Of a stretch of DNA of 64,000 nt, positions 1-64,000 are shown one piece after another (the stretch's first letter is position 1; the number at the start of each line of letters is the position of its first letter). The DNA is from Thermomicrobiales bacterium. Lineage in GTDB: Bacteria > Chloroflexota > Chloroflexia > Thermomicrobiales > UBA6265. The notes beneath the pieces are model-generated. The model was not told where the DNA came from. It searched no databases and was given only the letters and a program-made list of their open reading frames with translations. Position numbers and translations under genes: made by a program. The stretch is taken from positions 1,138 through 65,137 of the forward strand of contig JBHOQQ010000164.1 of assembly GCA_042408955.1 (NCBI GenBank), in the 5' to 3' direction.

Positions 1-378
1 ACTCGCCTTGCCCCCGGACGGCGCAACTACAACTCCTTCGAGATCAACGGCTCAAACGGTAGCATCGTCTTCAACCTGGAGCGGATGAACGAGCTCCAAG
101 TCTACTTTGCCGACGATCCGAAGGGATTGCAGGGCTTCCGCACCATCAACGTCACCGATCCCGTCCATCCCTATGCCGTCTGGTGGCCGGCAGGGCACAT
201 CATCGGCTACGAGCATACGTTCACGCACGCGGTCAAAGACGTGCTGGACGGAATCAAAGCCGGGGTGAGCCCCGCGCCGACATTCGAGGATGGATATCGC
301 TGCCAAGCGGTCCTCGATGCTGTCGAGCGCAGCGTCGTCTCTGGCACGTGGGAGCGGCCGAAGCCCCTTGAGGGCTAG
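1..378 (+). CDS. Gfo/Idh/MocA-family oxidoreductase, C-terminal fragment (5' end lies outside the window)
   Basis: Frame 1 is open from nt 1 ([32 protein letters not shown]...) into track ORF 85..378. The segment [40 protein letters not shown]...[17 protein letters not shown] looks like the C-terminal domain of Gfo/Idh/MocA sugar dehydrogenases. Confidence 0.6.
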
Positions 379-510
379 GCCCTCCCCCATCAGTCCTGGA
401 TCGCCATCCCAAAGCCCTACTGCGGTCAAGATTACCCGGACCCGATAGTACAATCTCACTGGCTCAAGGGCGACTGAAGTCCTCGTATGTGCTGACAAGG
501 GGGATATCCG

Positions 511-2232
511 ATGGGCGCGTATTGGATCCTTGGCGCGCGTCGAGTGCTGGCACTGCTGTTGGTACTCAGCGCGGTGGCACCGCTGGCAGCAGCCGCGCAA
601 GACGCGACGCCCAGCCCAGATGGCGTGATTCGTAGCAAAACCCGCCAAGAATTCCAAGCCGAGCTTCAGGCTGCATTTGCCGACACGGATGAACCAGCAC
701 AGAACACTGACGGCGTCTACGTCACCGGCGTGACGAGCGATTTGCAATCAGTCAATCCATTCCTCGTCGAATCCAGCCCGTCCCTGGATGTCGTCACCCT
801 GATCTATGAGGGCCTGTTCGGCAGCGATCCGCGCACGGGTGAGCCCGCGCCGGGCGGTCTGAGCGACTATTGGGAGATCTCACCAGACCGCTTGACGTAT
901 ACCTTCCACCTGAACAAAGAAGCGCGCTGGCACGATGGGGTTGATGTGACAGCCGACGACGTTGCCTTCAGCCTGGAGGCACTTGCCGACCCAGCTACCG
1001 CCAGCGCCTACACCGGGGCGTTCAACGATGCTGTCGCCGGCTGGCAGGTGATCGATCCCGACACGATCCAAATCACGGCCAAAGAGCCACGCTTCAGCTT
1101 CTTGTATGACATCCAGGGACTCTTCATCGTCCCCAAGCACATTTGGGAGAGCGTGCCACACGATCAGTGGGCCACCGATCCCGGCAGCACCGGACAGGAT
1201 CCTGCGCGCATCGTCGGCACCGGACCTTACAAGTTCAACCGGTGGGTACAGGGACAGGAAATCTCGCTCATCCGCAACGAGGACTACTACGACATCAAGC
1301 CCAACTTCAAAGAGTATCTGATTCGCATCTATCCTGACGCAGAAGCGCAGTTCAACGCCTTCCTTAACGGAGACATTGACACGATCGGTCTGGAGCCGGA
1401 GCAGGTGGAGACGGTCGAGGCAACCGAAGGGCTCTCCTGGCAGTCCTGGCCAGAACGCGGCTTCACCTATTACGAATTCAACCTGGATCCGAGCGTGCCG
1501 CTGTTCCAAGACAAGCGGGTCCGCCAGGCGTTCATGTGGGCGCTCGACCGGGAGTCGATCGTCAACGACATCTTCCGTGGGTTCGGCGAGGTGGCGAACG
1601 GCACGCAGCCCTCGATTTCTCCCGGCTACGCTCCCGACCGCATCACCACGAAGTACACCTACAATCCCGAGAAGGCTAAAGCGCTGCTCGCTGAGGCTGG
1701 CTGGACGGATACGAACGGCAACGGCGTCGTGGACAAAGACGGACAGGAGATGTCGTTTGAGCTGCTGTATGCGGCAGGCTCACCGACCAACGACACGCTC
1801 GTCGCCTATCTGCAAGATGCGTGGCGCCAGGTTGGCATTGATGCTCAACCGCGGGCAATGGATTTCCCTGCCTTGATCGAGGCGACGACCTCGAATGCCG
1901 AGTGGCGCATGGCGTTGTATGGCTTTAGCTGGGATGCGACGTTCATTCAGGACGTGATGTTCGGCTGCGACCAGGTGCCTCCGGTCGGGTTCAACGATAT
2001 GAAGTATTGCAATCCTGAGCTCGACGCGATCAACGACCAGATCAAACGCGAGTTTGACGCTGAAAAGCGGCGCGAGCTGCTGATCCAAGCCGCGGACATC
2101 GTCAACGAAGATCAACCGGTTGGCATCCTCACCTTCTCGGTGGGAATCGGCGCGTATAACGATCGTGTTCATAACTACCACGGCAGCGCGTGGGGCAACC
2201 AAAGCTTTGTCGGGTTGTGGATCGAGGAATAG
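511..2232 (+). CDS. ABC transporter substrate-binding protein, family 5 (peptide/nickel/opine type)
   Basis: 573 aa. Signal peptide MGAYWILGARRVLALLLVLSAVAPLAAAAQ. SD AAGGGGGA (497-504) lies 6 nt before the ATG. Length and blocks (WHDG..VTADDV, YKF..W, NPEKAKALLAEAGW) are typical of DppA/OppA-like proteins. Confidence 0.9.
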   Translation: MGAYWILGARRVLALLLVLSAVAPLAAAAQDATPSPDGVIRSKTRQEFQAELQAAFADTDEPAQNTDGVYVTGVTSDLQSVNPFLVESSPSLDVVTLIYEGLFGSDPRTGEPAPGGLSDYWEISPDRLTYTFHLNKEARWHDGVDVTADDVAFSLEALADPATASAYTGAFNDAVAGWQVIDPDTIQITAKEPRFSFLYDIQGLFIVPKHIWESVPHDQWATDPGSTGQDPARIVGTGPYKFNRWVQGQEISLIRNEDYYDIKPNFKEYLIRIYPDAEAQFNAFLNGDIDTIGLEPEQVETVEATEGLSWQSWPERGFTYYEFNLDPSVPLFQDKRVRQAFMWALDRESIVNDIFRGFGEVANGTQPSISPGYAPDRITTKYTYNPEKAKALLAEAGWTDTNGNGVVDKDGQEMSFELLYAAGSPTNDTLVAYLQDAWRQVGIDAQPRAMDFPALIEATTSNAEWRMALYGFSWDATFIQDVMFGCDQVPPVGFNDMKYCNPELDAINDQIKREFDAEKRRELLIQAADIVNEDQPVGILTFSVGIGAYNDRVHNYHGSAWGNQSFVGLWIEE

Positions 2233-2314
2233 GTAGCGGGCAACAGGCGGCAGGAGGTTCATAGACCACGGTCCTTCTGCTGCCTGTCGCTGCGTGTCTG
2301 CCTCCTAACCGGCC

Positions 2315-3283
2315 ATGGGAAGCTACATCATCCGCCGCCTCCTCCTGATGATCCCCTTGATTCTTGGGGTCACGTTTTTGACGTTCGGGCTGATGAATCT
2401 CATCCCTGGCAGTCCCTATACGAACCTGCGAAGCAACCCGAAGATCCGCCCAAGCGATGTCGCCCGCCTGGAGGCGCAACTTGGCCTGGACCGCCCGTGG
2501 CCGGTGCGCTACGTCGAGTGGCTCGGTGACCTCCTCCGTGGAGACTTGGGCCGCTCGATGCACAATCAGGTACCGGTCATGGACCGGATCTGGGCGGTGA
2601 TGCCCAACACCCTGCTGCTCACCACGAGCTCGCTCATCTTCGCGCTAGCGCTGGCCATTCCGATCGGGGTGTACGCGGCCGCGCGGCACCGCAGTTGGTT
2701 TGACCGCGGCACCAATCTCGCTACCGTTGCCCTATGGGCGATCCCGAATGCCTGGCTTGCCATCATGCTGGTGATCCTGTTCTCGTTCAAATTCCGGGAA
2801 TGGGGCTTGCCATCACTCCCGGCGACCGGCATCACCAGTCCACGCGGGGGCGGCGATCTGGCCGACCGGCTCAAGCATCTCATTCTCCCGACCGTGTCGC
2901 TGGGGTTGATTCAGATCGGTGTCTGGTCCGCGTATATCCGCTCCTCCATGCTGGAAGCGTTGCAGTCCGACTTCATTCGCACCGCGCGCGCGAAGGGGTT
3001 GTCGAACCGGGCCGTGCTCTTCGCGCACGCCCTTCGCAACGCCTTCTTACCGCTCGTGACCCTTGTCGGACTCTCCATCCCGTCTCTGTTTGGCGGTTCG
3101 ATCTTGATCGAGTCGGTTTTCGCCTGGAATGGGATGGGATTGCTGTCGCTGCAAGCTGTCAGCCAGCGAGACTACACGCTGGTGATGGGCACGACGTTGA
3201 TGTTTGCCGTCTTGACGATGGTGGCGAATCTGATCGCGGATGTCCTCTACGGGATTCTGGACCCGCGGATCCGGGTCGAATGA
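2315..3283 (+). CDS. ABC transporter permease (DppB/OppB-like)
   Basis: 322 aa, multi-span. N-terminal IIRRLLLMIPLILGVTFLTF and the permease loop DFIRTARAKGLSNRAVLFAHALRNAFLPLV are characteristic. Confidence 0.9.
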   Translation: MGSYIIRRLLLMIPLILGVTFLTFGLMNLIPGSPYTNLRSNPKIRPSDVARLEAQLGLDRPWPVRYVEWLGDLLRGDLGRSMHNQVPVMDRIWAVMPNTLLLTTSSLIFALALAIPIGVYAAARHRSWFDRGTNLATVALWAIPNAWLAIMLVILFSFKFREWGLPSLPATGITSPRGGGDLADRLKHLILPTVSLGLIQIGVWSAYIRSSMLEALQSDFIRTARAKGLSNRAVLFAHALRNAFLPLVTLVGLSIPSLFGGSILIESVFAWNGMGLLSLQAVSQRDYTLVMGTTLMFAVLTMVANLIADVLYGILDPRIRVE

Positions 3284-3289
3284 GAGAGC

Positions 3290-4219
3290 ATGAGCGCCCA
3301 CCAGACGGCCGAGACCGCTAGCCCTGCCCTAACGCGCCTCTCTCAGGAGGTGCGTATCCGCGAGGCGCCAGGATTTTACCGGCGGGGCTGGCTGCGGTTT
3401 CGCCGGGACCATGTGGCCATGGCGGCGCTGATCATAGTCCTCGTGATCGTCGCCTTCGCACTTGCCGCGCCGCTCGTCTCCCGCCTGACCGGGTTCACCT
3501 ATTACGAGAATCACCTGAAGACGAAACTGTCCGCACCGGGAGAGAACGGCTATCTGCTTGGCAGCGACGCGAATGGCCGTGACATTCTCACGCGGCTGGC
3601 CTATGGCGGCCGCATCTCGCTGCTCGTGGCGCTGTTCGGCACCCTTGCGGAGCTTGGCTTCGGCCTCGGCCTTGGCGTGATCGCTGGGTATTACGGGAAA
3701 TGGATAGACGCGCTGGTCATGCGCTTGGTTGATGTCTTGATCTCGATCCCGACGATCGCTCTGTTGATCTTGATCTCGTCGCTCTACCAACCAGGCGTGG
3801 TCATGCTCGCGCTTATCATCGGTGCCATCTACTGGCCAGGAGATGCGCGCCTAATCCGGGGTGAGGTGCTCTCGCTCCGCCACCGGGAATACATTCAGGC
3901 AGCGCACGTTGTCGGCACGCCCTCCTGGCTCATCATCCTGCGCCACATCCTGCCAAATGTCACGCCGATCCTCCTCATTCAGGCATCATTGACCATCCCG
4001 TCCGTCATCATTCTCGAATCCGTCATCAGCTTTTTGGGACTTGGGGTCCAGGTGCCGACGCCATCCTGGGGAAACATGCTTGAAGAGGCAGCCCGGTTTT
4101 ACCGAACGAATTGGACCAATGTCTTCATTCCCGGTCTGATGATTTATGTTACTTCGCTGAGCCTCTACCTGGTCGGCATTGGCCTGCGGGATGCGCTCGA
4201 TCCACGCCTTGGGGATTAG
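3290..4219 (+). CDS. ABC transporter permease (DppC/OppC-like)
   Basis: 309 aa. LGSDANGRDILTRLAYGGRISL and REYIQAAHVVGTPSWLIILRHILPNV are DppC-type signatures. Starts 6 nt after the previous stop. Confidence 0.9.
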   Translation: MSAHQTAETASPALTRLSQEVRIREAPGFYRRGWLRFRRDHVAMAALIIVLVIVAFALAAPLVSRLTGFTYYENHLKTKLSAPGENGYLLGSDANGRDILTRLAYGGRISLLVALFGTLAELGFGLGLGVIAGYYGKWIDALVMRLVDVLISIPTIALLILISSLYQPGVVMLALIIGAIYWPGDARLIRGEVLSLRHREYIQAAHVVGTPSWLIILRHILPNVTPILLIQASLTIPSVIILESVISFLGLGVQVPTPSWGNMLEEAARFYRTNWTNVFIPGLMIYVTSLSLYLVGIGLRDALDPRLGD

Positions 4220-4613
4220 CCCGGATGATGATCTGCTCGGTGCGATGCTGTCTGCTGGGACGTCGCGCGGGATGAGATCCGAAGTGTGGCAGCTACGGTG
4301 GCCTGCCGCACAGGTCGTGAGCTTCATTGCCTGGCTGCCCTCCGGATAAGGCTCAACCCGTGCGCGCGGTCCTAGAGATCCGCGATCAACCTACAACGCC
4401 TCCTAAAGAGGGCTGGAAGCGATGCGACATCCCGAATACCAGAGCCGGCTTTGTTAGGTCAGCGCGGGGACTTTAGCACCCCGCTCAAAGGCAACCCTGT
4501 TATGCTTCTGATGCTCCCGCGCTGCCGGCAGTGACGTCCTCTCAACGCGCGGCATTCTATCCTGCGTCCCATAACGCGCCTGCCGCCCGTGCGTCGTTCC
4601 GGCAGGCGCACTC

Positions 4614-5624
4614 GTGGGAGCGAGTCACGTGAATCCGTGGCTGACGTTCATCGCTAGTGGCGCAGTGGTTGTTGCGGCCGGGATCGCCCTCTCCCGCTAT
4701 GGCGATGCGATCGCCGAGCGGACCGGGCTTGGTGGTGCCTGGGTCGGTGCGATTCTGGTCGCGGCAGCCACGTCGTTGCCAGAGCTAACCACTGATATCT
4801 ATGCGGTCCGCCAGGGCACACCCACGCTAGCAATCGGCGATCTTTTCGGATCCAGCATGGCAAACATGGCGATCCTAGCACTTGCCGACCTCCTTGCGCG
4901 CCGCCATCGCATCCTCACGCGCATCGCGATCAACCAAGCGCTCGTTGGGGTACTGGCGATCTCCCTCACCGCGATCGCCGCGGCAGGCGTCTTGACCGGC
5001 ACCCTTCTGATCATCGGCCCGTTCGGCTGGGCGACCATCCTGATCGGCATCGGCTACGTGACCGGCATGCAGCTTCTCCATGCCAACCGGCCAGAGCCGC
5101 CATTTGCCACGAAAGCCGAGGCGGAAGCCGCTGTGCGCACCGCTCCCAGCCTACAACGCGCTTCGATCGGATTTGCACTGGGAGCTATCGCCATCCTGAT
5201 TGCGGGGCGCCCCCTCGCACACTCGTCCGCAGACCTCGCCGACCGGCTTGGACTCACCGTCGGCGTCATTGGCGTAGCCCTGCTCGCGGTCACCACCACT
5301 CTACCCGAGCTAACTGTTACGCTCGCGAGCGTGCGAATGGGCGCCTACGACCTGGCCGTGGGCAACATGCTGGGCAGCAACAGCTTCAACATGGTGATAC
5401 TGCTGGTCCTCGATGCTGTGCATGGCCAAGGATCACTACTCGCTCAAGCCGGATCAGACGTCCTACTCGCGGCGATGTTCGCGATTCTGCTGACCGGACT
5501 GACGACGATTGAGGTGCTCAACAAGGCCGAGCGCCGCACCTGGCTCCTTGAGCCAGATGCGGCCATCCGCCTAGCTCTCTACCTGCTCGGCCTTTACCTC
5601 GTCGTGCGGGCAGGAGGAGGCTGA
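4614..5624 (+). CDS. CaCA-family cation/Ca2+ antiporter (YrbG-like sodium/calcium exchanger membrane protein)
   Basis: 336 aa, about 10 hydrophobic spans. Two alpha-repeat signatures: GDLFGSSMANMAILALADLL and GNMLGSNSFNMVILLVLD. GTG start. The stop TGA (5622-5624) shares one nt with the next ATG. Confidence 0.8.
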   Translation: MGASHVNPWLTFIASGAVVVAAGIALSRYGDAIAERTGLGGAWVGAILVAAATSLPELTTDIYAVRQGTPTLAIGDLFGSSMANMAILALADLLARRHRILTRIAINQALVGVLAISLTAIAAAGVLTGTLLIIGPFGWATILIGIGYVTGMQLLHANRPEPPFATKAEAEAAVRTAPSLQRASIGFALGAIAILIAGRPLAHSSADLADRLGLTVGVIGVALLAVTTTLPELTVTLASVRMGAYDLAVGNMLGSNSFNMVILLVLDAVHGQGSLLAQAGSDVLLAAMFAILLTGLTTIEVLNKAERRTWLLEPDAAIRLALYLLGLYLVVRAGGG

Positions 5625-8392
5625 TGGCAATCTCAGCAGCCCGCGAGACGAGCGTGGCGGAAGCACGATCCACGCCCTGGCATGCCCTGCCGATCGACGA
5701 GGTCGAGCGCTTGCTGGGCACGAGCAGCGCAGGACTCACCCAGCGCGAAGCGGCAGTCCGGCTCGCTCGCTATGGCCCCAATCAGATCGAAGAGGAAGCT
5801 CCGCCGAGCGACCTTGCCATCCTCTTCAATCAGGTGCGCAGTCCGCTGGTCATCACTTTGATTGCGGCTGCCGCAATCACCACCGCGCTCGGCGAAGCGG
5901 TCGATACGCTGGCGATCGCGCTGGTAGTGATCATCAACACGGTCATCGGCTTTGTTCAGGAGCGCCAGGCAGAACGAGCAGTTCATGCATTGCTGCAACT
6001 TGTTACGCCACGCGCCCGCGTCGTGCGCGAGCATCAAGACTGGGAGATCGACAGCCGCGAGGTGGTGCCAGGCGATCTGGTGCTGCTTGAATCCGGCTCC
6101 CGCGTTCCGGCCGATCTCCGCCTCGTCGCGACTACCGCCTTGCAGATCGATGAGTCCACGCTGACCGGTGAGTCGCTCCCCGTCGTCAAACGACCAGACC
6201 CGCTGCCGGAAGACACTCCGCTTGCAGACCGGACGAATCTTGCCTTTGCGGGCACGATTGTCGTCAGTGGGCGCGGGCGTGGCTATGTCGTCGCCACCGG
6301 GCGAAACACCGAGCTCGGCGCGATCGCCGGTCAGATGCGCTCTGTCGCTCGCGTGACAACCCCTCTTCAAGAGCGCATGGCTCGCCTGGCCCGCGTCGTT
6401 GGCGCGGGCGTCGCCGCTTGTGCGGCGCTCGCCTTCGCGGTTGGCATCGCGGCTGGTAGACCCGTCGCTGAGATGTTCCTCATCGCCGTCGCGCTCGCCG
6501 TCTCCGCCGTCCCCGAAGGCTTGCCAATCGCCTTTACGATCACGCTGGCGATGGGCGTGCGCCGGATGGCCCGCCGCAACGCGATCGTTCGTCACCTCCC
6601 CTCCGTGGAAACGCTTGGCAGCACGACAGTGATCGGCTCAGACAAGACCGGCACCCTGACCGAGAACCTGATGACCGTTCGTCAGATCTGGTCCGCAGGC
6701 ATGCGCATCGCGGCAGAGAATCCGGACCGGGAGCTTCTCATCAGCCAGCCAGCACGCGACGCCCTGGCGCACCTGGATACGGCTGACTCGCTGCTGTTGA
6801 CGCTGCTGACAGGCATCCTGACGAACGAAGCCACGGTGTCCCGCACGGCCGGCGGCTTCGACATCAAAGGCGATCCGACCGAAGCCGCCCTGCTCATTGC
6901 GGCCTTCCGCTTTGGCCTGGAGCCGGATGAGATTCAGGAGGCCCTGCCGGTCTTCGCCGAAATCCCCTTCGAGCCAGAGCGCCAGTATTCCGCCAGCTTC
7001 CGTCTCTGGAATGGTCGTCTTGTTAGCTTCGTCAAGGGAGCGCCGGAGCGCGTGCTTGCCATGAGCAGCACGATGCTAACTGCACATGGCCGAGAGCCAC
7101 TCGATCCGGCCCTCATCCAGGATACGGCTCATGCGCTCGCGTCCGAGGGTCTGCGCGTCCTGGCCATGGCCTACGCCATTCTGCCTCCCGGTTCGCATGA
7201 TCCCGAAGGGCTTGGAGAACCCCGGAATCTCACCTTCGTTGGACTGCAGGGCTTGGCAGACCCGCCAAGAACGGGAGCCCGTGAGGCGATTGCTCAATGC
7301 CGGGACGCGGGCATCCGTGTCATCATGATCACCGGCGACCATGCCGCAACGGCCCGGGCGATCGCCCGCGAGCTTGGCATCGCCGGATCCGATGCGCCGG
7401 TGCTAACCGGGGTAGATCTGCAAGGCTTGGACGACGAGCACCTCTGCGAAGCGGTGCGCCACGTGGATGTCTACGCCCGTGTCACTCCCGAGCACAAGCT
7501 GCGCATCGTCAAGGCGCTGCAGCGCCATGATGAGGTCGTCGCGGTGACTGGTGACGGCGTCAATGACGCTCCGGCCTTGCGAGCCGCCGACATTGGCGTC
7601 GCCATGGGGAAGCGAGGCACAGATGTGGCCAAGGAAGCCTCGGACATCGTCTTGGCCGACGACAATTTCGTCACCATAGTCTCGGCGGTCGAAGAGGGTC
7701 GCATTACCTTTGACAATGTACGCAAAGCGGCCTCGTACTTGTTCGCAACGAACGTGGCCGAGGTGCTCACCATTCTTGTCGCGCTCGCCCTGAACTGGCC
7801 GCTTCCGCTCATCGCGGTGCAGATCCTCTGGCTTAATTTGGTGACCGACTCGGCACAAGTCTTGGCGCTCGCGGTCGAGCCCGGAGAGCCTGATGTCATG
7901 CGCCGCCCGCCACGTGGCCGGGGAGCCGGCGTGTTATCTCGCCGGCTGTGGGAGCGGGTCGTGCTCAGCGGCGTGGTGATGACGATCGGGACGCTCGTCC
8001 TGTACCGGTGGGATCTCAGCGCCACCGGCTCGGAGACGCACGCACGGACAATGGCGCTCACCACGATGGTTATGTTCCAGATGTACCAAGCGGCGAACAT
8101 GCGCTTAGAGACACGCTCGCTGCTCCAGATTCCGCCGTTGTCCAATCCGTACCTGTTCGCCGCGATCGCCGCCTCGCTCGCGATTCACCTATCCGCGCTC
8201 TACATTGGCGTCACGCAGACGCTGCTCCGGGTCGAGCCCATTGATCTGATGACCTGGGCGCGCATCATCCTTGTCGCGGCTACGATTCTGATCACGGTCG
8301 AAATCCACAAGCGGATCCGCCGCGCCGATCCCGAGCTTGCGCCGCGCAGGTACGCGGCAGCGCCGGAGAAGCGGGTAGGGGCTAGGGGCTAG
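5624..8392 (+). CDS. P-type ATPase, type II (Ca2+-ATPase-like cation pump)
   Basis: 922 aa. LTGESLPV (actuator), SDKTGTLTEN (phosphorylation site), MITGDH, VTGDGVNDAPALRAADIGVAMG. Strong SD AGGAGGAGG (5612-5620). Confidence 0.9.
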   Translation: MAISAARETSVAEARSTPWHALPIDEVERLLGTSSAGLTQREAAVRLARYGPNQIEEEAPPSDLAILFNQVRSPLVITLIAAAAITTALGEAVDTLAIALVVIINTVIGFVQERQAERAVHALLQLVTPRARVVREHQDWEIDSREVVPGDLVLLESGSRVPADLRLVATTALQIDESTLTGESLPVVKRPDPLPEDTPLADRTNLAFAGTIVVSGRGRGYVVATGRNTELGAIAGQMRSVARVTTPLQERMARLARVVGAGVAACAALAFAVGIAAGRPVAEMFLIAVALAVSAVPEGLPIAFTITLAMGVRRMARRNAIVRHLPSVETLGSTTVIGSDKTGTLTENLMTVRQIWSAGMRIAAENPDRELLISQPARDALAHLDTADSLLLTLLTGILTNEATVSRTAGGFDIKGDPTEAALLIAAFRFGLEPDEIQEALPVFAEIPFEPERQYSASFRLWNGRLVSFVKGAPERVLAMSSTMLTAHGREPLDPALIQDTAHALASEGLRVLAMAYAILPPGSHDPEGLGEPRNLTFVGLQGLADPPRTGAREAIAQCRDAGIRVIMITGDHAATARAIARELGIAGSDAPVLTGVDLQGLDDEHLCEAVRHVDVYARVTPEHKLRIVKALQRHDEVVAVTGDGVNDAPALRAADIGVAMGKRGTDVAKEASDIVLADDNFVTIVSAVEEGRITFDNVRKAASYLFATNVAEVLTILVALALNWPLPLIAVQILWLNLVTDSAQVLALAVEPGEPDVMRRPPRGRGAGVLSRRLWERVVLSGVVMTIGTLVLYRWDLSATGSETHARTMALTTMVMFQMYQAANMRLETRSLLQIPPLSNPYLFAAIAASLAIHLSALYIGVTQTLLRVEPIDLMTWARIILVAATILITVEIHKRIRRADPELAPRRYAAAPEKRVGARG

Positions 8393-8437
8393 AGAAGGTG
8401 CCAGCTACGAGCGACGAGCGATCAGCGGTCAGGAGTC
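8373..8437 (+). repeat. Composite G-tract / AGCTxCGAGC / GTCAGGAGTC element (short copy) overlapping the ATPase stop codon
   Basis: GGGTAGGGGCTAGGGGCTAG (the stop TAG 8390-8392 is inside it), then AGCTACGAGCGACGAGCGA (8403-8421), then GTCAGGAGTC (8428-8437). The same word set occurs at 22080-22136 and 40131-40224. Confidence 0.5.
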
Positions 8438-8954
8438 GCAGGAGGGTGATGCATCGCCCCCTGCCCGCTCACATCCGTCAGACGGCATCGCACGGGGCCA
8501 ACTCCCTCCCTCGCTGCGCTTGGGAGCAGGCTCAGCAAAGGAAGCCGGCGAATGCCGGCTGTACCGGCGGGATATGAGACTCCTCGGCCGCGCCTCGGAA
8601 TGACGGTGATGGGAACGCTTGCGGCAGGGGTGATGCCGACCGGGAAAACGTCAGGCGGGTGCCGAGCGATGATGTTGGTCGAGTACAGGCATGACCAGAT
8701 GCCGCGTCGCCTGGGCTGATCGCGGTGGAGTCTGGACGCCGCGCGGACACGATCCGGAGACGGTGTGACCGTCAACAGAGCATAATCGCCAGGCCGCACC
8801 AGCACGGACGGGGTCACGATGCGGGGCACGATTCCATGAGGACGGACACGGCGCGACGCAGTTTTGCTGTGCCGCTCACGTTACACGTTGTAAACTTCGT
8901 TCTGAGCTTGGCTGACGTGCCACATGCTGGCTCAACCGTATCATCGAACTCGTT

Positions 8955-9707
8955 GTGTCTGAGGTTGGTGGCCGACTGAACGTCGAAACGGTCAGTTCTT
9001 CACGCGCCCAGGAGACTGCGCGGCGCCGCGGCGGCCGACACCGCGCCCTGCGCCCAGAGAGGACCGAAGGTGCCGCAGGGCGTAGCGGTGCGTTGTCGCG
9101 CACGAGTGCTGTGGGTGCGCTGCTGACCATCGTCGCTCTTGGCTTAGGCGCCGCGGCGATCGTGATGATGATTCGTGAGCGACCGCCAGATCATGATTCG
9201 CCGGAAGTTGGATTCGCCCGCGACATGATCTTGCATCACGAGCAAGCGGTTCGGATGTCGCTGCTCCTGCTCGATCGTACCGAAGATCCCGCGATCCGCG
9301 GTCTTGCAAAGGACATTCTGCTCAGCCAGCAGAACCAGATCGGACTGATGACCGGCTGGCTCGATGCATGGGACGTGCCGCTGATTGGTGACGATGCGCC
9401 GATGGTCTGGATGGGACACGCTGGGCCGATGCCAGGGATGGCGACACGCGAGGAGCTGGCGACCCTGTCGACGCTCCCACTGCCTGAGGCCGAGATCCAG
9501 TTCCTCCGCCTCATGATTCGCCATCACCAGGGTGCTATCCCGATGGCCGAGGCGATCCTCTCGCGGACTGACCGGGAGCAGGTGCGCCGCCTGGCCAAAG
9601 GCGTCATTGCCGCGCAGCGCACGGAGATCGCATACATGCAGGAGCTTCTTGCGCAACGGGGAGTCACCGAGGGCAGCGCCGCTACCCCCACTGCCCACGA
9701 TCACTAG
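8955..9707 (+). CDS. DUF305-family protein (copper-associated four-helix-bundle protein), membrane-anchored
   Basis: Two DUF305 half-motifs, FARDMILHHEQAVRMS and FLRLMIRHHQGAIPMAEA, follow one hydrophobic span (VGALLTIVALGLGAAAIVMMI). The GTG start at 8955 is uncertain. Confidence 0.75.
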   Translation: MSEVGGRLNVETVSSSRAQETARRRGGRHRALRPERTEGAAGRSGALSRTSAVGALLTIVALGLGAAAIVMMIRERPPDHDSPEVGFARDMILHHEQAVRMSLLLLDRTEDPAIRGLAKDILLSQQNQIGLMTGWLDAWDVPLIGDDAPMVWMGHAGPMPGMATREELATLSTLPLPEAEIQFLRLMIRHHQGAIPMAEAILSRTDREQVRRLAKGVIAAQRTEIAYMQELLAQRGVTEGSAATPTAHDH

Positions 9708-9767
9708 GCAGGCGTGGCACCACGTGCGACCTCATCCCCTGTGAGCACCCCTAACGGAGCATCGTCT

Positions 9768-12041
9768 GTGCCTCGCCTTTGCATGATCCTGTTTGCCGCG
9801 CTCCTTGGAGCCGCCTTCGGATGGTTGATCGCCGTTCCTGACCAACGGGCGATGGCCCACGCCGAGCTTGACCGAGCCGAGCCACCGCCCGACGCGCTTC
9901 TGGCGGTGCCGCCGCGCGTGCTCGACCTTTGGTTCACCGAGCCAGTCGTTGGTGATACTAATTCACCGTCTCTACGTGTGCTCGACGAGGCTGGCCGCGA
10001 GCTAGCCATGACTGACGTCCGCGTCGATGGCGAGCATCCTCGCCATGTCACGGCGCGCGTGAGCGGGATCAGCGGTGGCACCTATACCGTCGTGTGGTCC
10101 GTCCGATCGGGCGGTGATGGTCACACGCTGACGGGATCCTTCGCCTTTCGCGTGGGCGGTGGCCGCGTTCCCGGTGCTGCGGCGGTGCAAGGTGAGACAC
10201 CGCGCGGGTGGGCGGTTGCGACGCGGTGGCTCACGTTCATTGGCGCGGCGCTCGTGGCCGCGGGCTTCGCGGCTGGTCAACTCCTCTTTGGAGCTGCCGA
10301 GGTTGCTGCCTCGAAGCGCCGCCTCTGGGTCAGTATGGCTGGAGCGAGCGCGGCGCTGACCGCGACGCTCGCTGAGCCAGCACTCCAAGCACGTTGGCCA
10401 CCTGCAGGAGCGATCGCGCCGCGATTGGGTGACGCAATTGCTGGCTTACCGTGGGCGTGGTGGATCCGGCCCACGGCGTTGCTGGTGGCACTAGGGCTCA
10501 CGGCCGTGGCTCTCCTCACCTCGGCTCGGCGACAACGGATACCAGCCTATCTCGCTTGGGCTGGCACGGGTGCAGGGCTGGCGGCAATTGTCGGGCTGAG
10601 CCTGACCAGCCACGCGGCAGCGCGCTCTGGCTGGCGCGACGTTGCCGTCGGCGCGAACGTCCTTCATCAATGGGCAGTTGCGTGCTGGGCCGGCGGGCTG
10701 ATTCATCTCGCCGTCTGGTGGCCGGCACGGCGCGCCATGCCCGAGGCGCCTGCTCTGCCTGTGCGCCGGTTCTCGCGGCTCGCGCTCGGTCTGGCAGTCA
10801 TCGGCCTCAGCACCGGGCTCGTCAACGCCGGCTTCGTTCTGCCAGCCTTGCCTTCACTCTGGTCCACACGGTACGGCGGTCTGCTCCTCGTCAAGCTCGC
10901 CGTGCTTGCGCTCGTTTTCATGCTTGCGGCCTTTCATCGCGCTGTGCTGCGGGGTGCCGGGAAACGAGTCAGAGCGGTGCTTCGCTATTCGGTTCGCGCT
11001 GAGGCAGCGCTGGCTGCGCTCGTGGTGCTGGCTGGCGCCGGCCTTGCGCTCCTGGCTCCCCCGCAGGCACGGTCTGAACGCCCGATGGTGCTCGACCTGG
11101 CCCAGCCCGTAGAGGATGCGCCGGAAAGCAACGTGCTCGTGCATCTCCGATTGACACCGGCAAAGCCAGGACCAGGCACGGCGGCGGTGCAGCTTGCCCT
11201 CCCTGGCGGCACTCCAGCACCGATTGAGCCGCCAGCGTTGGTGAGATTGCGTTTTGTCAGCTTGGAGCAGCCGATCACCAGCGCACCGGTCGAGGCGCGG
11301 CCGGCCGCCGATGGGAGCTTCGTGGCCAAGGGCGTGGTGTTGGGCATCGAGGGCTGGTGGCGGGTGGAAGTGACGCTGCGCTGGCTCGGTCAGCCAGATA
11401 TTGTAGTGCCGTATTACATCCTTTTGCCCGATCCCAACCTGCATGGCATGGATGCTGTCCGCGAATGGCCCAGCGACAGCGGAGCGGCAGCCGTCTATGC
11501 GCGAGGTTCAGCCGCCGTCGCGGCGCTCCATCGCGTTCGCTACCAGCAATTGACGTCCGACGGCAACGGGCTTGGGGTGGTTATGCTGCACGAGGTCAAT
11601 GACGGCACCGATGGCAGCCCACCAGGGTACCGCCTGCTGATTCCGGGCCGGTCCGAGTCGATCGTTCTTGGAGAGCGTGGCTGGACCTGGCGCGCCGGGG
11701 AAGGGTGGACCACGTTCGACGCCTTTCCAATGATCCCACCGTCTCGTTGGGGCGAGGAATACGCGGGGGCCACCGGATTTCGGCTCGGCCGCGTCGAAGA
11801 GGTTGATGGCGAGCCGTGCCAGATCGTGACCTTCGTCGTGCCGGCCACAGCGACGCGCGCTGTCGCCTGGTATGCATGGTGGGTTGGCGTGGAAACGGGC
11901 CAGGTGCGCCGAGACGTGATGGTCTCCCGTCTCCATTACATGGTTAGTGACTTCTTTGACTTCGATGCCCCAATTGCGCTGCGACCCCCGGCGGGCACCG
12001 AGATCCAAGCCGCGGCTGACAATGATGCTGAGGCGCAGTGA
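9768..12041 (+). CDS. CopC-CopD fusion protein with a long C-terminal extracytoplasmic extension (YcnJ-like copper resistance/uptake protein)
   Basis: Signal peptide then CopC domain (AHAELDRAEPPPDALLAVPPRVLDLWFTEPV...GTYTVVWSVRSGGDGHTLTGSFAFRVG). About 8 hydrophobic spans follow (CopD-like). About 330 further residues include a YtkA/FixH-like stretch (VLVHLRLTPAKPGPGTAAVQL...WWRVEVTL). The track start is 9714. I prefer GTG 9768 (GGAG 9756-9759, 8-nt spacer); ATG 9783 is also possible. Confidence 0.85.
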   Translation: MPRLCMILFAALLGAAFGWLIAVPDQRAMAHAELDRAEPPPDALLAVPPRVLDLWFTEPVVGDTNSPSLRVLDEAGRELAMTDVRVDGEHPRHVTARVSGISGGTYTVVWSVRSGGDGHTLTGSFAFRVGGGRVPGAAAVQGETPRGWAVATRWLTFIGAALVAAGFAAGQLLFGAAEVAASKRRLWVSMAGASAALTATLAEPALQARWPPAGAIAPRLGDAIAGLPWAWWIRPTALLVALGLTAVALLTSARRQRIPAYLAWAGTGAGLAAIVGLSLTSHAAARSGWRDVAVGANVLHQWAVACWAGGLIHLAVWWPARRAMPEAPALPVRRFSRLALGLAVIGLSTGLVNAGFVLPALPSLWSTRYGGLLLVKLAVLALVFMLAAFHRAVLRGAGKRVRAVLRYSVRAEAALAALVVLAGAGLALLAPPQARSERPMVLDLAQPVEDAPESNVLVHLRLTPAKPGPGTAAVQLALPGGTPAPIEPPALVRLRFVSLEQPITSAPVEARPAADGSFVAKGVVLGIEGWWRVEVTLRWLGQPDIVVPYYILLPDPNLHGMDAVREWPSDSGAAAVYARGSAAVAALHRVRYQQLTSDGNGLGVVMLHEVNDGTDGSPPGYRLLIPGRSESIVLGERGWTWRAGEGWTTFDAFPMIPPSRWGEEYAGATGFRLGRVEEVDGEPCQIVTFVVPATATRAVAWYAWWVGVETGQVRRDVMVSRLHYMVSDFFDFDAPIALRPPAGTEIQAAADNDAEAQ

Positions 12042-12283
12042 GTCACGGCTGAGGGTGATCCCGTTTCATACGTGGATTCTCGTGCGCCGAACATGGCCGC
12101 GGTGAGAACGCCATGCCCACTGAGGCCGGTTCCTCGGTGATGACAATCGTCCATCGCTGCCCGTTTATAGTAGTGGTACCTCCGAACGTGGGGACCTGAG
12201 CGATCGTTTGGTTGCCGTCTCGGCAACAGATGTAAGGCGTCGGAATCGCCATCCTCTGGCTGCCCCGCGTCGCCAGTCAAGAG

Positions 12284-12327
12284 TTAGTCTAGTCTATCTT
12301 GACAATTAGTCTAAGATAATATAATAT
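12284..12327 (+). promoter_or_regulatory. Sigma-70-like promoter (TTGACA-17 nt-TAATAT) flanked by TTAGTCTA direct repeats, upstream of the multicopper oxidase
   Basis: -35 TTGACA at 12299-12304, 17-nt spacer, -10 TAATAT at 12322-12327. TTAGTCTA occurs at 12284-12291 and 12306-12313 (22 nt apart, bracketing the -35), with an extra GTCTA at 12292-12296. The 50 nt at 12281-12330 hold only 13 G/C by my count, in a GC-rich window. Confidence 0.45.
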
Positions 12328-12361
12328 GTTTCTATTAGAAATTTCCAGCGAGGGGATGACG

Positions 12362-13492
12362 ATGAGGCCGCTCCAACCACGCGTAGACCGCCGTACCCTC
12401 CTCCGTTTCGGCGCTGGGAGTGGTGCCGCCGCCGGCGCTGCTGCCGCGCTGCCGCTCATCCTGCCAAAGGGAGGCGCCGCAACCGGCGGAATTCCCTCTG
12501 TGCCCTCCCACGCTCGTCACCAGGAGGACGACCCGCACGGCGGTCCGGGGCAGGGACATGGCCCGAGCATGACCGTCGGTGACGTCGATGTCACGCGGAT
12601 GCGCTACGACCCGTCCGTCTTTGTCACGACCTTCGACTACGGCGAAGTGACCACCTTGGCCGATGGCACGGTGGTCCGGGAATGGCAAATCGTCGCGATT
12701 GATAAAGAGATCGAGATCGCCCCGGGCGTCTTCTTCCCCGCTTGGACGTACAACGGCCAGGTGCCGGGACCGACACTCCGGTGCAACGAGGGTGACCGCC
12801 TCCGGATCCACTTCGTCAACAATGGCTCCATGCCGCATACCATCCACTTCCACGGCATCCATAGCGCGTACATGGATGGCGTTCCCGGCATCGGCCGCGG
12901 CGACATCCAGCCGGGCGAGTACTTCGTCTATGAGTTCGAAGCCAAGCCCTTCGGCTGCCACCTCTATCACTGTCACACCAATCCGCTTAAGCGCCACATC
13001 CACAAGGGGCTCTACGGGGCATTCATCATCAATCCGGACCCTCGCAAGCACGGCGACTTGGCCAGGACGCGCCATCCCGACTATTCCGAGTCTGCTGAAT
13101 GGCAAGAATTCGTCATGATCATGAATGCGTTCGATACGACGTTCGATTTTGAAAACGAGGTTTATGCAGTCAATTCCGTGGCGTTCCACTATGTGAAGCA
13201 CCCGATCCGTGTTGATAAGCGTCGTCCTATTCGCATCTACCTGATCAACATGACGGAGTTCGACCCGATCAATTCATTCCACCTTCATGCCAATTTCTTT
13301 GACTATTACGACACCGGGACGACCCTGGAGCCGACCTTGCGCCGCGTCGATACGATCATGCAGGCGCAAGGGCAGCGGGGCATCCTGGAATTCAGCTACC
13401 GCGACCACGAGCCCGGGCTGTACATGTTCCACGCTCACGTCTCGGAGTTTGCCGAGCTTGGCTGGATGAGCCTTTTCGACGTCAGGGGCTAG
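12362..13492 (+). CDS. Two-domain multicopper oxidase (Tat-exported), T1 site in the N-terminal domain
   Basis: Twin-arginine signal (RVDRRTLLRFGAGSGAAAGAAA). Copper motifs HTIHFHGIH, CHLYHCHTNPLKRHIHKGLYG, FHLHANF and MFHAHVSEFAELGWM. The track start 12326 sits inside the putative -10. ATG 12362 has GAGGGG 6 nt upstream; ATG 12356 is also possible. Confidence 0.85.
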   Translation: MRPLQPRVDRRTLLRFGAGSGAAAGAAAALPLILPKGGAATGGIPSVPSHARHQEDDPHGGPGQGHGPSMTVGDVDVTRMRYDPSVFVTTFDYGEVTTLADGTVVREWQIVAIDKEIEIAPGVFFPAWTYNGQVPGPTLRCNEGDRLRIHFVNNGSMPHTIHFHGIHSAYMDGVPGIGRGDIQPGEYFVYEFEAKPFGCHLYHCHTNPLKRHIHKGLYGAFIINPDPRKHGDLARTRHPDYSESAEWQEFVMIMNAFDTTFDFENEVYAVNSVAFHYVKHPIRVDKRRPIRIYLINMTEFDPINSFHLHANFFDYYDTGTTLEPTLRRVDTIMQAQGQRGILEFSYRDHEPGLYMFHAHVSEFAELGWMSLFDVRG

Positions 13493-13511
13493 GACAAGGA
13501 AGGTTTCTGCC

Positions 13512-14735
13512 ATGTCCGAAGGGACGGCCTCTTCAGCGACGATTGCCGCGCAATCCGCCCGGTGGAAGCTGGCGCGCTCCCCGGTCCTTCTGGCGCTTGG
13601 GCCACTCGCTCTCCTCCTTGGCGTGCTGGCGCTGATCGTCGCCACCGACGCTGGACTCGGCGATCGGGCCGCCCCACCGATCGAGGCGCTCAGCATCCAG
13701 CGGGTCCGTCTCCCCGCGCCCGGAGTCATTGAGCTGCGCGTCGTCAATGATGGCCCTGATCCGGTCACCATCGCCCAAGTGCTTGTTGATGAAGCGTATT
13801 GGCAATTCACCATGGATCCGCCAGGCAAGCTCGACCGCCTTGCGGCGGCGACGATCCGAATTCCCTACCCGTGGGTCGAGGGCGAGGCGCATGGCATTGC
13901 GCTCATCAGCTCGACGGGCGTTGTATTCGAGACGGAGGTGCCGGTCGCGCTGGAGAGTCCGCGTGCTGATCGGGAGAGTGTGCTGCGCTTTGGCCTGGTT
14001 GGGCTCTACGTCGGGATCGTGCCGGTCGCGCTCGGGTTGCTCTGGTATCCGCTGCTTCGCCGGCTCGGGCGGCATGGCATGCATTTCATCCTGGCGCTGA
14101 CCGCCGGTCTCCTTCTCTTCCTCGCGGTGGACATGTGGGAAGAGGCGCGGGAGGTGGCGCTGGTCGCTCCGGCCGCCCTTGACGCCGTCGTGTTGATCCC
14201 GCTGCTGGCGCTCCTTGCTGCTGGGTTTCTGGCCGTGATCGGGCGCTCGCTGCAGCGGCGAGGCGAAGAGGCGGGTGGGCTAGCGCTGGCCTACCAGATC
14301 GCGATCGGCATCGGGCTGCACAATCTCGGCGAGGGACTGGCGATCGGCAGCGCCTTCGCGATTGGCGAGGCCGCGCTTGGTGTCTTCTTGATCGCCGGCT
14401 TTACGCTCCACAACGTCACGGAAGGTGTCGGGATCGCCGCGCCATTGGTTCGACAGCGACCGCCGTTCTGGCATTTTGTCGCTCTCGTCGCGGTCGCTGG
14501 TGGCCCCGCCATCGCTGGTACCTGGATTGGGGCGTACACCTTCTCGGCCTTCTGGACGGCGGTCTTTCTCGCCGTGGGTCTCGGCGCGATTCTCCAGGTC
14601 ATCATCGAGGTCGGCCGCCTCATATGGCGCAGCCAGCGCCGGCACGCTGAGCCCGGGCTGACATGGGCGACCTTCGGAGGCGTCGCGGCCGGCGTTGCGG
14701 TCATGTATCTGACCGCGCTCCTGATCGCCGCATAG
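13512..14735 (+). CDS. ZIP-family divalent metal transporter with an N-terminal extracytoplasmic domain
   Basis: 407 aa. The C-terminal half has ZIP signatures GLHNLGEGLAIGSAF and TLHNVTEGVGIAAP. The N-terminal ~130 aa after a signal anchor look beta-rich (VIELRVVNDGPDPVTIAQVLVDEAYWQF). Confidence 0.8.
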   Translation: MSEGTASSATIAAQSARWKLARSPVLLALGPLALLLGVLALIVATDAGLGDRAAPPIEALSIQRVRLPAPGVIELRVVNDGPDPVTIAQVLVDEAYWQFTMDPPGKLDRLAAATIRIPYPWVEGEAHGIALISSTGVVFETEVPVALESPRADRESVLRFGLVGLYVGIVPVALGLLWYPLLRRLGRHGMHFILALTAGLLLFLAVDMWEEAREVALVAPAALDAVVLIPLLALLAAGFLAVIGRSLQRRGEEAGGLALAYQIAIGIGLHNLGEGLAIGSAFAIGEAALGVFLIAGFTLHNVTEGVGIAAPLVRQRPPFWHFVALVAVAGGPAIAGTWIGAYTFSAFWTAVFLAVGLGAILQVIIEVGRLIWRSQRRHAEPGLTWATFGGVAAGVAVMYLTALLIAA

Positions 14736-16674
14736 CTTCCTGTTGTGGCGGTGGTAAGGTGAGCTCCGCGACGACCGGCTTGTGATCCGACGTCCAGACA
14801 TCAGGGATGCGCGTCGCTCGCACCGTGATATCTGGCGTCACAAAGATGTAGTCAATGCGCTGACCTCGTTCGGACGTTGTTACTTCCGGCCCCAGGTCAG
14901 ATCCGGTATCCACTAGCCCGGCCGCGGTGATGCGAACAACGACGTCAGAATCCGGTGGCGCATTGAAATCCCCGCCGATGACCGCTGGGGCCTTGCCGTC
15001 CCAAAGCGCTAGGAGCTGCTCAACCTGTTCGAGCCGGACTGCTCCGGCCTCGTCTGGGTTGTCCAGATGCGTCGCAAACACCCAAATGGAGCCAGATTCC
15101 GTTTCAATTTGCGCTCCAACGGCGCTGCGGTGAAGGTTGACGGTCGAAGTGAACTGGCGGATCAGGGTCGAGGAGACTGGGGCGCGCGTGAGAATGGCAT
15201 TACCCCAAAGGCCATCGCGCGAAGCCGCGCCGAAGATCAGCGGCATGTCGAGCCGCTGGCTCAGCCAGCGCGCTTGGTCGATCCCGGTGAGGATGAACCA
15301 GCCCCGGCTCACTTCCTGCAAGATGACGATGTCAGGCTGTTGTGCCTCGATCGTCCGCGCGATGCGTTCGAGACTCCAGCGATTGTCGCGAGAGAAACCC
15401 GCCTGGATGTTGTAGGTGACAACGGTCATCTCGCGTGCGAGTGGAATGGAAATAGCGGGCTCCTCGTCTCGAAGCATGGATCTGAGGGCGACTACCACAG
15501 CGAGAATCAAGACGATAGCGGAGAGCGCCGCGAAGCGCCGGATATGCGGCGTCGTCGCGACTGGCCGAGGAGCGCCGGCTAGCAATGCTCCAGCGATCAA
15601 TCCACCGACCACTACCGTCATGAGGCGTGGTTGCCCGGTTTCGCTGTAGTAGAGGAACACCGTTGCGGCCTGCAGGGCAAGACCGGCTGTGACCCAGACG
15701 GCGGTCGTGATGAGACCCGGGCGCCCGGCAGGGCGGGCGGGACCGCGCAAGGCGTGGACAAACAGGGTGGCCGCACCGAAGGCGCCCAGCATGCCAGTAG
15801 CTTGAGCAAGGTCTGGCGAGCGCCAGATGAGCCACGCGCCGAGCGCTGTGAGCCCAATAACACAGGCCAGAAGCGTCCACCGGGATCGTGGCTGCCGCTC
15901 GTCGAACCGTCGCACACCGAGCAGCAAGCCTGTGCCAGCGGCAACACCGACAATCTGGGCCAAGGAGAGGCGCAACCCGACAATCCCAAGTGATTGATCA
16001 AAGCGTACCTCGGCGAGACCGAGGTTTCCCGTGACGAGGTGATACAGCGCCAAGCCCGGCCCGAGGGCAAGCAGTGAGCTATTGGCCTGCCAGCCTGCCT
16101 CACTGAATGGGCTCCGGGGCCGGTCGCGCAGGAGAGGAAGCGTGGCCAAGAGCATGCCTGCAATGAGGATCACGCTCAGCAGATGCTGCGAGGCAGTTGG
16201 CATCCAGGGCAAATCGACCGTGGTGTACGCGAGCCGGATGGTGAGGTCGAGCGCGAGCCCCAAGCCGATTCCAAATGCGGCCGGATCGCGCCAGCGGTTG
16301 AGCAGCGCAATGACCAGCCATCCCCAGACGACAACGGCTGCAGCGCCAAGATACATGCGCGCCACCGGGTCCTCCCAAAACTGGAGGATGGCGCGGCTGG
16401 TCGCCAGCACCATGACGGTGCCGGAAATCAGCCACCGAGGTAGGAGCCATCGCGCGGCAACGGCCATGAGGAGCGGAGAGCAATAGACGATGGCAGCATT
16501 GCGGGCGATCGTCAAGCGTTCGCTCTGATCGACGACGACGATCATGTAGGCGAGGAACACGCGGGTCGCCTCCAGCATCAGGGTGGTCGCGAGTGCCGCC
16601 ACCAGCACGGCTGGCAGCGTTAGATCCACGCTGAAGCGTCGCCACCACAGTCGCCACGACCATCTCGCACGCAT
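14701..16674 (-). CDS. Polytopic membrane protein with a C-terminal endonuclease/exonuclease/phosphatase (EEP) domain
   Basis: The C-terminal ~250 aa are EEP: MTVVTYNIQAGF...PDIVILQEV...WGNAILTR...GGDFNAP...SDHKPVVAEL. About 12-13 hydrophobic spans precede it. The track ORF runs to 17103, but its first 143 codons are Arg/Ser-rich and overlap the divergent gene. ATG 16674 (MRARWSWRLWWRR...) is the likely start. Confidence 0.75.
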   Translation of the reverse strand: MRARWSWRLWWRRFSVDLTLPAVLVAALATTLMLEATRVFLAYMIVVVDQSERLTIARNAAIVYCSPLLMAVAARWLLPRWLISGTVMVLATSRAILQFWEDPVARMYLGAAAVVVWGWLVIALLNRWRDPAAFGIGLGLALDLTIRLAYTTVDLPWMPTASQHLLSVILIAGMLLATLPLLRDRPRSPFSEAGWQANSSLLALGPGLALYHLVTGNLGLAEVRFDQSLGIVGLRLSLAQIVGVAAGTGLLLGVRRFDERQPRSRWTLLACVIGLTALGAWLIWRSPDLAQATGMLGAFGAATLFVHALRGPARPAGRPGLITTAVWVTAGLALQAATVFLYYSETGQPRLMTVVVGGLIAGALLAGAPRPVATTPHIRRFAALSAIVLILAVVVALRSMLRDEEPAISIPLAREMTVVTYNIQAGFSRDNRWSLERIARTIEAQQPDIVILQEVSRGWFILTGIDQARWLSQRLDMPLIFGAASRDGLWGNAILTRAPVSSTLIRQFTSTVNLHRSAVGAQIETESGSIWVFATHLDNPDEAGAVRLEQVEQLLALWDGKAPAVIGGDFNAPPDSDVVVRITAAGLVDTGSDLGPEVTTSERGQRIDYIFVTPDITVRATRIPDVWTSDHKPVVAELTLPPPQQEAMRRSGARSDT

Positions 16675-16891
16675 CCGGCTGACTCCGTTCGTGTCGCACC
16701 CAGGGGGAGGCGCTGCCCACCCATGGCAACGAGCATCCCATATCTCGCGAAGACGGACAATCCGCGAAGGCTTGGGCGTGCGGTGATGGAGAACGTTGTG
16801 ACACGGTGTGCTCGCTCTGTCGTTGTCTGCTATACTCGTGAGCACCCGCACGGACGTTCGACTTGTACGGACACCAAGGAGCGGGCCAGCA

Positions 16892-17977
16892 GTGACGTTT
16901 GCAGCCAGCGTCGCGCGGCTCCACGCCGAATTGAAGCGCCAGGGAATCGACCTCCAGGATATGCGCGCCGAGCGCCATCTGGAGGTTACGCTGGTCGCGA
17001 ATCCGGACCTCGATCTTGAGGTGGATGGAGCCACCTCGCCGCGATCGGAATTTCGGTGGTTGGAGCCGGAAGGCGACTTCTTCCGGAGCGTGCCCGCTGG
17101 CATCCCGTCGGGATTTCGCTACTTCCTCGACGGGACGCAACGAACGCTGCCCGCTTTTTTCTCAGCATTCGTGCCGATTATCGCTACCATCAACGCGGCC
17201 GCCATTCTTGTCCGGAATGACGAGGGGGATTGCGCGATCATGCCGGGAATGCTCCGGCTGCGCCACCACTGGCTCGCGCCGCGCCGCTCTGGCGATCCAG
17301 CGGTGGACCGCTTTATCGCCACTGTCGAGCGCCAGCCGTATGCGGCAGGAGGCAGCGCGGAGCCGCCGATGGTTTCCTGCGTGATCGACCCGATCCACCA
17401 TCTTGACGATCCAGCTTACAAGGCGGTATTAGAAGATTTCAGCCGCCTGATCTATTTAGCGTATGACAAGGCGCGCAAGCTCCGGCAGGAGCTTGAAGAG
17501 GACCTGCTACGCGATTGGTGGAATGCCACGGCCGGCACGCCCGATTGGATTTTGGTAGATGGCGCCTTGCGCATCGCCCAGCCGCGCATGGTGGGCCTCG
17601 TTAAATCGTTCACCCGCCACTATTTGACCGGCGAGGCGGCATCCGCGCTGCTTCGCCTGCCGCGTGGACACCGCTCGCCGGCGTTCGAAGTCTTTGATCG
17701 CTGGTGGCGCGGCACACCGGTCACGGCATGGTATCTCCGCTTGCGCGACGCCACCGGCCGCGATCCGCGATATGGCCTCGTCCGCGTTGAGACATCGCCG
17801 GAGGTGCGCGACACTGCCCAGATCGATGAGTTGTCGTCCTGGATCCTCGCGGAGCGTATCCCGAGCGCAACAGCGGACGCTCGTTGGGCGACGCTCCTCT
17901 ATCCGGTGCATTTCTTGGAGCAGATTCTCAAGCGGTACTTGGAAGCGGAAACGCGCGGTTGGCCGTCTCCCCGCTAG
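16892..17977 (+). CDS. nurA: NurA-like nuclease
   Basis: Matches archaeal NurA motif by motif, by eye: RYFLDGTQRT (cf. AIDGGS), WILVDGALR (cf. ILMDGSL), VGLVKSFTR, TAWYLRLRDATGRDPRYGLVRVE (cf. FYTRL..VIRVD), LLYPVHFLEQILK (cf. YPFPLLKAH). GTG 16892 follows AAGGAG (16876-16881). The track start is 16808. Confidence 0.65.
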   Translation: MTFAASVARLHAELKRQGIDLQDMRAERHLEVTLVANPDLDLEVDGATSPRSEFRWLEPEGDFFRSVPAGIPSGFRYFLDGTQRTLPAFFSAFVPIIATINAAAILVRNDEGDCAIMPGMLRLRHHWLAPRRSGDPAVDRFIATVERQPYAAGGSAEPPMVSCVIDPIHHLDDPAYKAVLEDFSRLIYLAYDKARKLRQELEEDLLRDWWNATAGTPDWILVDGALRIAQPRMVGLVKSFTRHYLTGEAASALLRLPRGHRSPAFEVFDRWWRGTPVTAWYLRLRDATGRDPRYGLVRVETSPEVRDTAQIDELSSWILAERIPSATADARWATLLYPVHFLEQILKRYLEAETRGWPSPR

Positions 17978-18010
17978 CAGGCTGGCCCGACGTTGCACGA
18001 GGGAAAGGCG

Positions 18011-20260
18011 ATGGATCTCGAAGCGCGCGATGCACTCGGGGTAAATGGGCACGAAACCGGTGTCCGGCATGAGCCGGATGCAAAAGGTCGAGCGGCGCTC
18101 GCGTGGCTCAACGCAGAGCTTCGCCAAGCCTTCGCCGCGCTCGTTGACACCGCGACTGGGGCAATCGGGCGGGTTGTCGGGAGCGAGCGGGAGCCAGCCG
18201 GATCGCACCGGTTCTGTATCTGGGCGGCGGATCACGCCCGGACACTCGATGTCGGCCATATTGTCGTTGCCTTTTCGGAAGAGGCCGCGGTCATCGGCGT
18301 GGTGGACGAGCCTCGCCGGTATTCGGACTTGCGAAGCTTCCTTGATGATTATTTCGATCGCCATCTCGAAGCGGCACTGGCGGAGTCGCTGGAGCACGAG
18401 CCGCCGACCAGACGTCCGGAGATCCTCGTCTTTACGGTCAACGTGCTGGCGACGAAGCACCTGCGGGAGGATGTGACATCGCACCGGCCGCCAGTCGCCG
18501 GCCCAGTCTACTTCGCTACACCTCAGGCCATCGAATACGCACTCGGCTGCCAGAACTTCAGCGGCACTCCGATTCCAGCCTTGCTGCACACGAACGGCAA
18601 TGCTGAGCGCCTGCCAAATGGTTCGGAACGGCGCGATGCACAAGGGCGGGTGGTGTTTCAGCGCTCGCCGATTTTGCTGGACGAGGACTACTTGCTGGGG
18701 CCGGAGGCAGGGCATGCAAACTGGACCGGCCAATCAGGCCTGGCGACGAAGACAAGCCACGCCCTGTTCCTCATCAGCGCGATCTTTCAGCGGCTCAAGG
18801 GTGAGGGGACGACGGTCGCAGCTTTGATGTTCAACGTCAAGGGGCCGGACCTGCTCTGGCTCGACAAGCCAGCGGTTCCCGAGGAGGGGATGGCGGATGC
18901 CTACGCGGCCGCGGGCTTCGCCGGCCTGAGCCCTGCCCAGCTTGAAGCTTACGCTGCCCTCGGGTTGCGGCCGGAGCCATTCCGTAACCTGCGCATCTTC
19001 GCGCCGTTCAAGCCGGGATTCGTTCCGCCCGACCCGGTCGTGCATCTCCCGACTGTTGATCGGGCGTGCCTCAATACGTTGCGCAACGCCCCGGCCGAGG
19101 CGCAGTGCGTCTATCCCATCCTCTGGAATCTGAGCCCATTTCTCTGGCGGCCTCACAAGATCTTCGAGCGCGAGGATCTCGATGATAAGCTCTTTGGCTT
19201 GATCGCTGAGATTCGCGATCTGCGCGGCATCGAGACCCTTGCCCAGTTGAACGAGCTTTTTGAGGAGATCGAGGCGTCATTCAGGGAGGCCGAGGAAGCT
19301 GGGGACCGAGAGGGGGCAACGAGCTGGCGCGGTCATCATAAGTTCACCGTGCGCAAGGCGCGCAACCGGTTCAAGAATCTCACCAGCAAATTTGCCGGGC
19401 TCCTGGCCGAGGGCGCGGTTGATTACGGTCAACTGCCCCGAGTGGATGGGCCATTTGAGGATCAGGAGGTGCGGATCGTCGATATTGCCCATTGCAATAC
19501 CAACGTCCAAGAATTGCTCGTCGATGTCATTATTGATCGGATCTGGAAGCTTGCTGAGCAAGGTGAGCGCGCGGCAAAAGACAATCCCGACCGCAAAGAT
19601 AAGGTGCTCGGCGTGGACAAGGTGATCGTCTTCGTTGATGAACTGAACAAATATGCCCCTGGCGGAGCGCAAGGTGGATTGCGCGACACCCTCGTCGATA
19701 TCGCCGCACGCGGGCGCCACCTGAATGTGGTGCTCTTCGGCGCGCAGCAGTTTCGCTCCAAGGTCGAGAGCGAGATTCTCGGCAACTGCGGCACATCGTT
19801 TTACGGGCGGATTGGGGACGAGGAGATCATCAGCCCGTCGTACCGCTCGCTGAGCGACACGCAGAAGGCTGAGCTCCTCGGTTTGCCGAAGGGGCGGTTA
19901 CTAGTTCGGCATGCGCATTTCCGCACTCCTTTGTTCGGCACGTTCCCCCGCCCACCGGTCATTCCTGGCATGGCCGGGCAAAGCGTGTTCAACGACGGCA
20001 GCGCAGCCGGACGGGCAGATACGCACCCTGGTGATGCGCTCTACCATCTGCTCAAGCGGTTCGGTGTGGAGGAGCGCAATCTGAAGGGGCTCGTGCGTAC
20101 CGAAACCGATGGGCTGACCGCAGCGGCGATCGAGCGCATTTGCCGGCAGGTTGAGGTGACCGTCAACAAGCACCGGGGCTCCACTGCCGCCAGCCGGTTC
20201 GATCCCTGGACGGTGGCAAGGCGGGCGATCGCGGACGCGCGGCGGCAAGGCTGGCGCTAG
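18011..20260 (+). CDS. herA: HerA-like (HerA/FtsK-superfamily) ATPase with HAS-barrel-like N-terminus and a C-terminal extension
   Basis: N-terminal barrel-like IGRVVGSE..VGHIVVAF..VIGVVDE. P-loop region NWTGQSGLATKTS (18728-18757). Walker B KVIVFVDELNKY (19622-19642). RGRHLNVVLFGAQQFRS..LGNCGTSFYGRIGD. ATG 18011 follows GAGGGA; the track start is TTG 17993. Confidence 0.7.
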   Translation: MDLEARDALGVNGHETGVRHEPDAKGRAALAWLNAELRQAFAALVDTATGAIGRVVGSEREPAGSHRFCIWAADHARTLDVGHIVVAFSEEAAVIGVVDEPRRYSDLRSFLDDYFDRHLEAALAESLEHEPPTRRPEILVFTVNVLATKHLREDVTSHRPPVAGPVYFATPQAIEYALGCQNFSGTPIPALLHTNGNAERLPNGSERRDAQGRVVFQRSPILLDEDYLLGPEAGHANWTGQSGLATKTSHALFLISAIFQRLKGEGTTVAALMFNVKGPDLLWLDKPAVPEEGMADAYAAAGFAGLSPAQLEAYAALGLRPEPFRNLRIFAPFKPGFVPPDPVVHLPTVDRACLNTLRNAPAEAQCVYPILWNLSPFLWRPHKIFEREDLDDKLFGLIAEIRDLRGIETLAQLNELFEEIEASFREAEEAGDREGATSWRGHHKFTVRKARNRFKNLTSKFAGLLAEGAVDYGQLPRVDGPFEDQEVRIVDIAHCNTNVQELLVDVIIDRIWKLAEQGERAAKDNPDRKDKVLGVDKVIVFVDELNKYAPGGAQGGLRDTLVDIAARGRHLNVVLFGAQQFRSKVESEILGNCGTSFYGRIGDEEIISPSYRSLSDTQKAELLGLPKGRLLVRHAHFRTPLFGTFPRPPVIPGMAGQSVFNDGSAAGRADTHPGDALYHLLKRFGVEERNLKGLVRTETDGLTAAAIERICRQVEVTVNKHRGSTAASRFDPWTVARRAIADARRQGWR

Positions 20261-20380
20261 CGCCGCGCAAGATTCCGGTCTCGCCGCCTATCTTTGCTCG
20301 CCGCGCCTGTGGTACGCTTGCCATAACTGATCTTCCCGCGGTGTCCGCGGCGCCAGCTCCAGCGACGTGAGGAGGCGCCG

Positions 20381-21988
20381 GTGAGCATTTCGATCAAGAC
20401 CTGCCCTACCTGCGGACAGGCAAACCCAGCAACCAACGGATTCTGCCCCAACTGTGGCGAGGTGATCACCGGTGTGACGCCGGTTGTCCGGCCTGGCCAA
20501 GCCGCCCATGGGTTTTTCGCTATCCCTGCCTATCTGCGGATGCCTCCCCGCCGCCGGCGGCCTGTCGACAATGTTGGGGGCGGTGGCTTCATCTGGCTGG
20601 GTTTTTTGCTCATTAGCATTCCCATTCTTCTGTCGCATGCGTCGCCACTCGCGTTTGGGCTCTGGATTTTCGGGATTCTGCTGGTTATCACCGGCTTCTG
20701 GCGCTTGCGGATCGATCCTCATGCCTTTGGCCGGGCCGGATTGACCACCAACGCCATCGGGTTGCTCGCGCTGGCGGGAGTTGTCGCGCAAGTGGCACGG
20801 ACGGCGGGTGAGCCCGCTGGGCGAGCCATGGTGGCCCCGGTTTCACCCCCAACGGTAACGGCAACGCCGGATTGGATGGTCACGGCAGGGAGCAGCCCTA
20901 CCCCAGTCGCTAAGCGCTGGGGAGCGGTGCCGATGTTTCGTGGTGAGCCATCTCACTCGGGACTGCACCCTGGACCAGGGCCAGCGGGCAATCCGTATCG
21001 CAAGTGGCGCTATGACACGGGCGGCGAGGTGCGGTCCTCCCCTGCTGTTGCCGACGGCACGGTGTTCGTTGGCAGCCATGGAGGTCTGTTATACGCCTTC
21101 GATGCGGCGTCTGGTCAGTTGCGGTGGTATTTCGATCTTGGTGGCTACCCCGTGCGCTCCTCACCTGCTGTCGTTGATGGACAAGTGTTCATCGGCGGTG
21201 GCTACGCGCTGTACGCGCTCGACGCAGCAACCGGCCAAGTGCGCTGGCGATTTGCCATGCGCTATGCTGGCGAATCCTCCCCAACCGTTGCCGATGGCGT
21301 GGTCTACACCGCGAGCAAGGAGTCGCTGGTCTACGCTGTCGATGCGGCGACCGGCGCGGAAAAATGGCATTTCCAAACGGAAGGGCTCATCTTCTCCTCG
21401 CCGGCTGTCGCTCAGGGGCTCGTGCTGATTGGCAGCGACGACGGCAATCTCTATGCGATTGATGCCAAGTCCGGACAGAGCCGCTGGCGATTTGCCGTCG
21501 GTGGTGAGGTGTATTCCTCTCCGGCGGTTGCTGGCGACCGGGTCTTCGTGGTTGGCAAGAATCACTCCACCTTTGCAGTCGATCTGCGAACCGGCAAGCC
21601 GGTCTGGCATTATCCGGTCGGTGGAGATTCATCTCCAGCGATCGCTGGTGGCATCCTCTACGTTGGTGCCGAGGATGGTGGTGTCTACGCGCTTGACGCG
21701 GCCACAGGCACATTGCGGTGGCTCTATCCGACGGGGCGCCCAATCCGCGGCTCACCAGTGGTGGCTGACGGGGTGCTGTACGTGCCAAGCGGCCTGACGC
21801 TCTTCGCCCTCGATGCTATCAATGGTCAAGAACGGTGGAAATATCCCGTCGGTGACACCATCGGCGGTTCGCCAGCGGTTGTCGATGGCGTCGTCTACGT
21901 GGGCGATGCGAGCGGCTATCTCTATGCACTCGCCGGTGACGGCGATGTGACCGGCGCCTCGTTGCGTGGGCCTGAAGACTCGCGCTGA
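20381..21988 (+). CDS. Zinc-ribbon / transmembrane / PQQ-like beta-propeller repeat protein
   Basis: CPTCGQANPATNGFCPNCG (20402-20455), then 3 hydrophobic spans. About eight repeats of SSPAV.DG.V(F/Y)(V/I)G...G.LYA(L/F/I)DA.(T/S)G...W follow. GTG start after GAGGAGG. Confidence 0.8.
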   Translation: MSISIKTCPTCGQANPATNGFCPNCGEVITGVTPVVRPGQAAHGFFAIPAYLRMPPRRRRPVDNVGGGGFIWLGFLLISIPILLSHASPLAFGLWIFGILLVITGFWRLRIDPHAFGRAGLTTNAIGLLALAGVVAQVARTAGEPAGRAMVAPVSPPTVTATPDWMVTAGSSPTPVAKRWGAVPMFRGEPSHSGLHPGPGPAGNPYRKWRYDTGGEVRSSPAVADGTVFVGSHGGLLYAFDAASGQLRWYFDLGGYPVRSSPAVVDGQVFIGGGYALYALDAATGQVRWRFAMRYAGESSPTVADGVVYTASKESLVYAVDAATGAEKWHFQTEGLIFSSPAVAQGLVLIGSDDGNLYAIDAKSGQSRWRFAVGGEVYSSPAVAGDRVFVVGKNHSTFAVDLRTGKPVWHYPVGGDSSPAIAGGILYVGAEDGGVYALDAATGTLRWLYPTGRPIRGSPVVADGVLYVPSGLTLFALDAINGQERWKYPVGDTIGGSPAVVDGVVYVGDASGYLYALAGDGDVTGASLRGPEDSR

Positions 21989-22042
21989 CCGCACAAACCC
22001 AACAGCAGCCGTCTCTTTCTCGCACCGATCTCCATTCGTTGC

Positions 22043-22074
22043 CCTGCCCCCGCCGGCAGAGGGCGGGGGGCAGG
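22043..22074. terminator. GC-rich hairpin between convergent genes (possible bidirectional terminator)
   Basis: CCTGCCCCCGCC (22043-22054), loop GGCAGA(G), then GGCGGGGGGCAGG (one extra G). It lies 55 nt after the + gene stop and 78 nt after the - gene stop. No U-tract. Confidence 0.4.
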
Positions 22075-22079
22075 AGTCA

Positions 22080-22136
22080 GGGGTTGATGTGGGGGCTGGG
22101 GGTTGGGGAAGCTCGAAGCTCGGAACTTGAAGCTCC
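22080..22136 (+). repeat. Composite G-tract / AAGCTCGAAGCTC element (second copy)
   Basis: GGGG-N7-GGGGG-CT-GGGGG-TT-GGGG (22080-22108), then AAGCTCGAAGCTCGGAACTTGAAGCTCC, preceded by CAGGAGTCAG. Confidence 0.55.
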
Positions 22137-22151
22137 CTCCAGCCCGATTCC

Positions 22152-23540
22152 TCAATAATGAATCACGACTGGCGTGCCAATCGGCGTCCACCAAAAGAGC
22201 CATTCGGCGAAGCTGACCGGCAGATTGACGCAGCCGTGGCTCATCACGTGTCCGAAGTTGTTATGCCAGTAGGCCCCGTGAATCGCGTGCCCCCAATTCG
22301 TGAAATACATCACCCATGGCACATTCGGCACGTAGTAACACTCACCTTGGATGCAACCGGACATCGTCTGGCTCACGAGCTTCGTGTTGATGTACCAGGT
22401 GCCGGTTGGCGTATCGAACCCAGGCCGGCCTGTGCTCACATACGAGCCGGCGATCCAGGTATTTCCTTGCCAGACGTTCATGTATTGCGTGCTGAGATTA
22501 ACCTCGATCCACTTACCGCCGCCGAACGGCTCGGGTGGCGCCGCTGGGCAGCGCTTCGTGATCGTGCCGGCGGATGTGACAACCCTGACCCCCTCGTCAT
22601 CATAGGCGGAGTTCGTCAGGATGTAATCGTGAGTCAGCACATACGAGCCTGTTGCGCCAGCCCCAGCCTGCCACAGGCGCGTACCCCCGGCTTTCAGTGT
22701 CGCGTTGACGGGGAATGGCTCGGCGGAAGTTGGCGCATACAGCGTGCCGATCGAGATGACGACGACAGGCCCTTGGCCGTTGTTTGTGACACGGATCCGC
22801 TCCGGCTCAGAGGTGCAATTGATCGTAACCTTGATGTCGCTCAGCGAGACGGGCGGAGGCGGAGGTGGCGCCGCTGGGCAGCGCGTTTCGAGCGTGCCCA
22901 CCGACGTCACGACGCGAACACCCTCCGCGTCATATGCCGAGTTGGTAAGCATGAGCTTGGGGCTCAACACGAAGCTGCCGGTTGCGGCTGAGCCTGCTTG
23001 CCAGAGGCGCGTTCCTCCGGCGGGCAGCCGGTAATCCACCTGGAAGAACTCGGTCGGGGCGTATAAGGTCTCGATGGACTGCACGATGACCGCCACGGCC
23101 CCGTTATTGGTCACCCGGATGCGCTCCGGGTTCGAAGTACAGTTGATCGTCAATGCCAACTGGTCGATGGTCACGGCCGGGGTGGCTGTTGCCGCCGGCG
23201 TGTCCGTTGGAGTTGCGGCTGGCGTCTCCGTCGGTGTCTCGGTTGGCGATTCGGTCGGGGTTTCGACCGTCGCGGAAGGCGACGCTTCGGTTGAGGGCGT
23301 AGCGTCCGCAGCATTGGTTGAAGATGGGGAAGCCTCGGCGCCCACCGGAGTTGCGTCATCGGCGGCGCTCACCTCGGCGGCGGGTGAGCCGCTCTCCGTG
23401 GGCGTGGCGTCTTGATCGTCCGGCGCAAGCCATGCTTGGTCGGGATCCTGCGCGAAGGCAGGTGGAACCACCCGCACGCTTCCGAGAAGCGGTGCTAGCA
23501 CCAGCACCGCGACCACCGCCCAGACGATATGGCGCCGCAT
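22152..23540 (-). CDS. L,D-transpeptidase (YkuD domain) with signal peptide, Thr/Pro/Glu-rich linker and two tandem copies of an unknown ~108-aa domain
   Basis: C-terminal YkuD: KWIEVNLSTQYMNVWQGNTWIAGSYVSTGRPGFDTPTG...HGAYWHNNFGHVMSHGCVNLP. Start ATG 23540 (MRRHIVWAVVAVLVLAPLLG); the track start is 23636. Confidence 0.85.
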   Translation of the reverse strand: MRRHIVWAVVAVLVLAPLLGSVRVVPPAFAQDPDQAWLAPDDQDATPTESGSPAAEVSAADDATPVGAEASPSSTNAADATPSTEASPSATVETPTESPTETPTETPAATPTDTPAATATPAVTIDQLALTINCTSNPERIRVTNNGAVAVIVQSIETLYAPTEFFQVDYRLPAGGTRLWQAGSAATGSFVLSPKLMLTNSAYDAEGVRVVTSVGTLETRCPAAPPPPPPVSLSDIKVTINCTSEPERIRVTNNGQGPVVVISIGTLYAPTSAEPFPVNATLKAGGTRLWQAGAGATGSYVLTHDYILTNSAYDDEGVRVVTSAGTITKRCPAAPPEPFGGGKWIEVNLSTQYMNVWQGNTWIAGSYVSTGRPGFDTPTGTWYINTKLVSQTMSGCIQGECYYVPNVPWVMYFTNWGHAIHGAYWHNNFGHVMSHGCVNLPVSFAEWLFWWTPIGTPVVIHY

Positions 23541-23915
23541 CGCCCTTGCCCCTATCACACTCACGCCCAGCCCGTTCCCGCAGCGTGATGTCCCGATCAC
23601 GCCGCTCCTTGAGAGCATTCTACACGCCCCATCCACTGCAACGCGCGGCGTGACCAGGGCGTTTCGTCATGATCCTAGCAGATGCGAAGCGATGACGTCG
23701 GCATTCAAGCGCCAGTGGATCAACGCGCTGTGGATCGCTCAGCTTGTTCTCCATCAAGGCAGGACGGCGACCGTGCCGCCGGTCCTCGGCGGCGAAACGA
23801 AGGCGGCGATCGCCAAGCGGTGCCAGGCTGCGCTGTGGATCGCCGCCAGGATGCTCACGGGCAGCGCATCTGCCCTCTTCTCACGGATGCGCCGGTCAAC
23901 GACGTCGGAACGCGC

Positions 23916-24968
23916 CTAGGATGCTTGGAAAAGCCCAACAGCGCCGTGACTTGCGTGGCCGAAGGCGTGATTTACGAAGGGGTAGGTGCCTGGCTCGTCC
24001 AGGGTAAACTCCACAACGGCGCCGTCACCAGGGCCGATCGTTACCGACTGCAGACCGACGAGCTTGTTGGCCCGGTTGCCATTGACATAGACCGCATCAA
24101 ACACTGTGCCGACCACATGGAAGCTTGACCAGACGTTGGGACCGGCATTGACGACAAAGACGCGGATCGGCGCCTTGACCTCCACCGCGATTGGGTTCTC
24201 GACGTACTGGTTCGCGTAGCCATTGAAAACGCAGTAGTCCATGGTGCCGTTGCCGACCATCTTCGTGTAATCAGGCACCATCACCCCGTTGCCGGCGTCC
24301 TTCACGTAGTACTCACTCTGAACGAAGGCGAATTCCTGAGCTGGAGACCAGCCTTCCTTGGGATCAACGATCATCGCGCCATACATGCCAGCGCCGATAT
24401 GCATGAGGATGGGCGGCGTGCCGCAATGGTACATGAAGGTTCCAGGATACTTGGCCTCAAAGGTGAAGCTTAGTTCCTCACCTGGCATGATGGTGCGGTA
24501 ATTCTTGTCCGGCGCGGTCTTGGCTGAATGGAAGTCGAGCGAGTGAGCCGTGGTGGCAGAAGGATCGACTTTAAAGGTGAAGTTGATCGTGTCCCCTTCG
24601 ACCACACGGAGCATGCGGCCAGGAATGGTGCCGTCAAACGTCCACGCGGAGTAAGCGACATCCTTGGCGATATAGCGAACGACGTCCTTCGCAACGACGG
24701 TAATCTCTTTTGACCCTGCTTGAACGGGTGGCAAGACCGGATCATAGAGGGTAAAAGGCTCCACGGCCTGTGCAGATGGAGCAGCCATTGCCATATCATG
24801 CCCGTCGTCAGCAGCCGCTTGCTGTGTGATCCCCACGACGCCGAGGGCAGGCAACGCGAGCCCCACCCCCGCGATATGCCGGAAGAGCGACCGCCGGTCG
24901 GCCCGCAGTCCCGGCACACCAGCCAGCAATTGATCAATCGTGTCTCCGGTTACCACCCGTGTCTTCAT
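23916..24968 (-). CDS. nirK: Copper-containing nitrite reductase (NirK), Tat signal
   Basis: AHSLDFHSA and YHCGTPPILMHIGAGMYGAMIVDP (H-C-x8-H-x4-M type-1 Cu plus type-2 His), and later SSFHVVGTVFD. Tat motif LRADRRSLFRHIAG. ATG 24968 has GGAGGG 6 nt upstream; the track start is 25103. Confidence 0.85.
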   Translation of the reverse strand: MKTRVVTGDTIDQLLAGVPGLRADRRSLFRHIAGVGLALPALGVVGITQQAAADDGHDMAMAAPSAQAVEPFTLYDPVLPPVQAGSKEITVVAKDVVRYIAKDVAYSAWTFDGTIPGRMLRVVEGDTINFTFKVDPSATTAHSLDFHSAKTAPDKNYRTIMPGEELSFTFEAKYPGTFMYHCGTPPILMHIGAGMYGAMIVDPKEGWSPAQEFAFVQSEYYVKDAGNGVMVPDYTKMVGNGTMDYCVFNGYANQYVENPIAVEVKAPIRVFVVNAGPNVWSSFHVVGTVFDAVYVNGNRANKLVGLQSVTIGPGDGAVVEFTLDEPGTYPFVNHAFGHASHGAVGLFQAS

Positions 24969-25199
24969 TGAGCCCTCCATAAACCTGCACAAAACCACGC
25001 CACATCGGAGCGGCGCTCTTCCTATCGTTGAAGCCATGGTGCCAGGGCAGGCGTTGCAGTCGCATTGCTGAGTGGCAAGATCGGAATTGCAAAAACGTGA
25101 CAAAGTCGCCCGCGAGATGCATGACCGTTCGATGTGCTCAGTGGATTCGGCTCGTGGACAGGGCTGCCGCGCTGGCTACGCTGCCGGCGTCATTGCCGC

Positions 25200-26312
25200 C
25201 TATTTGATGGCCACGACCGGTGGAGGCGCGTAGGCGCAGGCAGGGTCAGCTTCAAGGAAATCGCCGGTGTGCACGTATGCGCGCGAACGAGAGCCGCCGC
25301 AAAGGCGCTTGTAGGGGCAGCGTCCACATTTGCCTTTGAGCTGGTCAGGGGCTCGGAGCGCCAGGAAGACCGGGTGGTTCCGGTAGAGATCGACCACCGA
25401 GGCGGTGCGAACGTTGCCAGTCACGATTGGCAGGAAGCCGCTTGGGCACACATCTCCGGTGTGAGACACAAAGCAGAAGCCGTTGCCAGCGTTCACTGCC
25501 TTTGGTGCACGGCCGATGCCATCACCAGCCGCGTAGCCCAGCCCGCGTGTCGCCGTGCTGTCATGTTGGAGTGCAACGCGCCGGTAGTGGTAGCCCTCCG
25601 TCAATTTGAGCTCCCAGCGAGCGGTCTTTTGCCGCTCTGCGAGCCAGTGAAAGACGGCTTCGTACTCGTCCGGGCTCAGCTCATCGGCAATGCGCCCCCG
25701 GCCTGTGGGGACCAGGCAGAAGACAGCCCAAACGACAGCACCAAGCTCTTCAACGAGACTGGCGATCGCCGGAAGGTCATCACGTGTCTGACGCGCGAGC
25801 GTCGTGTGGATTTGCACCGGCAGGTCGAGCTTCCATGCCGTGCGGAGAATTGCCTGAGTCCAAGCGAAGGACCCTGCCACGCGCCGGAAGCCGTCGTGAC
25901 GCTCTGGCGTCGAGCCATCAAGACTGACCGCGATGCGCTGGACACCGGCGTCGCGGGCGGCAGCGAGACGGGCTGGGCTGGCCAGCGGTGTACCGGCTGG
26001 CGTGAGGGTGCAGCGTATGCCGCGATCCGTGGCGTAGCGGATCAGATTGATCAGGTCCGGCCGGCGCATTGGGTCGCCGCCGGTCAGGATGAGCACTGGT
26101 GGAGTGTCAAACGATGCGATGTCATCAATCAGGCGCATCGCTTCGTTTGTAGAGAGCTCGGCAGGATCGCGCCTGAGCTGGGCTTCGGCCCGGCAGTGAA
26201 CGCACGCAAGATTGCAGGCGCGGGTCAGCTCCCAGGCCAATACAAAGGGTTGCCGCGAGAAATTAAAGCTTGTCAACGCCGGACGAGTTGGTGCGCCGGC
26301 CTTGCTCACCAT
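25200..26312 (-). CDS. Radical SAM / SPASM-domain protein, AhbD/NirJ-like
   Basis: FVLAWELTRACNLACVHCRAEA (CxxxCxxC), LILTGGDPMRRPDL, VFCLVPTGRG, and the C-terminal Cys cluster GNGFCFVSHTGDVCPSGFLP...KCGRCPYKRLCGGSRSRAY. SD GGAGGA lies before the ATG. Confidence 0.85.
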   Translation of the reverse strand: MVSKAGAPTRPALTSFNFSRQPFVLAWELTRACNLACVHCRAEAQLRRDPAELSTNEAMRLIDDIASFDTPPVLILTGGDPMRRPDLINLIRYATDRGIRCTLTPAGTPLASPARLAAARDAGVQRIAVSLDGSTPERHDGFRRVAGSFAWTQAILRTAWKLDLPVQIHTTLARQTRDDLPAIASLVEELGAVVWAVFCLVPTGRGRIADELSPDEYEAVFHWLAERQKTARWELKLTEGYHYRRVALQHDSTATRGLGYAAGDGIGRAPKAVNAGNGFCFVSHTGDVCPSGFLPIVTGNVRTASVVDLYRNHPVFLALRAPDQLKGKCGRCPYKRLCGGSRSRAYVHTGDFLEADPACAYAPPPVVAIK

Positions 26313-26566
26313 GGATGGAGATCCTCCACATGATCGATTGCCACGTTCGAGAGTACCAATACCCCACCGGGCAGCAAGCTGTCTGCCCGGCTACCCGGCC
26401 ATGGTGAGCGAGGTCGTGTTACAAGAGCATGACGCGAGGTGCCTGAGCATCGCAAATCCGTGTCAGTGGGTAGGGAGATGGAAGCGGTGCCGGCCAGCGT
26501 GTGGCAGACCGCTCCGGTCGCGGCTCTCGGCTGCTCCAGCGTTGCACGCCGTCTCGAGATGGAGTC

Positions 26567-27454
26567 TCATCCCTTGATGCCAGCGCTGACCTGCCCTTCG
26601 ACAAACCAGCGTTGGAAGATAAGGTAAAAGATCGCGATGGGCACCGTGGTGATCACGGCGATGGCCATCATGGTGGGCCATTCCGTGTAGTTGGCCTGGC
26701 GGAAGTAGGCCAACCCAAGGGGGAGGGTATAGAGCGCCGGCTTGCTGATGAAGATCAAGGGCTCCAGGAAGGCGTTCCAGCTTCCCTGGAAGGAGAAGAT
26801 GGCAAGTGCGGTAAGGGCTGGCGCCGCGTTCGGCAAGATGATCTCGGCGAACATGCGATACCGACTCGCGCCGTCAACTCGCGCCGCCTCCTCCAACTCG
26901 CTGGGGATCGACTCAAAGAACTGCTTCATCAGAAAGATGCCAAAGGCATCGGCAAGAAAAGGCAACGTGAGTGCACCGTAGGTATTGATGAGTCGCAGCT
27001 CATTAAGGATAAGAAACTTCGGAACGATCGTGACCATACCTGGAATCATGATCGTGCTGAGCACAAGAACGAACAAGAGATTCTTGCCAGGAAACTCCAT
27101 GCGGGCGAAGGCATAGCCTGCTGTCGTGGCGGTAAAGGCCCGGCCAATGATCCAGATCGCGGCGACGAAGGCGCTATTGAAGAACCAGCGATCGATGTTG
27201 GCATCGAGCACTTTTTGATATGCCTCGAAGGTGATGTGCTCGGGCCAAAACAGGCCACGCAGTGAGAGCAGCCGATTCGCTTCAGCCTGGGTTTTGAGCG
27301 ATGTCGTGATGGAAAAGACAAAGGGAACGAACATCGTGAGGGCAACCAGCGTCAGCACGACGTAGGCGATCACCTGGAGCACGAGATCAACGAAGCCCTG
27401 GTGCTCCTCAATGCGTGCCTGGGGCTTGGCAAGCTGTCGTGTCACAACGGCCAT
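26567..27454 (-). CDS. Carbohydrate ABC transporter permease (MalG/CUT1-type)
   Basis: 295 aa, 6 spans. Permease loop ELEEAARVDGASRYRMFAEIILPNAAPAL. Confidence 0.9.
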   Translation of the reverse strand: MAVVTRQLAKPQARIEEHQGFVDLVLQVIAYVVLTLVALTMFVPFVFSITTSLKTQAEANRLLSLRGLFWPEHITFEAYQKVLDANIDRWFFNSAFVAAIWIIGRAFTATTAGYAFARMEFPGKNLLFVLVLSTIMIPGMVTIVPKFLILNELRLINTYGALTLPFLADAFGIFLMKQFFESIPSELEEAARVDGASRYRMFAEIILPNAAPALTALAIFSFQGSWNAFLEPLIFISKPALYTLPLGLAYFRQANYTEWPTMMAIAVITTVPIAIFYLIFQRWFVEGQVSAGIKG

Positions 27455-27491
27455 CGATGATCCCTTCTTGCAGGCTAGCCGCCTGATCTAG

Positions 27492-28508
27492 CTACTGCCG
27501 CTCGTACCCGAAGGTGAGCCGGCGCTGCACAAAGTAGAGACCAAGGATGATGAAAAACAGGATGACAGCGATGGCCGAAGCATAGCCAAAGCCGCGTCCT
27601 TGCCTGAATCCCTCGACGTACACCAGATAGGCGATGGTGGTCGTCTTCTTTGCGGGACCACCTTCGCTCATCACCCAAATCTGGTCGAACACTTGGAACG
27701 TGCCGATCAAGCCAATCGTTACCACGAACGCGGTGACCGGGCGAAGGAGCGGAACGGTGATGTCACGAAACATCTGGAAGCGGCTTGCGCCATCAATTGC
27801 TGCTGCCTCGTACACATCGCCAGGAATCGCCTGCAAACCGGCGAGGTAGATCACCATCATCGTCCCGGTCGTCGTCCAAATATTGAGCAACATGATCGAA
27901 AGGAGGGCAACGCTTGGTCCTTCGAGCCAGACGGAGATGTGCTCGATGCCGAAATGCTTTGCCAGCAGGGCGAAGATGCCGTTCGGATTGGCCAGCCAGA
28001 CCGGTCTGGGTGTGGGGAACCCAAGCTCACGCAAAACGTAGTTGATTGGGCCGCGTGCAGAATACATCCAGAGGAAGATGATCGAAATCACGACCGAGGA
28101 GCTAATCGAGGGGAAGTAGAACGCGGTTCGGAAGAATGTTCGACCACGTATTTTGCGATTGGCGAGGACGGCTAACACCAGTCCGCTCGCCGTTTGGGCG
28201 GGCACCACGCCGAGCGCATACCAGGCCGTATTCCGGAAGGCGAGCCAAAAATCATCGCTGTGCAGGATCTCACGATAGTTGTCCAACCCGACCCAGGTCC
28301 GTCTGGGATGAGCAATGACTTGCCATGCTCCGCCTTTGCTCAACAGCGAGTAATTGTGCAAGCTCACATAGAAGGCAAAGACAATCGCGCCGAAGATAAA
28401 GATGAGGAATATCATCATGGCTGGCGCGACAAACACCCATCCTGCCCGCCGATCTTCACGAATAATCGGGTTGCGGCTTCGGCGCTGGCGAGACCACGCA
28501 ATCGCCAT
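27492..28508 (-). CDS. Carbohydrate ABC transporter permease (MalF/CUT1-type)
   Basis: 338 aa. Permease loop DVYEAAAIDGASRFQMFRDITVPLLRPV. Confidence 0.9.
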   Translation of the reverse strand: MAIAWSRQRRSRNPIIREDRRAGWVFVAPAMMIFLIFIFGAIVFAFYVSLHNYSLLSKGGAWQVIAHPRRTWVGLDNYREILHSDDFWLAFRNTAWYALGVVPAQTASGLVLAVLANRKIRGRTFFRTAFYFPSISSSVVISIIFLWMYSARGPINYVLRELGFPTPRPVWLANPNGIFALLAKHFGIEHISVWLEGPSVALLSIMLLNIWTTTGTMMVIYLAGLQAIPGDVYEAAAIDGASRFQMFRDITVPLLRPVTAFVVTIGLIGTFQVFDQIWVMSEGGPAKKTTTIAYLVYVEGFRQGRGFGYASAIAVILFFIILGLYFVQRRLTFGYERQ

Positions 28509-28598
28509 ACGCTTCTCCTTCGCAGGTGGCCCGTCTGTGCGGCGAGGCTACAGCAACCGGGTGCGGGGCGCCTCTGCTGGGCGCCCCGTTTTCGATTG

Positions 28599-29918
28599 TC
28601 ACGCCGCTGGTGTGGCGACCGGCGTGGCTTGGAGCCGGATGCGCCGTTGCGCTGCCTCCTCCATTCGTTGCAGCGTCGTTGCAACATCCTGCGAGCCAGC
28701 AAAGAGCGCTTGCAATTCGGCTGTTGCGTCATTGTAGAACGCTTGGCCGCCGACGCCGAGCTGCCAGGCTCGCGCGTACTCGCCGCTCTTGAGATATGGC
28801 TCCCGCTCGGGGTACTGCTTGAGCCACTCTTCCGCCAGGCCGGGACGCGAAGGCATTGCCAACCCAAGTGACGTCCACTTGAGCATGCCCTCGGGTCCGG
28901 TCAGATAGTTGATGACCGTCCAAGCTGCTTCGGGCACCTTGGTTCCCACGAACGCGGAGAAGGAGACCGTGAACCCGAGGGTCGCTTTCCCGGCTGGCCC
29001 GGCGGGCATCTCAGCAATGCCGTATTGGAGATCAGGGGCGCTATCCTTGAGGAACGGGAAGATCCAGTTGCCTTCGAAGACGAGATCTGCCAGATCCTTG
29101 GCCAGGCCATCCCCTGGCCATTGCGCGCCAGCGTCCGCCGGAGTGGTGGCAATGCCGTCGCGGTACAGGCCGTAATAGAACTCGAGCGCCTGCTGTGCTT
29201 CCGGGCTATTGATGATGATTTGCGTACCGTCGGCGCTGATGATCTCCGCGCCTGTCGCGTAATGGAACGCAAGGTAGCGAGCAAAGTCGGGTGGAATCAT
29301 GATCCGAGGCTCACCGAGCGTATCGAGCAGGGCTTTGCCAGCGACCGAAAGCTCGTCCCACGTTGCCGGAGCAGCACTGACCCCAGCGTCGGTCAGGGCC
29401 TTGGTGTCATAGACGGTGCCGAGCGGCGACCAGTCCTTCGGTAGGCCGTATGTCTTGCCCTCCCATTGGAAAGCCTTGATCAGGCCTGGATAGAAGTCCT
29501 CTGCCTTGACTCCGCTTTGAGCCATGAAATCGTCGAGAGGGAGAAGCTGGCCCGCTGCCATCAAATCCGGAGAGAGCATGCTGTCGACGTAGAAGACGTC
29601 GGCAACGGTACCTGCGGCAATATCCGTCTGGAGCTTGGTCGGGTAATCGGAGGGCACTGGCTCATAGGAAATTTTGATCTCGGGATGTGCAGCTTCCAAG
29701 TCCTTCAGAACTTGGGAAAAGAGATCAAACTCGGCACCGGATGACGTCCAGCCGGTGACGCGCACGGTCGTTTGATTTTGGGCGCTCGATCGCCGGATGA
29801 ATGGGCCGGTGCTCACAGTGGCGAGAGCCACGGGGCCAGCCAGGACTCGCGCTCGTGTTGAAATTTGGCGGCTGAACACGCTGGACGATGTTGGATTGGT
29901 CATCGCATCCCTCCTCAC
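28599..29918 (-). CDS. Carbohydrate ABC transporter substrate-binding protein (family 1)
   Basis: 439 aa. N-terminal signal region, then VRVTGWTSSGAEFDLFSQVLKDLEAAHPEIKISYEPVP, typical of CUT1 binding proteins. First gene of a three-gene minus-strand operon. Confidence 0.9.
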   Translation of the reverse strand: MRRDAMTNPTSSSVFSRQISTRARVLAGPVALATVSTGPFIRRSSAQNQTTVRVTGWTSSGAEFDLFSQVLKDLEAAHPEIKISYEPVPSDYPTKLQTDIAAGTVADVFYVDSMLSPDLMAAGQLLPLDDFMAQSGVKAEDFYPGLIKAFQWEGKTYGLPKDWSPLGTVYDTKALTDAGVSAAPATWDELSVAGKALLDTLGEPRIMIPPDFARYLAFHYATGAEIISADGTQIIINSPEAQQALEFYYGLYRDGIATTPADAGAQWPGDGLAKDLADLVFEGNWIFPFLKDSAPDLQYGIAEMPAGPAGKATLGFTVSFSAFVGTKVPEAAWTVINYLTGPEGMLKWTSLGLAMPSRPGLAEEWLKQYPEREPYLKSGEYARAWQLGVGGQAFYNDATAELQALFAGSQDVATTLQRMEEAAQRRIRLQATPVATPAA

Positions 29919-30222
29919 AGCGATGCAGAACGGGCGTCACGGCATTCATGGATCATTCATGGGCGATGAACGCCGTGTACCATGATCTTACGCAGATCTC
30001 CCCCGGTTGGAAGACCTGGCCACGAGCCGAACTGGGCCACGCCTCATATCATACGTTGCCCACCTCTACGTGCGAAGCGGCCACGAGGATGCTCCTTGCC
30101 CCGCGTGCGCGTGTGCAGGGCTTCAGCGTAGCGATCATCTCCCGAGTGGAAGCTGATCATTGGACCAGCAGTGCCGGTTAGGCCGGCATTGACCCGATCG
30201 GCAGTCCGGTGCTTGCCGCTCC

Positions 30223-30945
30223 CTATGCAAGAAACGTGCCATGCGCGGGTGGGGAGGCGCCAGCGTCTGACCCCTCGGCCGGAGCCGCCCATCCCGCAGC
30301 GCCGACCAGCGGCACAAAACGAACGGGACCAAGCGTCTGTTCGAGAAACTGGTCATGGTGCCGCTCAATCACGAGGAGGGTTTGGTCGCTCGTCTCCCCG
30401 ACCGGGATGACCATGCGGCCACCGTGGGGATGCAGCTGCTCGAGCAGCGGCCTGGGCACCCGCGGTGCGCCAGCGGTGACAATAATCCGGTCATACGGTG
30501 CGGCGGCTGGCCAGCCGGTTGTGCCATCGCCGACGATGACCTGCACGCTGGCATAGCCAAGGTGCCGGAGCAAGCTCAGCGCCGCTGCCGCGAGCTCAGG
30601 GTGTCGCTCGATCGTGATGACCTGGCAGCCGAGCTCCGCCAAAATCGCGGCTTGGTAACCAGATCCCGTGCCAATCTCCAAGACCTGCTCACCGCCTCGC
30701 AGCAGCAGCGCCGCTGTCATCAGCGCGACAATGTAGGGTTGCGAAATCGTTTGGCCGCTCGCGATCGGCAAGGCAACGTTGTCCCAAGCTTGCGTTTTCC
30801 ATGGCTCTGGCACGAAGTGTTCTCGCGGGACCCTGGCCATCGCGCTAAGCACCCGCTCATCGCGGATACCCTGCCGGCGGAGCTCTGCGATGAGGGCGGC
30901 GATCCGACAGGAGCGATCCTGAGCGCCTGTCTCAGATCCCGTCAT
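30223..30945 (-). CDS. pcm: Protein-L-isoaspartate O-methyltransferase
   Basis: VPREHFVPE, TISQPYIVALM, VLEIGTGSGYQAAILAELG (SAM motif I), DRIIVTAGAP. ATG 30945; the track ORF extends to 31293 through non-homologous sequence. Confidence 0.85.
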   Translation of the reverse strand: MTGSETGAQDRSCRIAALIAELRRQGIRDERVLSAMARVPREHFVPEPWKTQAWDNVALPIASGQTISQPYIVALMTAALLLRGGEQVLEIGTGSGYQAAILAELGCQVITIERHPELAAAALSLLRHLGYASVQVIVGDGTTGWPAAAPYDRIIVTAGAPRVPRPLLEQLHPHGGRMVIPVGETSDQTLLVIERHHDQFLEQTLGPVRFVPLVGAAGWAAPAEGSDAGASPPAHGTFLA

Positions 30946-31071
30946 GGCGGAGTCCTTTCCCGGAGCCGGTTCGAAGGAGCGTGGCCGTGGCGGTGTCGCT
31001 CGGGGCATGGTCGCACGCCTTTGTTGCCTTGTGCAAACTGATTGCCAAGATGCGAGCCTATTACCCGAGTC

Positions 31072-31199
31072 GGGGAGTAGTACCAGCATTGGTTGCCGAT
31101 AGGAACGCATCCCTTCCATGATACCGTTGACGTGAGTGAGGCAATGGGAAAGGACACTTTGCCTCATCACGTGTGTTGGGGCGCCGGCAGCGATGCCGG
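31072..31199 (+). promoter_or_regulatory. Structured 5' leader upstream of the K+ uptake operon (riboswitch candidate, class unresolved)
   Basis: GGGGAGTAG (31072-31080), TTGACGTGA (31127-31135), a 14-bp stem ACGTGAgTGAGGCAA/TTGCCTCATCACGT (31130-31172), and CCGGCA-GCGA-TGCCGG (31184-31199). The operon start follows 15 nt later. Confidence 0.3.
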
Positions 31200-31213
31200 T
31201 GCAGTGGGAATCA

Positions 31214-31909
31214 ATGATGACGCACGAGCGTAGTGGTGTCGGCGGCCGGATTGCCGTCATTGGTCTTGGCCGGTTTGGGCGCAGCGTCGCCAAGACGTTG
31301 CACGATCTTGGTTACGAAGTTACTGCCATCGATTTGGATGAGCGGCGCGTTGAGGAGGCAAGCAACTTTGTCGCCTTGGCAGCTCAGGGCGATGGAGCCG
31401 ATGAGGATTTGCTACGCTCACTCCAAATCGATCGCTCGGCGGTCGCGATCGTCGCCCAAGGGAGCAATCTGGAAAAGAGTATCCTTTCCACGCTTATTCT
31501 CAAGCGGCTTGGCGTGAAGTCGGTCATCGCCAAGGCGAATAATGAGCTGCACGGGGAAGTGTTGCGTAGGATCGGCGCCGATCGCATCATCTTCCCGGAG
31601 CGGGACGCAGGTGTTCGCCTGGCGCACACACTGGCAGTTCCTCGCATTGATGACTATATTTCACTCTCTCCGACGAGCGGAGTCGCCAAATTCGCCGCTC
31701 CGCCCCATTTTCAAGGCCGCACGCTGAGCGATGTTTACGCGGCCTGCGGAGCGAACCTGAGTGTGTTGGCCATCAAGCGTGGGCAGCATCTCATCACTAC
31801 CCCGTCGTTCTCCGAGCGCATCCAGCGCGGTGATGAGCTGATCGTTGCCGGGCCAGATGCGGCGATCGAAGCCTTCGTTGAGTCAGGAGCGCCTGAGGGG
31901 ACGACGTGA
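31214..31909 (+). CDS. TrkA/KtrA-type K+ uptake regulatory subunit (TrkA-N plus TrkA-C)
   Basis: RIAVIGLGRFGRSVAKTLHDLGYEVTAIDLDERRV (Rossmann GxGxxG). C-terminal TrkA-C-like LSVLAIKRGQHLITTPSFSERIQRGDELIVAG. ATG 31214; the track start is GTG 31136. Confidence 0.85.
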   Translation: MMTHERSGVGGRIAVIGLGRFGRSVAKTLHDLGYEVTAIDLDERRVEEASNFVALAAQGDGADEDLLRSLQIDRSAVAIVAQGSNLEKSILSTLILKRLGVKSVIAKANNELHGEVLRRIGADRIIFPERDAGVRLAHTLAVPRIDDYISLSPTSGVAKFAAPPHFQGRTLSDVYAACGANLSVLAIKRGQHLITTPSFSERIQRGDELIVAGPDAAIEAFVESGAPEGTT

Positions 31910-33351
31910 GCGACGCCGCATCTCGGCACCGCCCGCCGGAAACCGTGCTGCGCCGGCGCATTCGGGAGCCGGTCATCATCGAGCTGCCGCCGCCCCCCCA
32001 GCCCCCAGAGCTTCCTCATCCCCGCCGCCACGCGCGGACATTCATCTTATCCCTGGCCGCCATCGTCGCAATTGGCGCGGCCTTGCTCGCAACGCCATGG
32101 ACAACGCGCAGTGGCACGGCAACGCATCCCGTGGATGCGCTCTTTACCGCTGTCTCCGCGACGGCGGTCACCGGGCTGGTGACGGTTGACACCGCCACTC
32201 ACTGGAATGCCTTCGGGCAGGCAATCATCCTCTTGCTGATTCAGGTGGGTGGCCTGGGCTTCATGGTAGGCGCCAGCATCGTGTTGCAGGCGCTTCGGAG
32301 AGGAACGACGCGCCTCAGCGATCTGCTCCTCGTCAAAGAGGGGGGGCCGGAGCTTTCGCTAAGGGAAGCGGTGGTGTTGTCGCGCCAGATCGTGATTTTC
32401 ACCCTGGTCACGGAGAGCGTGGGCGCGCTGGCGCTCTCGCTGGCATTTTGGGGTGAGATGCCATTCCCCCAGGCACTGTGGCACGGCGTCTTCCATGCTG
32501 TATCAGCGTTTTGCAATGCCGGCTTCGACCTGCAAGGCAATTTCGCCTCGCTTGCACCCTATCAGACCTCGCTCGTCGTCAATCTCGTGATTATGGCGCT
32601 GATCCAAGCGGGATCGTTGTCCTATATGGTGCTCGCGGACGTGGTCAGAACCCGCCGCTGGGCCGATTTCGCGCTGGATACCAAGCTCGTCTTGATCCTC
32701 AATGCCATGCTCGTCGCCGGAGCGGCAGGCGCCTTTCTATTGGCCGAGTGGCGACGCGCTCTAGCGGATGTCCCGCCCGCCTACCGGCCCTTGGCTGCGC
32801 TATTTCAGAGTATCTCGGCCCGGACGGCGGGCTTCGCGACGGTCGATTTCAGCAACTTACACCTCGTGACGCTCTTCGTCTGGATCGGGGTGATGCTCGT
32901 TGGAGGAGCGTCCGGCTCGACCGCAGGTGGGGTGAAACTGACGACCCTCGGCGTGATTGCCATCGCGGTGGTGTCTAGCTTGCGCGGGCAGGAGGAGCCT
33001 CAGATTTTTGGCCGCAGGATTCCGACGGCGATGATCTTCCGCGCCATGGCCGTGGTCACGTTGATGATGACGGTGCACTTCGTGGCAACCGCGTTGCTCG
33101 CGGTCACCGAGGATGTGTGGGGGCGGGAGGATCTGAGCTTTATCGCGATGATGTTCGAGACGATGAGCGCACTCGCAACGGTCGGCCTGTCGACCGGTAT
33201 CACTCCCTCCCTCACCGACCCAGGCAAGCTGGTGCTGTGCGTCGTGATGTTCTTCGGACGCCTTGGCCCACTCACCGCGGCCTATGCGCTGCAACGGCGC
33301 CAGCGCGCTGCGCGGTCCCGGTTCCCGGTCGCGCAATTGCGGATTGGTTAA
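31906..33351 (+). CDS. TrkH/KtrB-family K+ transporter membrane subunit
   Basis: 481 aa, many spans. Repeated selectivity-filter-like segments (QVGGLGF, NAGFDL, RTAGFAT, TVGLSTG). GTGA overlap with the upstream gene. Confidence 0.85.
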   Translation: MSDAASRHRPPETVLRRRIREPVIIELPPPPQPPELPHPRRHARTFILSLAAIVAIGAALLATPWTTRSGTATHPVDALFTAVSATAVTGLVTVDTATHWNAFGQAIILLLIQVGGLGFMVGASIVLQALRRGTTRLSDLLLVKEGGPELSLREAVVLSRQIVIFTLVTESVGALALSLAFWGEMPFPQALWHGVFHAVSAFCNAGFDLQGNFASLAPYQTSLVVNLVIMALIQAGSLSYMVLADVVRTRRWADFALDTKLVLILNAMLVAGAAGAFLLAEWRRALADVPPAYRPLAALFQSISARTAGFATVDFSNLHLVTLFVWIGVMLVGGASGSTAGGVKLTTLGVIAIAVVSSLRGQEEPQIFGRRIPTAMIFRAMAVVTLMMTVHFVATALLAVTEDVWGREDLSFIAMMFETMSALATVGLSTGITPSLTDPGKLVLCVVMFFGRLGPLTAAYALQRRQRAARSRFPVAQLRIG

Positions 33352-33837
33352 CCGTGATGAGACATCATGGGTGGGGCATTGCTAGCGGTTCTGCCCGCCG
33401 AGGGGCGGGAGAGCGGGCCGAAAGACCTTCCCTCGCGTTGCTCGGGACGAGGCTCATCCCCATTGCAAGGGGTGAGAGCGCGGGCCTCAAGACCCGCGCC
33501 GAGATCGCAAAGTCGGCTGAAGCCGGCTGCGTTGTCATGGGCACGTTCGTGCTTAGCCCCCTGGAGGGGGCTTTGTCTGCTTGGTGAGCCGTGTCCCGAG
33601 CGGAGCGAGGGAGCGGGGACGTTAGCCAAGCGCGATGCCGGCGCAACGCAGCACTTCATGCACCCGTGCTGAAGATGCCCCGCCCTCCTGCGAATTTGCT
33701 TCTAGGGAGCTTCGTCTCGAGGGAGCGGGGACTTTAGGACGCGCCTAAAGGGAGCGCGACACGATTCCTCGTCGCGCTCAAACCGGCTGGTGGAGTGGCG
33801 GCGAACGCGCCTGAATCAGTACCGCTGGTTGCGCGCG

Positions 33838-34677
<840 letters not shown>

Positions 34678-34721
34678 TGGGCAGTCTCCTTCCAGATGGG
34701 GCAAGCGGGAGCACCACGAAC

Positions 34722-35726
34722 TTATCGTCCTGGCGAGGGATGGGCATGGGCCGTGGCCCGCTCATCCTCCGTGGCGTGTGCTAGCGTGGCAGAGCGCCTG
34801 GCAGCAGGGGCCGCTCGCTCGGCGCGCACCCCCGCGGTGCTTCCCCGGCGGGCCAGGCCGATCCCTGCAAAGACAAGCACAGTTCCCACGAGTTGGCTCA
34901 GGCTCGGTGTCTCATGCAGAAAAACCAACGCGAGGACGCCGGTGAAGACCGGAATGAGGTAGAGGTACGGCACGGTTCTACCAACGCCGCGCCGTTCGAT
35001 TGCCCATCCCCAAAGTGTGTAGGCGACAAGCATAGAGATAACCCCGGCATAGGCGATGGCAACCCACCCCTTGAGGCCGACGTGCGCCCAATCTTGCCGC
35101 AGCAATGCCGGGAACGTTACGGGCAGAACCGCCGCAAGTCCAATGAGCACCGACCAGGCGGTCACGATCTGCGAGCCGTAGGTGCGCACGATTGGCCGGG
35201 TAGCGATCCCGTACACGGCAAAACAGATCGCGGCCAGCAGGTTGAGTGCATCGCCTGTGGCTGGCTTGCCCATGGCGAGCTTATTCCCGACGAAGACGGC
35301 GGTACCGAGCAATGCGCAGGCAACGCCGAGCCACTGGACCGGACGAATCCGTTCCAGCTTCATCGCCGAGGCAATCAGCAGCGTAAACACTGGACCCAGG
35401 GAGACGATGATAGCCGCGGAAAAGGCCGAGGTGTGCGCTAACCCGACGATGAAGAGCAAATTGTAGGCGGCATAGCCGGTCATGCCAGTAAGCACAAACT
35501 TCGGCACATCCTCCCGGCGGATGCGAAGCTGTGCCTTGCGCCAGCCCAACCACCCAAAGAGTACAACGGCTACGATGAGGAAGCGAAGCGCGACATAGCT
35601 AAAGGGACTGAGGCGCTGATTGAGAATGGATTTGGTCAGGACGTTGTTTCCGGCCCAAATGGTCGCGACGACCAGCATCGCACCATCGGCAATATCGACA
35701 TTTGCCGGAATCGAACGGCGCTTCAC
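34722..35726 (-). CDS. EamA/DMT-family transporter
   Basis: 334 aa, about 10 spans in two EamA-like halves (VATIWAGNNVLTK..., LLAAICFAVYGIATR...). Confidence 0.8.
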   Translation of the reverse strand: MKRRSIPANVDIADGAMLVVATIWAGNNVLTKSILNQRLSPFSYVALRFLIVAVVLFGWLGWRKAQLRIRREDVPKFVLTGMTGYAAYNLLFIVGLAHTSAFSAAIIVSLGPVFTLLIASAMKLERIRPVQWLGVACALLGTAVFVGNKLAMGKPATGDALNLLAAICFAVYGIATRPIVRTYGSQIVTAWSVLIGLAAVLPVTFPALLRQDWAHVGLKGWVAIAYAGVISMLVAYTLWGWAIERRGVGRTVPYLYLIPVFTGVLALVFLHETPSLSQLVGTVLVFAGIGLARRGSTAGVRAERAAPAARRSATLAHATEDERATAHAHPSPGR

Positions 35727-35827
35727 GCGGGATTGCCTTGCCCAAGTATCTCGTGGATCACCGGTGCGGCAATGTGCTCCTCTTGCCAGGAGCGTGCCGT
35801 GTTCAGGGAAGGATAGTGGATCGAGGA

Positions 35828-36742
35828 TCAGGATGTGGAGGGGAGATAAGGGCGGAGCGCGCCGCTCTGCGACGGTAGCAACACGCCTTCGTGCGCGAGG
35901 AGACGTTGCTTGATCTCGATGCCGCCAGTGTAGCCTCCCAACGACGCATCGGAACGCACAACCCGGTGGCAGGGAACGACGATCGGAATCGGATTGCGCC
36001 CGAGCGCGTTGCCGACTGCGCGCATCGCTTCCGGACGTCCAATACGGTGCGCAATGTCGCGGTAGGTGGCAAGATGGCCGAACGGGACTTCGCTGGTTGC
36101 CGCGAGGACCGCGTGCGTGAAGGGGGAGACACCGGAAAGGTCGAGCGGAACCTCAAAACGGTTCCGCTCTCCCCGAAAATACTCTGAAAGCTGCCGGATA
36201 ATCCCCTCGACGCCATGCCGATCAGCAGCAGGGAAAAACCCCCGGCGTTCCAGTTGGCGGCGGAATCCCTCCTCAGTCTCCTGCGTACCAAACCCGATCT
36301 CGCAGACACCGCGGTCACTGGCAGCCACGAATAACGGACCAATGGGACTCTCGATCCGCGCATAGCTGGCGCGACGTCCGCGCTTTGCCAGGAATCGGAG
36401 CGGAGGGGGAGAACATTGCTCACCTTCGACAACGCGCATGAGGCGATTAAGCGCGGCATCCACAAGCTGGTATTTGGTCAACATATCGTGGCAGTAGCCA
36501 CAGTGACTCGCATGCTGCAAAATCCACTCTACGTCCCGCGGCTGCAAATCCTTCACGAGCAGGGCAGGCATGGCGTCGCAAGCAATATCGCAGACATCCA
36601 TGCCCGGCTGGTTAGCAACACATGCGAGATCGGAAGAAGGAACCACTGCAACTGTCTTTCGCTTCCGGGACATCGCCTGAGATTTGTGCGGATTCCGGCT
36701 CGTGACAAGGTGCGTGGTCATGGCTAATTCCATCCTGCTCAT
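35828..36742 (-). CDS. Fusion protein: ZAS (zf-HC2) anti-sigma domain plus complete O6-alkylguanine-DNA alkyltransferase (Ogt/MGMT)
   Basis: One uninterrupted 304-codon ORF. N-terminus: CDIAC...ALLVKDLQPRDVEWILQHASHCGYCHDMLTKYQL (H77-x3-C81-x2-C84, nt 36491-36514). C-terminus: YARIESPIGPLFVAASDRGVCEIGFG...TYRDIAHRIGRPEAMRAVGNALGRNPIPIVVPCHRVVRSDASLGGYTGG. No hydrophobic span. Confidence 0.8.
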   Translation of the reverse strand: MSRMELAMTTHLVTSRNPHKSQAMSRKRKTVAVVPSSDLACVANQPGMDVCDIACDAMPALLVKDLQPRDVEWILQHASHCGYCHDMLTKYQLVDAALNRLMRVVEGEQCSPPPLRFLAKRGRRASYARIESPIGPLFVAASDRGVCEIGFGTQETEEGFRRQLERRGFFPAADRHGVEGIIRQLSEYFRGERNRFEVPLDLSGVSPFTHAVLAATSEVPFGHLATYRDIAHRIGRPEAMRAVGNALGRNPIPIVVPCHRVVRSDASLGGYTGGIEIKQRLLAHEGVLLPSQSGALRPYLPSTS

Positions 36743-36787
36743 CGCTGCGGGTCGGTGCGGATGGACGCCCCGTGACGCCCATTCCGT

Positions 36788-37354
36788 TTAGAGACGGTCA
36801 CCAAAGCGCTCCCGTAATTTCCGCAATGCTTCATGAACGTTAGCACGGGCAGCCGCCTCACTGCATTTGAGTGTGGCTGCAATTTCGTCATACCCCATAT
36901 CGTGATATTTGCGCAAGATTAATGCCACACGCTGCTTGGCTGGCAAGCCCAGAATAAATTCCCGGATCTCCATCAACGTGTCTCTCGCATCCAAGCTCGC
37001 CGCTTGGTCGAGCTCACCAGCTGGCACATTGGCCTCAACGTCCGCATCGAGCGGGCCTTCACGGCTCGCCTTGCGCCGGTTGCTCAGGAATGTGTTGGTC
37101 ACGATCCGGTAGAGCCATGCCCGGTGGTTTGCTGCGCCATCAAGCCGGTCAAATGCTCGGTAGGCTTTCAGCATCGTATCTTGATAGAGATCGTCCGCGT
37201 CGGCCCGGTTCCGCGTGAGATGGAGCGCAAACCGGTAGATCTCGGCCTGATATCGCTCAACCAGGTCCGCGAAGGAGAGAATGAGCGCACCCGCCGCGTC
37301 CGGGCGCGCCGCGCTTGCATCCGCAACTGGATTGCTGACCGTGAGCTGCGTCAT
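36788..37354 (-). CDS. ECF-type RNA polymerase sigma-70 factor
   Basis: 188 aa. Region 2 IYRFALHLTRNRADADDLYQDTMLKAYRAF..WLYRIVTNTFL. Region 4 RVALILRKYHDMGYDEIAATLKCSEAAARANVHEALRKLRE. Confidence 0.9.
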   Translation of the reverse strand: MTQLTVSNPVADASAARPDAAGALILSFADLVERYQAEIYRFALHLTRNRADADDLYQDTMLKAYRAFDRLDGAANHRAWLYRIVTNTFLSNRRKASREGPLDADVEANVPAGELDQAASLDARDTLMEIREFILGLPAKQRVALILRKYHDMGYDEIAATLKCSEAAARANVHEALRKLRERFGDRL

Positions 37355-37644
37355 ACCTGGCGGTGCTCCCTCGGTCTCCTGCCTCGGCCGTCCATCGTCC
37401 AGAGGCGTTGCTACCCTTATAACTCATGCAGACCGGATTGTGTGAGCCGGTAGGTGACATGACCGTTGCGTGCGCAGGCGCTCCTGGCGTTTGCTTGCCG
37501 TGTCGAAATCACTCTCTCATCCTGGTAAGATTCTCTCACATCGCTCGCTATCGTCTCGCATGGAGCCTGATACCACAATTACTGGTACCGAGGAGCACGT
37601 CCTGGCGCTCGCGCCGAACCGATCGTCGTGTGAGGAGACACTAG

Positions 37645-38277
37645 ATGGGCGCAACGCACCGACACATCCAGCTACCTCATAGCCCTGCACGACACGCTGC
37701 GCTGTTGGTGCTGCTGGCGACGCTGTTTTTCGGTGGGGGATTCGCCGCGGGTCAGGCGCGGCCAGCTTCTCCTCAGCCAGGCCGCTTCGATCTGGAGCAA
37801 GTTGCCACCCCAGCCGCTGGCGGTATCGCCCTCGTCACTGCGGAGCAGGTGCTTGCGGCCGATCCGCGAAGCTACGTTCTCATTGATGTGCGCGGGAGAG
37901 ACGCGTACAACTTCGCCCATGCCATCAGCGCGATCTCCATGCCCGAGGCAGAGATGACGAGTCAGGTCGCAAGCCTGCCGCGGGATCGAACATTAGTACT
38001 CTATTGCACCTGTCCCGATGATAAGACCAGCCTTCGCGCAGCCCGCACCCTGGTGAGTGTGTTTCATCTCGATCATCTCGTGGTGCTGACCGGTGGCCTA
38101 CTCGCCTATCGCCATGCGGGCGGGGCGCTTTCCAGCGATGCGACCGACTCAGCCATTGAGCACCAAGGCTGCGGCTGCAATACGAATGCCCCGGCCTTCA
38201 AGCTCTGGGCGATCAATCAGGCGGAGGCGCGGCTCGAACAGCGTCAATCCCAAGGCACCAAGGAAGACACTCCATGA
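37645..38277 (+). CDS. Rhodanese-like domain protein with N-terminal signal/anchor
   Basis: YVLIDVRGRDAYNFAHAISAISMP...RTLVLYCTCPDDKTSLRAARTL...LTGGLLAYRHAGG matches the rhodanese fold pattern. Strong SD GAGGAGA before the ATG. Confidence 0.65.
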   Translation: MGATHRHIQLPHSPARHAALLVLLATLFFGGGFAAGQARPASPQPGRFDLEQVATPAAGGIALVTAEQVLAADPRSYVLIDVRGRDAYNFAHAISAISMPEAEMTSQVASLPRDRTLVLYCTCPDDKTSLRAARTLVSVFHLDHLVVLTGGLLAYRHAGGALSSDATDSAIEHQGCGCNTNAPAFKLWAINQAEARLEQRQSQGTKEDTP

Positions 38278-38366
38278 TCCATGGAGCGGCTCACTGATCT
38301 GGTTGTATTGGAAACCTGTGGGCGAAATCGTGGCCGTGGGTTGATCGAAAGAAAGGGAGGACAGCG

Positions 38367-40127
38367 ATGGTCAAATCTCACACGCCGGAATCTCCACCAG
38401 AGCGGCTGCCCGCGCCGGCGCCGGAGGCGGTAAGTGAGGAAGCTCAGAAGGCACGCCTGTCCCGGCGGACCGTCCTCCGCGCCGGTGCTACCGCTGGCGT
38501 CATTGCCGCTGGCGCCGCCGGGTTTGCCCTTGGCGCCCGTCAACGTCGCTCGGCGGCATCCGTCATCAAGGGGCCGCGAGCGCATGAGCTGCGCGCCGCC
38601 CGCCAGGCCGCAAACGTCCTCGTCGCCGGCTGGGAGGAGGACGCTGCCACGCTGGACCCTGCAAAGACGATCTGCGGGCATGAGGTGCGCATCGTTAATC
38701 AGTTCGCCAATACCCTCTGGGGCCTGGAAGGCAGTAGCACGGAAGTGACTCCGATGCTTGCCGAGAGCTGGCAAGCTTCCCCAGACGGGTTGGTGTGGGA
38801 CGTCAAGCTCAAGCCCAACCTGATCTTCCAGGACAATACCCCGGTCGATGCCGCTGCCGTCAAGTGGAGCTTCGATCGCTTCCTAGACGAGAAGCATCCC
38901 TTCTACGATCCGCCATACAACCTGCTGAGCTACTACCTTGGTGGACCAGGTATCAACAAGGGCATTGCTACCGTCGAGGTGGTTGATTCCCTCGCGCTGC
39001 GGTTTACGCTCAAAGCGCAGGACCCGACCTTTCTGACCAGCATGTCCACAGGCTATGCGGCCGTCGTCTCGCCCACAGCGTTTCAGCAGCTTGGCAAGGA
39101 AGGTTTTGCCCAAAAGCCGGTCTGCACCGGGCCGTTCATGGTCACCAACTGGGAGAAGGGGGTCCGCATCGTCCTGGATCGCTTCGATGGGTTCTGGGGC
39201 GAAAAGGCCAAGGTCGATCAGCTCATCATCCGGCCGATCGTCGAAAATGCGGCCCGGCTCGCCGCGCTGCAGCAGGGCGAAGTCGACTTCATCGTCGCGA
39301 TGAGCCCGGAGTTCATCCCGGTGATTAAGAGCGATCCGAACCTCCAGCTCCTCGAAGCACCGGGGTTTCACATCTGGTGGATTGCGCTCAACGTTCATGT
39401 TCCACCGCTTGATAACGTGAAAGTCCGGCAGGCGCTAAATTACGCAATCGACAAGCAGGCGATCATCGACACCATCCTTCAAGGCGCGGCAACCATTACG
39501 AACGGACCGATCATTGGCCATTCTTGGGCCAACGACCCAAATGTGCAGCCGTACCCGTACGACCCGGAGAAGGCCAAAGCGCTGCTCGCCGAAGCCGGAT
39601 ATCCCGATGGCTTCTCGACCAAGTTTTGGGTTCCGGAGTCGGGTTCTGGCATGATCGCGCCCAAGGAGATTGGCCAGGTCGTTCAAGCCCAGTTGGCTGA
39701 GATCGGCGTCAAGGCCGAAATCGTCACGCAAGAATGGACGAGCTACGTTGCCGACTGGCAAAACAAGGGGTTGGACGCTGGCCCCTACGGCATGGCGGAG
39801 ATGAGCTGGAACTTTTCGTCGCCGGATCCTGCCGAATGGCTCAATCCCAACGTCCGCACGGACGCCCATCCACCGGGAGGTGGGTTCAACGGCGGCTTCT
39901 ACTCCAATCCGCAGGTCGATGAGCTGCTGCAAAAGGCCATGGAGACGTTCAACCGCGACGAGCGGGCTGCGCTCTACAAGCAAGCGCAGGCAATCATGCG
40001 GGAGGATTGCCCTTGGATCTTCATGTTCAGCGCAAATAACATCGCGGCGGCGACGGCCCGCCTTAAAGGCATCACGCTCAACTCCGATCCGTCGGTGGTG
40101 AGCTTGAACTTGGCCTACTTCGAGTAG
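38367..40127 (+). CDS. ABC transporter substrate-binding protein, family 5 (peptide/nickel type), Tat signal
   Basis: 586 aa. Twin-arginine leader LSRRTVLRAGATAGVIAAGAAGFALGA. Family-5 blocks (FQDNTPVDAAAVKWSFDR, PYDPEKAKALLAEAGYPDGF). Confidence 0.9.
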   Translation: MVKSHTPESPPERLPAPAPEAVSEEAQKARLSRRTVLRAGATAGVIAAGAAGFALGARQRRSAASVIKGPRAHELRAARQAANVLVAGWEEDAATLDPAKTICGHEVRIVNQFANTLWGLEGSSTEVTPMLAESWQASPDGLVWDVKLKPNLIFQDNTPVDAAAVKWSFDRFLDEKHPFYDPPYNLLSYYLGGPGINKGIATVEVVDSLALRFTLKAQDPTFLTSMSTGYAAVVSPTAFQQLGKEGFAQKPVCTGPFMVTNWEKGVRIVLDRFDGFWGEKAKVDQLIIRPIVENAARLAALQQGEVDFIVAMSPEFIPVIKSDPNLQLLEAPGFHIWWIALNVHVPPLDNVKVRQALNYAIDKQAIIDTILQGAATITNGPIIGHSWANDPNVQPYPYDPEKAKALLAEAGYPDGFSTKFWVPESGSGMIAPKEIGQVVQAQLAEIGVKAEIVTQEWTSYVADWQNKGLDAGPYGMAEMSWNFSSPDPAEWLNPNVRTDAHPPGGGFNGGFYSNPQVDELLQKAMETFNRDERAALYKQAQAIMREDCPWIFMFSANNIAAATARLKGITLNSDPSVVSLNLAYFE

Positions 40128-40130
40128 GTG

Positions 40131-40224
40131 TCAGGAGTAGGGAGTCAGGTGTTGGTTGTTCGGGGTTAGGGGCTAGGGGCTGGGGGCTGGGGGCTAGGGG
40201 AGCTTCGAGCTCCGAGCTTCGAGC
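40131..40224 (+). repeat. Composite G-tract / GAGCTTCGAGC element (largest copy) just after the stop codon
   Basis: TCAGGAGTAGGGAGTCAGG. Then six G4-5 tracts with 2-3 nt loops (40162-40200: GGGGTTAGGGGCTAGGGGCTGGGGGCTGGGGGCTAGGGG). Then the direct repeat GAGCTTCGAGC-TCC-GAGCTTCGAGC (40200-40224). Confidence 0.6.
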
Positions 40225-40254
40225 CACGGGCTTTCGGCCGTCAGGTGTCAGCTT

Positions 40255-40433
40255 TCAGCCGATGGCCGATAGCCAAGAGGTGGTAGGGGCGCGATGAATC
40301 GCGCCCATCCATAATGGGGAAGGGGCAGGACCTGTGCCCTTGCGCAGGGGTCAGGAGTCAGGGGTCGGGGGCGGGGAGCACGGATGCCTCATGGCTGTCT
40401 GCTATCGGCTATTGGCTATCGGCCATCGGCTGA
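40255..40433. repeat. 179-bp element bounded by a perfect 20-bp inverted repeat (MITE-like or long stem-loop)
   Basis: TCAGCCGATGGCCGATAGCC (40255-40274) is the exact reverse complement of GGCTATCGGCCATCGGCTGA (40414-40433). The interior has the palindrome GGGCGCGATGAATCGCGCCC, another G-tract run (40347-40376), and GCTATCG-like heptamer repeats (40401-40433). Confidence 0.5.
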
Positions 40434-40516
40434 TAGCGCAGGAGCGCACAGGTCGCTTCCCTGCCGCGCCGGCTCATCCCTAGACCCTCGATTGACTCCC
40501 CAACCGGAGTATCTGC

Positions 40517-41467
40517 ATGACGATCGTTCTCCTTCGCCGCATCGTCTGGATGGTGCCGATCCTGCTTGGCGTGTCACTGATCGTGTTCTCGATGATGCAC
40601 CTGGCACCTGGCGATCCGGCCGAGGCGATCCTTGGTCCGCGCGGAACCGAGGAGTTGCTTCGCCAGGCGCGTAAGGATCTGGGATTGGATCGCCCGCTGT
40701 ATGAGCAATATGGCCGCTGGCTGCTCAACGCGGTCCAGGGAGACCTGGGAGAATCGTACCGGCTGAATCGTCCAGTTGCGGATGAGGTCCTTGCCCGGTT
40801 TAAGAATTCGGCCATCCTAGCTTCGGTCGCCTTTGTGGTGGCGGTCGCCCTGGGCATTCTGGTTGGTGCGCTCTCAGCGGTGCGCCGGGGCGGCGTCATC
40901 GACAACGCGCTGATGGCGATCACCCTCACCGGGATTTCCATGCCGCCTTTTTATCTCGGAATGCTGTTGATCATCCTGTTCTCCGTCAAGCTCGACCTGC
41001 TCCCCACGGGTGGCATGTACGATGTTCGGCAGGACCCATCCTTCCGCGGGCTTGTTATCCACCTGATTCTTCCCGCGTTCACCTTAGCGGCTGTGCCGAT
41101 CGCGGTTATTGCCCGCATCATGCGGTCCTCTATGCTCGAAGTCGTTGGGCAGGACTACATTCGCACAGCGCGCGCGAAAGGGTTGGCCGACCGTGTGATC
41201 ATCGCCCGCCATGCCCTGCGCAATGCGCTGATCCCGGTCGTGGCGGTGGTCGGGTTGCAAATCGGATATCTGCTGAGCGCCACGGCGCTGGTGGAGGTCG
41301 TCTTTTCCTGGCCGGGTCTTGGCTCGCTCTTGGTCCAGTCAATCGTTCAGCGCGACCTGCCGCTGGCGCAGGGAGCCGTCTTGCTGATTGCCGTGATTTA
41401 TGTAATCGTCAACATCGCGACCGATCTCATCCAAGCGTTGCTCGATCCACGAATCCATTTTGCCTAA
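40517..41467 (+). CDS. ABC transporter permease (DppB/OppB-like)
   Basis: 316 aa. LLRRIVWMVPILLGVSLIVF and DYIRTARAKGLADRVIIARHALRNALIPVV. Confidence 0.9.
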   Translation: MTIVLLRRIVWMVPILLGVSLIVFSMMHLAPGDPAEAILGPRGTEELLRQARKDLGLDRPLYEQYGRWLLNAVQGDLGESYRLNRPVADEVLARFKNSAILASVAFVVAVALGILVGALSAVRRGGVIDNALMAITLTGISMPPFYLGMLLIILFSVKLDLLPTGGMYDVRQDPSFRGLVIHLILPAFTLAAVPIAVIARIMRSSMLEVVGQDYIRTARAKGLADRVIIARHALRNALIPVVAVVGLQIGYLLSATALVEVVFSWPGLGSLLVQSIVQRDLPLAQGAVLLIAVIYVIVNIATDLIQALLDPRIHFA

Positions 41468-41485
41468 TTCAGTCGCAAGGAGTGC

Positions 41486-42406
41486 TTGGCTCGCATGGTG
41501 GTGTCGCGGACAGGAACGTTTGCCGAGACTCGGGACGCAGCCGCCCTGCGGGAGCATATCCCGTTCAGCCGCCAGCACCCTGTGTTGTGGCGGCTCTGGC
41601 GGCGCAAGCTTGGGCTGGTAGGCCTTGCCATCGTGGTTTTGGTCACGCTGGCCGCGGTGTTTGCGCCCGTTATCGCGCCGCACGATCCACTCCAGCAATC
41701 GCTGACGAACCGCTTCGCTGGCCCCGGAAGCTCAGGTTACCTGCTTGGCGCGGACGCATTCGGCCGGGATATCTTGAGCCGCCTTATCTATGGTGGCCGG
41801 ATCAGCCTCGCGGTTGGCTTTAGCGCCAGCGTCATCGCCCTTGGCTTTGGCGTTCCGCTCGGCATGCTCAGCGGCTATCGCGGTGGCTGGCTCGATTCAC
41901 TGCTGATGCGGCTGGTGGATATGATGCTGGCCTTCCCGTACATCCTCTTGGCCATTGTGATTGTTGGGGCGCTCGGCCCAGGTTTGCGCAATACGCTGAT
42001 TGCGATTTCGGTGACGAGCATCCCCTTTTACCTGCGCATCATGCGCAGCGCCGTGCTCTCGGTGAAGAGCTTGACCTTCGTTGACGCGGCCCGAGCGATC
42101 GGCGCTTCCGATGCGCACATCATGCGCACCGCGATCCTGCCAGCCATCCTTCCCTATGTCATCGTCGCCTTCACGATCAGCGTGGGATGGCTGATTCTGG
42201 AGGCGGCTGGGCTAAGCTTTCTTGGTCTGGGCGCGCAGCCGCCTGACCCTGAGTGGGGCGCGATGCTCTCGGAGCACCGTCAGTACATCACTATCCATCC
42301 GCATACGGTGTATATTCCCGGACTCCTCATCCTCATCGTTGTGATTGGGTTGAATCTATTCGGTGACGCATTACGTGATGCGCTCGACGTCACGTTGAAG
42401 GATTGA
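41486..42406 (+). CDS. ABC transporter permease (DppC/OppC-like)
   Basis: 306 aa. LGADAFGRDILSRLIYGGRISL and TFVDAARAIGASDAHIMRTAILPAILP. Confidence 0.9.
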   Translation: MARMVVSRTGTFAETRDAAALREHIPFSRQHPVLWRLWRRKLGLVGLAIVVLVTLAAVFAPVIAPHDPLQQSLTNRFAGPGSSGYLLGADAFGRDILSRLIYGGRISLAVGFSASVIALGFGVPLGMLSGYRGGWLDSLLMRLVDMMLAFPYILLAIVIVGALGPGLRNTLIAISVTSIPFYLRIMRSAVLSVKSLTFVDAARAIGASDAHIMRTAILPAILPYVIVAFTISVGWLILEAAGLSFLGLGAQPPDPEWGAMLSEHRQYITIHPHTVYIPGLLILIVVIGLNLFGDALRDALDVTLKD

Positions 42407-42446
42407 GGGTTCCCGCGCTCCCGCGCTGGCGCCCCGACGTGAAAGG

Positions 42447-43631
42447 ATGGTCAACAGGATGCACTCCCGACAATCTCAGGCACTGGCTCGCGTTGAGATC
42501 GATTTTCGCGCCCGCCTGACGCGGCTTCGCGAGGCCATTGCCGGACAGGGACTCGATGCCGCCGTCTCGATGGCGCCCGCAACGATCGCCTATCTCAGCG
42601 GGTTTCAGGCGCTGATCTACTCCCGCCCGATCTACCTGATCGTCGATGCATCGCAGACGATGTTGATCGTGCCTGGCCTGGAAGAGGAGCACGCGTACCA
42701 GGCGAAGGGGATTGATGAAATCATCGTCTATTACGAGCATCCGGAGCGGGGTAAGCCGGGCGAGAACGCGCCCGATACCCTGGCAGCTACCCTCGCGCGC
42801 CACGGGCTGCGCCGGGTTGGCCTCGAGTACGCTTCCGCGCCGATTGCCCTCAGGGAGCGGCTCGAGCGCGACGGCATTGTCACTCAGGACGTGGCGCCAG
42901 CGATCATGCGGATGCGCCTGATCAAAGAGCCGGGCGAGATCGCGCTGATGCGCCAGGCGGCCGCGCTCGCTCGCATTGGCGTGATGGCGACGCTCGATGC
43001 CGCCGCGCCGGGGCAATCCCAGCTTGCGATCGAGTCCGTTGGAACGAACGCTATTCTTGAAGCCGCGCCGGACATCACGCCCGGCGCAACGATTCATCTC
43101 CTGCAGTTCACTACTTCCGGAACGGAAACGAGCTTGCCTCATCTGATCACTACCACCCGGCGTCTCACCCGCCCGGATCTGATCATTCACTCCCGGCAGG
43201 TTTCGGTGGATGGGGAGCGGGCTGAACTGGAGCGAACCTTTGCCATCGGCTCGATGGACCCTGAGGTACGCCGTGTCTTCGATGTCGCCGAGGAGGCGCA
43301 ACTGGCCGCGATTGACGCGTGCCGTCCTGGCGTTCCGATGCGAGACGTTGACGCGGCTGCCCGCCGGATCATCCAGGCCGCCGGATACGGGGAATATGCG
43401 ATCCATCGCACTGGGCATGGTCTTGGCATCGAAGCGCACGAACCTCCCTACATCCGGTGGGATGTGGATGACGTGCTTGAACCCGGGATGGTTGTGTCTA
43501 TCGAGCCGGGCATCTACCTGCCAGGCCGCTGTGGCGCTCGCCACTCCGACACCGTGGTGATCACCGAGACGGGACACGAGACGATCACGGATGCGCCGCG
43601 CGGGGCAGAGCACTTGATTTTGGACCGATAA
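42447..43631 (+). CDS. M24-family metallopeptidase (Xaa-Pro dipeptidase/creatinase-like)
   Basis: N-terminal creatinase-like domain, then the pita-bread core: MRDVDAAARRII, HRTGHGLGIEAHEPPYI, MVVSIEPGIYLPG, ARHSDTVVIT. Confidence 0.85.
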   Translation: MVNRMHSRQSQALARVEIDFRARLTRLREAIAGQGLDAAVSMAPATIAYLSGFQALIYSRPIYLIVDASQTMLIVPGLEEEHAYQAKGIDEIIVYYEHPERGKPGENAPDTLAATLARHGLRRVGLEYASAPIALRERLERDGIVTQDVAPAIMRMRLIKEPGEIALMRQAAALARIGVMATLDAAAPGQSQLAIESVGTNAILEAAPDITPGATIHLLQFTTSGTETSLPHLITTTRRLTRPDLIIHSRQVSVDGERAELERTFAIGSMDPEVRRVFDVAEEAQLAAIDACRPGVPMRDVDAAARRIIQAAGYGEYAIHRTGHGLGIEAHEPPYIRWDVDDVLEPGMVVSIEPGIYLPGRCGARHSDTVVITETGHETITDAPRGAEHLILDR

Positions 43632-43751
43632 TGCTGAGTGGAACGAACCCTTAGCATCCCGATCGTCGTGCCGCGGTTCGTCCCACTACCTCGGGAGGAT
43701 GGCGCGATGGCAAAGAACGGTCGCCAGCAATCACCACGAAGGAGGCGTTCC

Positions 43752-44774
43752 ATGATCGGCACAAATGGTCATCGCCGTGCACTTGGCGAAACGACACTGG
43801 GCGCGGTCTGCATGCACTGCGCTCATGACCCGGAGGCGAATTGGAAGAAATATCTGACGTTCATCGACGAGGCGGCCTCGCGGGGCGTGGAGTATCTCGT
43901 CTTCCCGGAGGTCTCCCTGCAGGGATACCTGATGGGAGCAGCACCCCTCGGCTCGCCGGAGATGGCCGAGCAATTGCGTTACTTCCGGCGCGTCGCCGAG
44001 CCGGTCCCTGGCCCCACGACCGAGAAGCTGACCGCCCTGGCCGCACGGCACACCATGTTGATCCAAGCGGGCATGGCAGAGCGAGCCATGGATGGCAACA
44101 TCATCTACAACTCCGCCGTCCTCATCGGGCCCCAGGGGGTCATCGGCGTCTTCCGGAAACTCCATAACCAATTCGAATGGCCAGTCTTTTCTCCTGGCGA
44201 TCATCTGTCCGTCTTCGAGACCCGCCTGGGCAAAATCGGCATGTTCATTTGCTACGACCTGGCATTCCCAGAGATCACCCGGGCGTTCGCGCTCCAGGGT
44301 GCGACGATCGCGGCGCTGACGACTGCCTGGCCGATGAAGGGCGACGACCCGGAAACGGACTACTACGGCTACACCTACGACCTGATGAGCCGGGCGATGG
44401 CCTTCGCCAATCAATTCTGGATGGTCTGCTCCAACCAGGTTATGCGCCCGCCCACGCCCGGCTGTGCCAACTATTACGGTCACAGCCGAATCATCGCGCC
44501 GACCGGCAAGATCGTCGCCGAAGTTGGGTATGAAGAGGGCCTAGCGGTTGCGACGGTGGATCTGCATGGCGCGATCGAGCGCGCCCGCACGGAGGACTGG
44601 TTCGGATTGAACCTGCTGGAAGACCGGCGGCCGGAGTTCTACGGGATCCTGGCGGACAAGCGGATCTACTACCAGCCGAGCGTGGCGCCGTTGCTCCCGC
44701 AGCTGGCCGGCGTGCGCTTCCCAGATGCAGAGGCGCAGGCGCTCCCAGCGCGGGAGGCCGCGGTTCGCGAATAG
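43752..44774 (+). CDS. Carbon-nitrogen hydrolase (nitrilase-superfamily amidase)
   Basis: Catalytic triad contexts: LVFPEVSLQGY (Glu), GVFRKLH (Lys), MFICYDLAFPE (Cys). ATG 43752 has AAGGAGG with a 6-nt spacer. ATG 43707 and the track start 43638 are alternatives. Confidence 0.8.
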   Translation: MIGTNGHRRALGETTLGAVCMHCAHDPEANWKKYLTFIDEAASRGVEYLVFPEVSLQGYLMGAAPLGSPEMAEQLRYFRRVAEPVPGPTTEKLTALAARHTMLIQAGMAERAMDGNIIYNSAVLIGPQGVIGVFRKLHNQFEWPVFSPGDHLSVFETRLGKIGMFICYDLAFPEITRAFALQGATIAALTTAWPMKGDDPETDYYGYTYDLMSRAMAFANQFWMVCSNQVMRPPTPGCANYYGHSRIIAPTGKIVAEVGYEEGLAVATVDLHGAIERARTEDWFGLNLLEDRRPEFYGILADKRIYYQPSVAPLLPQLAGVRFPDAEAQALPAREAAVRE

Positions 44775-44884
44775 AAAATCACAGATCGGTTCCCTTTCTC
44801 CGCAGGACAGATGGTGCTGAACGGAGGGGACGGCCTATCGTCACGTCCTGTCATCGCTTCAGCAGGAGCCGCCTCTTGCCCTCA

Positions 44885-44913
44885 CGTCATCCCGAGCAGA
44901 GCGAGGGATGACG
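44885..44913. repeat. Hairpin repeat CGTCATCCC-GAGCAGAGCGA-GGGATGACG (member of a dispersed family)
   Basis: Perfect 9-bp stem with an 11-nt loop. Related copies: 50994-51020 (reverse orientation), 8577-8604 (reverse orientation), and a degenerate one at 33593-33614. Confidence 0.55.
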
Positions 44914-45077
44914 CAAAGAGCAATGGCGCCCTAAAGCGGCGCATCCCGTGTGCGACGCACGTTCACATGCCGGCTTTGTGGGCCGCCTCTCGATCACTTC
45001 CAGGTCGTTCAACCCAGGGAGCGGTGGAAATGGTGTGTGCGGCTCGACGTCACGAGAGAGCGATCCGGCAGGTCAGC

Positions 45078-46175
45078 TCAGTGAAAAATACTGGGGAGAG
45101 CCTCAGGCCGCTTGTTCCCAATCACAGCGAACCCAGTCAGGCGCGCCGGGCGGCAACTACACTGAACCTCTGTCACTGTTGGTCCCGGGGCCGGATACCA
45201 GGACATGGTGGCGGTGCTGGCAAGACCAGTCCGATGGCGAGTCAATGAGGCTGTTTCGATCTGGCGTAGAAGATAGGAGTGACCGTTATTGTCGGTAAAG
45301 CGATCAAAACCCGGCCATGTCCAGCAGCCGGCTCCGTGGCCAGATACTGGAAGCGCCGCCACGGTAGTACGCGTGAGCCGAAGCGTTGCTGTCACGAGGA
45401 TGCCCTCGTTGCCAAGAACGACTCGATCGACCAAGCAGCGCATGTCTGAGGAGTCGCACGTCGTACGCAGGGATAATGTTCTGAAAGAGTGACCTATCGT
45501 CTCAGCAATCTTTGGACTGCGCGGCGGGCAGCTTTGGACAATAACGCGCCGCAGCGCCCGAATGGCGGTCACCCAGCCCACCTCCGTGCGAAGCCAGGCG
45601 AGCGGATCGCGTGCCTCGCGTGAGCGAAGCACCGTCGCGACGAAGGCAAAATCATCCGTTGTCAGGTCTTGCGGCGGACGCGGATCTGGCGAAGGCAACG
45701 AGGGCAGGAGGCGCCGGAGCGAATCAACAGCTTCCCGGACGGTGTCTGGCTTGGCGACGTCGGCGGTGTTGAGCAGCGCCAACAATCGGGTCCCATCCAC
45801 GTGGCGAGTGAGTGCCTGAACCCAGACCGCAATCTCTGGCCACGACTCTGAGATGAGCGGGACATCTGCCTGAGGTGATTGAGGCTCGTGCGTGATTGCT
45901 TGAAGGATGTTGATGAGTGCTTGCTGGAGAGCGATGCGTGCGACTAGGTCGCCATGCGCATCGAGGATCCAGGTAAGCGGATCGAGATCATCGCTAAGAT
46001 GCAAGAGATTTCGGAGCAAGTTGCGCTCCCCGGGTCGCTCTGGCTCCCTCAGGATGGCATGAGGGGGAAGATGGCGCATCGCCCGCAACTGCTCTGACAG
46101 AAACATCCCCTCGTGTGTTTGCTCCTTCATCTGACAAACCCTAACGCTACCAGCAACGGTCTCCCGATTTCGCAC
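45078..46175 (-). CDS. Hypothetical protein (365 aa), no recognisable family
   Basis: Long ORF with coding-like composition. The N-terminal half looks helical (LLRNLLHLSDDLDPLTWILDAHGDLVARIALQQALINILQAI). The C-terminal ~150 aa are Cys-containing and beta-like. Starts 22 nt after the upstream ORF's stop. Confidence 0.5.
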   Translation of the reverse strand: MRNRETVAGSVRVCQMKEQTHEGMFLSEQLRAMRHLPPHAILREPERPGERNLLRNLLHLSDDLDPLTWILDAHGDLVARIALQQALINILQAITHEPQSPQADVPLISESWPEIAVWVQALTRHVDGTRLLALLNTADVAKPDTVREAVDSLRRLLPSLPSPDPRPPQDLTTDDFAFVATVLRSREARDPLAWLRTEVGWVTAIRALRRVIVQSCPPRSPKIAETIGHSFRTLSLRTTCDSSDMRCLVDRVVLGNEGILVTATLRLTRTTVAALPVSGHGAGCWTWPGFDRFTDNNGHSYLLRQIETASLTRHRTGLASTATMSWYPAPGPTVTEVQCSCRPARLTGFAVIGNKRPEALPSIFH

Positions 46176-46197
46176 GAGCGTGCTACGTGACGTATGC

Positions 46198-46842
46198 CTA
46201 ATCTGAGGGGTTCAGAAACGTGCAGATAGCAATGGGTGTTACGACATAACCGGTCATGTATGCGTAAACCCAGCCGGTCCATGTGAATCGAGATGCCGTC
46301 CTCGACCAAGAGCTTGACCACGGCCACTCAGTGCCGCCGAAAGAATCGGAGATGCCTTTCGTCGTATTTTCCCAATGCACATCGTAGCGAACTCTCATGA
46401 TCGTTCCTCTTGTGGATGTCGCAGCGAGATAAAATCCCGCGTAGCCACCTCCATTATTCCAAGCCCAAAGTGTCGAGGTCCCACAATTCCCGGGCACAGT
46501 TCCGGCCGGCTCGAAAACACTATCGTCGTCCGCATCCCCGGCAATGGTCTCGCTCACTCCTGATGGGCAATCGCCATGAAGCATTGCGTCCTCCAGATAT
46601 GCTGGCGGCACCTCGGCGCACGTCGCTAAACGCATGGGCACCTGTATGACGCCGGCGTCATCCTCGCTTGTCGTAGCAGGTTTACAACAGCGGAGTGCAA
46701 GATCGTGGCCGAAACCAACGCGAAAGCGGCGGAAAGACGGAACTATGCATGCATCGCGATGCTCCATGTGTCTGGGCCGATTGATCATAGTTTGCTTCGA
46801 GAGTCGCTGAATGTCAAAGGTTCTTGAACAGCAACCGTCCAT
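46198..46842 (-). CDS. Hypothetical protein (up to 214 aa) with a Trp/Gly/Thr/Ser-rich C-terminal domain
   Basis: C-terminal ~100 aa: PGNCGTSTLWAWNNGGGYAGFYLAATSTRGTIMRVRYDVHWENTTKGISDSFGGTEWPWSSSWSRTASRFTWTGWVYAYMTGYVVTPIAICTF. No signal peptide seen; start uncertain. Confidence 0.45.
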   Translation of the reverse strand: MDGCCSRTFDIQRLSKQTMINRPRHMEHRDACIVPSFRRFRVGFGHDLALRCCKPATTSEDDAGVIQVPMRLATCAEVPPAYLEDAMLHGDCPSGVSETIAGDADDDSVFEPAGTVPGNCGTSTLWAWNNGGGYAGFYLAATSTRGTIMRVRYDVHWENTTKGISDSFGGTEWPWSSSWSRTASRFTWTGWVYAYMTGYVVTPIAICTFLNPSD

Positions 46843-47138
46843 ACAACGGTGTCAGTGATTCTCGCTGCCGCCGCAAGGGTGTTGCTTTGCGCGTAGCACG
46901 ATCCCTTGCGTGTGACTCGTCCACGATCGCGGCCAGGTTCTCTTTCGACCTCGTCACTAGTTGGCCGTCGGAGCTCTGCTCAGTTTGTAGCAAGGGCACG
47001 TGCCGTCCTCGCCTGTCACTCGCGGCGCGGGCGCAGACTTGCAATCCCCGAAACGTTGGTGCCTGCTGAGTGTGCTGGCCTCGCTGGGCGCCGCGTGACA
47101 GGAGGGAGAATTGAATAATGGATAGGTGGCGAACGTGG

Positions 47139-48239
47139 TCAGATCACCTCCAGGTCGTTCAAGCCGGGCAGCTCGGGGAAGGGCGCGTGCGGCTCGGTTT
47201 GGTACCAAAACGCCGTCGAGGCGATGTCGTCGTGGCGTGGGTAATACCGTCGTTGCCCTTCAAGTGGCGACCGCCAGCCCAGGGCCTGGATTGTGACGCG
47301 CAAATCTTGCTTGAACCGGATCGGGTCCATGATATGCCACCGGTACATCCCAAACCGCTGCTGCGAACGATACAGCCCGTCGGGAACAATCACTTGGGGA
47401 AGGCCGAGGAAGGGCGTGGAGTAGATGCCATACTGCCCTTGCGGATGCTCGAAGTTCCAGGCACCGCCGAAATAGTCCTCCGTGCCGGTGCCGCAGATCG
47501 TCGGCCAGTCCGCATCTCCATCCAGGTAGAACTTGATCTCCCCCTCGCCCCACCAGCCGTTCGCGTTGACGCCCCACGCGAGGTAGGTGCCGACGTAATG
47601 GCCCTGGCCGCGCACGCCGTCCAGGATCGTGTGCACCTCCCCCCGCGGCAGCGGGTTGTTCCGGCGCCACTGCGCGTGCAGATAGGCGCGGTCCTCCGGC
47701 ACCTCAGTGAGGGTGTAGGTGATCTGGTAGTAGAAGCCACGGATCTCATCCGGGCTCAGATTTTCCACCTCGATCCGCGCGTGTTGGCGGAACGGCATCT
47801 CCCAGTAGCAGTTGAACCCTCCCGCTGGATTGACTGCTACCGGCAGCGAAGCGATGTTGCACCGCTCGCACCAGCCATTGCAGAAGAAATCACCGAGAGG
47901 CGTCTCAATCGATGGTGTCGCCTCCCCGTCCCAGAAGGCTCGAAACACCAGCCGCCGCCAGGCGCTGGGGTGAACCGTCAGCCAGATGTGCTGGATCGCA
48001 CCCGGACCGGCGATGTCCGCCAGCGTCGCGGTCTGGTGCCCGGCAATATCAATGCTTGGGGAGATCTTCCAGCCGCGGCCCAGTTCCCGCGCGGCAATCG
48101 CGCCCGTGCCCTCGGTCGCCATCCCACCCCGACCCCTCTCACCGGTCGGATTTTCCGCGCTAATTGAGCGCGTCTCTGCATCCGAAAGCCGAGACACGTT
48201 TCCCAGATGCATCCCAAGCCCATTGAATCCCGTGCTCAC
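47139..48239 (-). CDS. DUF2961 / glycoside hydrolase family 172-like protein
   Basis: 366 aa. RSISAENPTGERGRGG, GAIQHIWLT, FWDGEATPSIETPLGDFF, GEGEIKFYLDGD..PTICGTGTEDYFGGAW, YRWHIMDPIRF are DUF2961 hallmarks as I remember them. Confidence 0.85.
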   Translation of the reverse strand: MSTGFNGLGMHLGNVSRLSDAETRSISAENPTGERGRGGMATEGTGAIAARELGRGWKISPSIDIAGHQTATLADIAGPGAIQHIWLTVHPSAWRRLVFRAFWDGEATPSIETPLGDFFCNGWCERCNIASLPVAVNPAGGFNCYWEMPFRQHARIEVENLSPDEIRGFYYQITYTLTEVPEDRAYLHAQWRRNNPLPRGEVHTILDGVRGQGHYVGTYLAWGVNANGWWGEGEIKFYLDGDADWPTICGTGTEDYFGGAWNFEHPQGQYGIYSTPFLGLPQVIVPDGLYRSQQRFGMYRWHIMDPIRFKQDLRVTIQALGWRSPLEGQRRYYPRHDDIASTAFWYQTEPHAPFPELPGLNDLEVI

Positions 48240-48354
48240 CTTGCTCCCTCCACTTCCGTTGCTCTTGCACGGCGCAGCAGCGTTGTCGCCGCCCGCCCGG
48301 TGGTGCTCCGAGATGGCCCATCAAGCCGGAGCACAGATTGCTTCAAGGAGCGCG

Positions 48355-49650
48355 TCAAGTTTCGCCGCGCCCTGATCGTAGATCTTCCCTCCCGAGCAGG
48401 TGCAACCCCAGCCCGCCCGCCAATGTCAGGAGCGTTCCGCCTGCCCAAAACAGCGGCCGGATGCCGACCGCGTCCACGGCCAGTGCGCCAGCGGCGAGCG
48501 AGATGAGGCGCATTATGCTCCAGTCGATGTCCAAAAGGGTGAAAACCCGGCCTCGCACATCCTCGGGAATGACGCTCTGCAGCGTCGAACTGAATACCAC
48601 CATTCCTGTTGAAGTGTTGAGCCCGTAGACGAATAGGACCAGCAGGGCGACTGGCAGCGGCGTGAACACCGCCAGCAGTACGTCACCGACCCCGCGGATT
48701 ACATACGGCACGAAGAGCCAGCGAGGGTCCCGATAGTCGCGGGCCAGCATGTTCGGTATCAGTGGCCCGACGAGTGCACCCACGCCGATCGCGCCGATGA
48801 GCCATGCGAAGCCGGCTGGCGGGAGCTTCAAGTGCCGCTCAGCCAAGACGACGAGCATGGCGCTTGTTGCACCCGTTGCAAGGGAGGCCAGCGATTGCAC
48901 AATGAGCAAGCGGGAAACAAGGCGGTCGCGCAGGCCGTAGGTGAGACCCGCGCGAGCATCCGCGATGTAGCTTTGCATCCCGCGCTTTGTCCCTTGTGGA
49001 ATTTGACCGGCGTGTGGCGGGATTGGGAGCCGGGCAATGAGGAGCGCCGAGATGGCGAAAGTCGATGCATTCATGGCAAAGGCGGCCTTCGTACCAATGA
49101 GGGCGATCAGGCCACCTGCCACCGCCGAGGCACCGATCTGCACCAAGCGTCCGGAAGACCACGCAACCGAATTGGCGGCTAGCCGCTGGTCCTCCGTTGT
49201 CAATGCAGGAATGACGGCTTGCACGGTTGGACTGAAGAGCGCATTGCCGGCGGCAAGGCCAGCGGCAACGGCATACGCGTGCCCCGTCCCTTGAGGCCAG
49301 ACGAGCGAGAGCGCGAGCAACGCGCGAAACAGGTCTGCACCGATGAGAACCGATTTTCGGCTAAAGCGGTCAATCACGACACCTGCGATGGGGCCAAGGA
49401 GGAGGACCGGAACGATCTCGGCAGCGACGAGCAGGGCGACCGTCACCCCGCGGCCGGTGAGTTGAAAAACTAGGACAACGAGAGCGATATAGTGCAGGGT
49501 GTCGCCGAAAATTGAGATCAACTGCGCGAGCCAAAGCGGAAAGTAGGTTGGTGAGCGCGCCACGTGAGCGTAGGACCGCGCTACTGCACTGAAGCGCTTG
49601 ATCACCGTGGTCACCCTGTGCTTCGCGGTCCACCTTGCCGATGGCCGCAT
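48355..49650 (-). CDS. MFS transporter
   Basis: 431 aa, about 12 spans. GPIAGVVIDRFSRK loop (MFS motif-A-like). Confidence 0.85.
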   Translation of the reverse strand: MRPSARWTAKHRVTTVIKRFSAVARSYAHVARSPTYFPLWLAQLISIFGDTLHYIALVVLVFQLTGRGVTVALLVAAEIVPVLLLGPIAGVVIDRFSRKSVLIGADLFRALLALSLVWPQGTGHAYAVAAGLAAGNALFSPTVQAVIPALTTEDQRLAANSVAWSSGRLVQIGASAVAGGLIALIGTKAAFAMNASTFAISALLIARLPIPPHAGQIPQGTKRGMQSYIADARAGLTYGLRDRLVSRLLIVQSLASLATGATSAMLVVLAERHLKLPPAGFAWLIGAIGVGALVGPLIPNMLARDYRDPRWLFVPYVIRGVGDVLLAVFTPLPVALLVLFVYGLNTSTGMVVFSSTLQSVIPEDVRGRVFTLLDIDWSIMRLISLAAGALAVDAVGIRPLFWAGGTLLTLAGGLGLHLLGREDLRSGRGET

Positions 49651-49654
49651 CCGG

Positions 49655-50626
49655 TCACTCGCGTCGCACTCTTCCGGGATCGAGTGCCATCACGCCCAAT
49701 AGCTCGAGTCCCAAACGGGCGGCGAGTAGGGCGGTGTTCCCCGCGTGGTCGTAGGCGGGCGCAACCTCGACAACGTCGGCACCGATCAACCGAATGCCGG
49801 CCAGTGCCTGAAGGAACATCGTCGCTTCGCGGCTGCTCGGGCCACCCACTTCCGGCGTGCCGGTGCCGGGCGCGTACGCCGGATCCACGCCGTCAATGTC
49901 GAACGTTAGGTAGACCGGCCGGTCGCCCGAGCGCTCCCGTACCCGGCGGGCAACCTCGCGTACCGTCATTGTCGCCATCTCCTCGGCGGTGATGGCCAGG
50001 AGTCCCCAGCGCTCGGAGCGCTCAATATCCTCCGGTCCGAACAGCATGCCTCGGATGGCGACCTGCGTCGAAGCTTGGGGATCAATCAATCCCTCGTCGA
50101 TCGCGCGGACCACGAATGAGCCGTGGGTGTAGCTCATGCCGAAATAAGCGCCCCATGTATCCAAATGGGAGTCGAACTGGATCATGGCGAGCGGTCCGTA
50201 CGTCTTCGCCGCCGCGCGCAGGATTGGCAGGGTGATCGAGTGATCGCCACCAAAAGTCAGTGGGGTGGCACCACGCGCAAAGACCGGCGCGTAATGGTCG
50301 CTGATCGCTGCAAACGCCGCGAGTGGGTCATAGGGCGTCACCGTGAGGTCACCCGCGTCATCAATCAGCAGCCGTTCATACGGATTGACACCGAGCACGC
50401 GGTTGTATGGCCGCAGCAGGCTGCTCGCCTCGCGGATGGCCCGCGGCCCGAAGCGGGCGCCGACCCGGTACGACGCGCCGGTATCGAACGGCACGCCAAT
50501 GATCGGCGCGTCGAGCTCCTCCAGCGACGTTTTTGCCGGTAGCCGGTAGAAGGTGGTCGGGCCGGCAAAGCGCGGCGTGACTTGCGCATCAAGGGGCCGA
50601 TTTACGGGCTGCACGCTTTCACTCAT
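49655..50626 (-). CDS. Agmatinase/guanidino-acid hydrolase (ureohydrolase family)
   Basis: GGDHSITLPILRA, QFDSHLDTW, LTFDIDGVDPAYAPGTGTPEVGG (Mn-binding motifs). ATG 50626 is preceded by GGAGGAG; the track start is 50806. Confidence 0.85.
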   Translation of the reverse strand: MSESVQPVNRPLDAQVTPRFAGPTTFYRLPAKTSLEELDAPIIGVPFDTGASYRVGARFGPRAIREASSLLRPYNRVLGVNPYERLLIDDAGDLTVTPYDPLAAFAAISDHYAPVFARGATPLTFGGDHSITLPILRAAAKTYGPLAMIQFDSHLDTWGAYFGMSYTHGSFVVRAIDEGLIDPQASTQVAIRGMLFGPEDIERSERWGLLAITAEEMATMTVREVARRVRERSGDRPVYLTFDIDGVDPAYAPGTGTPEVGGPSSREATMFLQALAGIRLIGADVVEVAPAYDHAGNTALLAARLGLELLGVMALDPGRVRRE

Positions 50627-50993
50627 GCGTTTCCACTCCTCCATTTCATCCACGGCCGTGGGCGTGTCGAACGCTGATCCCCTCGTTCTCCCTCTGCCAC
50701 CACTAGCGGGGCACAACTGGCAAAAGGATATGCGATGGGTACTCAGGGGATTGCAATACCGTCTGATGGGCGATGGCGATGCGGGTGCCGGTGGCAACAT
50801 CCTCACCAGTATTGAGATTCAGGCCTGAGCGCTCAGCCGTCCGTACGGGCACGATGGGGTCCCGGATGTCTCATCGCGTCGGAACCCATCGCGCCCATTC
50901 GTGATGCGGCGGCGTACAGATGGAGTTTCCATGCGATCCCTGATCGCGTAGGGTCCTGTTGCCGGACGGCTGATGGCTGATGGCTTTTTATGA

Positions 50994-51020
50994 GAGATTC
51001 CTCGCTTCACTCGAAATGAC
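50994..51020. repeat. Hairpin-family repeat copy (reverse orientation: GTCATTTCGAGTGAAGCGAGGAATCTC)
   Basis: Same word order as 44885-44913. It lies inside a 660-bp non-coding spacer. Confidence 0.45.
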
Positions 51021-51467
51021 GGGGTGTGCCTCGGCATGAAGAGGGGATGCGCGCGGAATGACGTGGGGTGCTGGCGCGGGGCGCTCGTCGGACTGGGAGA
51101 GGATCACCCCAGCACCGCGCCCCACACGGGAGTGACGCGGTACAAGGTCCCGTGCCTGTCTGATGTGGTGCCGCACCGCGCCCCGCATGGGTGACGCACG
51201 ACGCGGGGTGACCGAATCCGCGCTCTCCCGTTGCGTTAGCGGTAAACTGTCTTTTGCCATGCAATCGCCACGGGTGGGTGACAGAGCGTTGCGGTCAGCG
51301 AAAACCGGATGGACGACGCATTGCATCGTGACCATGCTTGCCTCGTTTGAGAGGGTGGCGCAGGTTGGGGCGACTGCTGCATGCTGCGCGATCGTGAACG
51401 GAAGGGGCGTTCACACATCAATAAGGACAGCTACGGCGCGATACCAGGAACCGGGGATGGGCAGGTG

Positions 51468-54008
51468 TCAGCGTGGCGGATGGGAGGACTTGGAACCAGT
51501 GGAAAGCCCGAGCAGGCGTTCGAGAATGTGCGATCGCCAGGCCCACCGCGTGGCCACGGCCCAGGCCGCGCAGCCGGTGCCGATGACCGCCAGGTCTGCC
51601 ACCGAGAGTCGCTGTAGCTCGAACATCTGGCGGAACCAGGCTGACTCAAGCCCGGCAACGTACAACGCGAGCAGAACCCCTGCCAGGATTGTTGGCCGCC
51701 AGTCGCCGCTCAGCTCATCGCCGCCGACCCACGCCGGTGTGGGAGGTTGGACAAAGGGGATCAGCAACAAGCCGGCGATGATCGCGGTGGATGTCAAGAC
51801 TGTCCGGGCCAACGTGGCATCCCCGGTCACGCGCCACCAGGAGAGGTAGAGCGTGAGGGTGACCGGAGTCAGCATAACCACCGCGGGGAGGACAAATGGC
51901 ATCACCCTACGCAACAGCTTGCCGCTGTCACGCGCCGGCTTTGCCCAGACGGCCAGCGCCAGGGTTGGTATGCCGACCGTGAGCAGTGCCAGGACAGAGT
52001 TGTGCTTTGGCGTGATGGGGAACGGTGCGCCAACGAGGCCGGCGCCGAGGATCATTGCCAGCACGGAGAGAGAGCGAGTGAGAAAGAGCGAAATGATGTC
52101 GCGCATCCCGCCCATGATCCGCTGCCCCTCCTGAAATGTTAGCGGCAGCACGGCAAACGAATCGGCCAGGAGGACGAGATCAGCGACGCCTCGGGTTGCG
52201 GCGCTCCCGCTGCGCATCGCAATGCCGACCTGAGCCTGCTTCAGAGCCAGGACATCGTTCACGCCGTCGCCGATCATCGCCACGTAGTGGCCTTGGCCGC
52301 GGAACGCGCGGATGAGGCGCTCCTTTTGCTCGGGCGTCGTCCGTCCGAAGATCGTGCCGCGCTGCGCAAGCTCCGCGAAGTCCTTTTCGCTGGCCCGTTC
52401 TAGCTCTTCACCAGATACCGTTTCGATCGCTTCTGGGAAGCCAGCCTGTCGAGCGAGCGCCGCGACGGTGTTTGGATTGTCGCCGGAGATTAGGCGCAGG
52501 TGGATGCCCAGGCTGGCAAAGTGGGCCATCACTTCTCGGGCTTCGGGCCGGAGTTCGTCGGCCAGCACGACCAACGCGAGTGGGTCGAGACCGGCGGGCA
52601 AGCGTGGCTGGTTAGCCGCGTCGCGTAGCTTCACCGGCTCATTTCGGCTGGCAAAGATCAGAACGCGCCGTCCCTGGCTTGTCCAGGCGGCAACGCGCGC
52701 TGTCAAGTCCCAGCCCGGCCGAAGCCCGGGAGCGAGTACCTCCGGCGCGCCGAGCACGAAGGTCCCTCTCAGCGCGGGGTCGTCGCAGGCGATGGCGCTC
52801 CACTTCCGCGCTGAGGAAAACGGTACGGCTTCAACTGCGGCGCGAGCTTGCCCGGGAAAGGACGCCACGAGCGCGACGCTGGTCCGGTTGAGGTCAGACT
52901 GTGTGGCCACGAAGTCTCCGAGTTGCCGCGCGATCACCTCATCAGCGCTGCTGAGTGGCTCAAGGGTCTCGACTACAAGCTGATTCGTGGTCAGCGTCCC
53001 GGTCTTATCAAGGCAGAGCAGATCGACGTGCGAGAGGGATTCGATGGCATTTGCAGCTTGCACTAGTGTTCCACGACCGGCGAGCCGTAGTGCCGCTGCC
53101 GCGTACGTCACGACGATCATCAGTGCTAACCCTTGCGGCACCAAGGCGACTATCACTGCCGCGGCCCGCACAATCTCGCGCGCGGAGTAGCCCTCATAGG
53201 CATGGTGCAGCGCCGCGGAGAGCGGCTCGTCGAGCGGACCCAGCCAACGCGTGACGACTTCAACCAGCCGAACGGCGAGATCGATGATCACCGGGCCCGC
53301 GACGAGCACGACGATGATGACCATGACGCGGATGACCAGCTCGATGTCATGCTGCAACGGAGTCTTTTCTTGCCGGAACGCACGCGCGCGGATGGTGAGC
53401 TGGTTGGCCCGGCTCTGGCGGCCGACGCGCTGTGCCTCGTAGAGTGCGCTGCCCGAGATGCAATAGCTGCCGGAAAAGACCAGATCCCCCACGCCCTTGG
53501 ATATTGGTTCAGATTCGCCGGTGAGGAGCGACTCATCGACTTCCATGCTCCCCTGCCGGACCTGGCCATCCACAACGATCTGATCGCCTGGCATCACCTT
53601 AATGAGGTCTCCAACCACGATGCCAGCCGGATCGATCGCTTCCGGCGTCCCGTCGCGGATAACGGTAACCGTGGGTCTGGTCAGGAGCGCGATGCGGTCC
53701 AGTTTGTGTTTAGCCCGCCCCTCCTGTACGACTGCGATCGCCACATTCAGGATGACGAGGCCGGCGGTGACGAGGGCATCCCCATATAAGCCCATGGCGA
53801 CGAGGACGCCGCTCGTGGCATAGAGCACGATGTTGATGAATGTGAACGCGTTTTGCCGCAGAATCTGGCGGTAGGACCGCGTAGTTTCGAGGCGGACGTC
53901 GTTGCCCAACCCGGCCGCGCGGCGCGAGAGCACCTCATCCCGGGATAAGCCGCGCATGGTCGGCTCGATGCGAAGCGCGGTGGACGCTTGTTGCAACGAT
54001 GCGCTCAC
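51468..54008 (-). CDS. P-type ATPase (HAD-IC cation-translocating pump, substrate unknown)
   Basis: 846 aa. LLTGESEPI, CLDKTGTLTTN, LISGDN, MIGDGVNDVLALKQAQVGIAM. GTG start. Confidence 0.9.
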   Translation of the reverse strand: MSASLQQASTALRIEPTMRGLSRDEVLSRRAAGLGNDVRLETTRSYRQILRQNAFTFINIVLYATSGVLVAMGLYGDALVTAGLVILNVAIAVVQEGRAKHKLDRIALLTRPTVTVIRDGTPEAIDPAGIVVGDLIKVMPGDQIVVDGQVRQGSMEVDESLLTGESEPISKGVGDLVFSGSYCISGSALYEAQRVGRQSRANQLTIRARAFRQEKTPLQHDIELVIRVMVIIVVLVAGPVIIDLAVRLVEVVTRWLGPLDEPLSAALHHAYEGYSAREIVRAAAVIVALVPQGLALMIVVTYAAAALRLAGRGTLVQAANAIESLSHVDLLCLDKTGTLTTNQLVVETLEPLSSADEVIARQLGDFVATQSDLNRTSVALVASFPGQARAAVEAVPFSSARKWSAIACDDPALRGTFVLGAPEVLAPGLRPGWDLTARVAAWTSQGRRVLIFASRNEPVKLRDAANQPRLPAGLDPLALVVLADELRPEAREVMAHFASLGIHLRLISGDNPNTVAALARQAGFPEAIETVSGEELERASEKDFAELAQRGTIFGRTTPEQKERLIRAFRGQGHYVAMIGDGVNDVLALKQAQVGIAMRSGSAATRGVADLVLLADSFAVLPLTFQEGQRIMGGMRDIISLFLTRSLSVLAMILGAGLVGAPFPITPKHNSVLALLTVGIPTLALAVWAKPARDSGKLLRRVMPFVLPAVVMLTPVTLTLYLSWWRVTGDATLARTVLTSTAIIAGLLLIPFVQPPTPAWVGGDELSGDWRPTILAGVLLALYVAGLESAWFRQMFELQRLSVADLAVIGTGCAAWAVATRWAWRSHILERLLGLSTGSKSSHPPR

Positions 54009-54228
54009 GGTGCGCGGCTCCCTCGCAGCCCGAGATGCCTGGATACGCGTGATGGCAGGGGTGCTCCTGCTCTCGCGGCTTCCATCATCCTATGTATGGT
54101 CGCATCTCCGCCACAAACGTAGGAGCGCCGGACGAGCTTCCGTGGCAGCCGCATGACATTCCTCCGTTTGACGCGAACCACCGGCGATTAGAGAATGTGC
54201 CGCCAGTCCGGAATCGTTCGACGGTGCG

Positions 54229-55935
54229 ATGGAGGATGCCATGGTCACGACGCTCTTTTCGGCAGTTTCCGGGTCCGAGTTGGACCGGCATCTGCGCGCG
54301 ATCGCCCGGCAGGTGCGCTTGTCAGGCACACCGGAGGAAGCCGCGGCGTTTGATTACATCGAGCAGCAGCTTCAGCGCCTTGGCTTTGCTGTCCAGCGCT
54401 ACGAAAGCGATGCACTTATTGGCTACCCGAAACATGCCTCGCTGACGATCCTCGCTCCGGAATCGCTGACGCTCACGGCGAATGGGTATTCCCTCAGCCC
54501 GAGCACTGGTCCAGGTGGTATTGAAGCCGAGGTTGTCTCGGTCGGCGCAGGCATGCCGGCCGATTACGAGGGGCGGGACGTGCGGGGCAAGATCGTTCTC
54601 AGCGATGGGCTGGCTATGCCGGCCAAGGCGCTTGCGGCTCAGCGCGCTGGCGCGATCGGCCAGATCCACATCAATGACGAGCACATCCATGAGATGTGCA
54701 TCTCCCCCATCTGGGGAACGCCGGTGCCGGAAACTGCCGAACTCCTCCCGGCCATCCCCGCCGTGGGCATTACCCGTGCCGGCGGAGATCGCCTAAAGGA
54801 CCTGCTCAGCCGTGGCCCGGTCCGGGTGCGCCTGTGTAGTGAGACCTTCCGGCAATGGGTCAAGATCCCGACGCTGACCGCCGATCTGCCTGGCCAGGCC
54901 GAGGACAGCTTTGTCCTGTTCAGCGGCCATGTCGATTCCTGGCACTATGGCGCGATGGACAACGGCACCGCGAACGCCACGCAACTCGAAGTGGGGCGCC
55001 TGCTGGCCGAGCGGAAAGGCGCGCTGCGGCGTGGCATCCGGCTGGCGTTCTGGTCCGGACATTCCCATGGCCGATATGCTGGGTCAACCTGGTACGCCGA
55101 CTATGCCTGGCAAGACCTGCATGACCGTTGCGTCTGCCACGTCAACGTCGATTCGGTTGGAGCAATCGGTGCGACCGTCCTCGAAGAAGCGCCGAGCATG
55201 GCGGAAACGTATGCATTCGCTCGCCAGGTGCTGGCCGACACCGTGGGCGTGCATCTCGACTATCGCCGGATCAGCCGGTCGAGCGACCAGTCGTTTTGGG
55301 GGCATGGCATCCCGTCGGTTTTTGCGGCCCTTTCCGAGCAAGCTCGCGATGCCTCTGGCGTTGGTGCGGCGCTGGCGCAGCTCGTGGGAGCGGGTGGCAA
55401 GGGCGGCGGACTTGGCTGGTGGTGGCACACCACCGAGGACACCCTGGACAAGATCGATCCGCAGCATCTCGTGCGCGACGCCGGCATCTATGCTGAAACG
55501 CTGTGGCGGCTCTGCACGCTCGACCAGTTGCCGTTCGATCCGGCGGCCGGAGCCGAGGAGATGGCAACGGCGATCGCGTCGTACCACGAGCAAGCCCAGG
55601 GAGCGTTCGACCTGAGTGAGACTGCCGAACTGGCGCGGGCGACCGCGCGGGCGATCCGTGGCGCGCCAGCGCCAGCGAGCAGCGAGGCCGCGAACCGGCG
55701 CATTCGCGATCTGTGCCACCTGCTGATCCCCGTCAATTACACGCGCTCGGGACTCTTCGGGCACGACCTCGCGCTCGGAACGAAGCCGGTGCCTGGTCTG
55801 GCCGATGCCGCGCAGCTTGCTGCCCTTCCCCAAGGGGCCGATGCGTATTACTTCCTGCGAACGCGGCTCGTGCGCGAGCGCAACCGCGTCGAGCACGCGC
55901 TGCGGGAAGCGATGCGCCGTGCAGCCATCGGGTAG
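54229..55935 (+). CDS. M28-family metallopeptidase with PA domain
   Basis: 568 aa. PA-like insert (GKIVLSDGLAMPAKALAAQRAGAIGQI). M28 metal-ligand contexts FSGHVDSWHYGAMDNGTANA, FWSGHSHGRYAGS, HVNVDSVG. ATG 54241 is an alternative start. Confidence 0.8.
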   Translation: MEDAMVTTLFSAVSGSELDRHLRAIARQVRLSGTPEEAAAFDYIEQQLQRLGFAVQRYESDALIGYPKHASLTILAPESLTLTANGYSLSPSTGPGGIEAEVVSVGAGMPADYEGRDVRGKIVLSDGLAMPAKALAAQRAGAIGQIHINDEHIHEMCISPIWGTPVPETAELLPAIPAVGITRAGGDRLKDLLSRGPVRVRLCSETFRQWVKIPTLTADLPGQAEDSFVLFSGHVDSWHYGAMDNGTANATQLEVGRLLAERKGALRRGIRLAFWSGHSHGRYAGSTWYADYAWQDLHDRCVCHVNVDSVGAIGATVLEEAPSMAETYAFARQVLADTVGVHLDYRRISRSSDQSFWGHGIPSVFAALSEQARDASGVGAALAQLVGAGGKGGGLGWWWHTTEDTLDKIDPQHLVRDAGIYAETLWRLCTLDQLPFDPAAGAEEMATAIASYHEQAQGAFDLSETAELARATARAIRGAPAPASSEAANRRIRDLCHLLIPVNYTRSGLFGHDLALGTKPVPGLADAAQLAALPQGADAYYFLRTRLVRERNRVEHALREAMRRAAIG

Positions 55936-55939
55936 TTAT

Positions 55940-55957
55940 GGCCGGGAAGTCCCGGCC
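55940..55957 (+). terminator. Short GC hairpin right after the peptidase stop
   Basis: GGCCGGG-AAGT-CCCGGCC, 5 nt after the stop codon. No U-tract. Confidence 0.35.
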
Positions 55958-56055
55958 GCGGCAGGCGTCTACGCCAAGTACAGAGGGAAGCGGTGAAGAA
56001 GCGGCGAGCGCTGGGATGAATTGCGGCCGATGCCACGAATGCCATTCCTCCTCAC

Positions 56056-56508
56056 ATGAGCGTTGAGGGGAACCCGCCTGACCAAGCTGAGCGCGCCAGC
56101 GAGTCGCCGCGGGAGCGGATCGAACGTCTCGTTGCCGAGGGGAGAATGCCAGGCTCAGCGCTCGCGTTAGCCGAGGCGCTCTGGGAGGAGCGGTTGCGTG
56201 ACGGCGTGCAGCTACCGAACGGGGACGTGGTGCGGGTGACGCGCGACGATCTGTACCACGTGCTGGTGGACGATCGCATCTGGCGGCACCCGGAGAGGAT
56301 TGAGCTCGCCCTGACGCACGTCTTCGAAATGCGCGCACTGGAGCACGGCAATCGGCTGGCGTTCAGCCGGTGGATGGAGAATGATCGGGAGCGGCTCGCT
56401 GTCCTCGTTCTCTACCCCGACGAGACGCTTCGGATGCTGCATCTCATCGATGACCGGCGCTTGCGGCGGTATACTAGGAATGCAGGAGAGGTGCTATGGA
56501 GACGTTGA
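56056..56508 (+). CDS. Hypothetical protein (150 aa; possible toxin-like partner)
   Basis: ORF with conserved-looking core VVRVTRDDLYHVLVDDRIWRHPERIELALTHVFEMR. No SD at ATG 56056; ATG 56146 is an alternative. Its 3' end overlaps the next gene by 13 nt. Confidence 0.45.
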   Translation: MSVEGNPPDQAERASESPRERIERLVAEGRMPGSALALAEALWEERLRDGVQLPNGDVVRVTRDDLYHVLVDDRIWRHPERIELALTHVFEMRALEHGNRLAFSRWMENDRERLAVLVLYPDETLRMLHLIDDRRLRRYTRNAGEVLWRR

Positions 56509-56843
56509 GGACGAGTGCGACCTGGAGTCGCGATGCGGATCGCTATTGCCTGTGGGTAGATGACCTCGCGGGTGGCGCGTTTGTGCCAGACCCGCTGGAG
56601 GGCTACCCGCTGGCGTCCTTGCTTATGGAGCTCGATGCCGCTGAGCGAGAGACCGGCCGTATCGCCGGCTTTGAAGTGCTCGGATTTTTGGAATTCGACC
56701 GCTGGGATGCCCTGCCGAAGCTCGATGTGCTTTGGCAGCTTCCAGGGCGGCAGCCGCTGCCGCTCGAGGAGCTCCTGAGGCGGGAACAGGAGCGGCTCCG
56801 CCAGGAGATGTCCGCGCAAGCACGCAACGCCAGCGCCGCTTGA
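56496..56843 (+). CDS. Hypothetical protein, DUF2283-like
   Basis: ATWSRDADRYCLWVDD...LLMELDAAERETGRIAGFEVLGFLEF resembles the DUF2283 pattern (YD.e.D.lyi.l ... vD.d..G.ivGiEil). Good SD AGGAGAGG before the ATG. Confidence 0.5.
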   Translation: METLRTSATWSRDADRYCLWVDDLAGGAFVPDPLEGYPLASLLMELDAAERETGRIAGFEVLGFLEFDRWDALPKLDVLWQLPGRQPLPLEELLRREQERLRQEMSAQARNASAA

Positions 56844-57074
56844 TAGACTCCGTTCGTCACACCCGGCGAGCAAAACGTTCCCCTGTGCTCGCAATCCGGC
56901 TCGGCAAGGCTGGTGCCTGGGTCCAAGCCATCTAGCCACCGAACGTCAACCCAAATCCAAACGCAGCAACACCTCTCCACTGCACGGACGGCATGCACGA
57001 ACCACGGCTGCATGCCGCTGGCTTGCAGTTCGCAGCGGGAGCGCCTGCCGCCTTTGTGACTCGTTCCGGTTGCC

Positions 57075-57551
57075 TTACTTGGAGAGTTGGCCTCGTACCG
57101 CCCCGGTCGGAAAGTCGGTCGTATGAACGTTGACGTAGTACGCCGCGGGATCCTGCCGGATCGCTTTGATCAGATCCGGGTCGGCGCTCGCGCAGCCGCT
57201 GGAAATGCCGCTGGCGTCCGGAGCGGACAGAGGAACGACGACCGGTCCAGCAACGCCGGCCGGCGCAACATGAATGTGCGCGGCGATTGCAGGCAACGTA
57301 ATGTCGCTGACCGAGATTTCCCAGCAGACCTCACCCTGACCCTGGTTGAGTGTGATCACCGCCGACCCGGTACCATCGGGATCGCCCGGTCCAGGCACCT
57401 CGGCAGCGCCGGTGAGGATCGCCGTCAGTGGCCGTCCGCCGTGGTCGGAGCCTGCCAGTCGCTCGGCGCCCGCGGAGTGCGCCATGATCGCAAATCCGCC
57501 GAGCGATAGGCTGAGCACGAGAGCAATAAGCACAGATCGCCGCTGGAACAT
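57075..57551 (-). CDS. CHRD domain protein, secreted
   Basis: Signal peptide MFQRRSVLIALVLSLSLGGFAIMAHSAGA. CHRD pattern LTGAAEVPGPGDPDGTGSAVITL...AAHIHVAPAGVAGPVVV...YYVNVHTTDFPTGAVRGQL. ATG 57551 after AGGAGG; the track start is 57731. Confidence 0.8.
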   Translation of the reverse strand: MFQRRSVLIALVLSLSLGGFAIMAHSAGAERLAGSDHGGRPLTAILTGAAEVPGPGDPDGTGSAVITLNQGQGEVCWEISVSDITLPAIAAHIHVAPAGVAGPVVVPLSAPDASGISSGCASADPDLIKAIRQDPAAYYVNVHTTDFPTGAVRGQLSK

Positions 57552-57834
57552 GGGCCGACCTCCTGTGAAACTCCTGCCGGCCCACTGCCACGACAGCACG
57601 GCTTTCCGGCAAGCGTGTGACATGCCGCGTCCGCTGAGGCTTACTTTCCTTACGTGAAGCGCGGGGTTTTGGATGGTGGCCGAAGCCAGCGACTGACCCA
57701 TGCTGGCCGCGTCCGTCCAGTTGGTGAGCAAAAGTGGACGGCTGGCCCCGTCGCCGAGACCAGCCGTTGCTAGAAGCTTCGTCGCGCGTATGACCCGGTG
57801 GCTCCAATTCGCCGCGCGCCGCCGGACACGGGCT

Positions 57835-58773
57835 TTATCGTGCGGCAGCCGCCTGCGCGGGCACGGGTAAGGGGGACATCACTGTGTTGGGATCGAGCCG
57901 GCGCAGCATGTCGAGCCCGATCTTCGCCCGGCGCAGTCGCTCCCGCGTGAGCGCCACCGCCGTTGCCTCCAAGTGTGTTCCGCTCGGGTAAATGTTTGGC
58001 GCGTTCCGGAGCCCGAACTTCAGATAGACCGGCGCGGCGACGCGGACGATTTCGGCAATTTCATAATGCCGCACGAAGCCGCCGACATCGTCGGGTACTT
58101 CCACATAGATGTCGAGCGGCATCGTCGTCGCCGCGCGAATGGCCGCGAGCTGTGCCAGCGACAGATCGGTGGGCACGTTGAACGTGGTCAGGCCGTTGCG
58201 CTCCAGCAGCGCGATCGAGGCGGGGTTGCTCGCGCCGAGCATCACCGAGCCTTTCAGGATGAGGTTTGCGGGTAGCTCCCCGGCGCGCTTCATCTCGTTC
58301 AGGACCCAGAGCAAGCCTTCGTCGGTGATGAGCACGCTGGTGATGCCATGCTCGCAAGCGCGCTTGACATCCTCGACGGCCTGAACGATCTGCTCCATGC
58401 CGCGCGCCTTCGGCGCCACGATTCGGCCCGCCGGCGAATAGGCCATCGCGCCCGTGTCCCAACCCGCCCGCGGACCGACAAAGAGGCTGATTTCGATACC
58501 GCGCTCCCGTCCCAAGGCCGCCATCTCATCGAGCTCACTATCGGTCAGCAGCATGACGCCACTGCCTTGGCTGACCCGATGCACCGGCACACCGAACTCA
58601 TCGGCCGCGGCGTAGACCATCCGCAATGCGGCCGGTCCTTCCACCGACGGGATCTCGACGCGCCATTGTCCGCCATCCGGAAATCGTAAGGGAGACGACG
58701 GAAGTTCGTGCAAATCACCTTCCGGCAGACCCAGTCGCTTGACGAATTGCCGCGTGTCACTCATGCCGCTCAT
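57835..58773 (-). CDS. Conserved-looking hypothetical protein (312 aa), family not recognised
   Basis: Alternating beta/alpha-like pattern (GITSVLITDEGLLWVLNEMKRAG..., MPLDIYVEVPDD..., APVYLKFGLRNAP). Last gene of a tightly packed four-gene minus-strand operon. Confidence 0.55.
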   Translation of the reverse strand: MSGMSDTRQFVKRLGLPEGDLHELPSSPLRFPDGGQWRVEIPSVEGPAALRMVYAAADEFGVPVHRVSQGSGVMLLTDSELDEMAALGRERGIEISLFVGPRAGWDTGAMAYSPAGRIVAPKARGMEQIVQAVEDVKRACEHGITSVLITDEGLLWVLNEMKRAGELPANLILKGSVMLGASNPASIALLERNGLTTFNVPTDLSLAQLAAIRAATTMPLDIYVEVPDDVGGFVRHYEIAEIVRVAAPVYLKFGLRNAPNIYPSGTHLEATAVALTRERLRRAKIGLDMLRRLDPNTVMSPLPVPAQAAAAR

Positions 58774-58805
58774 GCGTTACCTCCCGCTCGCTACCCATCG
58801 TTCGA

Positions 58806-59828
58806 TCATGGAGTGGTGGCCTCACCGTGATTATTGCTGCCCAGCCCGCGAAGGATCGCTTTGGCCTCCCGTGCGATCTCTTCGACGATCGCCGCGGCAG
58901 GTTGCACGCGCCGCGCGAGCCCAACGCCCTGTCCGGCGTATAAACACATCGCCTCAATGTCGCCAGTGGCGCCCACGACTGGCGCGGTGGAGTCGTAACG
59001 CGGCACAGGCTGGCCAAGCTCGTTGTGCGCAATCGTCTCACCTTCACCTGGCCGGTGGCCGGGTGCTGGCCGCCCGGCGGCTTCCCAAGCCATGACGGTG
59101 GTGTTGCGCAGTGCGCGAAGCGGGGCATCTGGCCAGCCTCCGTCGAAAAGCGTGCCATAGACGGTGCTGGTCTCACCGGCGGCGATGAGCCGCTCCTGGT
59201 AGATGGGGTGGGTAGCTGCCTCCTCCGCTAGCAAAAAGCGTGTGCCGATCCAGGCCCCCGCTGCCCCGAGCGCGAGCGCGGCGGCCAGCCCGCGGCCATC
59301 GGCGATACCGCCCGCGGCAATCACGGGCACTGGCGCCACTGCGTCGACGACATGGGGAACAAGCGCCAGCGTGCCTACCTGTCCCCAAACATGACCGCCT
59401 GCCTCCCAACCCTGGGCGACGACGACGTCGACCCCGCTGTCCACCGCACGCCTGGCTTCGTCCGCGCTGCCCACCGTGTGGAAGACCAGCGCGCCGGCAT
59501 CGTGCACGAGGCGCACATACGGTGCGGGATCGCCCCAGAAGAACGAGACGATGCGCACGCCCTCCTCCAAAGCGATCTCCAGTCGCTCTTGCGGATCCCA
59601 GGCCAGGACGAGATTGACTCCGAATGGCCGGCTGGTCAGGCCCCGCGTCTCGCGCAGGAGTGCCCGGAGCCGATCTAGATCCCGCCAGGTGATCGACAGC
59701 ATGCCCAGTGCGCCCGCGTTGCTCACGGCCGCGGCAAGGGCCGGTGTCGAGATTCCGCCGATTGGTGCCTGCACAATGGGAACGGTCAGGCCAAGCAGGC
59801 GAGTGAAGGCCGTTTGGACGCTTTCCAT
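58806..59828 (-). CDS. Nitronate monooxygenase family flavoprotein (NMO/FabK-like)
   Basis: PIVQAPIGGISTPALAAAVSNAGALGML and VIAAGGIADGRGLAAALALGAAGAWIGTRFL. Confidence 0.85.
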   Translation of the reverse strand: MESVQTAFTRLLGLTVPIVQAPIGGISTPALAAAVSNAGALGMLSITWRDLDRLRALLRETRGLTSRPFGVNLVLAWDPQERLEIALEEGVRIVSFFWGDPAPYVRLVHDAGALVFHTVGSADEARRAVDSGVDVVVAQGWEAGGHVWGQVGTLALVPHVVDAVAPVPVIAAGGIADGRGLAAALALGAAGAWIGTRFLLAEEAATHPIYQERLIAAGETSTVYGTLFDGGWPDAPLRALRNTTVMAWEAAGRPAPGHRPGEGETIAHNELGQPVPRYDSTAPVVGATGDIEAMCLYAGQGVGLARRVQPAAAIVEEIAREAKAILRGLGSNNHGEATTP

Positions 59829-59838
59829 GGGCGACTAC

Positions 59839-60261
59839 CTACTGGGTCGATGTCGCTGGCATGCGCTGCCGCCACAACCATTGCACGTAGTCCCAGGCGA
59901 CGAGATAGTGCAAGCCCCACAATACCAGCAGCACCATGGCGTTGAGCCAGGAGCCTGCGGCCCAAAGTCCGAGTATTCCGAGTCCGATGAGCAACCATTC
60001 GATGAGCAAGCGAATTGGGCCTGGCGCGGGAGCGATGGCTCTTGGGCCAGCGCCGTCGCTTGGGGTGCGGAACACGGCCCAGGCGGCGCCCCCAAGGAGC
60101 GGGAACAAGAAGGCCAGCACTGTGCCTCCGATGCCACCATGGCCAATGCGCCATCCTGACCAGCCGAAGGCTGAGAGGGTGGCGATCTCTAGGGCGAAGC
60201 GAATCGCCAGGTGCATTGGTGACTGGCGGGGAGCGCCAGCGTGGCGACGGGCCTGGCTCAT
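59839..60261 (-). CDS. Small membrane protein, DUF2568/YrdB-like
   Basis: 140 aa, 4 spans (LAIRFALEIATLSAFGWSGW..., IRLLIEWLLIGLGILGLWAAG...). 4-nt overlap with the upstream KAS gene. Confidence 0.6.
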   Translation of the reverse strand: MSQARRHAGAPRQSPMHLAIRFALEIATLSAFGWSGWRIGHGGIGGTVLAFLFPLLGGAAWAVFRTPSDGAGPRAIAPAPGPIRLLIEWLLIGLGILGLWAAGSWLNAMVLLVLWGLHYLVAWDYVQWLWRQRMPATSTQ

Positions 60262-61637
60262 TGCGGCGCCCGTCCGAGCACTAAGCAGGCGTTTTGCCCG
60301 CCCAGGCCAAACGAATGCTTCGTCATCACCTCAAAGCTTGCATCCCGCGGCGTGCCATGCACGATATCAAGACCGATAGCGGGATCGGGAGTGCGATAGT
60401 TGCGGGTTGGCGGGATGCGTTGCTCGGCGATGGTATAGACCGCAAGAACGGATTCGATAGAGCCGGCCGCGCCCATGCAATGTCCTAAGGCCCCTTTGAG
60501 CGACGTGACCGGTATCTGGGCTGCCCGCTCACCAAACACCGCTTTGATCGCGGCTGCTTCGGCTGGATCGCCGACCGGGGTTGACGCGGCGTGCGCCTGA
60601 ATATGTCCCACGCGGCCCGGGTCAACGCCGCCGTCCGCGAGCGCGGCGCGGATCGCGCGGGCGGCTCCGGCTCCTTCCGGGTGCGGGGCGATGGGATGGT
60701 AGGCGTCGTTGGTAGAGGCGAAGCCGAGAATTTCCGCGTAAATGCGCGCCCCCCGCCGGAGGGCGTGTTCGAGTTCTTCGAGCACCATCACTCCGGCCCC
60801 TTCGCCGAGAACAAACCCGGAGCGATGGAGATCGAACGGGCGGCTCGCTTCCTCAGGGCGGTCGTTGGCATCAACGGCGAGGGCTTTCATGACTTCAAAG
60901 GCGGCGATGAACATCGGGTGACTATCCGATTCGACGGCGCCAGCTACCATAAACGGGGCTTTGCCGTACTTGATCACGTGGAATGCTTCCCCAATTGCCT
61001 GGGAGCCGGTCGCGCAGGCAGTGACGACCGTGTTGCTTGGGCCGTGCAGTCCGAACCGCCAGTGCACCGAATACGCGGCGAGATTATGAGGAAACTTCAC
61101 GTGCAAATGTGGGGGAACGCGGCTCAATCCTTTGTCGAGAAATCCCTGGTAGGCGGGAAGAAGGTCGTCGTGCGTTCCGCCGACGCAGGTTCCGATGATG
61201 ACGCCGCCAGCCTCAAGGTCTTGGGTTGGTGCCAAGTCCGCTCCAAGCAGGCCCGCATCGATCAGGGCTTCGCCAGCAGCCTCGACGGTCCAGCGCGCAA
61301 AACGGGACGTGTTCCTGGCGGTCTTCGGATCGAGGAACCGGTTGGGCACACACGCATCGTCAACGTCGCCGCGCACGAGGCATGGATGCACAGCCGGATC
61401 CAGGTTCGCTGCCCGGCGAAGCCCGCTTTCGCCGGCGAGGATGCGCCGCCACGTTTCTGGGGCGCTTGGCGCGAGCGACGTGATGGCGCCTAAGCCGGTC
61501 ACCACGACGCGCCGTGGTTGCACTGGCGACGGTCCGCCATTGAGGCTCGCGGCGCAATGCATGCAGAATCGGGCAACGGACGGATTGGATTGCCCACAGT
61601 GTGGGCATTGCCGGCTGTGATCGGTTCTCTCACTCAT
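60258..61637 (-). CDS. Beta-ketoacyl-ACP synthase II (FabF-like) with an N-terminal zinc-ribbon
   Basis: CPHCGQSNPSVARFCMHCA (nt 61554-61607), then RRVVVTGLGAITS, active-site VVTACATGSQAIGEA, HAHAASTPVGD, GHCMGAAG (Cys-His-His triad). ATG 61637; the track start is 61772. Confidence 0.85.
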   Translation of the reverse strand: MSERTDHSRQCPHCGQSNPSVARFCMHCAASLNGGPSPVQPRRVVVTGLGAITSLAPSAPETWRRILAGESGLRRAANLDPAVHPCLVRGDVDDACVPNRFLDPKTARNTSRFARWTVEAAGEALIDAGLLGADLAPTQDLEAGGVIIGTCVGGTHDDLLPAYQGFLDKGLSRVPPHLHVKFPHNLAAYSVHWRFGLHGPSNTVVTACATGSQAIGEAFHVIKYGKAPFMVAGAVESDSHPMFIAAFEVMKALAVDANDRPEEASRPFDLHRSGFVLGEGAGVMVLEELEHALRRGARIYAEILGFASTNDAYHPIAPHPEGAGAARAIRAALADGGVDPGRVGHIQAHAASTPVGDPAEAAAIKAVFGERAAQIPVTSLKGALGHCMGAAGSIESVLAVYTIAEQRIPPTRNYRTPDPAIGLDIVHGTPRDASFEVMTKHSFGLGGQNACLVLGRAPQ

Positions 61638-61940
61638 CAGAATCCCCTGTAACCAGGCCGGCCGGGCGCGCGGATGCCGGTGATGCGCGTTCGCAGTCGT
61701 CCCGAGCCGTGACCTTTGGTACGACTCAGCGAAGTATAACGGGCACGCGAGGGTGGCTGGTCTCGCAGCCAAGCGCGGCGTCTCCTCAGTACTAGCCCAA
61801 TCGTCTTGATCGAACTTGGACTGGGGTCATATCCGAAAGGGTGGAGACCGCGGCCGCCATAGCCTAGAAGTGAGATGTCTGCCTGGGCGCCACGTCTTGG
61901 TTGGCGGGCAGTTCGTACTGAGGCTCAAGGAGACCCCGCA

Positions 61941-62696
61941 ATGCTCAAGCGCAGGATCATGATTGTCGATGACCACCCGCTGTTTCGGGCCGGACTCCGG
62001 CGGGTCTTGGAGCAAGATCCCCGGCTGCAGGTGGTGGCGGAGGCCGCAAATGGTCATGACGCGCTGCACAAGGCTGATATGTATAAGCCGGCGCTGGTGA
62101 TCATGGATGTGCAGCTTCCGGGAGTCACCGGGCTGCACGTAGCGTCGGCGCTGCGTCGGGAGCGGCCGAATACGGCGATCATCTTCCTCTCGATGCACGT
62201 TGATGACGACCGGCTCTTTGCGGCGATCCGGGTAGGGGCTGCCGCGTTCCTCACCAAAGACCTTGACCCGGCGAAGATTCTCGACACGGTCCACGCGGTG
62301 CTACGTGGCGAGAACCAGCTTCACCAGGCGGTGCTGGCCAACCCCAATCTGGCTCGGCGGGTGCTCGGTGAGTTTCGCTCGTTGAGTGAAGGGCAGGCGC
62401 CGGGCGCGCCAGAGGTTACCCTTTCGCCCAGAGAATTGGAGGTACTCGATTGCCTGGTTATGGGCCATTCCAACAAGGAGATTGGTGACGCGCTGTTCAT
62501 CACCGAGCAGACGGTCAAGAACCATATGACCTCGGTGTTGCGCAAGTTGCAGGTTGATGACCGTGTCGCTGCGCTGCGCTATGCCGTGCAAAAGGGGTGG
62601 GCGGAGATTGGTCCCCAGCCCTACGCCGCGGTTGACCGGGCAGTTGCCAGCAAAGGGATACCGGCTGATTCTTCTGGCTCAAGCGCCTCGGCCTAG
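61941..62696 (+). CDS. NarL/LuxR-family response regulator
   Basis: Receiver RIMIVDDHPLFRAGL...PALVIMDVQLPGVTGL. LuxR HTH LSPRELEVLDCLVMGHSNKEIGDALFITEQTVKNHMTSVLRKL. ATG 61941 after AAGGAG. No histidine kinase in the window. Confidence 0.85.
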   Translation: MLKRRIMIVDDHPLFRAGLRRVLEQDPRLQVVAEAANGHDALHKADMYKPALVIMDVQLPGVTGLHVASALRRERPNTAIIFLSMHVDDDRLFAAIRVGAAAFLTKDLDPAKILDTVHAVLRGENQLHQAVLANPNLARRVLGEFRSLSEGQAPGAPEVTLSPRELEVLDCLVMGHSNKEIGDALFITEQTVKNHMTSVLRKLQVDDRVAALRYAVQKGWAEIGPQPYAAVDRAVASKGIPADSSGSSASA

Positions 62697-62866
62697 CCGG
62701 GATTGTTGACGGGCGTCTGTCCTCCCGGCGCGGAAACTGCGGTGGCACGGGTCGAAAGAGGTGGCCTCAAGACCTGTCCTCTCGCCGCGCTCGGGCCATG
62801 ACTCAAGCAGACAATCCGCATCGCGCGGGGATTTTCGCCCCGCGCTTCCGGGTCGCAAGAGGTGAT

Positions 62867-62901
62867 CCGAGCAGGCCGCTCATGTGCAGGGGCCTGCTCG
62901 G
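62867..62901. terminator. 11-bp GC hairpin between convergent genes
   Basis: CCGAGCAGGCC, 13-nt loop, GGCCTGCTCGG. It lies 24 nt beyond the stop of the minus-strand molybdoenzyme gene. A second hairpin, GCGCGGGG-ATTTTCG-CCCCGCGC, is at 62823-62845. Confidence 0.4.
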
Positions 62902-62924
62902 TGATTGCAATGCGCGTCAGATAG

Positions 62925-64000
62925 TTAGTCCGCGGCCATCGCGGTGCCGCCGGCTTGCTGAATAGCCCGCCAGACTTTCTCCGGCGTGAATGGAATATCC
63001 AAATGCCGGATTCCCCACGGCTCTAGCGCGTCGATGACCGCGTTGGCGACTGCTGGGGTCGAGCCGATCGTTGCCGCTTCACCGATACCCTTGGCGCCCA
63101 TTGGATTGATGTGCGTCGGGGTGACCGTGTGATGCGTCTCGAACGTCGGAAATCCCGTCGCGCGCGGCGCGGCGTAATCGTTCAGCGTACCGGTAATCAG
63201 CTCGCCATTCGCGTCGTAGTGCAGCTCTTCCCAGAGTGCCAGGCCAATTCCTTGAGCCAAACCGCCATGGACTTGCCCGGTGACGAGCAGCGGGCTGATG
63301 ATGTTGCCGCAGTCGTCAACTGAGACGTAGCGCAATAGCTTCACTTCGCCGGTCTCGGGGAAGACTTCGACCACGGCGACATGGGAGCCGAAGGGGAAGG
63401 TCTCCTCTTGCGGCTTGAAGAAATCGGTCGTCTCCAGACCCACATCAATATCGTCGGGGAGATCGCCTGAGTACGCCAGCTCAGCGATGTCCGCCAGCGT
63501 GACACTCCGCGTCGGGACGCCCTTGACCCGGTATTTGCCTTCAGCGAGCTCGATGTCCTCGACCGCTGCTTCCAGCTTATGGGCGGCAATGCGCATCGCC
63601 TTCTCGCGAAGCTTCGTGAGCGACATCACCAGCGCCGCGCCACCGACTGCCAGCGACCGGCTGCCCATCGTTCCGTTGCCCTGCGGCGTGTTGTAGGTGT
63701 CGCCATGGAAGACGACAACCTGGTCAAAGTCGGCACCCAGATAATCGGCTGCCATCTGCGCGAAGGTCGTCTCCAAGCCCTGGCCGTGCGGCGAGATACC
63801 GGTCATGATCGTGACGGCGCCACTGGGCTCGACGCGAACGTGGGAGCTTTCATACGGGCCGAAGCCGCAGATCTCGACATACGAGGAGATGCCGATGCCG
63901 AGATAGCGTCCCTGCTTGCGCAGCTCGGCTTGCTGGCGGCGAAGCTCTTCGTAGCCAATGACCTCCAGCGCCTTATTGAGCGCTTTTTCATATTCGCCGC
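62925..64000 (-). CDS. Xanthine dehydrogenase/CoxL-family molybdopterin-binding subunit, C-terminal part (5' end outside the window)
   Basis: The frame stays open upstream of the track ATG (63806): ...GEYEKALNKALEVIGYEELRRQQAELRKQGRYLGIGISSYVEICGFGPYESSHVRVEPSGAVTIMTGISPHGQGLETTFAQMAADYLG...GTMGSRSLAVGG. This is typical of aldehyde-oxidase/CoxL large subunits. Confidence 0.8.
   Translation of the reverse strand, partial: GEYEKALNKALEVIGYEELRRQQAELRKQGRYLGIGISSYVEICGFGPYESSHVRVEPSGAVTIMTGISPHGQGLETTFAQMAADYLGADFDQVVVFHGDTYNTPQGNGTMGSRSLAVGGAALVMSLTKLREKAMRIAAHKLEAAVEDIELAEGKYRVKGVPTRSVTLADIAELAYSGDLPDDIDVGLETTDFFKPQEETFPFGSHVAVVEVFPETGEVKLLRYVSVDDCGNIISPLLVTGQVHGGLAQGIGLALWEELHYDANGELITGTLNDYAAPRATGFPTFETHHTVTPTHINPMGAKGIGEAATIGSTPAVANAVIDALEPWGIRHLDIPFTPEKVWRAIQQAGGTAMAAD

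What the first reader, a model, noticed from the sequence alone, without database searches (positions are those of the whole stretch)
16892..20260. Bacterial NurA-like nuclease plus HerA-like translocase gene pair: nuclease-plus-HerA module of unknown role (repair or defence)
Seen: two co-directional genes 33 nt apart (15 nt if the TTG start is used).
- Gene 1 matches archaeal NurA motif for motif: RYFLDGTQRT with the Asp codon at 17129-17131, WILVDGALR, VGLVKSFTR, YLRLRD...GLVRVE, LLYPVHFLEQILK.
- Gene 2 has a HAS-barrel-like N-terminus, Walker B KVIVFVDELNKY, the HerA/FtsK-type RGRHLNVVLFGAQQFRS...NCGTSFYGRIGD block, a ~280-aa insert between the Walker motifs, and a ~100-aa C-terminal tail with no counterpart I recognise.

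Established: NurA-HerA is the archaeal DNA end-resection machine. nurA-herA operons also occur in some bacteria (Deinococcus-Thermus) with unsettled function. HerA paired with other effectors (SIR2-HerA, DUF4297-HerA) forms anti-phage systems.

Inference: in this lineage the pair could be a nuclease-effector/HerA defence-type module rather than housekeeping repair. It is diverged, it lacks Mre11/Rad50 neighbours, and it sits divergent to a membrane EEP nuclease/phosphatase.
Basis: partly seen in the sequence, partly recalled or inferred. Interest (0 to 1): 0.62.

Follow-up and report, generated by a model that had tools for sequence, protein, structure and literature searches.

The report
Bacterial NurA-HerA DNA-end resection gene pair
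These two genes are a genuine bacterial NurA nuclease and HerA DNA-pumping ATPase of the type solved in Deinococcus; in almost all related genomes the same pair sits in one operon with the break-repair genes mre11 and rad50, so it looks like chromosomal DNA repair and not anti-phage defence.

Summary
Gene 1 (16892-17977, 361 aa) is a bacterial-type NurA. A family profile hits D. radiodurans NurA (E=1.8e-9). A confident AlphaFold model (pLDDT 93.5) has only D. radiodurans NurA and T. maritima TM1739 as significant PDB matches. The NurA active-site set D80/E202/D223/K238/Y337 is kept in 143-145 of 145 relatives.

Gene 2 (18011-20260, 749 aa) is a D. radiodurans-type HerA (E=5.6e-34; profile 4.7e-41) with the ATPase residues intact.

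The defence inference is not supported.
- The window comes from a Thermomicrobiales (Chloroflexota) genome.
- At least 186 species-level genomes carry this HerA, and nurA lies directly upstream in 72 of 72 testable loci.
- In 66 of 69 loci, mre11 follows herA on the same strand, and rad50 follows in 61.
- argH flanks about 43 of 80 loci.
- HerA diverges about as slowly as ArgH.
- There are no close copies on plasmids or phages and no defence neighbours.

The window's own clade has lost the mre11-rad50 linkage. That is a local rearrangement.

Verdict: a new member of a known kind, of low to moderate interest. The by-product is an order-wide nurA-herA-mre11-rad50 operon in bacteria, with one reported precedent in Oceanithermus.

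The parts
16892..17977 (+). nurA: bacterial-type NurA nuclease, 361 aa, GTG start. RNase H-like fold with active-site residues D80, E202, D223, K238 and Y337.
   Evidence: An NCBI protein of 361 aa is 100% identical over 100% of the query. Pfam NurA scores 19.3 bits, below the cut-off of 21. The family profile hits D. radiodurans NurA 7f6d_H (E=1.8e-9) and TM1739 (E=1.9e-5). The AlphaFold2 model has pLDDT 93.5. Foldseek finds only D. radiodurans NurA and TM1739 at E<=0.001. Residue conservation is 143-145 of 145.
16876..16881 (+). Shine-Dalgarno-like AAGGAG, 10 nt upstream of the nurA GTG start
   Evidence: Read directly from the sequence.
17129..17131 (+). Codon GAC for NurA D80, the first catalytic Asp, equivalent to S. 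solfataricus NurA D58
   Evidence: the S. solfataricus residues are taken from PMC3326311.
17978..18010 (+). 33-nt nurA-herA spacer holding the GAGGGAAAGG ribosome-binding site of herA. The pair is read as one operon.
   Evidence: nurA lies directly upstream of herA in 72 of 72 related loci.
18011..20260 (+). herA: D. radiodurans-type HerA ATPase/translocase, 749 aa. Walker A K247/T248, acidic residue D280, Walker B D543/E544, and the RGRHLN...GAQQFRS block.
   Evidence: phmmer against D. radiodurans HerA 7f6d_B gives E=5.6e-34; the profile gives E=4.7e-41. These columns are invariant in 26 homologues. There is no Pfam or NCBIfam hit.
19964..20257 (+). HerA C-terminal tail, about residues 652-749. 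A variable Gly/Ser/Ala-rich linker is followed by a conserved domain of about 78 aa, probably helical (motif HPGDGL..LL.R...VRT..DGL....IC..V...PW). D. radiodurans HerA lacks it; its function is unknown.
   Evidence: There is no credible Pfam or PDB match; the TALE and TEL-TNK1 hits are repeat or fusion artefacts.
14701..16701 (-). Divergent neighbour, not part of the system: a multi-pass membrane protein with a C-terminal endonuclease/exonuclease/phosphatase (EEP) domain. The likely start is ATG near 16701; the ORF extension to 17103 is probably spurious.
   Evidence: Pfam Exo_endo_phos, E=1.9e-22. The same divergent arrangement occurs in L001, L003, L007, L016 and L081 only.

Best explanation
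The locus is a two-gene operon for the bacterial (Deinococcus-type) NurA-HerA complex in a Thermomicrobiales chromosome.

Proposed mechanism, inferred from the D. radiodurans and archaeal complexes:
- A HerA hexamer uses ATP to thread a broken duplex DNA end through its central pore. The ATPase residues are Walker A K247/T248, Walker B D543/E544 and acidic D280.
- The DNA is fed into a NurA dimer docked on the N-terminal face of HerA.
- The strands are split there, and the 5' strand is cut by the metal-dependent RNase H-like site (D80, E202, D223, with K238 and Y337).
- This leaves a 3' single strand for RecA-mediated homologous recombination.

The physiological role is most likely chromosomal double-strand-break or DNA-end processing together with Mre11-Rad50. 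In nearly all related genomes the four genes form one operon. In the window's clade the pair has become physically separated from mre11-rad50.

Shown here: family membership, an intact active site and ATPase motifs, operon structure, order-wide conservation and the Mre11-Rad50 linkage.
Inferred: complex formation, the polarity of resection and the in vivo role.
For: Identity:
- HerA against D. radiodurans HerA gives E=5.6e-34 and E=4.7e-41 with a profile.
- The NurA profile against D. radiodurans NurA gives E=1.8e-9 and against TM1739 gives E=1.9e-5.
- The AlphaFold2 model has pLDDT 93.5 and pTM 0.91. Its only Foldseek hits at E<=0.001 are D. radiodurans NurA (1.6e-12) and TM1739.
- NurA residues D80, E202, D223, K238 and Y337 are kept in 143-145 of 145 diverse relatives. 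They parallel S. solfataricus NurA D58, E116, D133, K202 and Y298 (PMC3326311).
- HerA K247/T248, D280 and D543/E544 align with D. radiodurans HerA K175/T176, D220 and D487/E488 (PMC9960219).

Role:
- 186 species-genome relatives were found, and the best 80 are all Thermomicrobiales or Chloroflexia.
- nurA lies upstream of herA in 72 of 72 loci.
- mre11 is directly downstream in 66 of 69 loci and rad50 in 61.
- These downstream genes carry Metallophos and SMC_N/AAA_23/SbcC Walker B/Rad50 zinc-hook domains. Their best matches are archaeal Mre11 and Rad50.
- argH flanks 43 loci.
- Mean pairwise identity is 62% for HerA and 66% for ArgH, with Pearson r=0.59. HerA against Mre11, Rad50 and NurA gives r=0.73-0.85.
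- GC content is unremarkable.
Against: - In D. radiodurans and T. thermophilus, deleting nurA/herA does not sensitise cells to DNA damage and can increase resistance. In vitro resection by the D. radiodurans complex is weak. The authors call the bacterial role uncertain (PMC9960219).
- This window and its closest relatives (L001, L081) lack adjacent mre11-rad50. I could not check whether the genome encodes them elsewhere.
- The window NurA scores just under Pfam's gathering cut-off (19.3 against 21 bits).
- The HAS-barrel and the NurA-HerA interface were not tested.
- Gene linkage is guilt by association, not proof of function.
Confidence: 0.72

Rival explanations
1. Dedicated anti-phage or anti-plasmid defence module. 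HerA acts as sensor and motor and NurA as the DNA-degrading effector, analogous to SIR2-HerA and DUF4297-HerA.
For: - HerA-effector pairs are proven defence systems (PMC11291478, PMC11472057, PMC11514289; found).
- The PADLOC mad8 model hits HerA residues 419-642 at E=1.7e-8.
- In this clade the pair is unlinked from mre11-rad50.
Against: - The PADLOC HerA model reaches only E=0.083, and NurA has no PADLOC hit.
- The mad8 match covers only the generic C-terminal half of the ATPase.
- Defence HerA structures (8xau, 8wiv) score E of about 0.7-0.9 with the single sequence and are absent at E<=0.01 with the profile.
- Nine neighbours give no real defence hit.
- The pair is conserved order-wide in a recurrent argH / mre11-rad50 context.
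- HerA evolves as slowly as ArgH.
- No close relatives occur on 72,556 plasmids or 50,697 phages.
Confidence: 0.06
2. RecBCD-like dual function. The complex is primarily a repair resection machine, but its wholesale dsDNA-degradation mode also destroys incoming linear foreign DNA, so it gives incidental protection.
For: - Blackwood et al. proposed this explicitly for archaeal HerA-NurA and observed two processing modes (PMC3326311).
- D. radiodurans NurA-HerA digests either strand depending on its translocation state (PMC9960219).
Against: Nothing in the sequence or its context speaks to it. No Chi-like regulator or self/non-self element was found. It is not distinguishable from the best explanation with these tools.
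Confidence: 0.12
3. A DNA-translocation role other than break resection: replication-fork or cell-proliferation support, or DNA export/transfer, as reported for HerA-family ATPases in Thermus (HepA, TdtA).
For: - The D. radiodurans mutants show defective proliferation and reduced intermolecular recombination, not radiosensitivity.
- The Thermus hepA mutant is defective in growth at high temperature and in transjugation (PMC5448004; PMC5365140, listed).
Against: - Strict pairing with an intact nuclease and operon linkage to Mre11-Rad50 in 66 of 69 relatives point to end processing.
- No conjugation or competence genes lie nearby.
Confidence: 0.1

Closest known systems
Deinococcus radiodurans NurA-HerA (DR_0836/DR_0837 from my own knowledge; PDB 7F6D, 7WRW, 7WRX; PMC9960219)
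   Same: - It is the best and essentially only structural and sequence relative of both proteins.
- The gene order is the same, nurA then herA.
- The Walker A variant G-x-S-G-x-A-T-K-T-S, the Walker B DELNKYAP and the GAQQ block are shared.
- The distance between the Walker motifs is similarly long.
- The NurA topology is the bacterial type.
   Different: - The window HerA is 131 aa longer: about 72 extra residues before Walker A (K247 against K175) and a C-terminal tail of about 95 aa that D. radiodurans HerA lacks.
- NurA is only about 20% identical.
- NurA has about 70 residues before the first catalytic strand, so the short N-terminal beta-strand and pin (residues 10-15 in D. radiodurans NurA) may not correspond.
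- In relatives of the window the pair is fused to mre11-rad50, which from my own knowledge is not the case in Deinococcus.
Archaeal HerA-NurA-Mre11-Rad50 end-resection operon (Sulfolobus, Pyrococcus, Thermococcus)
   Same: - The same four protein families are involved.
- The NurA active-site set D/E/D/K/Y is the same.
- In 66 of 69 Thermomicrobiales loci the four genes are contiguous and co-directional.
- The linked Mre11 and Rad50 score better against archaeal models and structures than against E. coli SbcCD.
   Different: - Sequence similarity to archaeal NurA and HerA is too low to detect by phmmer or Foldseek at E<=0.001.
- The gene order differs: nurA-herA-mre11-rad50 here, against herA-mre11-rad50-nurA in Sulfolobus (my own knowledge).
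- The window itself has no mre11-rad50.
Thermus/Oceanithermus nurA-hepA (PMC5448004)
   Same: - It is a bacterial nurA-herA tandem set among unrelated metabolic genes, as in the window.
- Oceanithermus profundus has sbcD-sbcC downstream of herA, the same four-gene layout as most Thermomicrobiales.
   Different: - It belongs to a different phylum.
- NurA is shorter (293 aa).
- The HerA C-terminal tail was not examined there.
SIR2-HerA and DUF4297-HerA anti-phage systems
   Same: Both are two-gene modules with a HerA-family hexameric ATPase plus an effector enzyme.
   Different: - The effector here is NurA, not SIR2 or DUF4297.
- The HerA is not detectably closer to defence HerAs.
- The distribution is order-wide and syntenic, with no defence-island context.

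Membership tests
NurA nuclease family | RNase H-like NurA fold | tested here: met
   The AlphaFold2 model has pLDDT 93.5 and pTM 0.91. Its only Foldseek PDB hits at E<=0.001 are D. radiodurans NurA 7f6d_G (1.6e-12, TM 0.52/0.55, 348 columns) and TM1739 1zup (2.3e-9).
NurA nuclease family | Catalytic Asp-Glu-Asp triad plus conserved Lys and Tyr (S. solfataricus NurA D58, E116, D133, K202, Y298; PMC3326311) | tested here: met
   Conservation among 145 diverse relatives: D80 143/145, E202 145/145, D223 145/145, K238 145/145, Y337 145/145. The correspondence rests on order and motif context. No residue-level structural superposition was available.
NurA nuclease family | Sequence match to the curated Pfam model PF09376 at the gathering score | tested here: not met
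   The window protein scores 19.3-19.5 bits against a cut-off of 21. Five of 24 family members match at E<=0.01. The shortfall is marginal and is outweighed by the profile hit to D. radiodurans NurA (E=1.8e-9).
NurA nuclease family | Encoded next to, and functioning with, a HerA ATPase | tested here: met
   The spacer in the window is 33 nt. nurA lies directly upstream of herA in 72 of 72 loci that have upstream DNA. Pairwise identities co-vary (r=0.78).
NurA nuclease family | Toroidal dimer and Mn2+-dependent 5'-3' exo/endonuclease activity | not testable with these tools
   This needs purified protein or a multimer prediction.
HerA (FtsK-HerA superfamily) translocase, D. radiodurans type | ASCE P-loop ATPase core with Walker A Lys/Thr, Walker B Asp-Glu and an acidic residue after beta2 | tested here: met
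   K247/T248, D543/E544 and D280 align with D. radiodurans HerA K175/T176, D487/E488 and D220 (residues from PMC9960219). All are invariant in 26 homologues.
HerA (FtsK-HerA superfamily) translocase, D. radiodurans type | Significant full-protein similarity to an experimentally characterised HerA | tested here: met
   7f6d_B HerA gives E=5.6e-34 and E=4.7e-41 with the profile. The alignment covers D. radiodurans residues 139-274 and 439-593.
HerA (FtsK-HerA superfamily) translocase, D. radiodurans type | N-terminal HAS-barrel domain | tested here: inconclusive
   The N-terminal 215 residues do not align with D. radiodurans HerA by HMMER. One of 26 members hits Pfam HAS-barrel at E=0.22.
HerA (FtsK-HerA superfamily) translocase, D. 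radiodurans type | Match to the curated Pfam/NCBIfam HerA-type models | tested here: not met
   The window protein and all 26 aligned homologues have no Pfam hit at meaningful E-values, and there is no NCBIfam hit. These libraries do not cover the subfamily.
HerA (FtsK-HerA superfamily) translocase, D. radiodurans type | Hexameric ring that translocates dsDNA | not testable with these tools
   This needs biochemistry or cryo-EM.
HerA-based anti-phage systems (SIR2-HerA, DUF4297-HerA) | Partner effector is SIR2 or DUF4297 | tested here: not met
   The partner is NurA. NurA has no PADLOC hit.
HerA-based anti-phage systems (SIR2-HerA, DUF4297-HerA) | HerA matches the defence HerA models or structures | tested here: not met
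   The PADLOC HerA model gives E=0.083. Structures 8xau and 8wiv give E=0.72 and 0.92 and are absent at E<=0.01 with the profile.
HerA-based anti-phage systems (SIR2-HerA, DUF4297-HerA) | Patchy distribution, variable defence-island context or carriage on mobile elements | tested here: not met
   There are 186 species-genome hits in one order with recurrent argH and mre11-rad50 context. The neighbours are not defence genes. Plasmids and phages hold only relatives of 23-34% identity. No denominator of Thermomicrobiales genomes that lack the pair was available.
Four-gene HerA-NurA-Mre11-Rad50 resection operon | mre11 and rad50 adjacent to the pair | tested here: not met
   Neither is found in the 64-kb window, nor next to the pair in L001 and L081. 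It is met in relatives: 66 of 69 loci for mre11 and 61 for rad50.

The most novel reading that the evidence does not exclude
In Thermomicrobiales, a bacterial four-gene NurA-HerA-Mre11-Rad50 machine, with Mre11 and Rad50 that look more archaeal than SbcCD-like, would be the main double-strand-break resection pathway. The order-specific C-terminal domain of about 78 aa on HerA would be the adaptor that couples the motor to Mre11-Rad50 or another partner. The window's clade, which has uncoupled the pair from mre11-rad50, would be a natural experiment on whether NurA-HerA can work alone. This would give the disputed bacterial NurA-HerA a clear physiological role.
Probability: 0.25. Interest if true: 0.5.

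Novelty: new member of a known kind. Interest (0 to 1): 0.3.

Why it matters
For annotation, both proteins are deposited as 'hypothetical' or 'ATP-binding protein'. The HerA subfamily is invisible to Pfam and NCBIfam, so naming it correctly is useful.

For biology, the role of bacterial NurA-HerA is openly described as uncertain, and the pair is said to occur in 'a few bacteria such as Deinococcus-Thermus' (PMC9960219). Here it is found in at least 186 Chloroflexota species. It is almost always co-operonic with Mre11-Rad50. That gives comparative support for an end-processing role and offers a second phylum in which to test it.

The finding itself is not a new system, and it is not a defence system.

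Tried and rejected
- Single-sequence AlphaFold2 of NurA failed (pLDDT 35) and cost one of the two jobs. The alignment-based rerun worked.
- phmmer of the single NurA sequence against the PDB found nothing. A family profile was needed.
- The promoter and terminator scan of 16500-20500 was uninformative: 0 promoters, and terminators at the chance rate.
- The C-terminal tail profile against the PDB returned TALE repeats, de novo TIM barrels and TEL-TNK1 fusions. These have no stretch, or only chimeric stretches, that pass on their own. I rejected them as artefacts. Pfam on the tail gave only scattered hits at E>0.001.
- The PADLOC mad8 hit was considered as defence evidence. I rejected it because it covers only the shared C-terminal ATPase half, and the MADS preprint gave no further information.
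- The pVip hits of the neighbouring radical-SAM gene were treated as generic radical-SAM similarity.
- A greedy ORF caller picked antisense shadow ORFs in this high-GC DNA (c7 and c12). The counts were therefore redone with tblastn.
- Cheng et al. 2015 (PMC4438212) is not held.
- The third homologous-protein search was deliberately not spent.

Full report
**What is there.** Two co-directional ORFs occupy 16892-17977 and 18011-20260 on the + strand.
- Gene 1 starts at a GTG preceded by AAGGAG. An NCBI protein of 361 aa is 100% identical over 100% of this reading.
- Gene 2 most plausibly starts at ATG 18011, behind GAGGGAAAGG. Homologues begin at the same alignment column.
- Names attached to the homologues place the window in a Thermomicrobiales (Chloroflexota) genome.
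- GC content across the pair (0.62-0.64) matches the rest of the window.

**Gene 1 is a bacterial-type NurA.**
- The single sequence falls just below Pfam's NurA cut-off (19.3 against 21 bits) and finds nothing in the PDB.
- A 24-member family profile hits D. radiodurans NurA (7f6d_H, E=1.8e-9) and T. maritima TM1739 (1zup, E=1.9e-5).
- An AlphaFold2 model built on 145 diverse relatives is confident (pLDDT 93.5, pTM 0.91). Its only Foldseek PDB matches at E<=0.001 are those same two bacterial NurA structures (1.6e-12 and about 2e-9, covering about 330-350 columns).
- Across the 145 relatives, D80, E202, D223, K238 and Y337 are kept in 143-145 sequences.
- This is the same Asp/Glu/Asp plus Lys and Tyr set described for S. 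solfataricus NurA: D58, E116, D133, K202 and Y298 (PMC3326311).
- The nuclease therefore looks active.

**Gene 2 is a D. radiodurans-type HerA.**
- phmmer gives E=5.6e-34 to D. radiodurans HerA (7f6d_B). A 26-member profile gives E=4.7e-41.
- K247/T248, D280 and D543/E544 align with D. radiodurans HerA K175/T176, D220 and D487/E488, the ATPase residues defined in PMC9960219. All are invariant.
- The long stretch between the Walker motifs is a family feature, the helix-bundle domain and TR motif. It is not an oddity.
- Pfam and NCBIfam do not recognise this subfamily at all, which explains the 'hypothetical protein' labels.
- Defence-type HerAs (8xau, 8wiv) score E of about 0.7-0.9 and vanish with the profile.
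- The PADLOC HerA model gives E=0.083. The mad8 hit (E=1.7e-8) covers only the generic C-terminal half of the ATPase.
- Two regions remain uncharacterised. The N-terminal ~215 residues (the HAS-barrel was not verified) are one. The other is a C-terminal tail of about 95 aa that D. radiodurans HerA lacks. The tail is a variable Gly/Ser-rich linker followed by a conserved, probably helical domain of about 78 aa, with no credible Pfam or PDB match.

**Distribution and context.**
- A scan of one genome per species found 186 relatives. The best 80 are all Thermomicrobiales or Chloroflexia metagenome-assembled genomes.
- nurA lies directly upstream of herA in all 72 loci that have upstream DNA.
- Clustering the flanking ORFs revealed two genes immediately downstream of herA that the window lacks.
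  - One is a metallophosphoesterase of about 400 aa.
  - The other is an SMC_N/AAA_23/SbcC-Walker-B protein of about 940 aa with a CxxC Rad50 zinc hook.
  - Their best matches are archaeal Mre11 and Rad50 models and structures, ahead of E. coli SbcCD.
- By tblastn, mre11 follows herA on the same strand in 66 of 69 loci with at least 700 bp of downstream DNA. rad50 follows in 61, and most of the rest are cut by contig ends.
- argH is nearby in 43 loci.
- HerA is as conserved as ArgH (mean pairwise identity 62% against 66%) and co-varies with it (r=0.59). It co-varies more strongly with NurA, Mre11 and Rad50 (r=0.73-0.85).
- This pattern fits vertical, chromosomal inheritance of a four-gene unit.

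**The window's clade is the exception.**
- The window, L001 (81% HerA identity) and L081 (85%, GCA_900174565.1) share a context without mre11-rad50: EEP gene (minus strand), nurA, herA. In the window and L081 a PQQ propeller, YkuD, a multicopper oxidase and a radical-SAM gene follow.
- No Mre11 or Rad50 is encoded in the 64-kb window.
- Whether the genome keeps mre11-rad50 elsewhere could not be tested.

**Defence reading.**
- Nine neighbours show no real PADLOC hit.
- Among 72,556 plasmids and 50,697 phages there are only relatives of 23-34% identity.
- A RecBCD-like side effect on foreign linear DNA, as speculated for archaeal HerA-NurA (PMC3326311), cannot be excluded.

**Comparison with the literature.**
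- The closest known system is D. radiodurans NurA-HerA.
- Its authors describe the bacterial role as uncertain. Deletions do not sensitise cells and can improve survival, and the pair is described as present in only a few bacteria (PMC9960219).
- A four-gene layout with sbcD-sbcC downstream of herA has been noted once, in Oceanithermus profundus (PMC5448004).
- The Thermomicrobiales data extend both points, but they do not define a new kind of system.

**Verdict.** The identification is right, and the defence inference is not supported. This is a new member of a known kind. Its interest is modest, and lies mostly in the order-wide nurA-herA-mre11-rad50 operon and the uncharacterised HerA tail.

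Noticed in passing
Related loci, e.g. L003:5403-9535, L042:12043-13266, L072:2891-5722: In 66 of 69 related Thermomicrobiales loci, herA is followed on the same strand by mre11 and, in 61, by rad50. This gives a bacterial nurA-herA-mre11-rad50 operon. The Mre11 and Rad50 score better against archaeal models than against SbcCD. The window lacks these genes.
   Followed up: yes
window 14701-16701 (-): A multi-pass membrane protein with a C-terminal EEP domain lies divergent to nurA. The same divergent pairing recurs in L001, L003, L007, L016 and L081 but not in most loci. Its substrate is unknown, and it also hits the PGAP2IP-type EEP model. The ORF's 5' extension to 17103 overlaps nurA and is probably spurious.
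   Followed up: partly
window 9714-14735 and 23916-25103: A copper/metal gene set surrounds the pair: a CopC-CopD fusion (775 aa), two two-domain multicopper oxidases (388 and 395 aa; the second also hits the plastocyanin-like Copper-bind model), and a weak ZIP-family membrane protein. In L081 a cation-efflux gene replaces CopCD. In L081 and L001 this block lies between argH and nurA, and most other loci lack it, so it looks like an insertion.
   Followed up: partly
window 25200-26312 (-): A radical-SAM protein lies next to the second multicopper oxidase. It gives PADLOC pVip hits (E about 4e-12) that look like generic radical-SAM similarity and not a viperin.
   Followed up: no
window 20381-21988 (+): The gene directly after herA encodes an N-terminal zinc ribbon, a hydrophobic stretch and a PQQ/BamB-like beta-propeller. 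It occupies the position that mre11 holds in other genomes.
   Followed up: no
window 22152-23636 (-): An L,D-transpeptidase (YkuD) protein has a Pro/Thr/Ala-rich linker and two internally repeated modules of about 110 aa ('...INCTS.PERIRVTNNG...') ahead of the catalytic domain.
   Followed up: no
window 17507-18733 (-) and other long antisense ORFs: Long shadow ORFs lie antisense to nurA and herA (for example 408 aa). They are typical of high-GC DNA. They misled a greedy ORF picker in the related loci and are not genes.
   Followed up: yes
HerA homologue P0179, and P0166/P0190/P0198 (alignment A2, columns ~720-760): The linker before the HerA C-terminal domain varies greatly in length. Some species carry Gly/Ser-rich insertions of up to about 30 residues, which suggests a flexible tether.
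   Followed up: no
L051 (OZ244596.1, 'chromosome: 2' of a Thermomicrobiales MAG): This is a second independent case where nurA-herA lacks downstream mre11-rad50. Here the pair sits on the second replicon of a complete assembly.
   Followed up: no

Follow-up and report, generated by a model that had tools for sequence, protein, structure and literature searches.

A zinc-type anti-sigma domain fused to an alkyltransferase beside an ECF sigma factor in Chloroflexota: a possible alkylation-sensing regulator

In the 64,000-nucleotide stretch of DNA that was analysed (the window), the gene of an ECF sigma factor is followed by a single open reading frame in which a zinc-type anti-sigma domain is fused to a complete alkyltransferase; this is a real and conserved architecture. 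The best explanation, to which we give an even chance of being right, is that of an autoregulated ECF operon, in which a two-part cytoplasmic anti-sigma factor would release the sigma once its alkyltransferase has been alkylated. Bacteria use ECF sigma/anti-sigma pairs as one of their main signalling devices, and many groups of these have no known input signal. In the present case the chemistry of the candidate input domain, an enzyme that is consumed once per lesion, is fully understood, and thus a precise hypothesis can be tested with standard reagents.

The sigma factor and the fusion protein

The sigma gene (36788..37354, minus strand) codes for a protein of 188 amino acids; the open reading frame is exactly the one that had been proposed from the letters of the DNA, and it matches Pfam Sigma70_r2 at residues 31-98 (E=1.7e-18) and Sigma70_r4_2 at residues 128-180 (E=5.6e-13), as well as the NCBIfam model TIGR02937, sigma70-ECF, with 99 bits (cutoff, 42.9). 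Containing regions 2 and 4 only, in about 190 residues, the protein belongs to the ECF (group 4) sigma factors; no NCBIfam subfamily model was matched at or above its cutoff, and the nearest solved structures are those of Mycobacterium tuberculosis SigH and SigE, Streptomyces coelicolor SigR, and SigW.

The fusion gene (35828..36742, minus strand) has the same orientation. The sequence-only reading had described one uninterrupted frame of 304 codons starting 45 nt past the sigma gene, and the scan for open reading frames agrees exactly: 304 codons follow the first ATG with no stop, and the distance from the sigma stop codon to this ATG is 45 nt (45-66 nt by choice of start). The true start is probably M8, at the ATG in position 36721, which gives a protein of 297 amino acids, since at least 90% of the homologues share this Met and an identical database protein (P0001) is 297 residues long. 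The AlphaFold2 monomer model of the fusion has a mean pLDDT of 87.5 and a pTM of 0.68; in the model the N-terminal tail (residues 1-35), which is basic, is disordered, with pLDDT below 50. No membrane span was found in the fusion, the top Kyte-Doolittle mean over 19 residues being 1.0, and a cytoplasmic location is predicted, as had been proposed from the lack of a hydrophobic span. An Rfam scan of the window gave no match.

The anti-sigma half

The anti-sigma domain covers residues ~48-105 (36428..36601, minus strand) and is made of three predicted helices (50-62, 68-80 and 82-105), with C51, H77, C81 and C84 as the ZAS ligands. The claimed signature, H77-x3-C81-x2-C84 plus an upstream Cys, is present, and C51 is the upstream ligand. 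The codons of the motif (36491..36514, minus strand) lie where they had been placed, H77 at 36512-36514, C81 at 36500-36502 and C84 at 36491-36493, as does that of the acceptor Cys258; the codon of C51 is found at 36590-36592 of the same strand. All four ligands are unchanged in 119 of 119 aligned homologues, and their spacing, C-x25-H-x3-C-x2-C, is identical to that of C11, H37, C41 and C44 in RsrA (PMC3177212).

Comparison with the Pfam zf-HC2 profile upheld the proposed class for the family, but not for the window copy taken singly: this aligns over the full 35 positions of the model with 12.7-13.2 bits, under the gathering score of 22.2, whereas 23 of 28 homologues match it, the best with E=3.3e-7. 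The anti-sigma assignment is therefore founded on family-level evidence. Among solved structures, a profile of the N-terminal region ranks RsiW (E=0.0013), RslA (0.0054) and DdvA (0.023) in the first three places, and, when compared with a library of 1.8 billion proteins, it finds multi-zf-HC2/RseA_N anti-sigma factors with E-values of 1e-10 to 1e-5. The best 12 matches in a Foldseek search with the predicted three-helix domain are class-I anti-sigma domains bound to sigmas, with E-values of 1.1 or more that are non-significant alone; ChrR structures occupy ranks 17 and 22. These comparisons support the N-terminal part of the fusion being a class-I anti-sigma domain of the ZAS type, and we infer that it binds both the sigma and zinc.

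The alkyltransferase half

A full two-domain alkyltransferase ending in the acceptor motif IVVPCHRVV had been claimed for the remainder of the protein, and the profile searches agree. The N-terminal, ribonuclease-like domain (residues 127-202; 36137..36364, minus strand) matches PF02870 Methyltransf_1N (E=4.5e-10) and the C-terminal DNA-binding and catalytic domain, which contains PCHR (residues 207-287; 35882..36124, minus strand), matches PF01035 DNA_binding_1 (E=5.7e-33); both Pfam matches exceed the gathering scores, and the NCBIfam model TIGR00589 ogt is matched with 106.9 bits against 46.4. The codon of the acceptor Cys258 is at 35969-35971 (minus strand). End-to-end alignments were obtained with M. 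tuberculosis OGT (4bhb, E=2.7e-26), the C-terminal part of Escherichia coli Ada (1sfe, E=4e-24) and human AGT (1eh6). C258, Y227, R241, N250 and E285 are unchanged in 119 aligned sequences, while H259, R260 and Y271 are retained in at least 90% of them. We take the counterparts in human AGT to be C145, Y114, R128 and N137 for C258, Y227, R241 and N250, and E172, H146, R147 and Y158 for E285, H259, R260 and Y271. The repair domain is predicted to be catalytically intact in all 119 members.

Conservation and relatives with reduced N-terminal domains

More than 200 homologous protein clusters of 260-330 residues, drawn from NCBI, JGI, ENA and Logan assemblies, cover both halves of the fusion. The pairing with an ECF sigma was borne out by a survey of the loci: the sigma orthologue is directly upstream, on the same strand, in 30 of 30 genome loci and in 49 of 49 metagenome loci with enough sequence, and in each of the 79 loci that extend far enough downstream the fusion is uninterrupted; divergent members have a 4-nt overlap between the two genes. 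The number of clusters, the invariance of the ligands and of Cys258, and the constant presence of the upstream sigma argue that the fusion is not accidental. A full-length Ada gene, coding for both the Ada_Zn_binding domain and the AraC-type HTH, is located directly downstream in one locus (L002), and an Ada gene probably has the same position in another (L003). Actinobacterial members were sought with the most divergent fusion (P0166), and every match with a named source was from Chloroflexota.

Related sigmas have as partners alkyltransferases with a short ZAS, with an anti-sigma-like domain free of zinc ligands, or with only about 38 N-terminal residues. For the ligand-free, anti-sigma-like domain hhalign gave a probability of 76% (E=2.4e-5), and PCHR is kept in all the alkyltransferases with reduced N-terminal regions. 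Two loci (L033 and L118) contain sigma-alkyltransferase pairs lacking a recognisable anti-sigma domain, with sigmas 29-38% identical to that of the window; the promoter motif described below is present in L118 and L120. Since the relatives drop the zinc ligands and never the catalytic Cys, these findings point to the alkyltransferase domain, and not the zinc site, as the constant sensor of this family of sigma partners.

Promoter and downstream genes

In the family, the sigma gene is preceded by an ECF-type promoter of the form ATCTCACA-N14-GCGTT. The consensus [A/G]TCTCAC[A/G]-N14(15)-[G/A]CGTT was found 64-129 nt before the sigma start in 28 of 28 loci with enough upstream DNA, the support in shuffled controls never exceeding 4 of 29; the simpler form TCTCAC-N16-CGTT occurs in 81 of 120 loci, once per locus and always on the sigma strand. 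The corresponding site of the window (37421..37447, minus strand) is degenerate, with GCTCACA ... AGTT in place of TCTCACA-N15-CGTT: it is in register with the sites of L001 and L035, and its PWM score is 13.1, compared with 20-31 in the other loci. As it deviates at two otherwise invariant positions, expression from the window copy may be weak. A PWM search of the 64-kb window found no further site with a score of at least 14 (0-1 in shuffled windows), and no second exact-consensus promoter was found within 6 kb in the 30 loci. The putative promoter upstream of the sigma gene suggests that the sigma/anti-sigma operon is autoregulated, which, as a part of the joint explanation given above, is held with evenly balanced confidence.

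The fusion gene is followed by an EamA-family (DMT) transporter gene (34722..35726, minus strand; Pfam EamA, E=3.1e-48) and by a polyphosphate kinase 2 gene, PPK2, the last of the likely unit (33838..34677, minus strand; Pfam PPK2, E=1.4e-72). Among the 30 genome loci, EamA comes after the fusion in the same orientation in 11, and PPK2 lies downstream in that orientation in 15; the first arrangement is also seen in L035-L037 and the second in L035. One or both genes are found in this position in 22 of the 30, with both present in the syntenic contig L035. No terminator-like site was found in the gap of 101 nt between the fusion and EamA. As had been suggested, the two genes are thus probably in the same operon as the sigma and the fusion, to judge from gene order. 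An all-against-all clustering of the open reading frames of the 30 loci, which was too noisy in high-GC DNA, gave no conserved neighbours past EamA and PPK2. Neither of these genes has an obvious role in alkylation repair.

Relation to known systems

The association of an ECF sigma gene with an alkyltransferase gene is already published, and the novelty of the pairing has to be corrected in this respect: group ECF122 (Casas-Pastor et al. 2021, as summarised in a 2022 review, PMC8999054) is described there as having a 6-O-methylguanine DNA methyltransferase neighbour, and is listed without a cognate anti-sigma and with the mechanism unknown. The conserved 6-O-methylguanine DNA methyltransferase neighbour is shared with the locus of the window; the pairs of L033 and L118, in which no anti-sigma domain is recognised, also resemble the group. 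Compared by description only, the two differ in that ECF122 is listed without an anti-sigma and with an actinobacterial example (Cellulomonas, WP_057211282.1), whereas here a ZAS domain is present and the source is Chloroflexota. A literature search found no paper describing a ZAS-alkyltransferase fusion or its function.

Similarly to RsrA-SigR and RshA-SigH, the window encodes, right after an autoregulated ECF sigma, a cytoplasmic anti-sigma with the C-x25-H-x3-C-x2-C arrangement, again with autoregulation as a putative trait here; however, RsrA consists of one small domain, whose own cysteines sense the oxidation of thiols, while in the fusion the redox determinants are absent and a repair enzyme of 180 residues is appended. 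ChrR, the partner of SigE in Rhodobacter sphaeroides, is a soluble two-domain anti-sigma, in which the N-terminal ZAS binds the sigma and the C-terminal domain is needed for the stress response. The fusion likewise joins an N-terminal ZAS and a C-terminal domain in a soluble protein, but the C-terminal domain of ChrR has a cupin fold linked to singlet-oxygen sensing, and is not an enzyme consumed by its substrate. In E. coli Ada, whose C-terminal domain (1sfe) is homologous to that of the fusion, the irreversible transfer of an alkyl group to a cysteine of the repair protein is a transcriptional switch that induces the same protein; Ada differs in that it switches through a Zn(Cys)4 domain at its N-terminus and through a DNA-binding domain of the AraC type, and in activating sigma-70 promoters, whereas the window protein would sequester a sigma. 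Neither Ada_Zn_binding nor an AraC-type HTH was found by Pfam in the window fusion, which is therefore at most a functional analogue of Ada and not a member of its family. Alkyltransferases fused to a second function are also known in AGT-EndoV, ATL-EndoV and Caenorhabditis elegans AGT-2 (PMC10779285), in which, unlike the fusion described here, the partners are repair or chromatin domains; the same 2023 review of the alkyltransferase family mentions no fusion to a sigma or an anti-sigma.

Proposed mechanism and alternatives

In the mechanism that we propose, the N-terminal domain would hold the sigma in undamaged cells. When O6-alkylguanine appears in DNA, the C-terminal domain would repair it, taking the alkyl group irreversibly onto Cys258; the alkylated alkyltransferase would then partly unfold and lose the contact between its N- and C-terminal domains, and, since the N-terminal domain of the alkyltransferase follows directly on the anti-sigma helices, the protein, once spent, would free the sigma or be degraded. 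The free sigma would transcribe its own operon from TCTCACA-N15-CGTT, providing fresh repair protein/anti-sigma together with EamA and PPK2. About one sigma would be freed per lesion repaired, and the accumulation of unspent protein would shut the response off. Alkylation is known to destabilise alkyltransferases, which partly unfold and lose the contacts that their N- and C-terminal domains make with each other, and it lowers the melting temperature of the Sulfolobus solfataricus enzyme by 20-35 C (PMC10779285); for this reason the release of the sigma on alkyl transfer to Cys258 is plausible; we infer this step, as well as the regulon. The mechanism gains in plausibility because the relatives that lose the zinc ligands always keep the catalytic Cys.

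A wider reading, which we advance tentatively and rate at somewhat under an even chance, is that a suicide repair enzyme used as an anti-sigma sensor would constitute a stoichiometric, self-resetting damage counter, in which every O6-alkylguanine repaired irreversibly inactivates one anti-sigma molecule and frees one sigma; it would thereby provide a second adaptive response to alkylation, independent of Ada, and would be the missing regulator of ECF122-like sigmas; it includes the proposal, of the same tentative standing, that an ECF122-like alkyltransferase with a vestigial N-terminal extension may itself bind the sigma. If true, it would bring to light a new principle of sigma control, in which the regulator is consumed by repair, and an Ada-independent alkylation response in Chloroflexota; it would explain a published orphan ECF group and could offer synthetic biology a compact, orthogonal and chemically triggerable (SNAP-tag-like) sigma switch.

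The zinc-thiolate of the ZAS domain could instead be the sensor, as in RsrA and RshA: oxidants or soft electrophiles, alkylating agents included, would attack the ZAS cysteines directly, with loss of the zinc and release of the sigma, the alkyltransferase being an effector whose own alkylation is irrelevant. In E. coli Ada a zinc-cysteine site serves as methyl acceptor, which counts for such a role. The ZAS ligands are moreover invariant in the Chloroflexota family and spaced as in RsrA, the nearest solved sigmas include SigH and SigR, both controlled through zinc-thiolate anti-sigmas, and zinc is known to boost the reactivity of thiolates to electrophilic oxidants and alkylating compounds (PMC3177212). 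However, the redox sensitivity of ZAS proteins has been tied to acidic residues and a Leu that flank two Cys (E39, E40, L45 and E46 in RsrA; PMC3177212), and these are missing here, the window having HASHCGYCHDM and the family the consensus HTxxCxYCxxxL. Related pairs devoid of zinc ligands, or of most of the domain, stay paired, with the promoter motif kept in L118 and L120, and a sensor at the zinc site would not explain why the anti-sigma is strictly fused to a suicide enzyme; we consider it rather unlikely. Still more improbable is the absence of any damage sensing, with the anti-sigma acting as a constitutive negative feedback that sets the sigma:repair ratio, or cleared by a general protease or an unrelated input, or with the repair domain parking the sigma on the chromosome, and the alkyltransferase carried as cargo. 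Co-transcription of sigma and anti-sigma in a fixed ratio is indeed the default of ECF systems, the disordered basic tail (residues 1-35) could be a degron, and EamA and PPK2 are not specific to alkylation; but the strict retention of an intact suicide enzyme as sigma partner in deeply diverged members, even where the anti-sigma portion degenerates, is hard to reconcile with passive cargo, and the adjacent Ada gene in L002 also speaks against it.

That the single frame is an artefact of assembly or annotation, joining a small ZAS anti-sigma to a stand-alone ogt, is effectively refuted by the same uninterrupted architecture in more than 200 independent clusters and in 79 of 79 loci, and it keeps a negligible probability; what favours it is one contig (L034, ~3x coverage), in which the two halves are separated by an in-frame TAA. 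This contig was also considered as a natural split into a sigma, a 99-residue frame and a 200-residue alkyltransferase, and was rejected as such: the TAA replaces the Tyr of CxYC, next to a Cys-to-Ser change and at the same ~3x coverage, and, placed like this, it looks like the product of decay or of a sequencing error and not like an ancestral split.

Architecture of the sigma factor and of the fusion protein

The window encodes an ECF sigma factor of 188 amino acids (36788..37354, minus strand), in which the Pfam domains Sigma70_r2 (E=1.7e-18) and Sigma70_r4_2 (E=5.6e-13) are recognized, in agreement with the sequence-only reading; the protein scores above the generic ECF model TIGR02937 and is close to SigH/SigE/SigR. 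The uninterrupted 304-codon frame that had been described next to it was found at 35828..36742 on the same strand, 45 nt past the sigma stop codon, with the codons of C51, H77, C81, C84 and C258 all correctly placed; the claimed lack of a hydrophobic stretch was also upheld, the maximal 19-residue Kyte-Doolittle mean being 1.0, so that no membrane span is expected. Translation probably starts at the third ATG (36721, M8), as at least 90% of the homologues retain this Met and P0001, an identical protein in the database, has 297 amino acids; the finding is unaffected by this. In the 304-codon numbering, residues 1-35 (36638-36742, minus strand) form a basic, disordered tail ahead of the anti-sigma domain (pLDDT <50); its length varies, reaching 130-200 low-complexity residues in P0063, P0065 and P0068, and it could represent a degron or a DNA-contacting tail.

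Profile searches for zf-HC2 and MGMT, proposed as a check of the two halves, matched both alkyltransferase domains of the window protein and, taken singly, 23 of 28 family members for zf-HC2 (best 3.3e-7), but the window copy remained below the zf-HC2 threshold (12.7 bits versus 22.2), with an alignment spanning all 35 profile positions. The zinc ligands C51, H77, C81 and C84 are invariant among 119 aligned full-length homologues, and their spacing, C-x25-H-x3-C-x2-C, is the same as that of C11/H37/C41/C44 in RsrA (PMC3177212). For a profile built from the N-terminal region, the top three solved structures are the class-I anti-sigma domains of RsiW, RslA and DdvA (E=0.0013-0.023); searched exhaustively against 1.8 billion representative proteins, the profile ranks the fusion family first, followed by proteins with Pfam zf-HC2 (often repeated) and RseA_N. 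In a confident AlphaFold2 model (pLDDT 89.8), this region consists of three helices (50-62, 68-80 and 82-105), at whose ends the four ligands lie; no clear fourth helix is present, residues 116-119 alone being helical ahead of the alkyltransferase. The top 12 Foldseek matches in the PDB are all sigma-bound ECF anti-sigma domains (MucA, RslA, DdvA, RskA), with E-values of 1.1 or worse that alone are non-significant, and ChrR is found further down the list. The window copy is thus marginal by itself, and it is the family evidence that settles the assignment of the N-terminal region as a predicted anti-sigma domain.

The C-terminal half had been read as a full two-domain alkyltransferase, and two Pfam domains bear this out (residues 127-202, E=4.5e-10; 207-287, E=5.7e-33). 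Alignments to Mycobacterium tuberculosis OGT (4bhb, E=2.7e-26), Escherichia coli Ada (C-terminal half, 1sfe) and human AGT (1eh6) span the whole region. Among the 119 homologues C258, Y227, R241, N250, E285 and P257 are invariant, while at least 90% retain H259, R260 and Y271; the catalytic site is therefore predicted to be intact in all of them. The first alkyltransferase domain of human AGT contains a structural zinc site; in the corresponding domain of the fusion, Cys147 (GVCEIGF, 36302-36304, minus strand) is shared by at least 90% of the family, with no evident ligand set around it matching the human site.

Conservation and genomic linkage

The best 120 matches of a full-length search are nearly all 230-330 amino acids long, with 76-98% query coverage and few shorter fragments or long N-terminal extensions; their source names mention methylated-DNA-protein-cysteine methyltransferases and nothing further. 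A divergent member used as query added about 90 clusters. A peptide pattern from the N-terminal part, scanned across 185,579 species genomes, yielded 30 loci, all from Chloroflexota (Thermomicrobiales, Sphaerobacteraceae and "Chloroflexia" MAGs), and the suggested survey for a neighboring ECF sigma was positive throughout, an ortholog of the window sigma (61-77% identity) lying immediately upstream on the same strand in 30/30. In the reverse test, a sigma alignment searched against metagenome contigs gave 501 relatives, and among the best 80 every locus with at least 1 kb downstream (49/49) carried the fusion with its two halves. Complete synteny with the window is seen in L035 (GCA_900174565.1), the closest relative: a divergent rhodanese gene, then sigma, fusion, EamA and PPK2, with TrkH/TrkA convergent. 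By these comparisons the fusion is real and conserved, and the proposed structure, an ECF sigma followed by a ZAS anti-sigma domain fused in frame to Ogt/MGMT, is judged correct. In one related locus (L034, 3638-4603) the fusion is interrupted by an in-frame TAA at the Tyr codon of CxYC, and the second Cys is replaced by Ser; as contig coverage is about 3x, either decay of the gene or an error in sequencing may account for this.

Probable operon and promoter

EamA (34722..35726, minus strand) directly follows the fusion in 11 of the 30 genome loci and PPK2 (33838..34677, minus strand) lies downstream in 15, always on the same strand, both being present in four; the window gaps between the three genes (101 nt and 17-44 nt) contain no terminator-like site. 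In L002 a full-length Ada of 365 amino acids (Ada_Zn_binding, AraC HTH and alkyltransferase; 7967-9064, plus strand) is encoded directly past EamA on the same strand, and at the corresponding place in L003 (about 3925-4425, plus strand) a comparable alkyltransferase match is seen. In these genomes, L003 by similarity, the classical Ada system would stand next to the sigma-linked one, and this links the cluster with the response to alkylation.

A two-block motif, [A/G]TCTCAC[A/G]-N14(15)-[G/A]CGTT, is found exactly once per locus, 64-129 nt ahead of the sigma start, in 28/28 loci with enough upstream DNA, against a support of at most 4/29 in shuffled controls; TCTCAC-N16-CGTT occurs in 81 of 120 fetched loci, as a single copy invariably on the sigma strand. 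Autoregulated ECF promoters typically show such a site upstream of sigma with a "CGT"-type -10 element, and the motif is predicted to be one here. The window copy (37447..37421, minus strand), located by in-register alignment with the family motif, has G in place of the first T of the -35 (GCTCACA versus TCTCACA) and A in place of the C of CGTT (AGTT), both at positions invariant in the 28 related loci; it scores 13.1 with the promoter matrix versus 20-31 elsewhere, and no other site scoring at least 14 exists within the 64-kb window. The L035 promoter likewise departs in the -10 block (CGGTT). The deviation in the window could reflect a weakened promoter, a clade-specific change of specificity or a sequence error.

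Divergent pairs and the candidate signal-receiving domain

Weaker matches include alkyltransferases of 200-232 amino acids with differing N-termini: P0371 has a short ZAS N-terminus (zf-HC2, 22 bits), P0352, P0358, P0363 and P0370 an anti-sigma-like one without the His and both Cys, and P0366 and P0353 an extension of only about 38 residues. The zinc-less N-termini align to the ZAS domain profile with an hhalign probability of 76% (E=2.4e-5). In every readable contig (L033, 3516-4606; L118, 147-1224; L119, 2275-3616; L120, 2447-3699) the variant alkyltransferase is encoded immediately downstream of an ECF sigma gene, its start codon often overlapping the sigma stop codon. Identity to the window sigma is 29% for the sigma factor of L033 and 38% for that of L118, and the two share 50% with each other; upstream motifs are ATCTCACA-N15-ACGTT in L118 and TTTCACA-N15-CGTT in L120. 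As judged from sequence, what is constant across the wider family is the sigma, the alkyltransferase encoded at position +1, catalytic Cys included, and, in the two variant loci with a clear site, the promoter type, while the anti-sigma domain, its zinc site included, appears largely dispensable. Retention of the alkyltransferase where these are lost favors the repair domain as the signal-receiving part, and suggests that in pairs such as L033, L118, L119 and L120 the alkyltransferase itself may be the regulator.

In the best-supported model, the N-terminal domain would sequester sigma, irreversible alkyl transfer to Cys258 would inactivate the anti-sigma, and the freed sigma would re-induce the operon; with sigma and anti-sigma co-transcribed, the response would scale with the lesions repaired and reset itself. 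We hypothesize that alkylation triggers the release, a step backed by published biochemistry and now sharply testable: alkylated alkyltransferases are less stable and lose interactions between the N- and C-terminal domains, the melting temperature dropping by 20-35 °C in the Sulfolobus solfataricus enzyme, and the human one becomes marked for degradation (PMC10779285). That the ZAS thiol site is instead the sensor, with the alkyltransferase as a passive fused effector, is unlikely, and a non-sensing feedback or tethering role of the fusion seems slightly less probable still; both leave the pattern of conserved versus decaying parts unexplained. The residues reported to give ZAS factors redox sensitivity, E39, E40, L45 and E46 of RsrA (PMC3177212), are absent in the window protein, which has HASHCGYCHDM.

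Relation to known systems

The components, an ECF sigma, a ZAS anti-sigma domain and Ogt, are already known, as are two-domain soluble anti-sigma factors such as ChrR, which the fusion resembles in this respect. A full-text literature search found no study of an anti-sigma/ECF system coupled to an alkyltransferase or to alkylation damage, and a 2023 review of the alkyltransferase family names Ada domains, EndoV and a histone-like domain as fusion partners, with nothing sigma-related (PMC10779285). A 2022 review lists ECF122 as a group without anti-sigma factor, having 6-O-methylguanine DNA methyltransferases as conserved neighbors and a mechanism given as unknown (PMC8999054). The variant pairs (L033, L118, L119, L120) probably correspond to this group, whose published description the ZAS-less ones fit. 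The sigma-alkyltransferase linkage has thus been noticed, without explanation; the system is a conserved, uncharacterized variant of the sigma/anti-sigma switch, and the Chloroflexota fusion provides the missing link, an explicit predicted anti-sigma domain carried on the alkyltransferase.

Flanking genes

On the other side of the sigma promoter region, a divergent gene at 37645-38277 (plus strand) encodes a rhodanese-domain protein whose N-terminus contains a hydrophobic segment; this gene is followed at 38367-42406 (plus strand) by a peptide-type ABC transporter (SBP_bac_5 and two permeases, named via L035 synteny). As the same arrangement occurs in L035, the 290-nt rhodanese-sigma intergenic region may contain two divergent promoters. 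The TrkA/TrkH potassium-uptake genes (31136-33351, plus strand) converge on the PPK2 end and are conserved in L001, L035 and L036; they appear unrelated to the sigma-fusion system.
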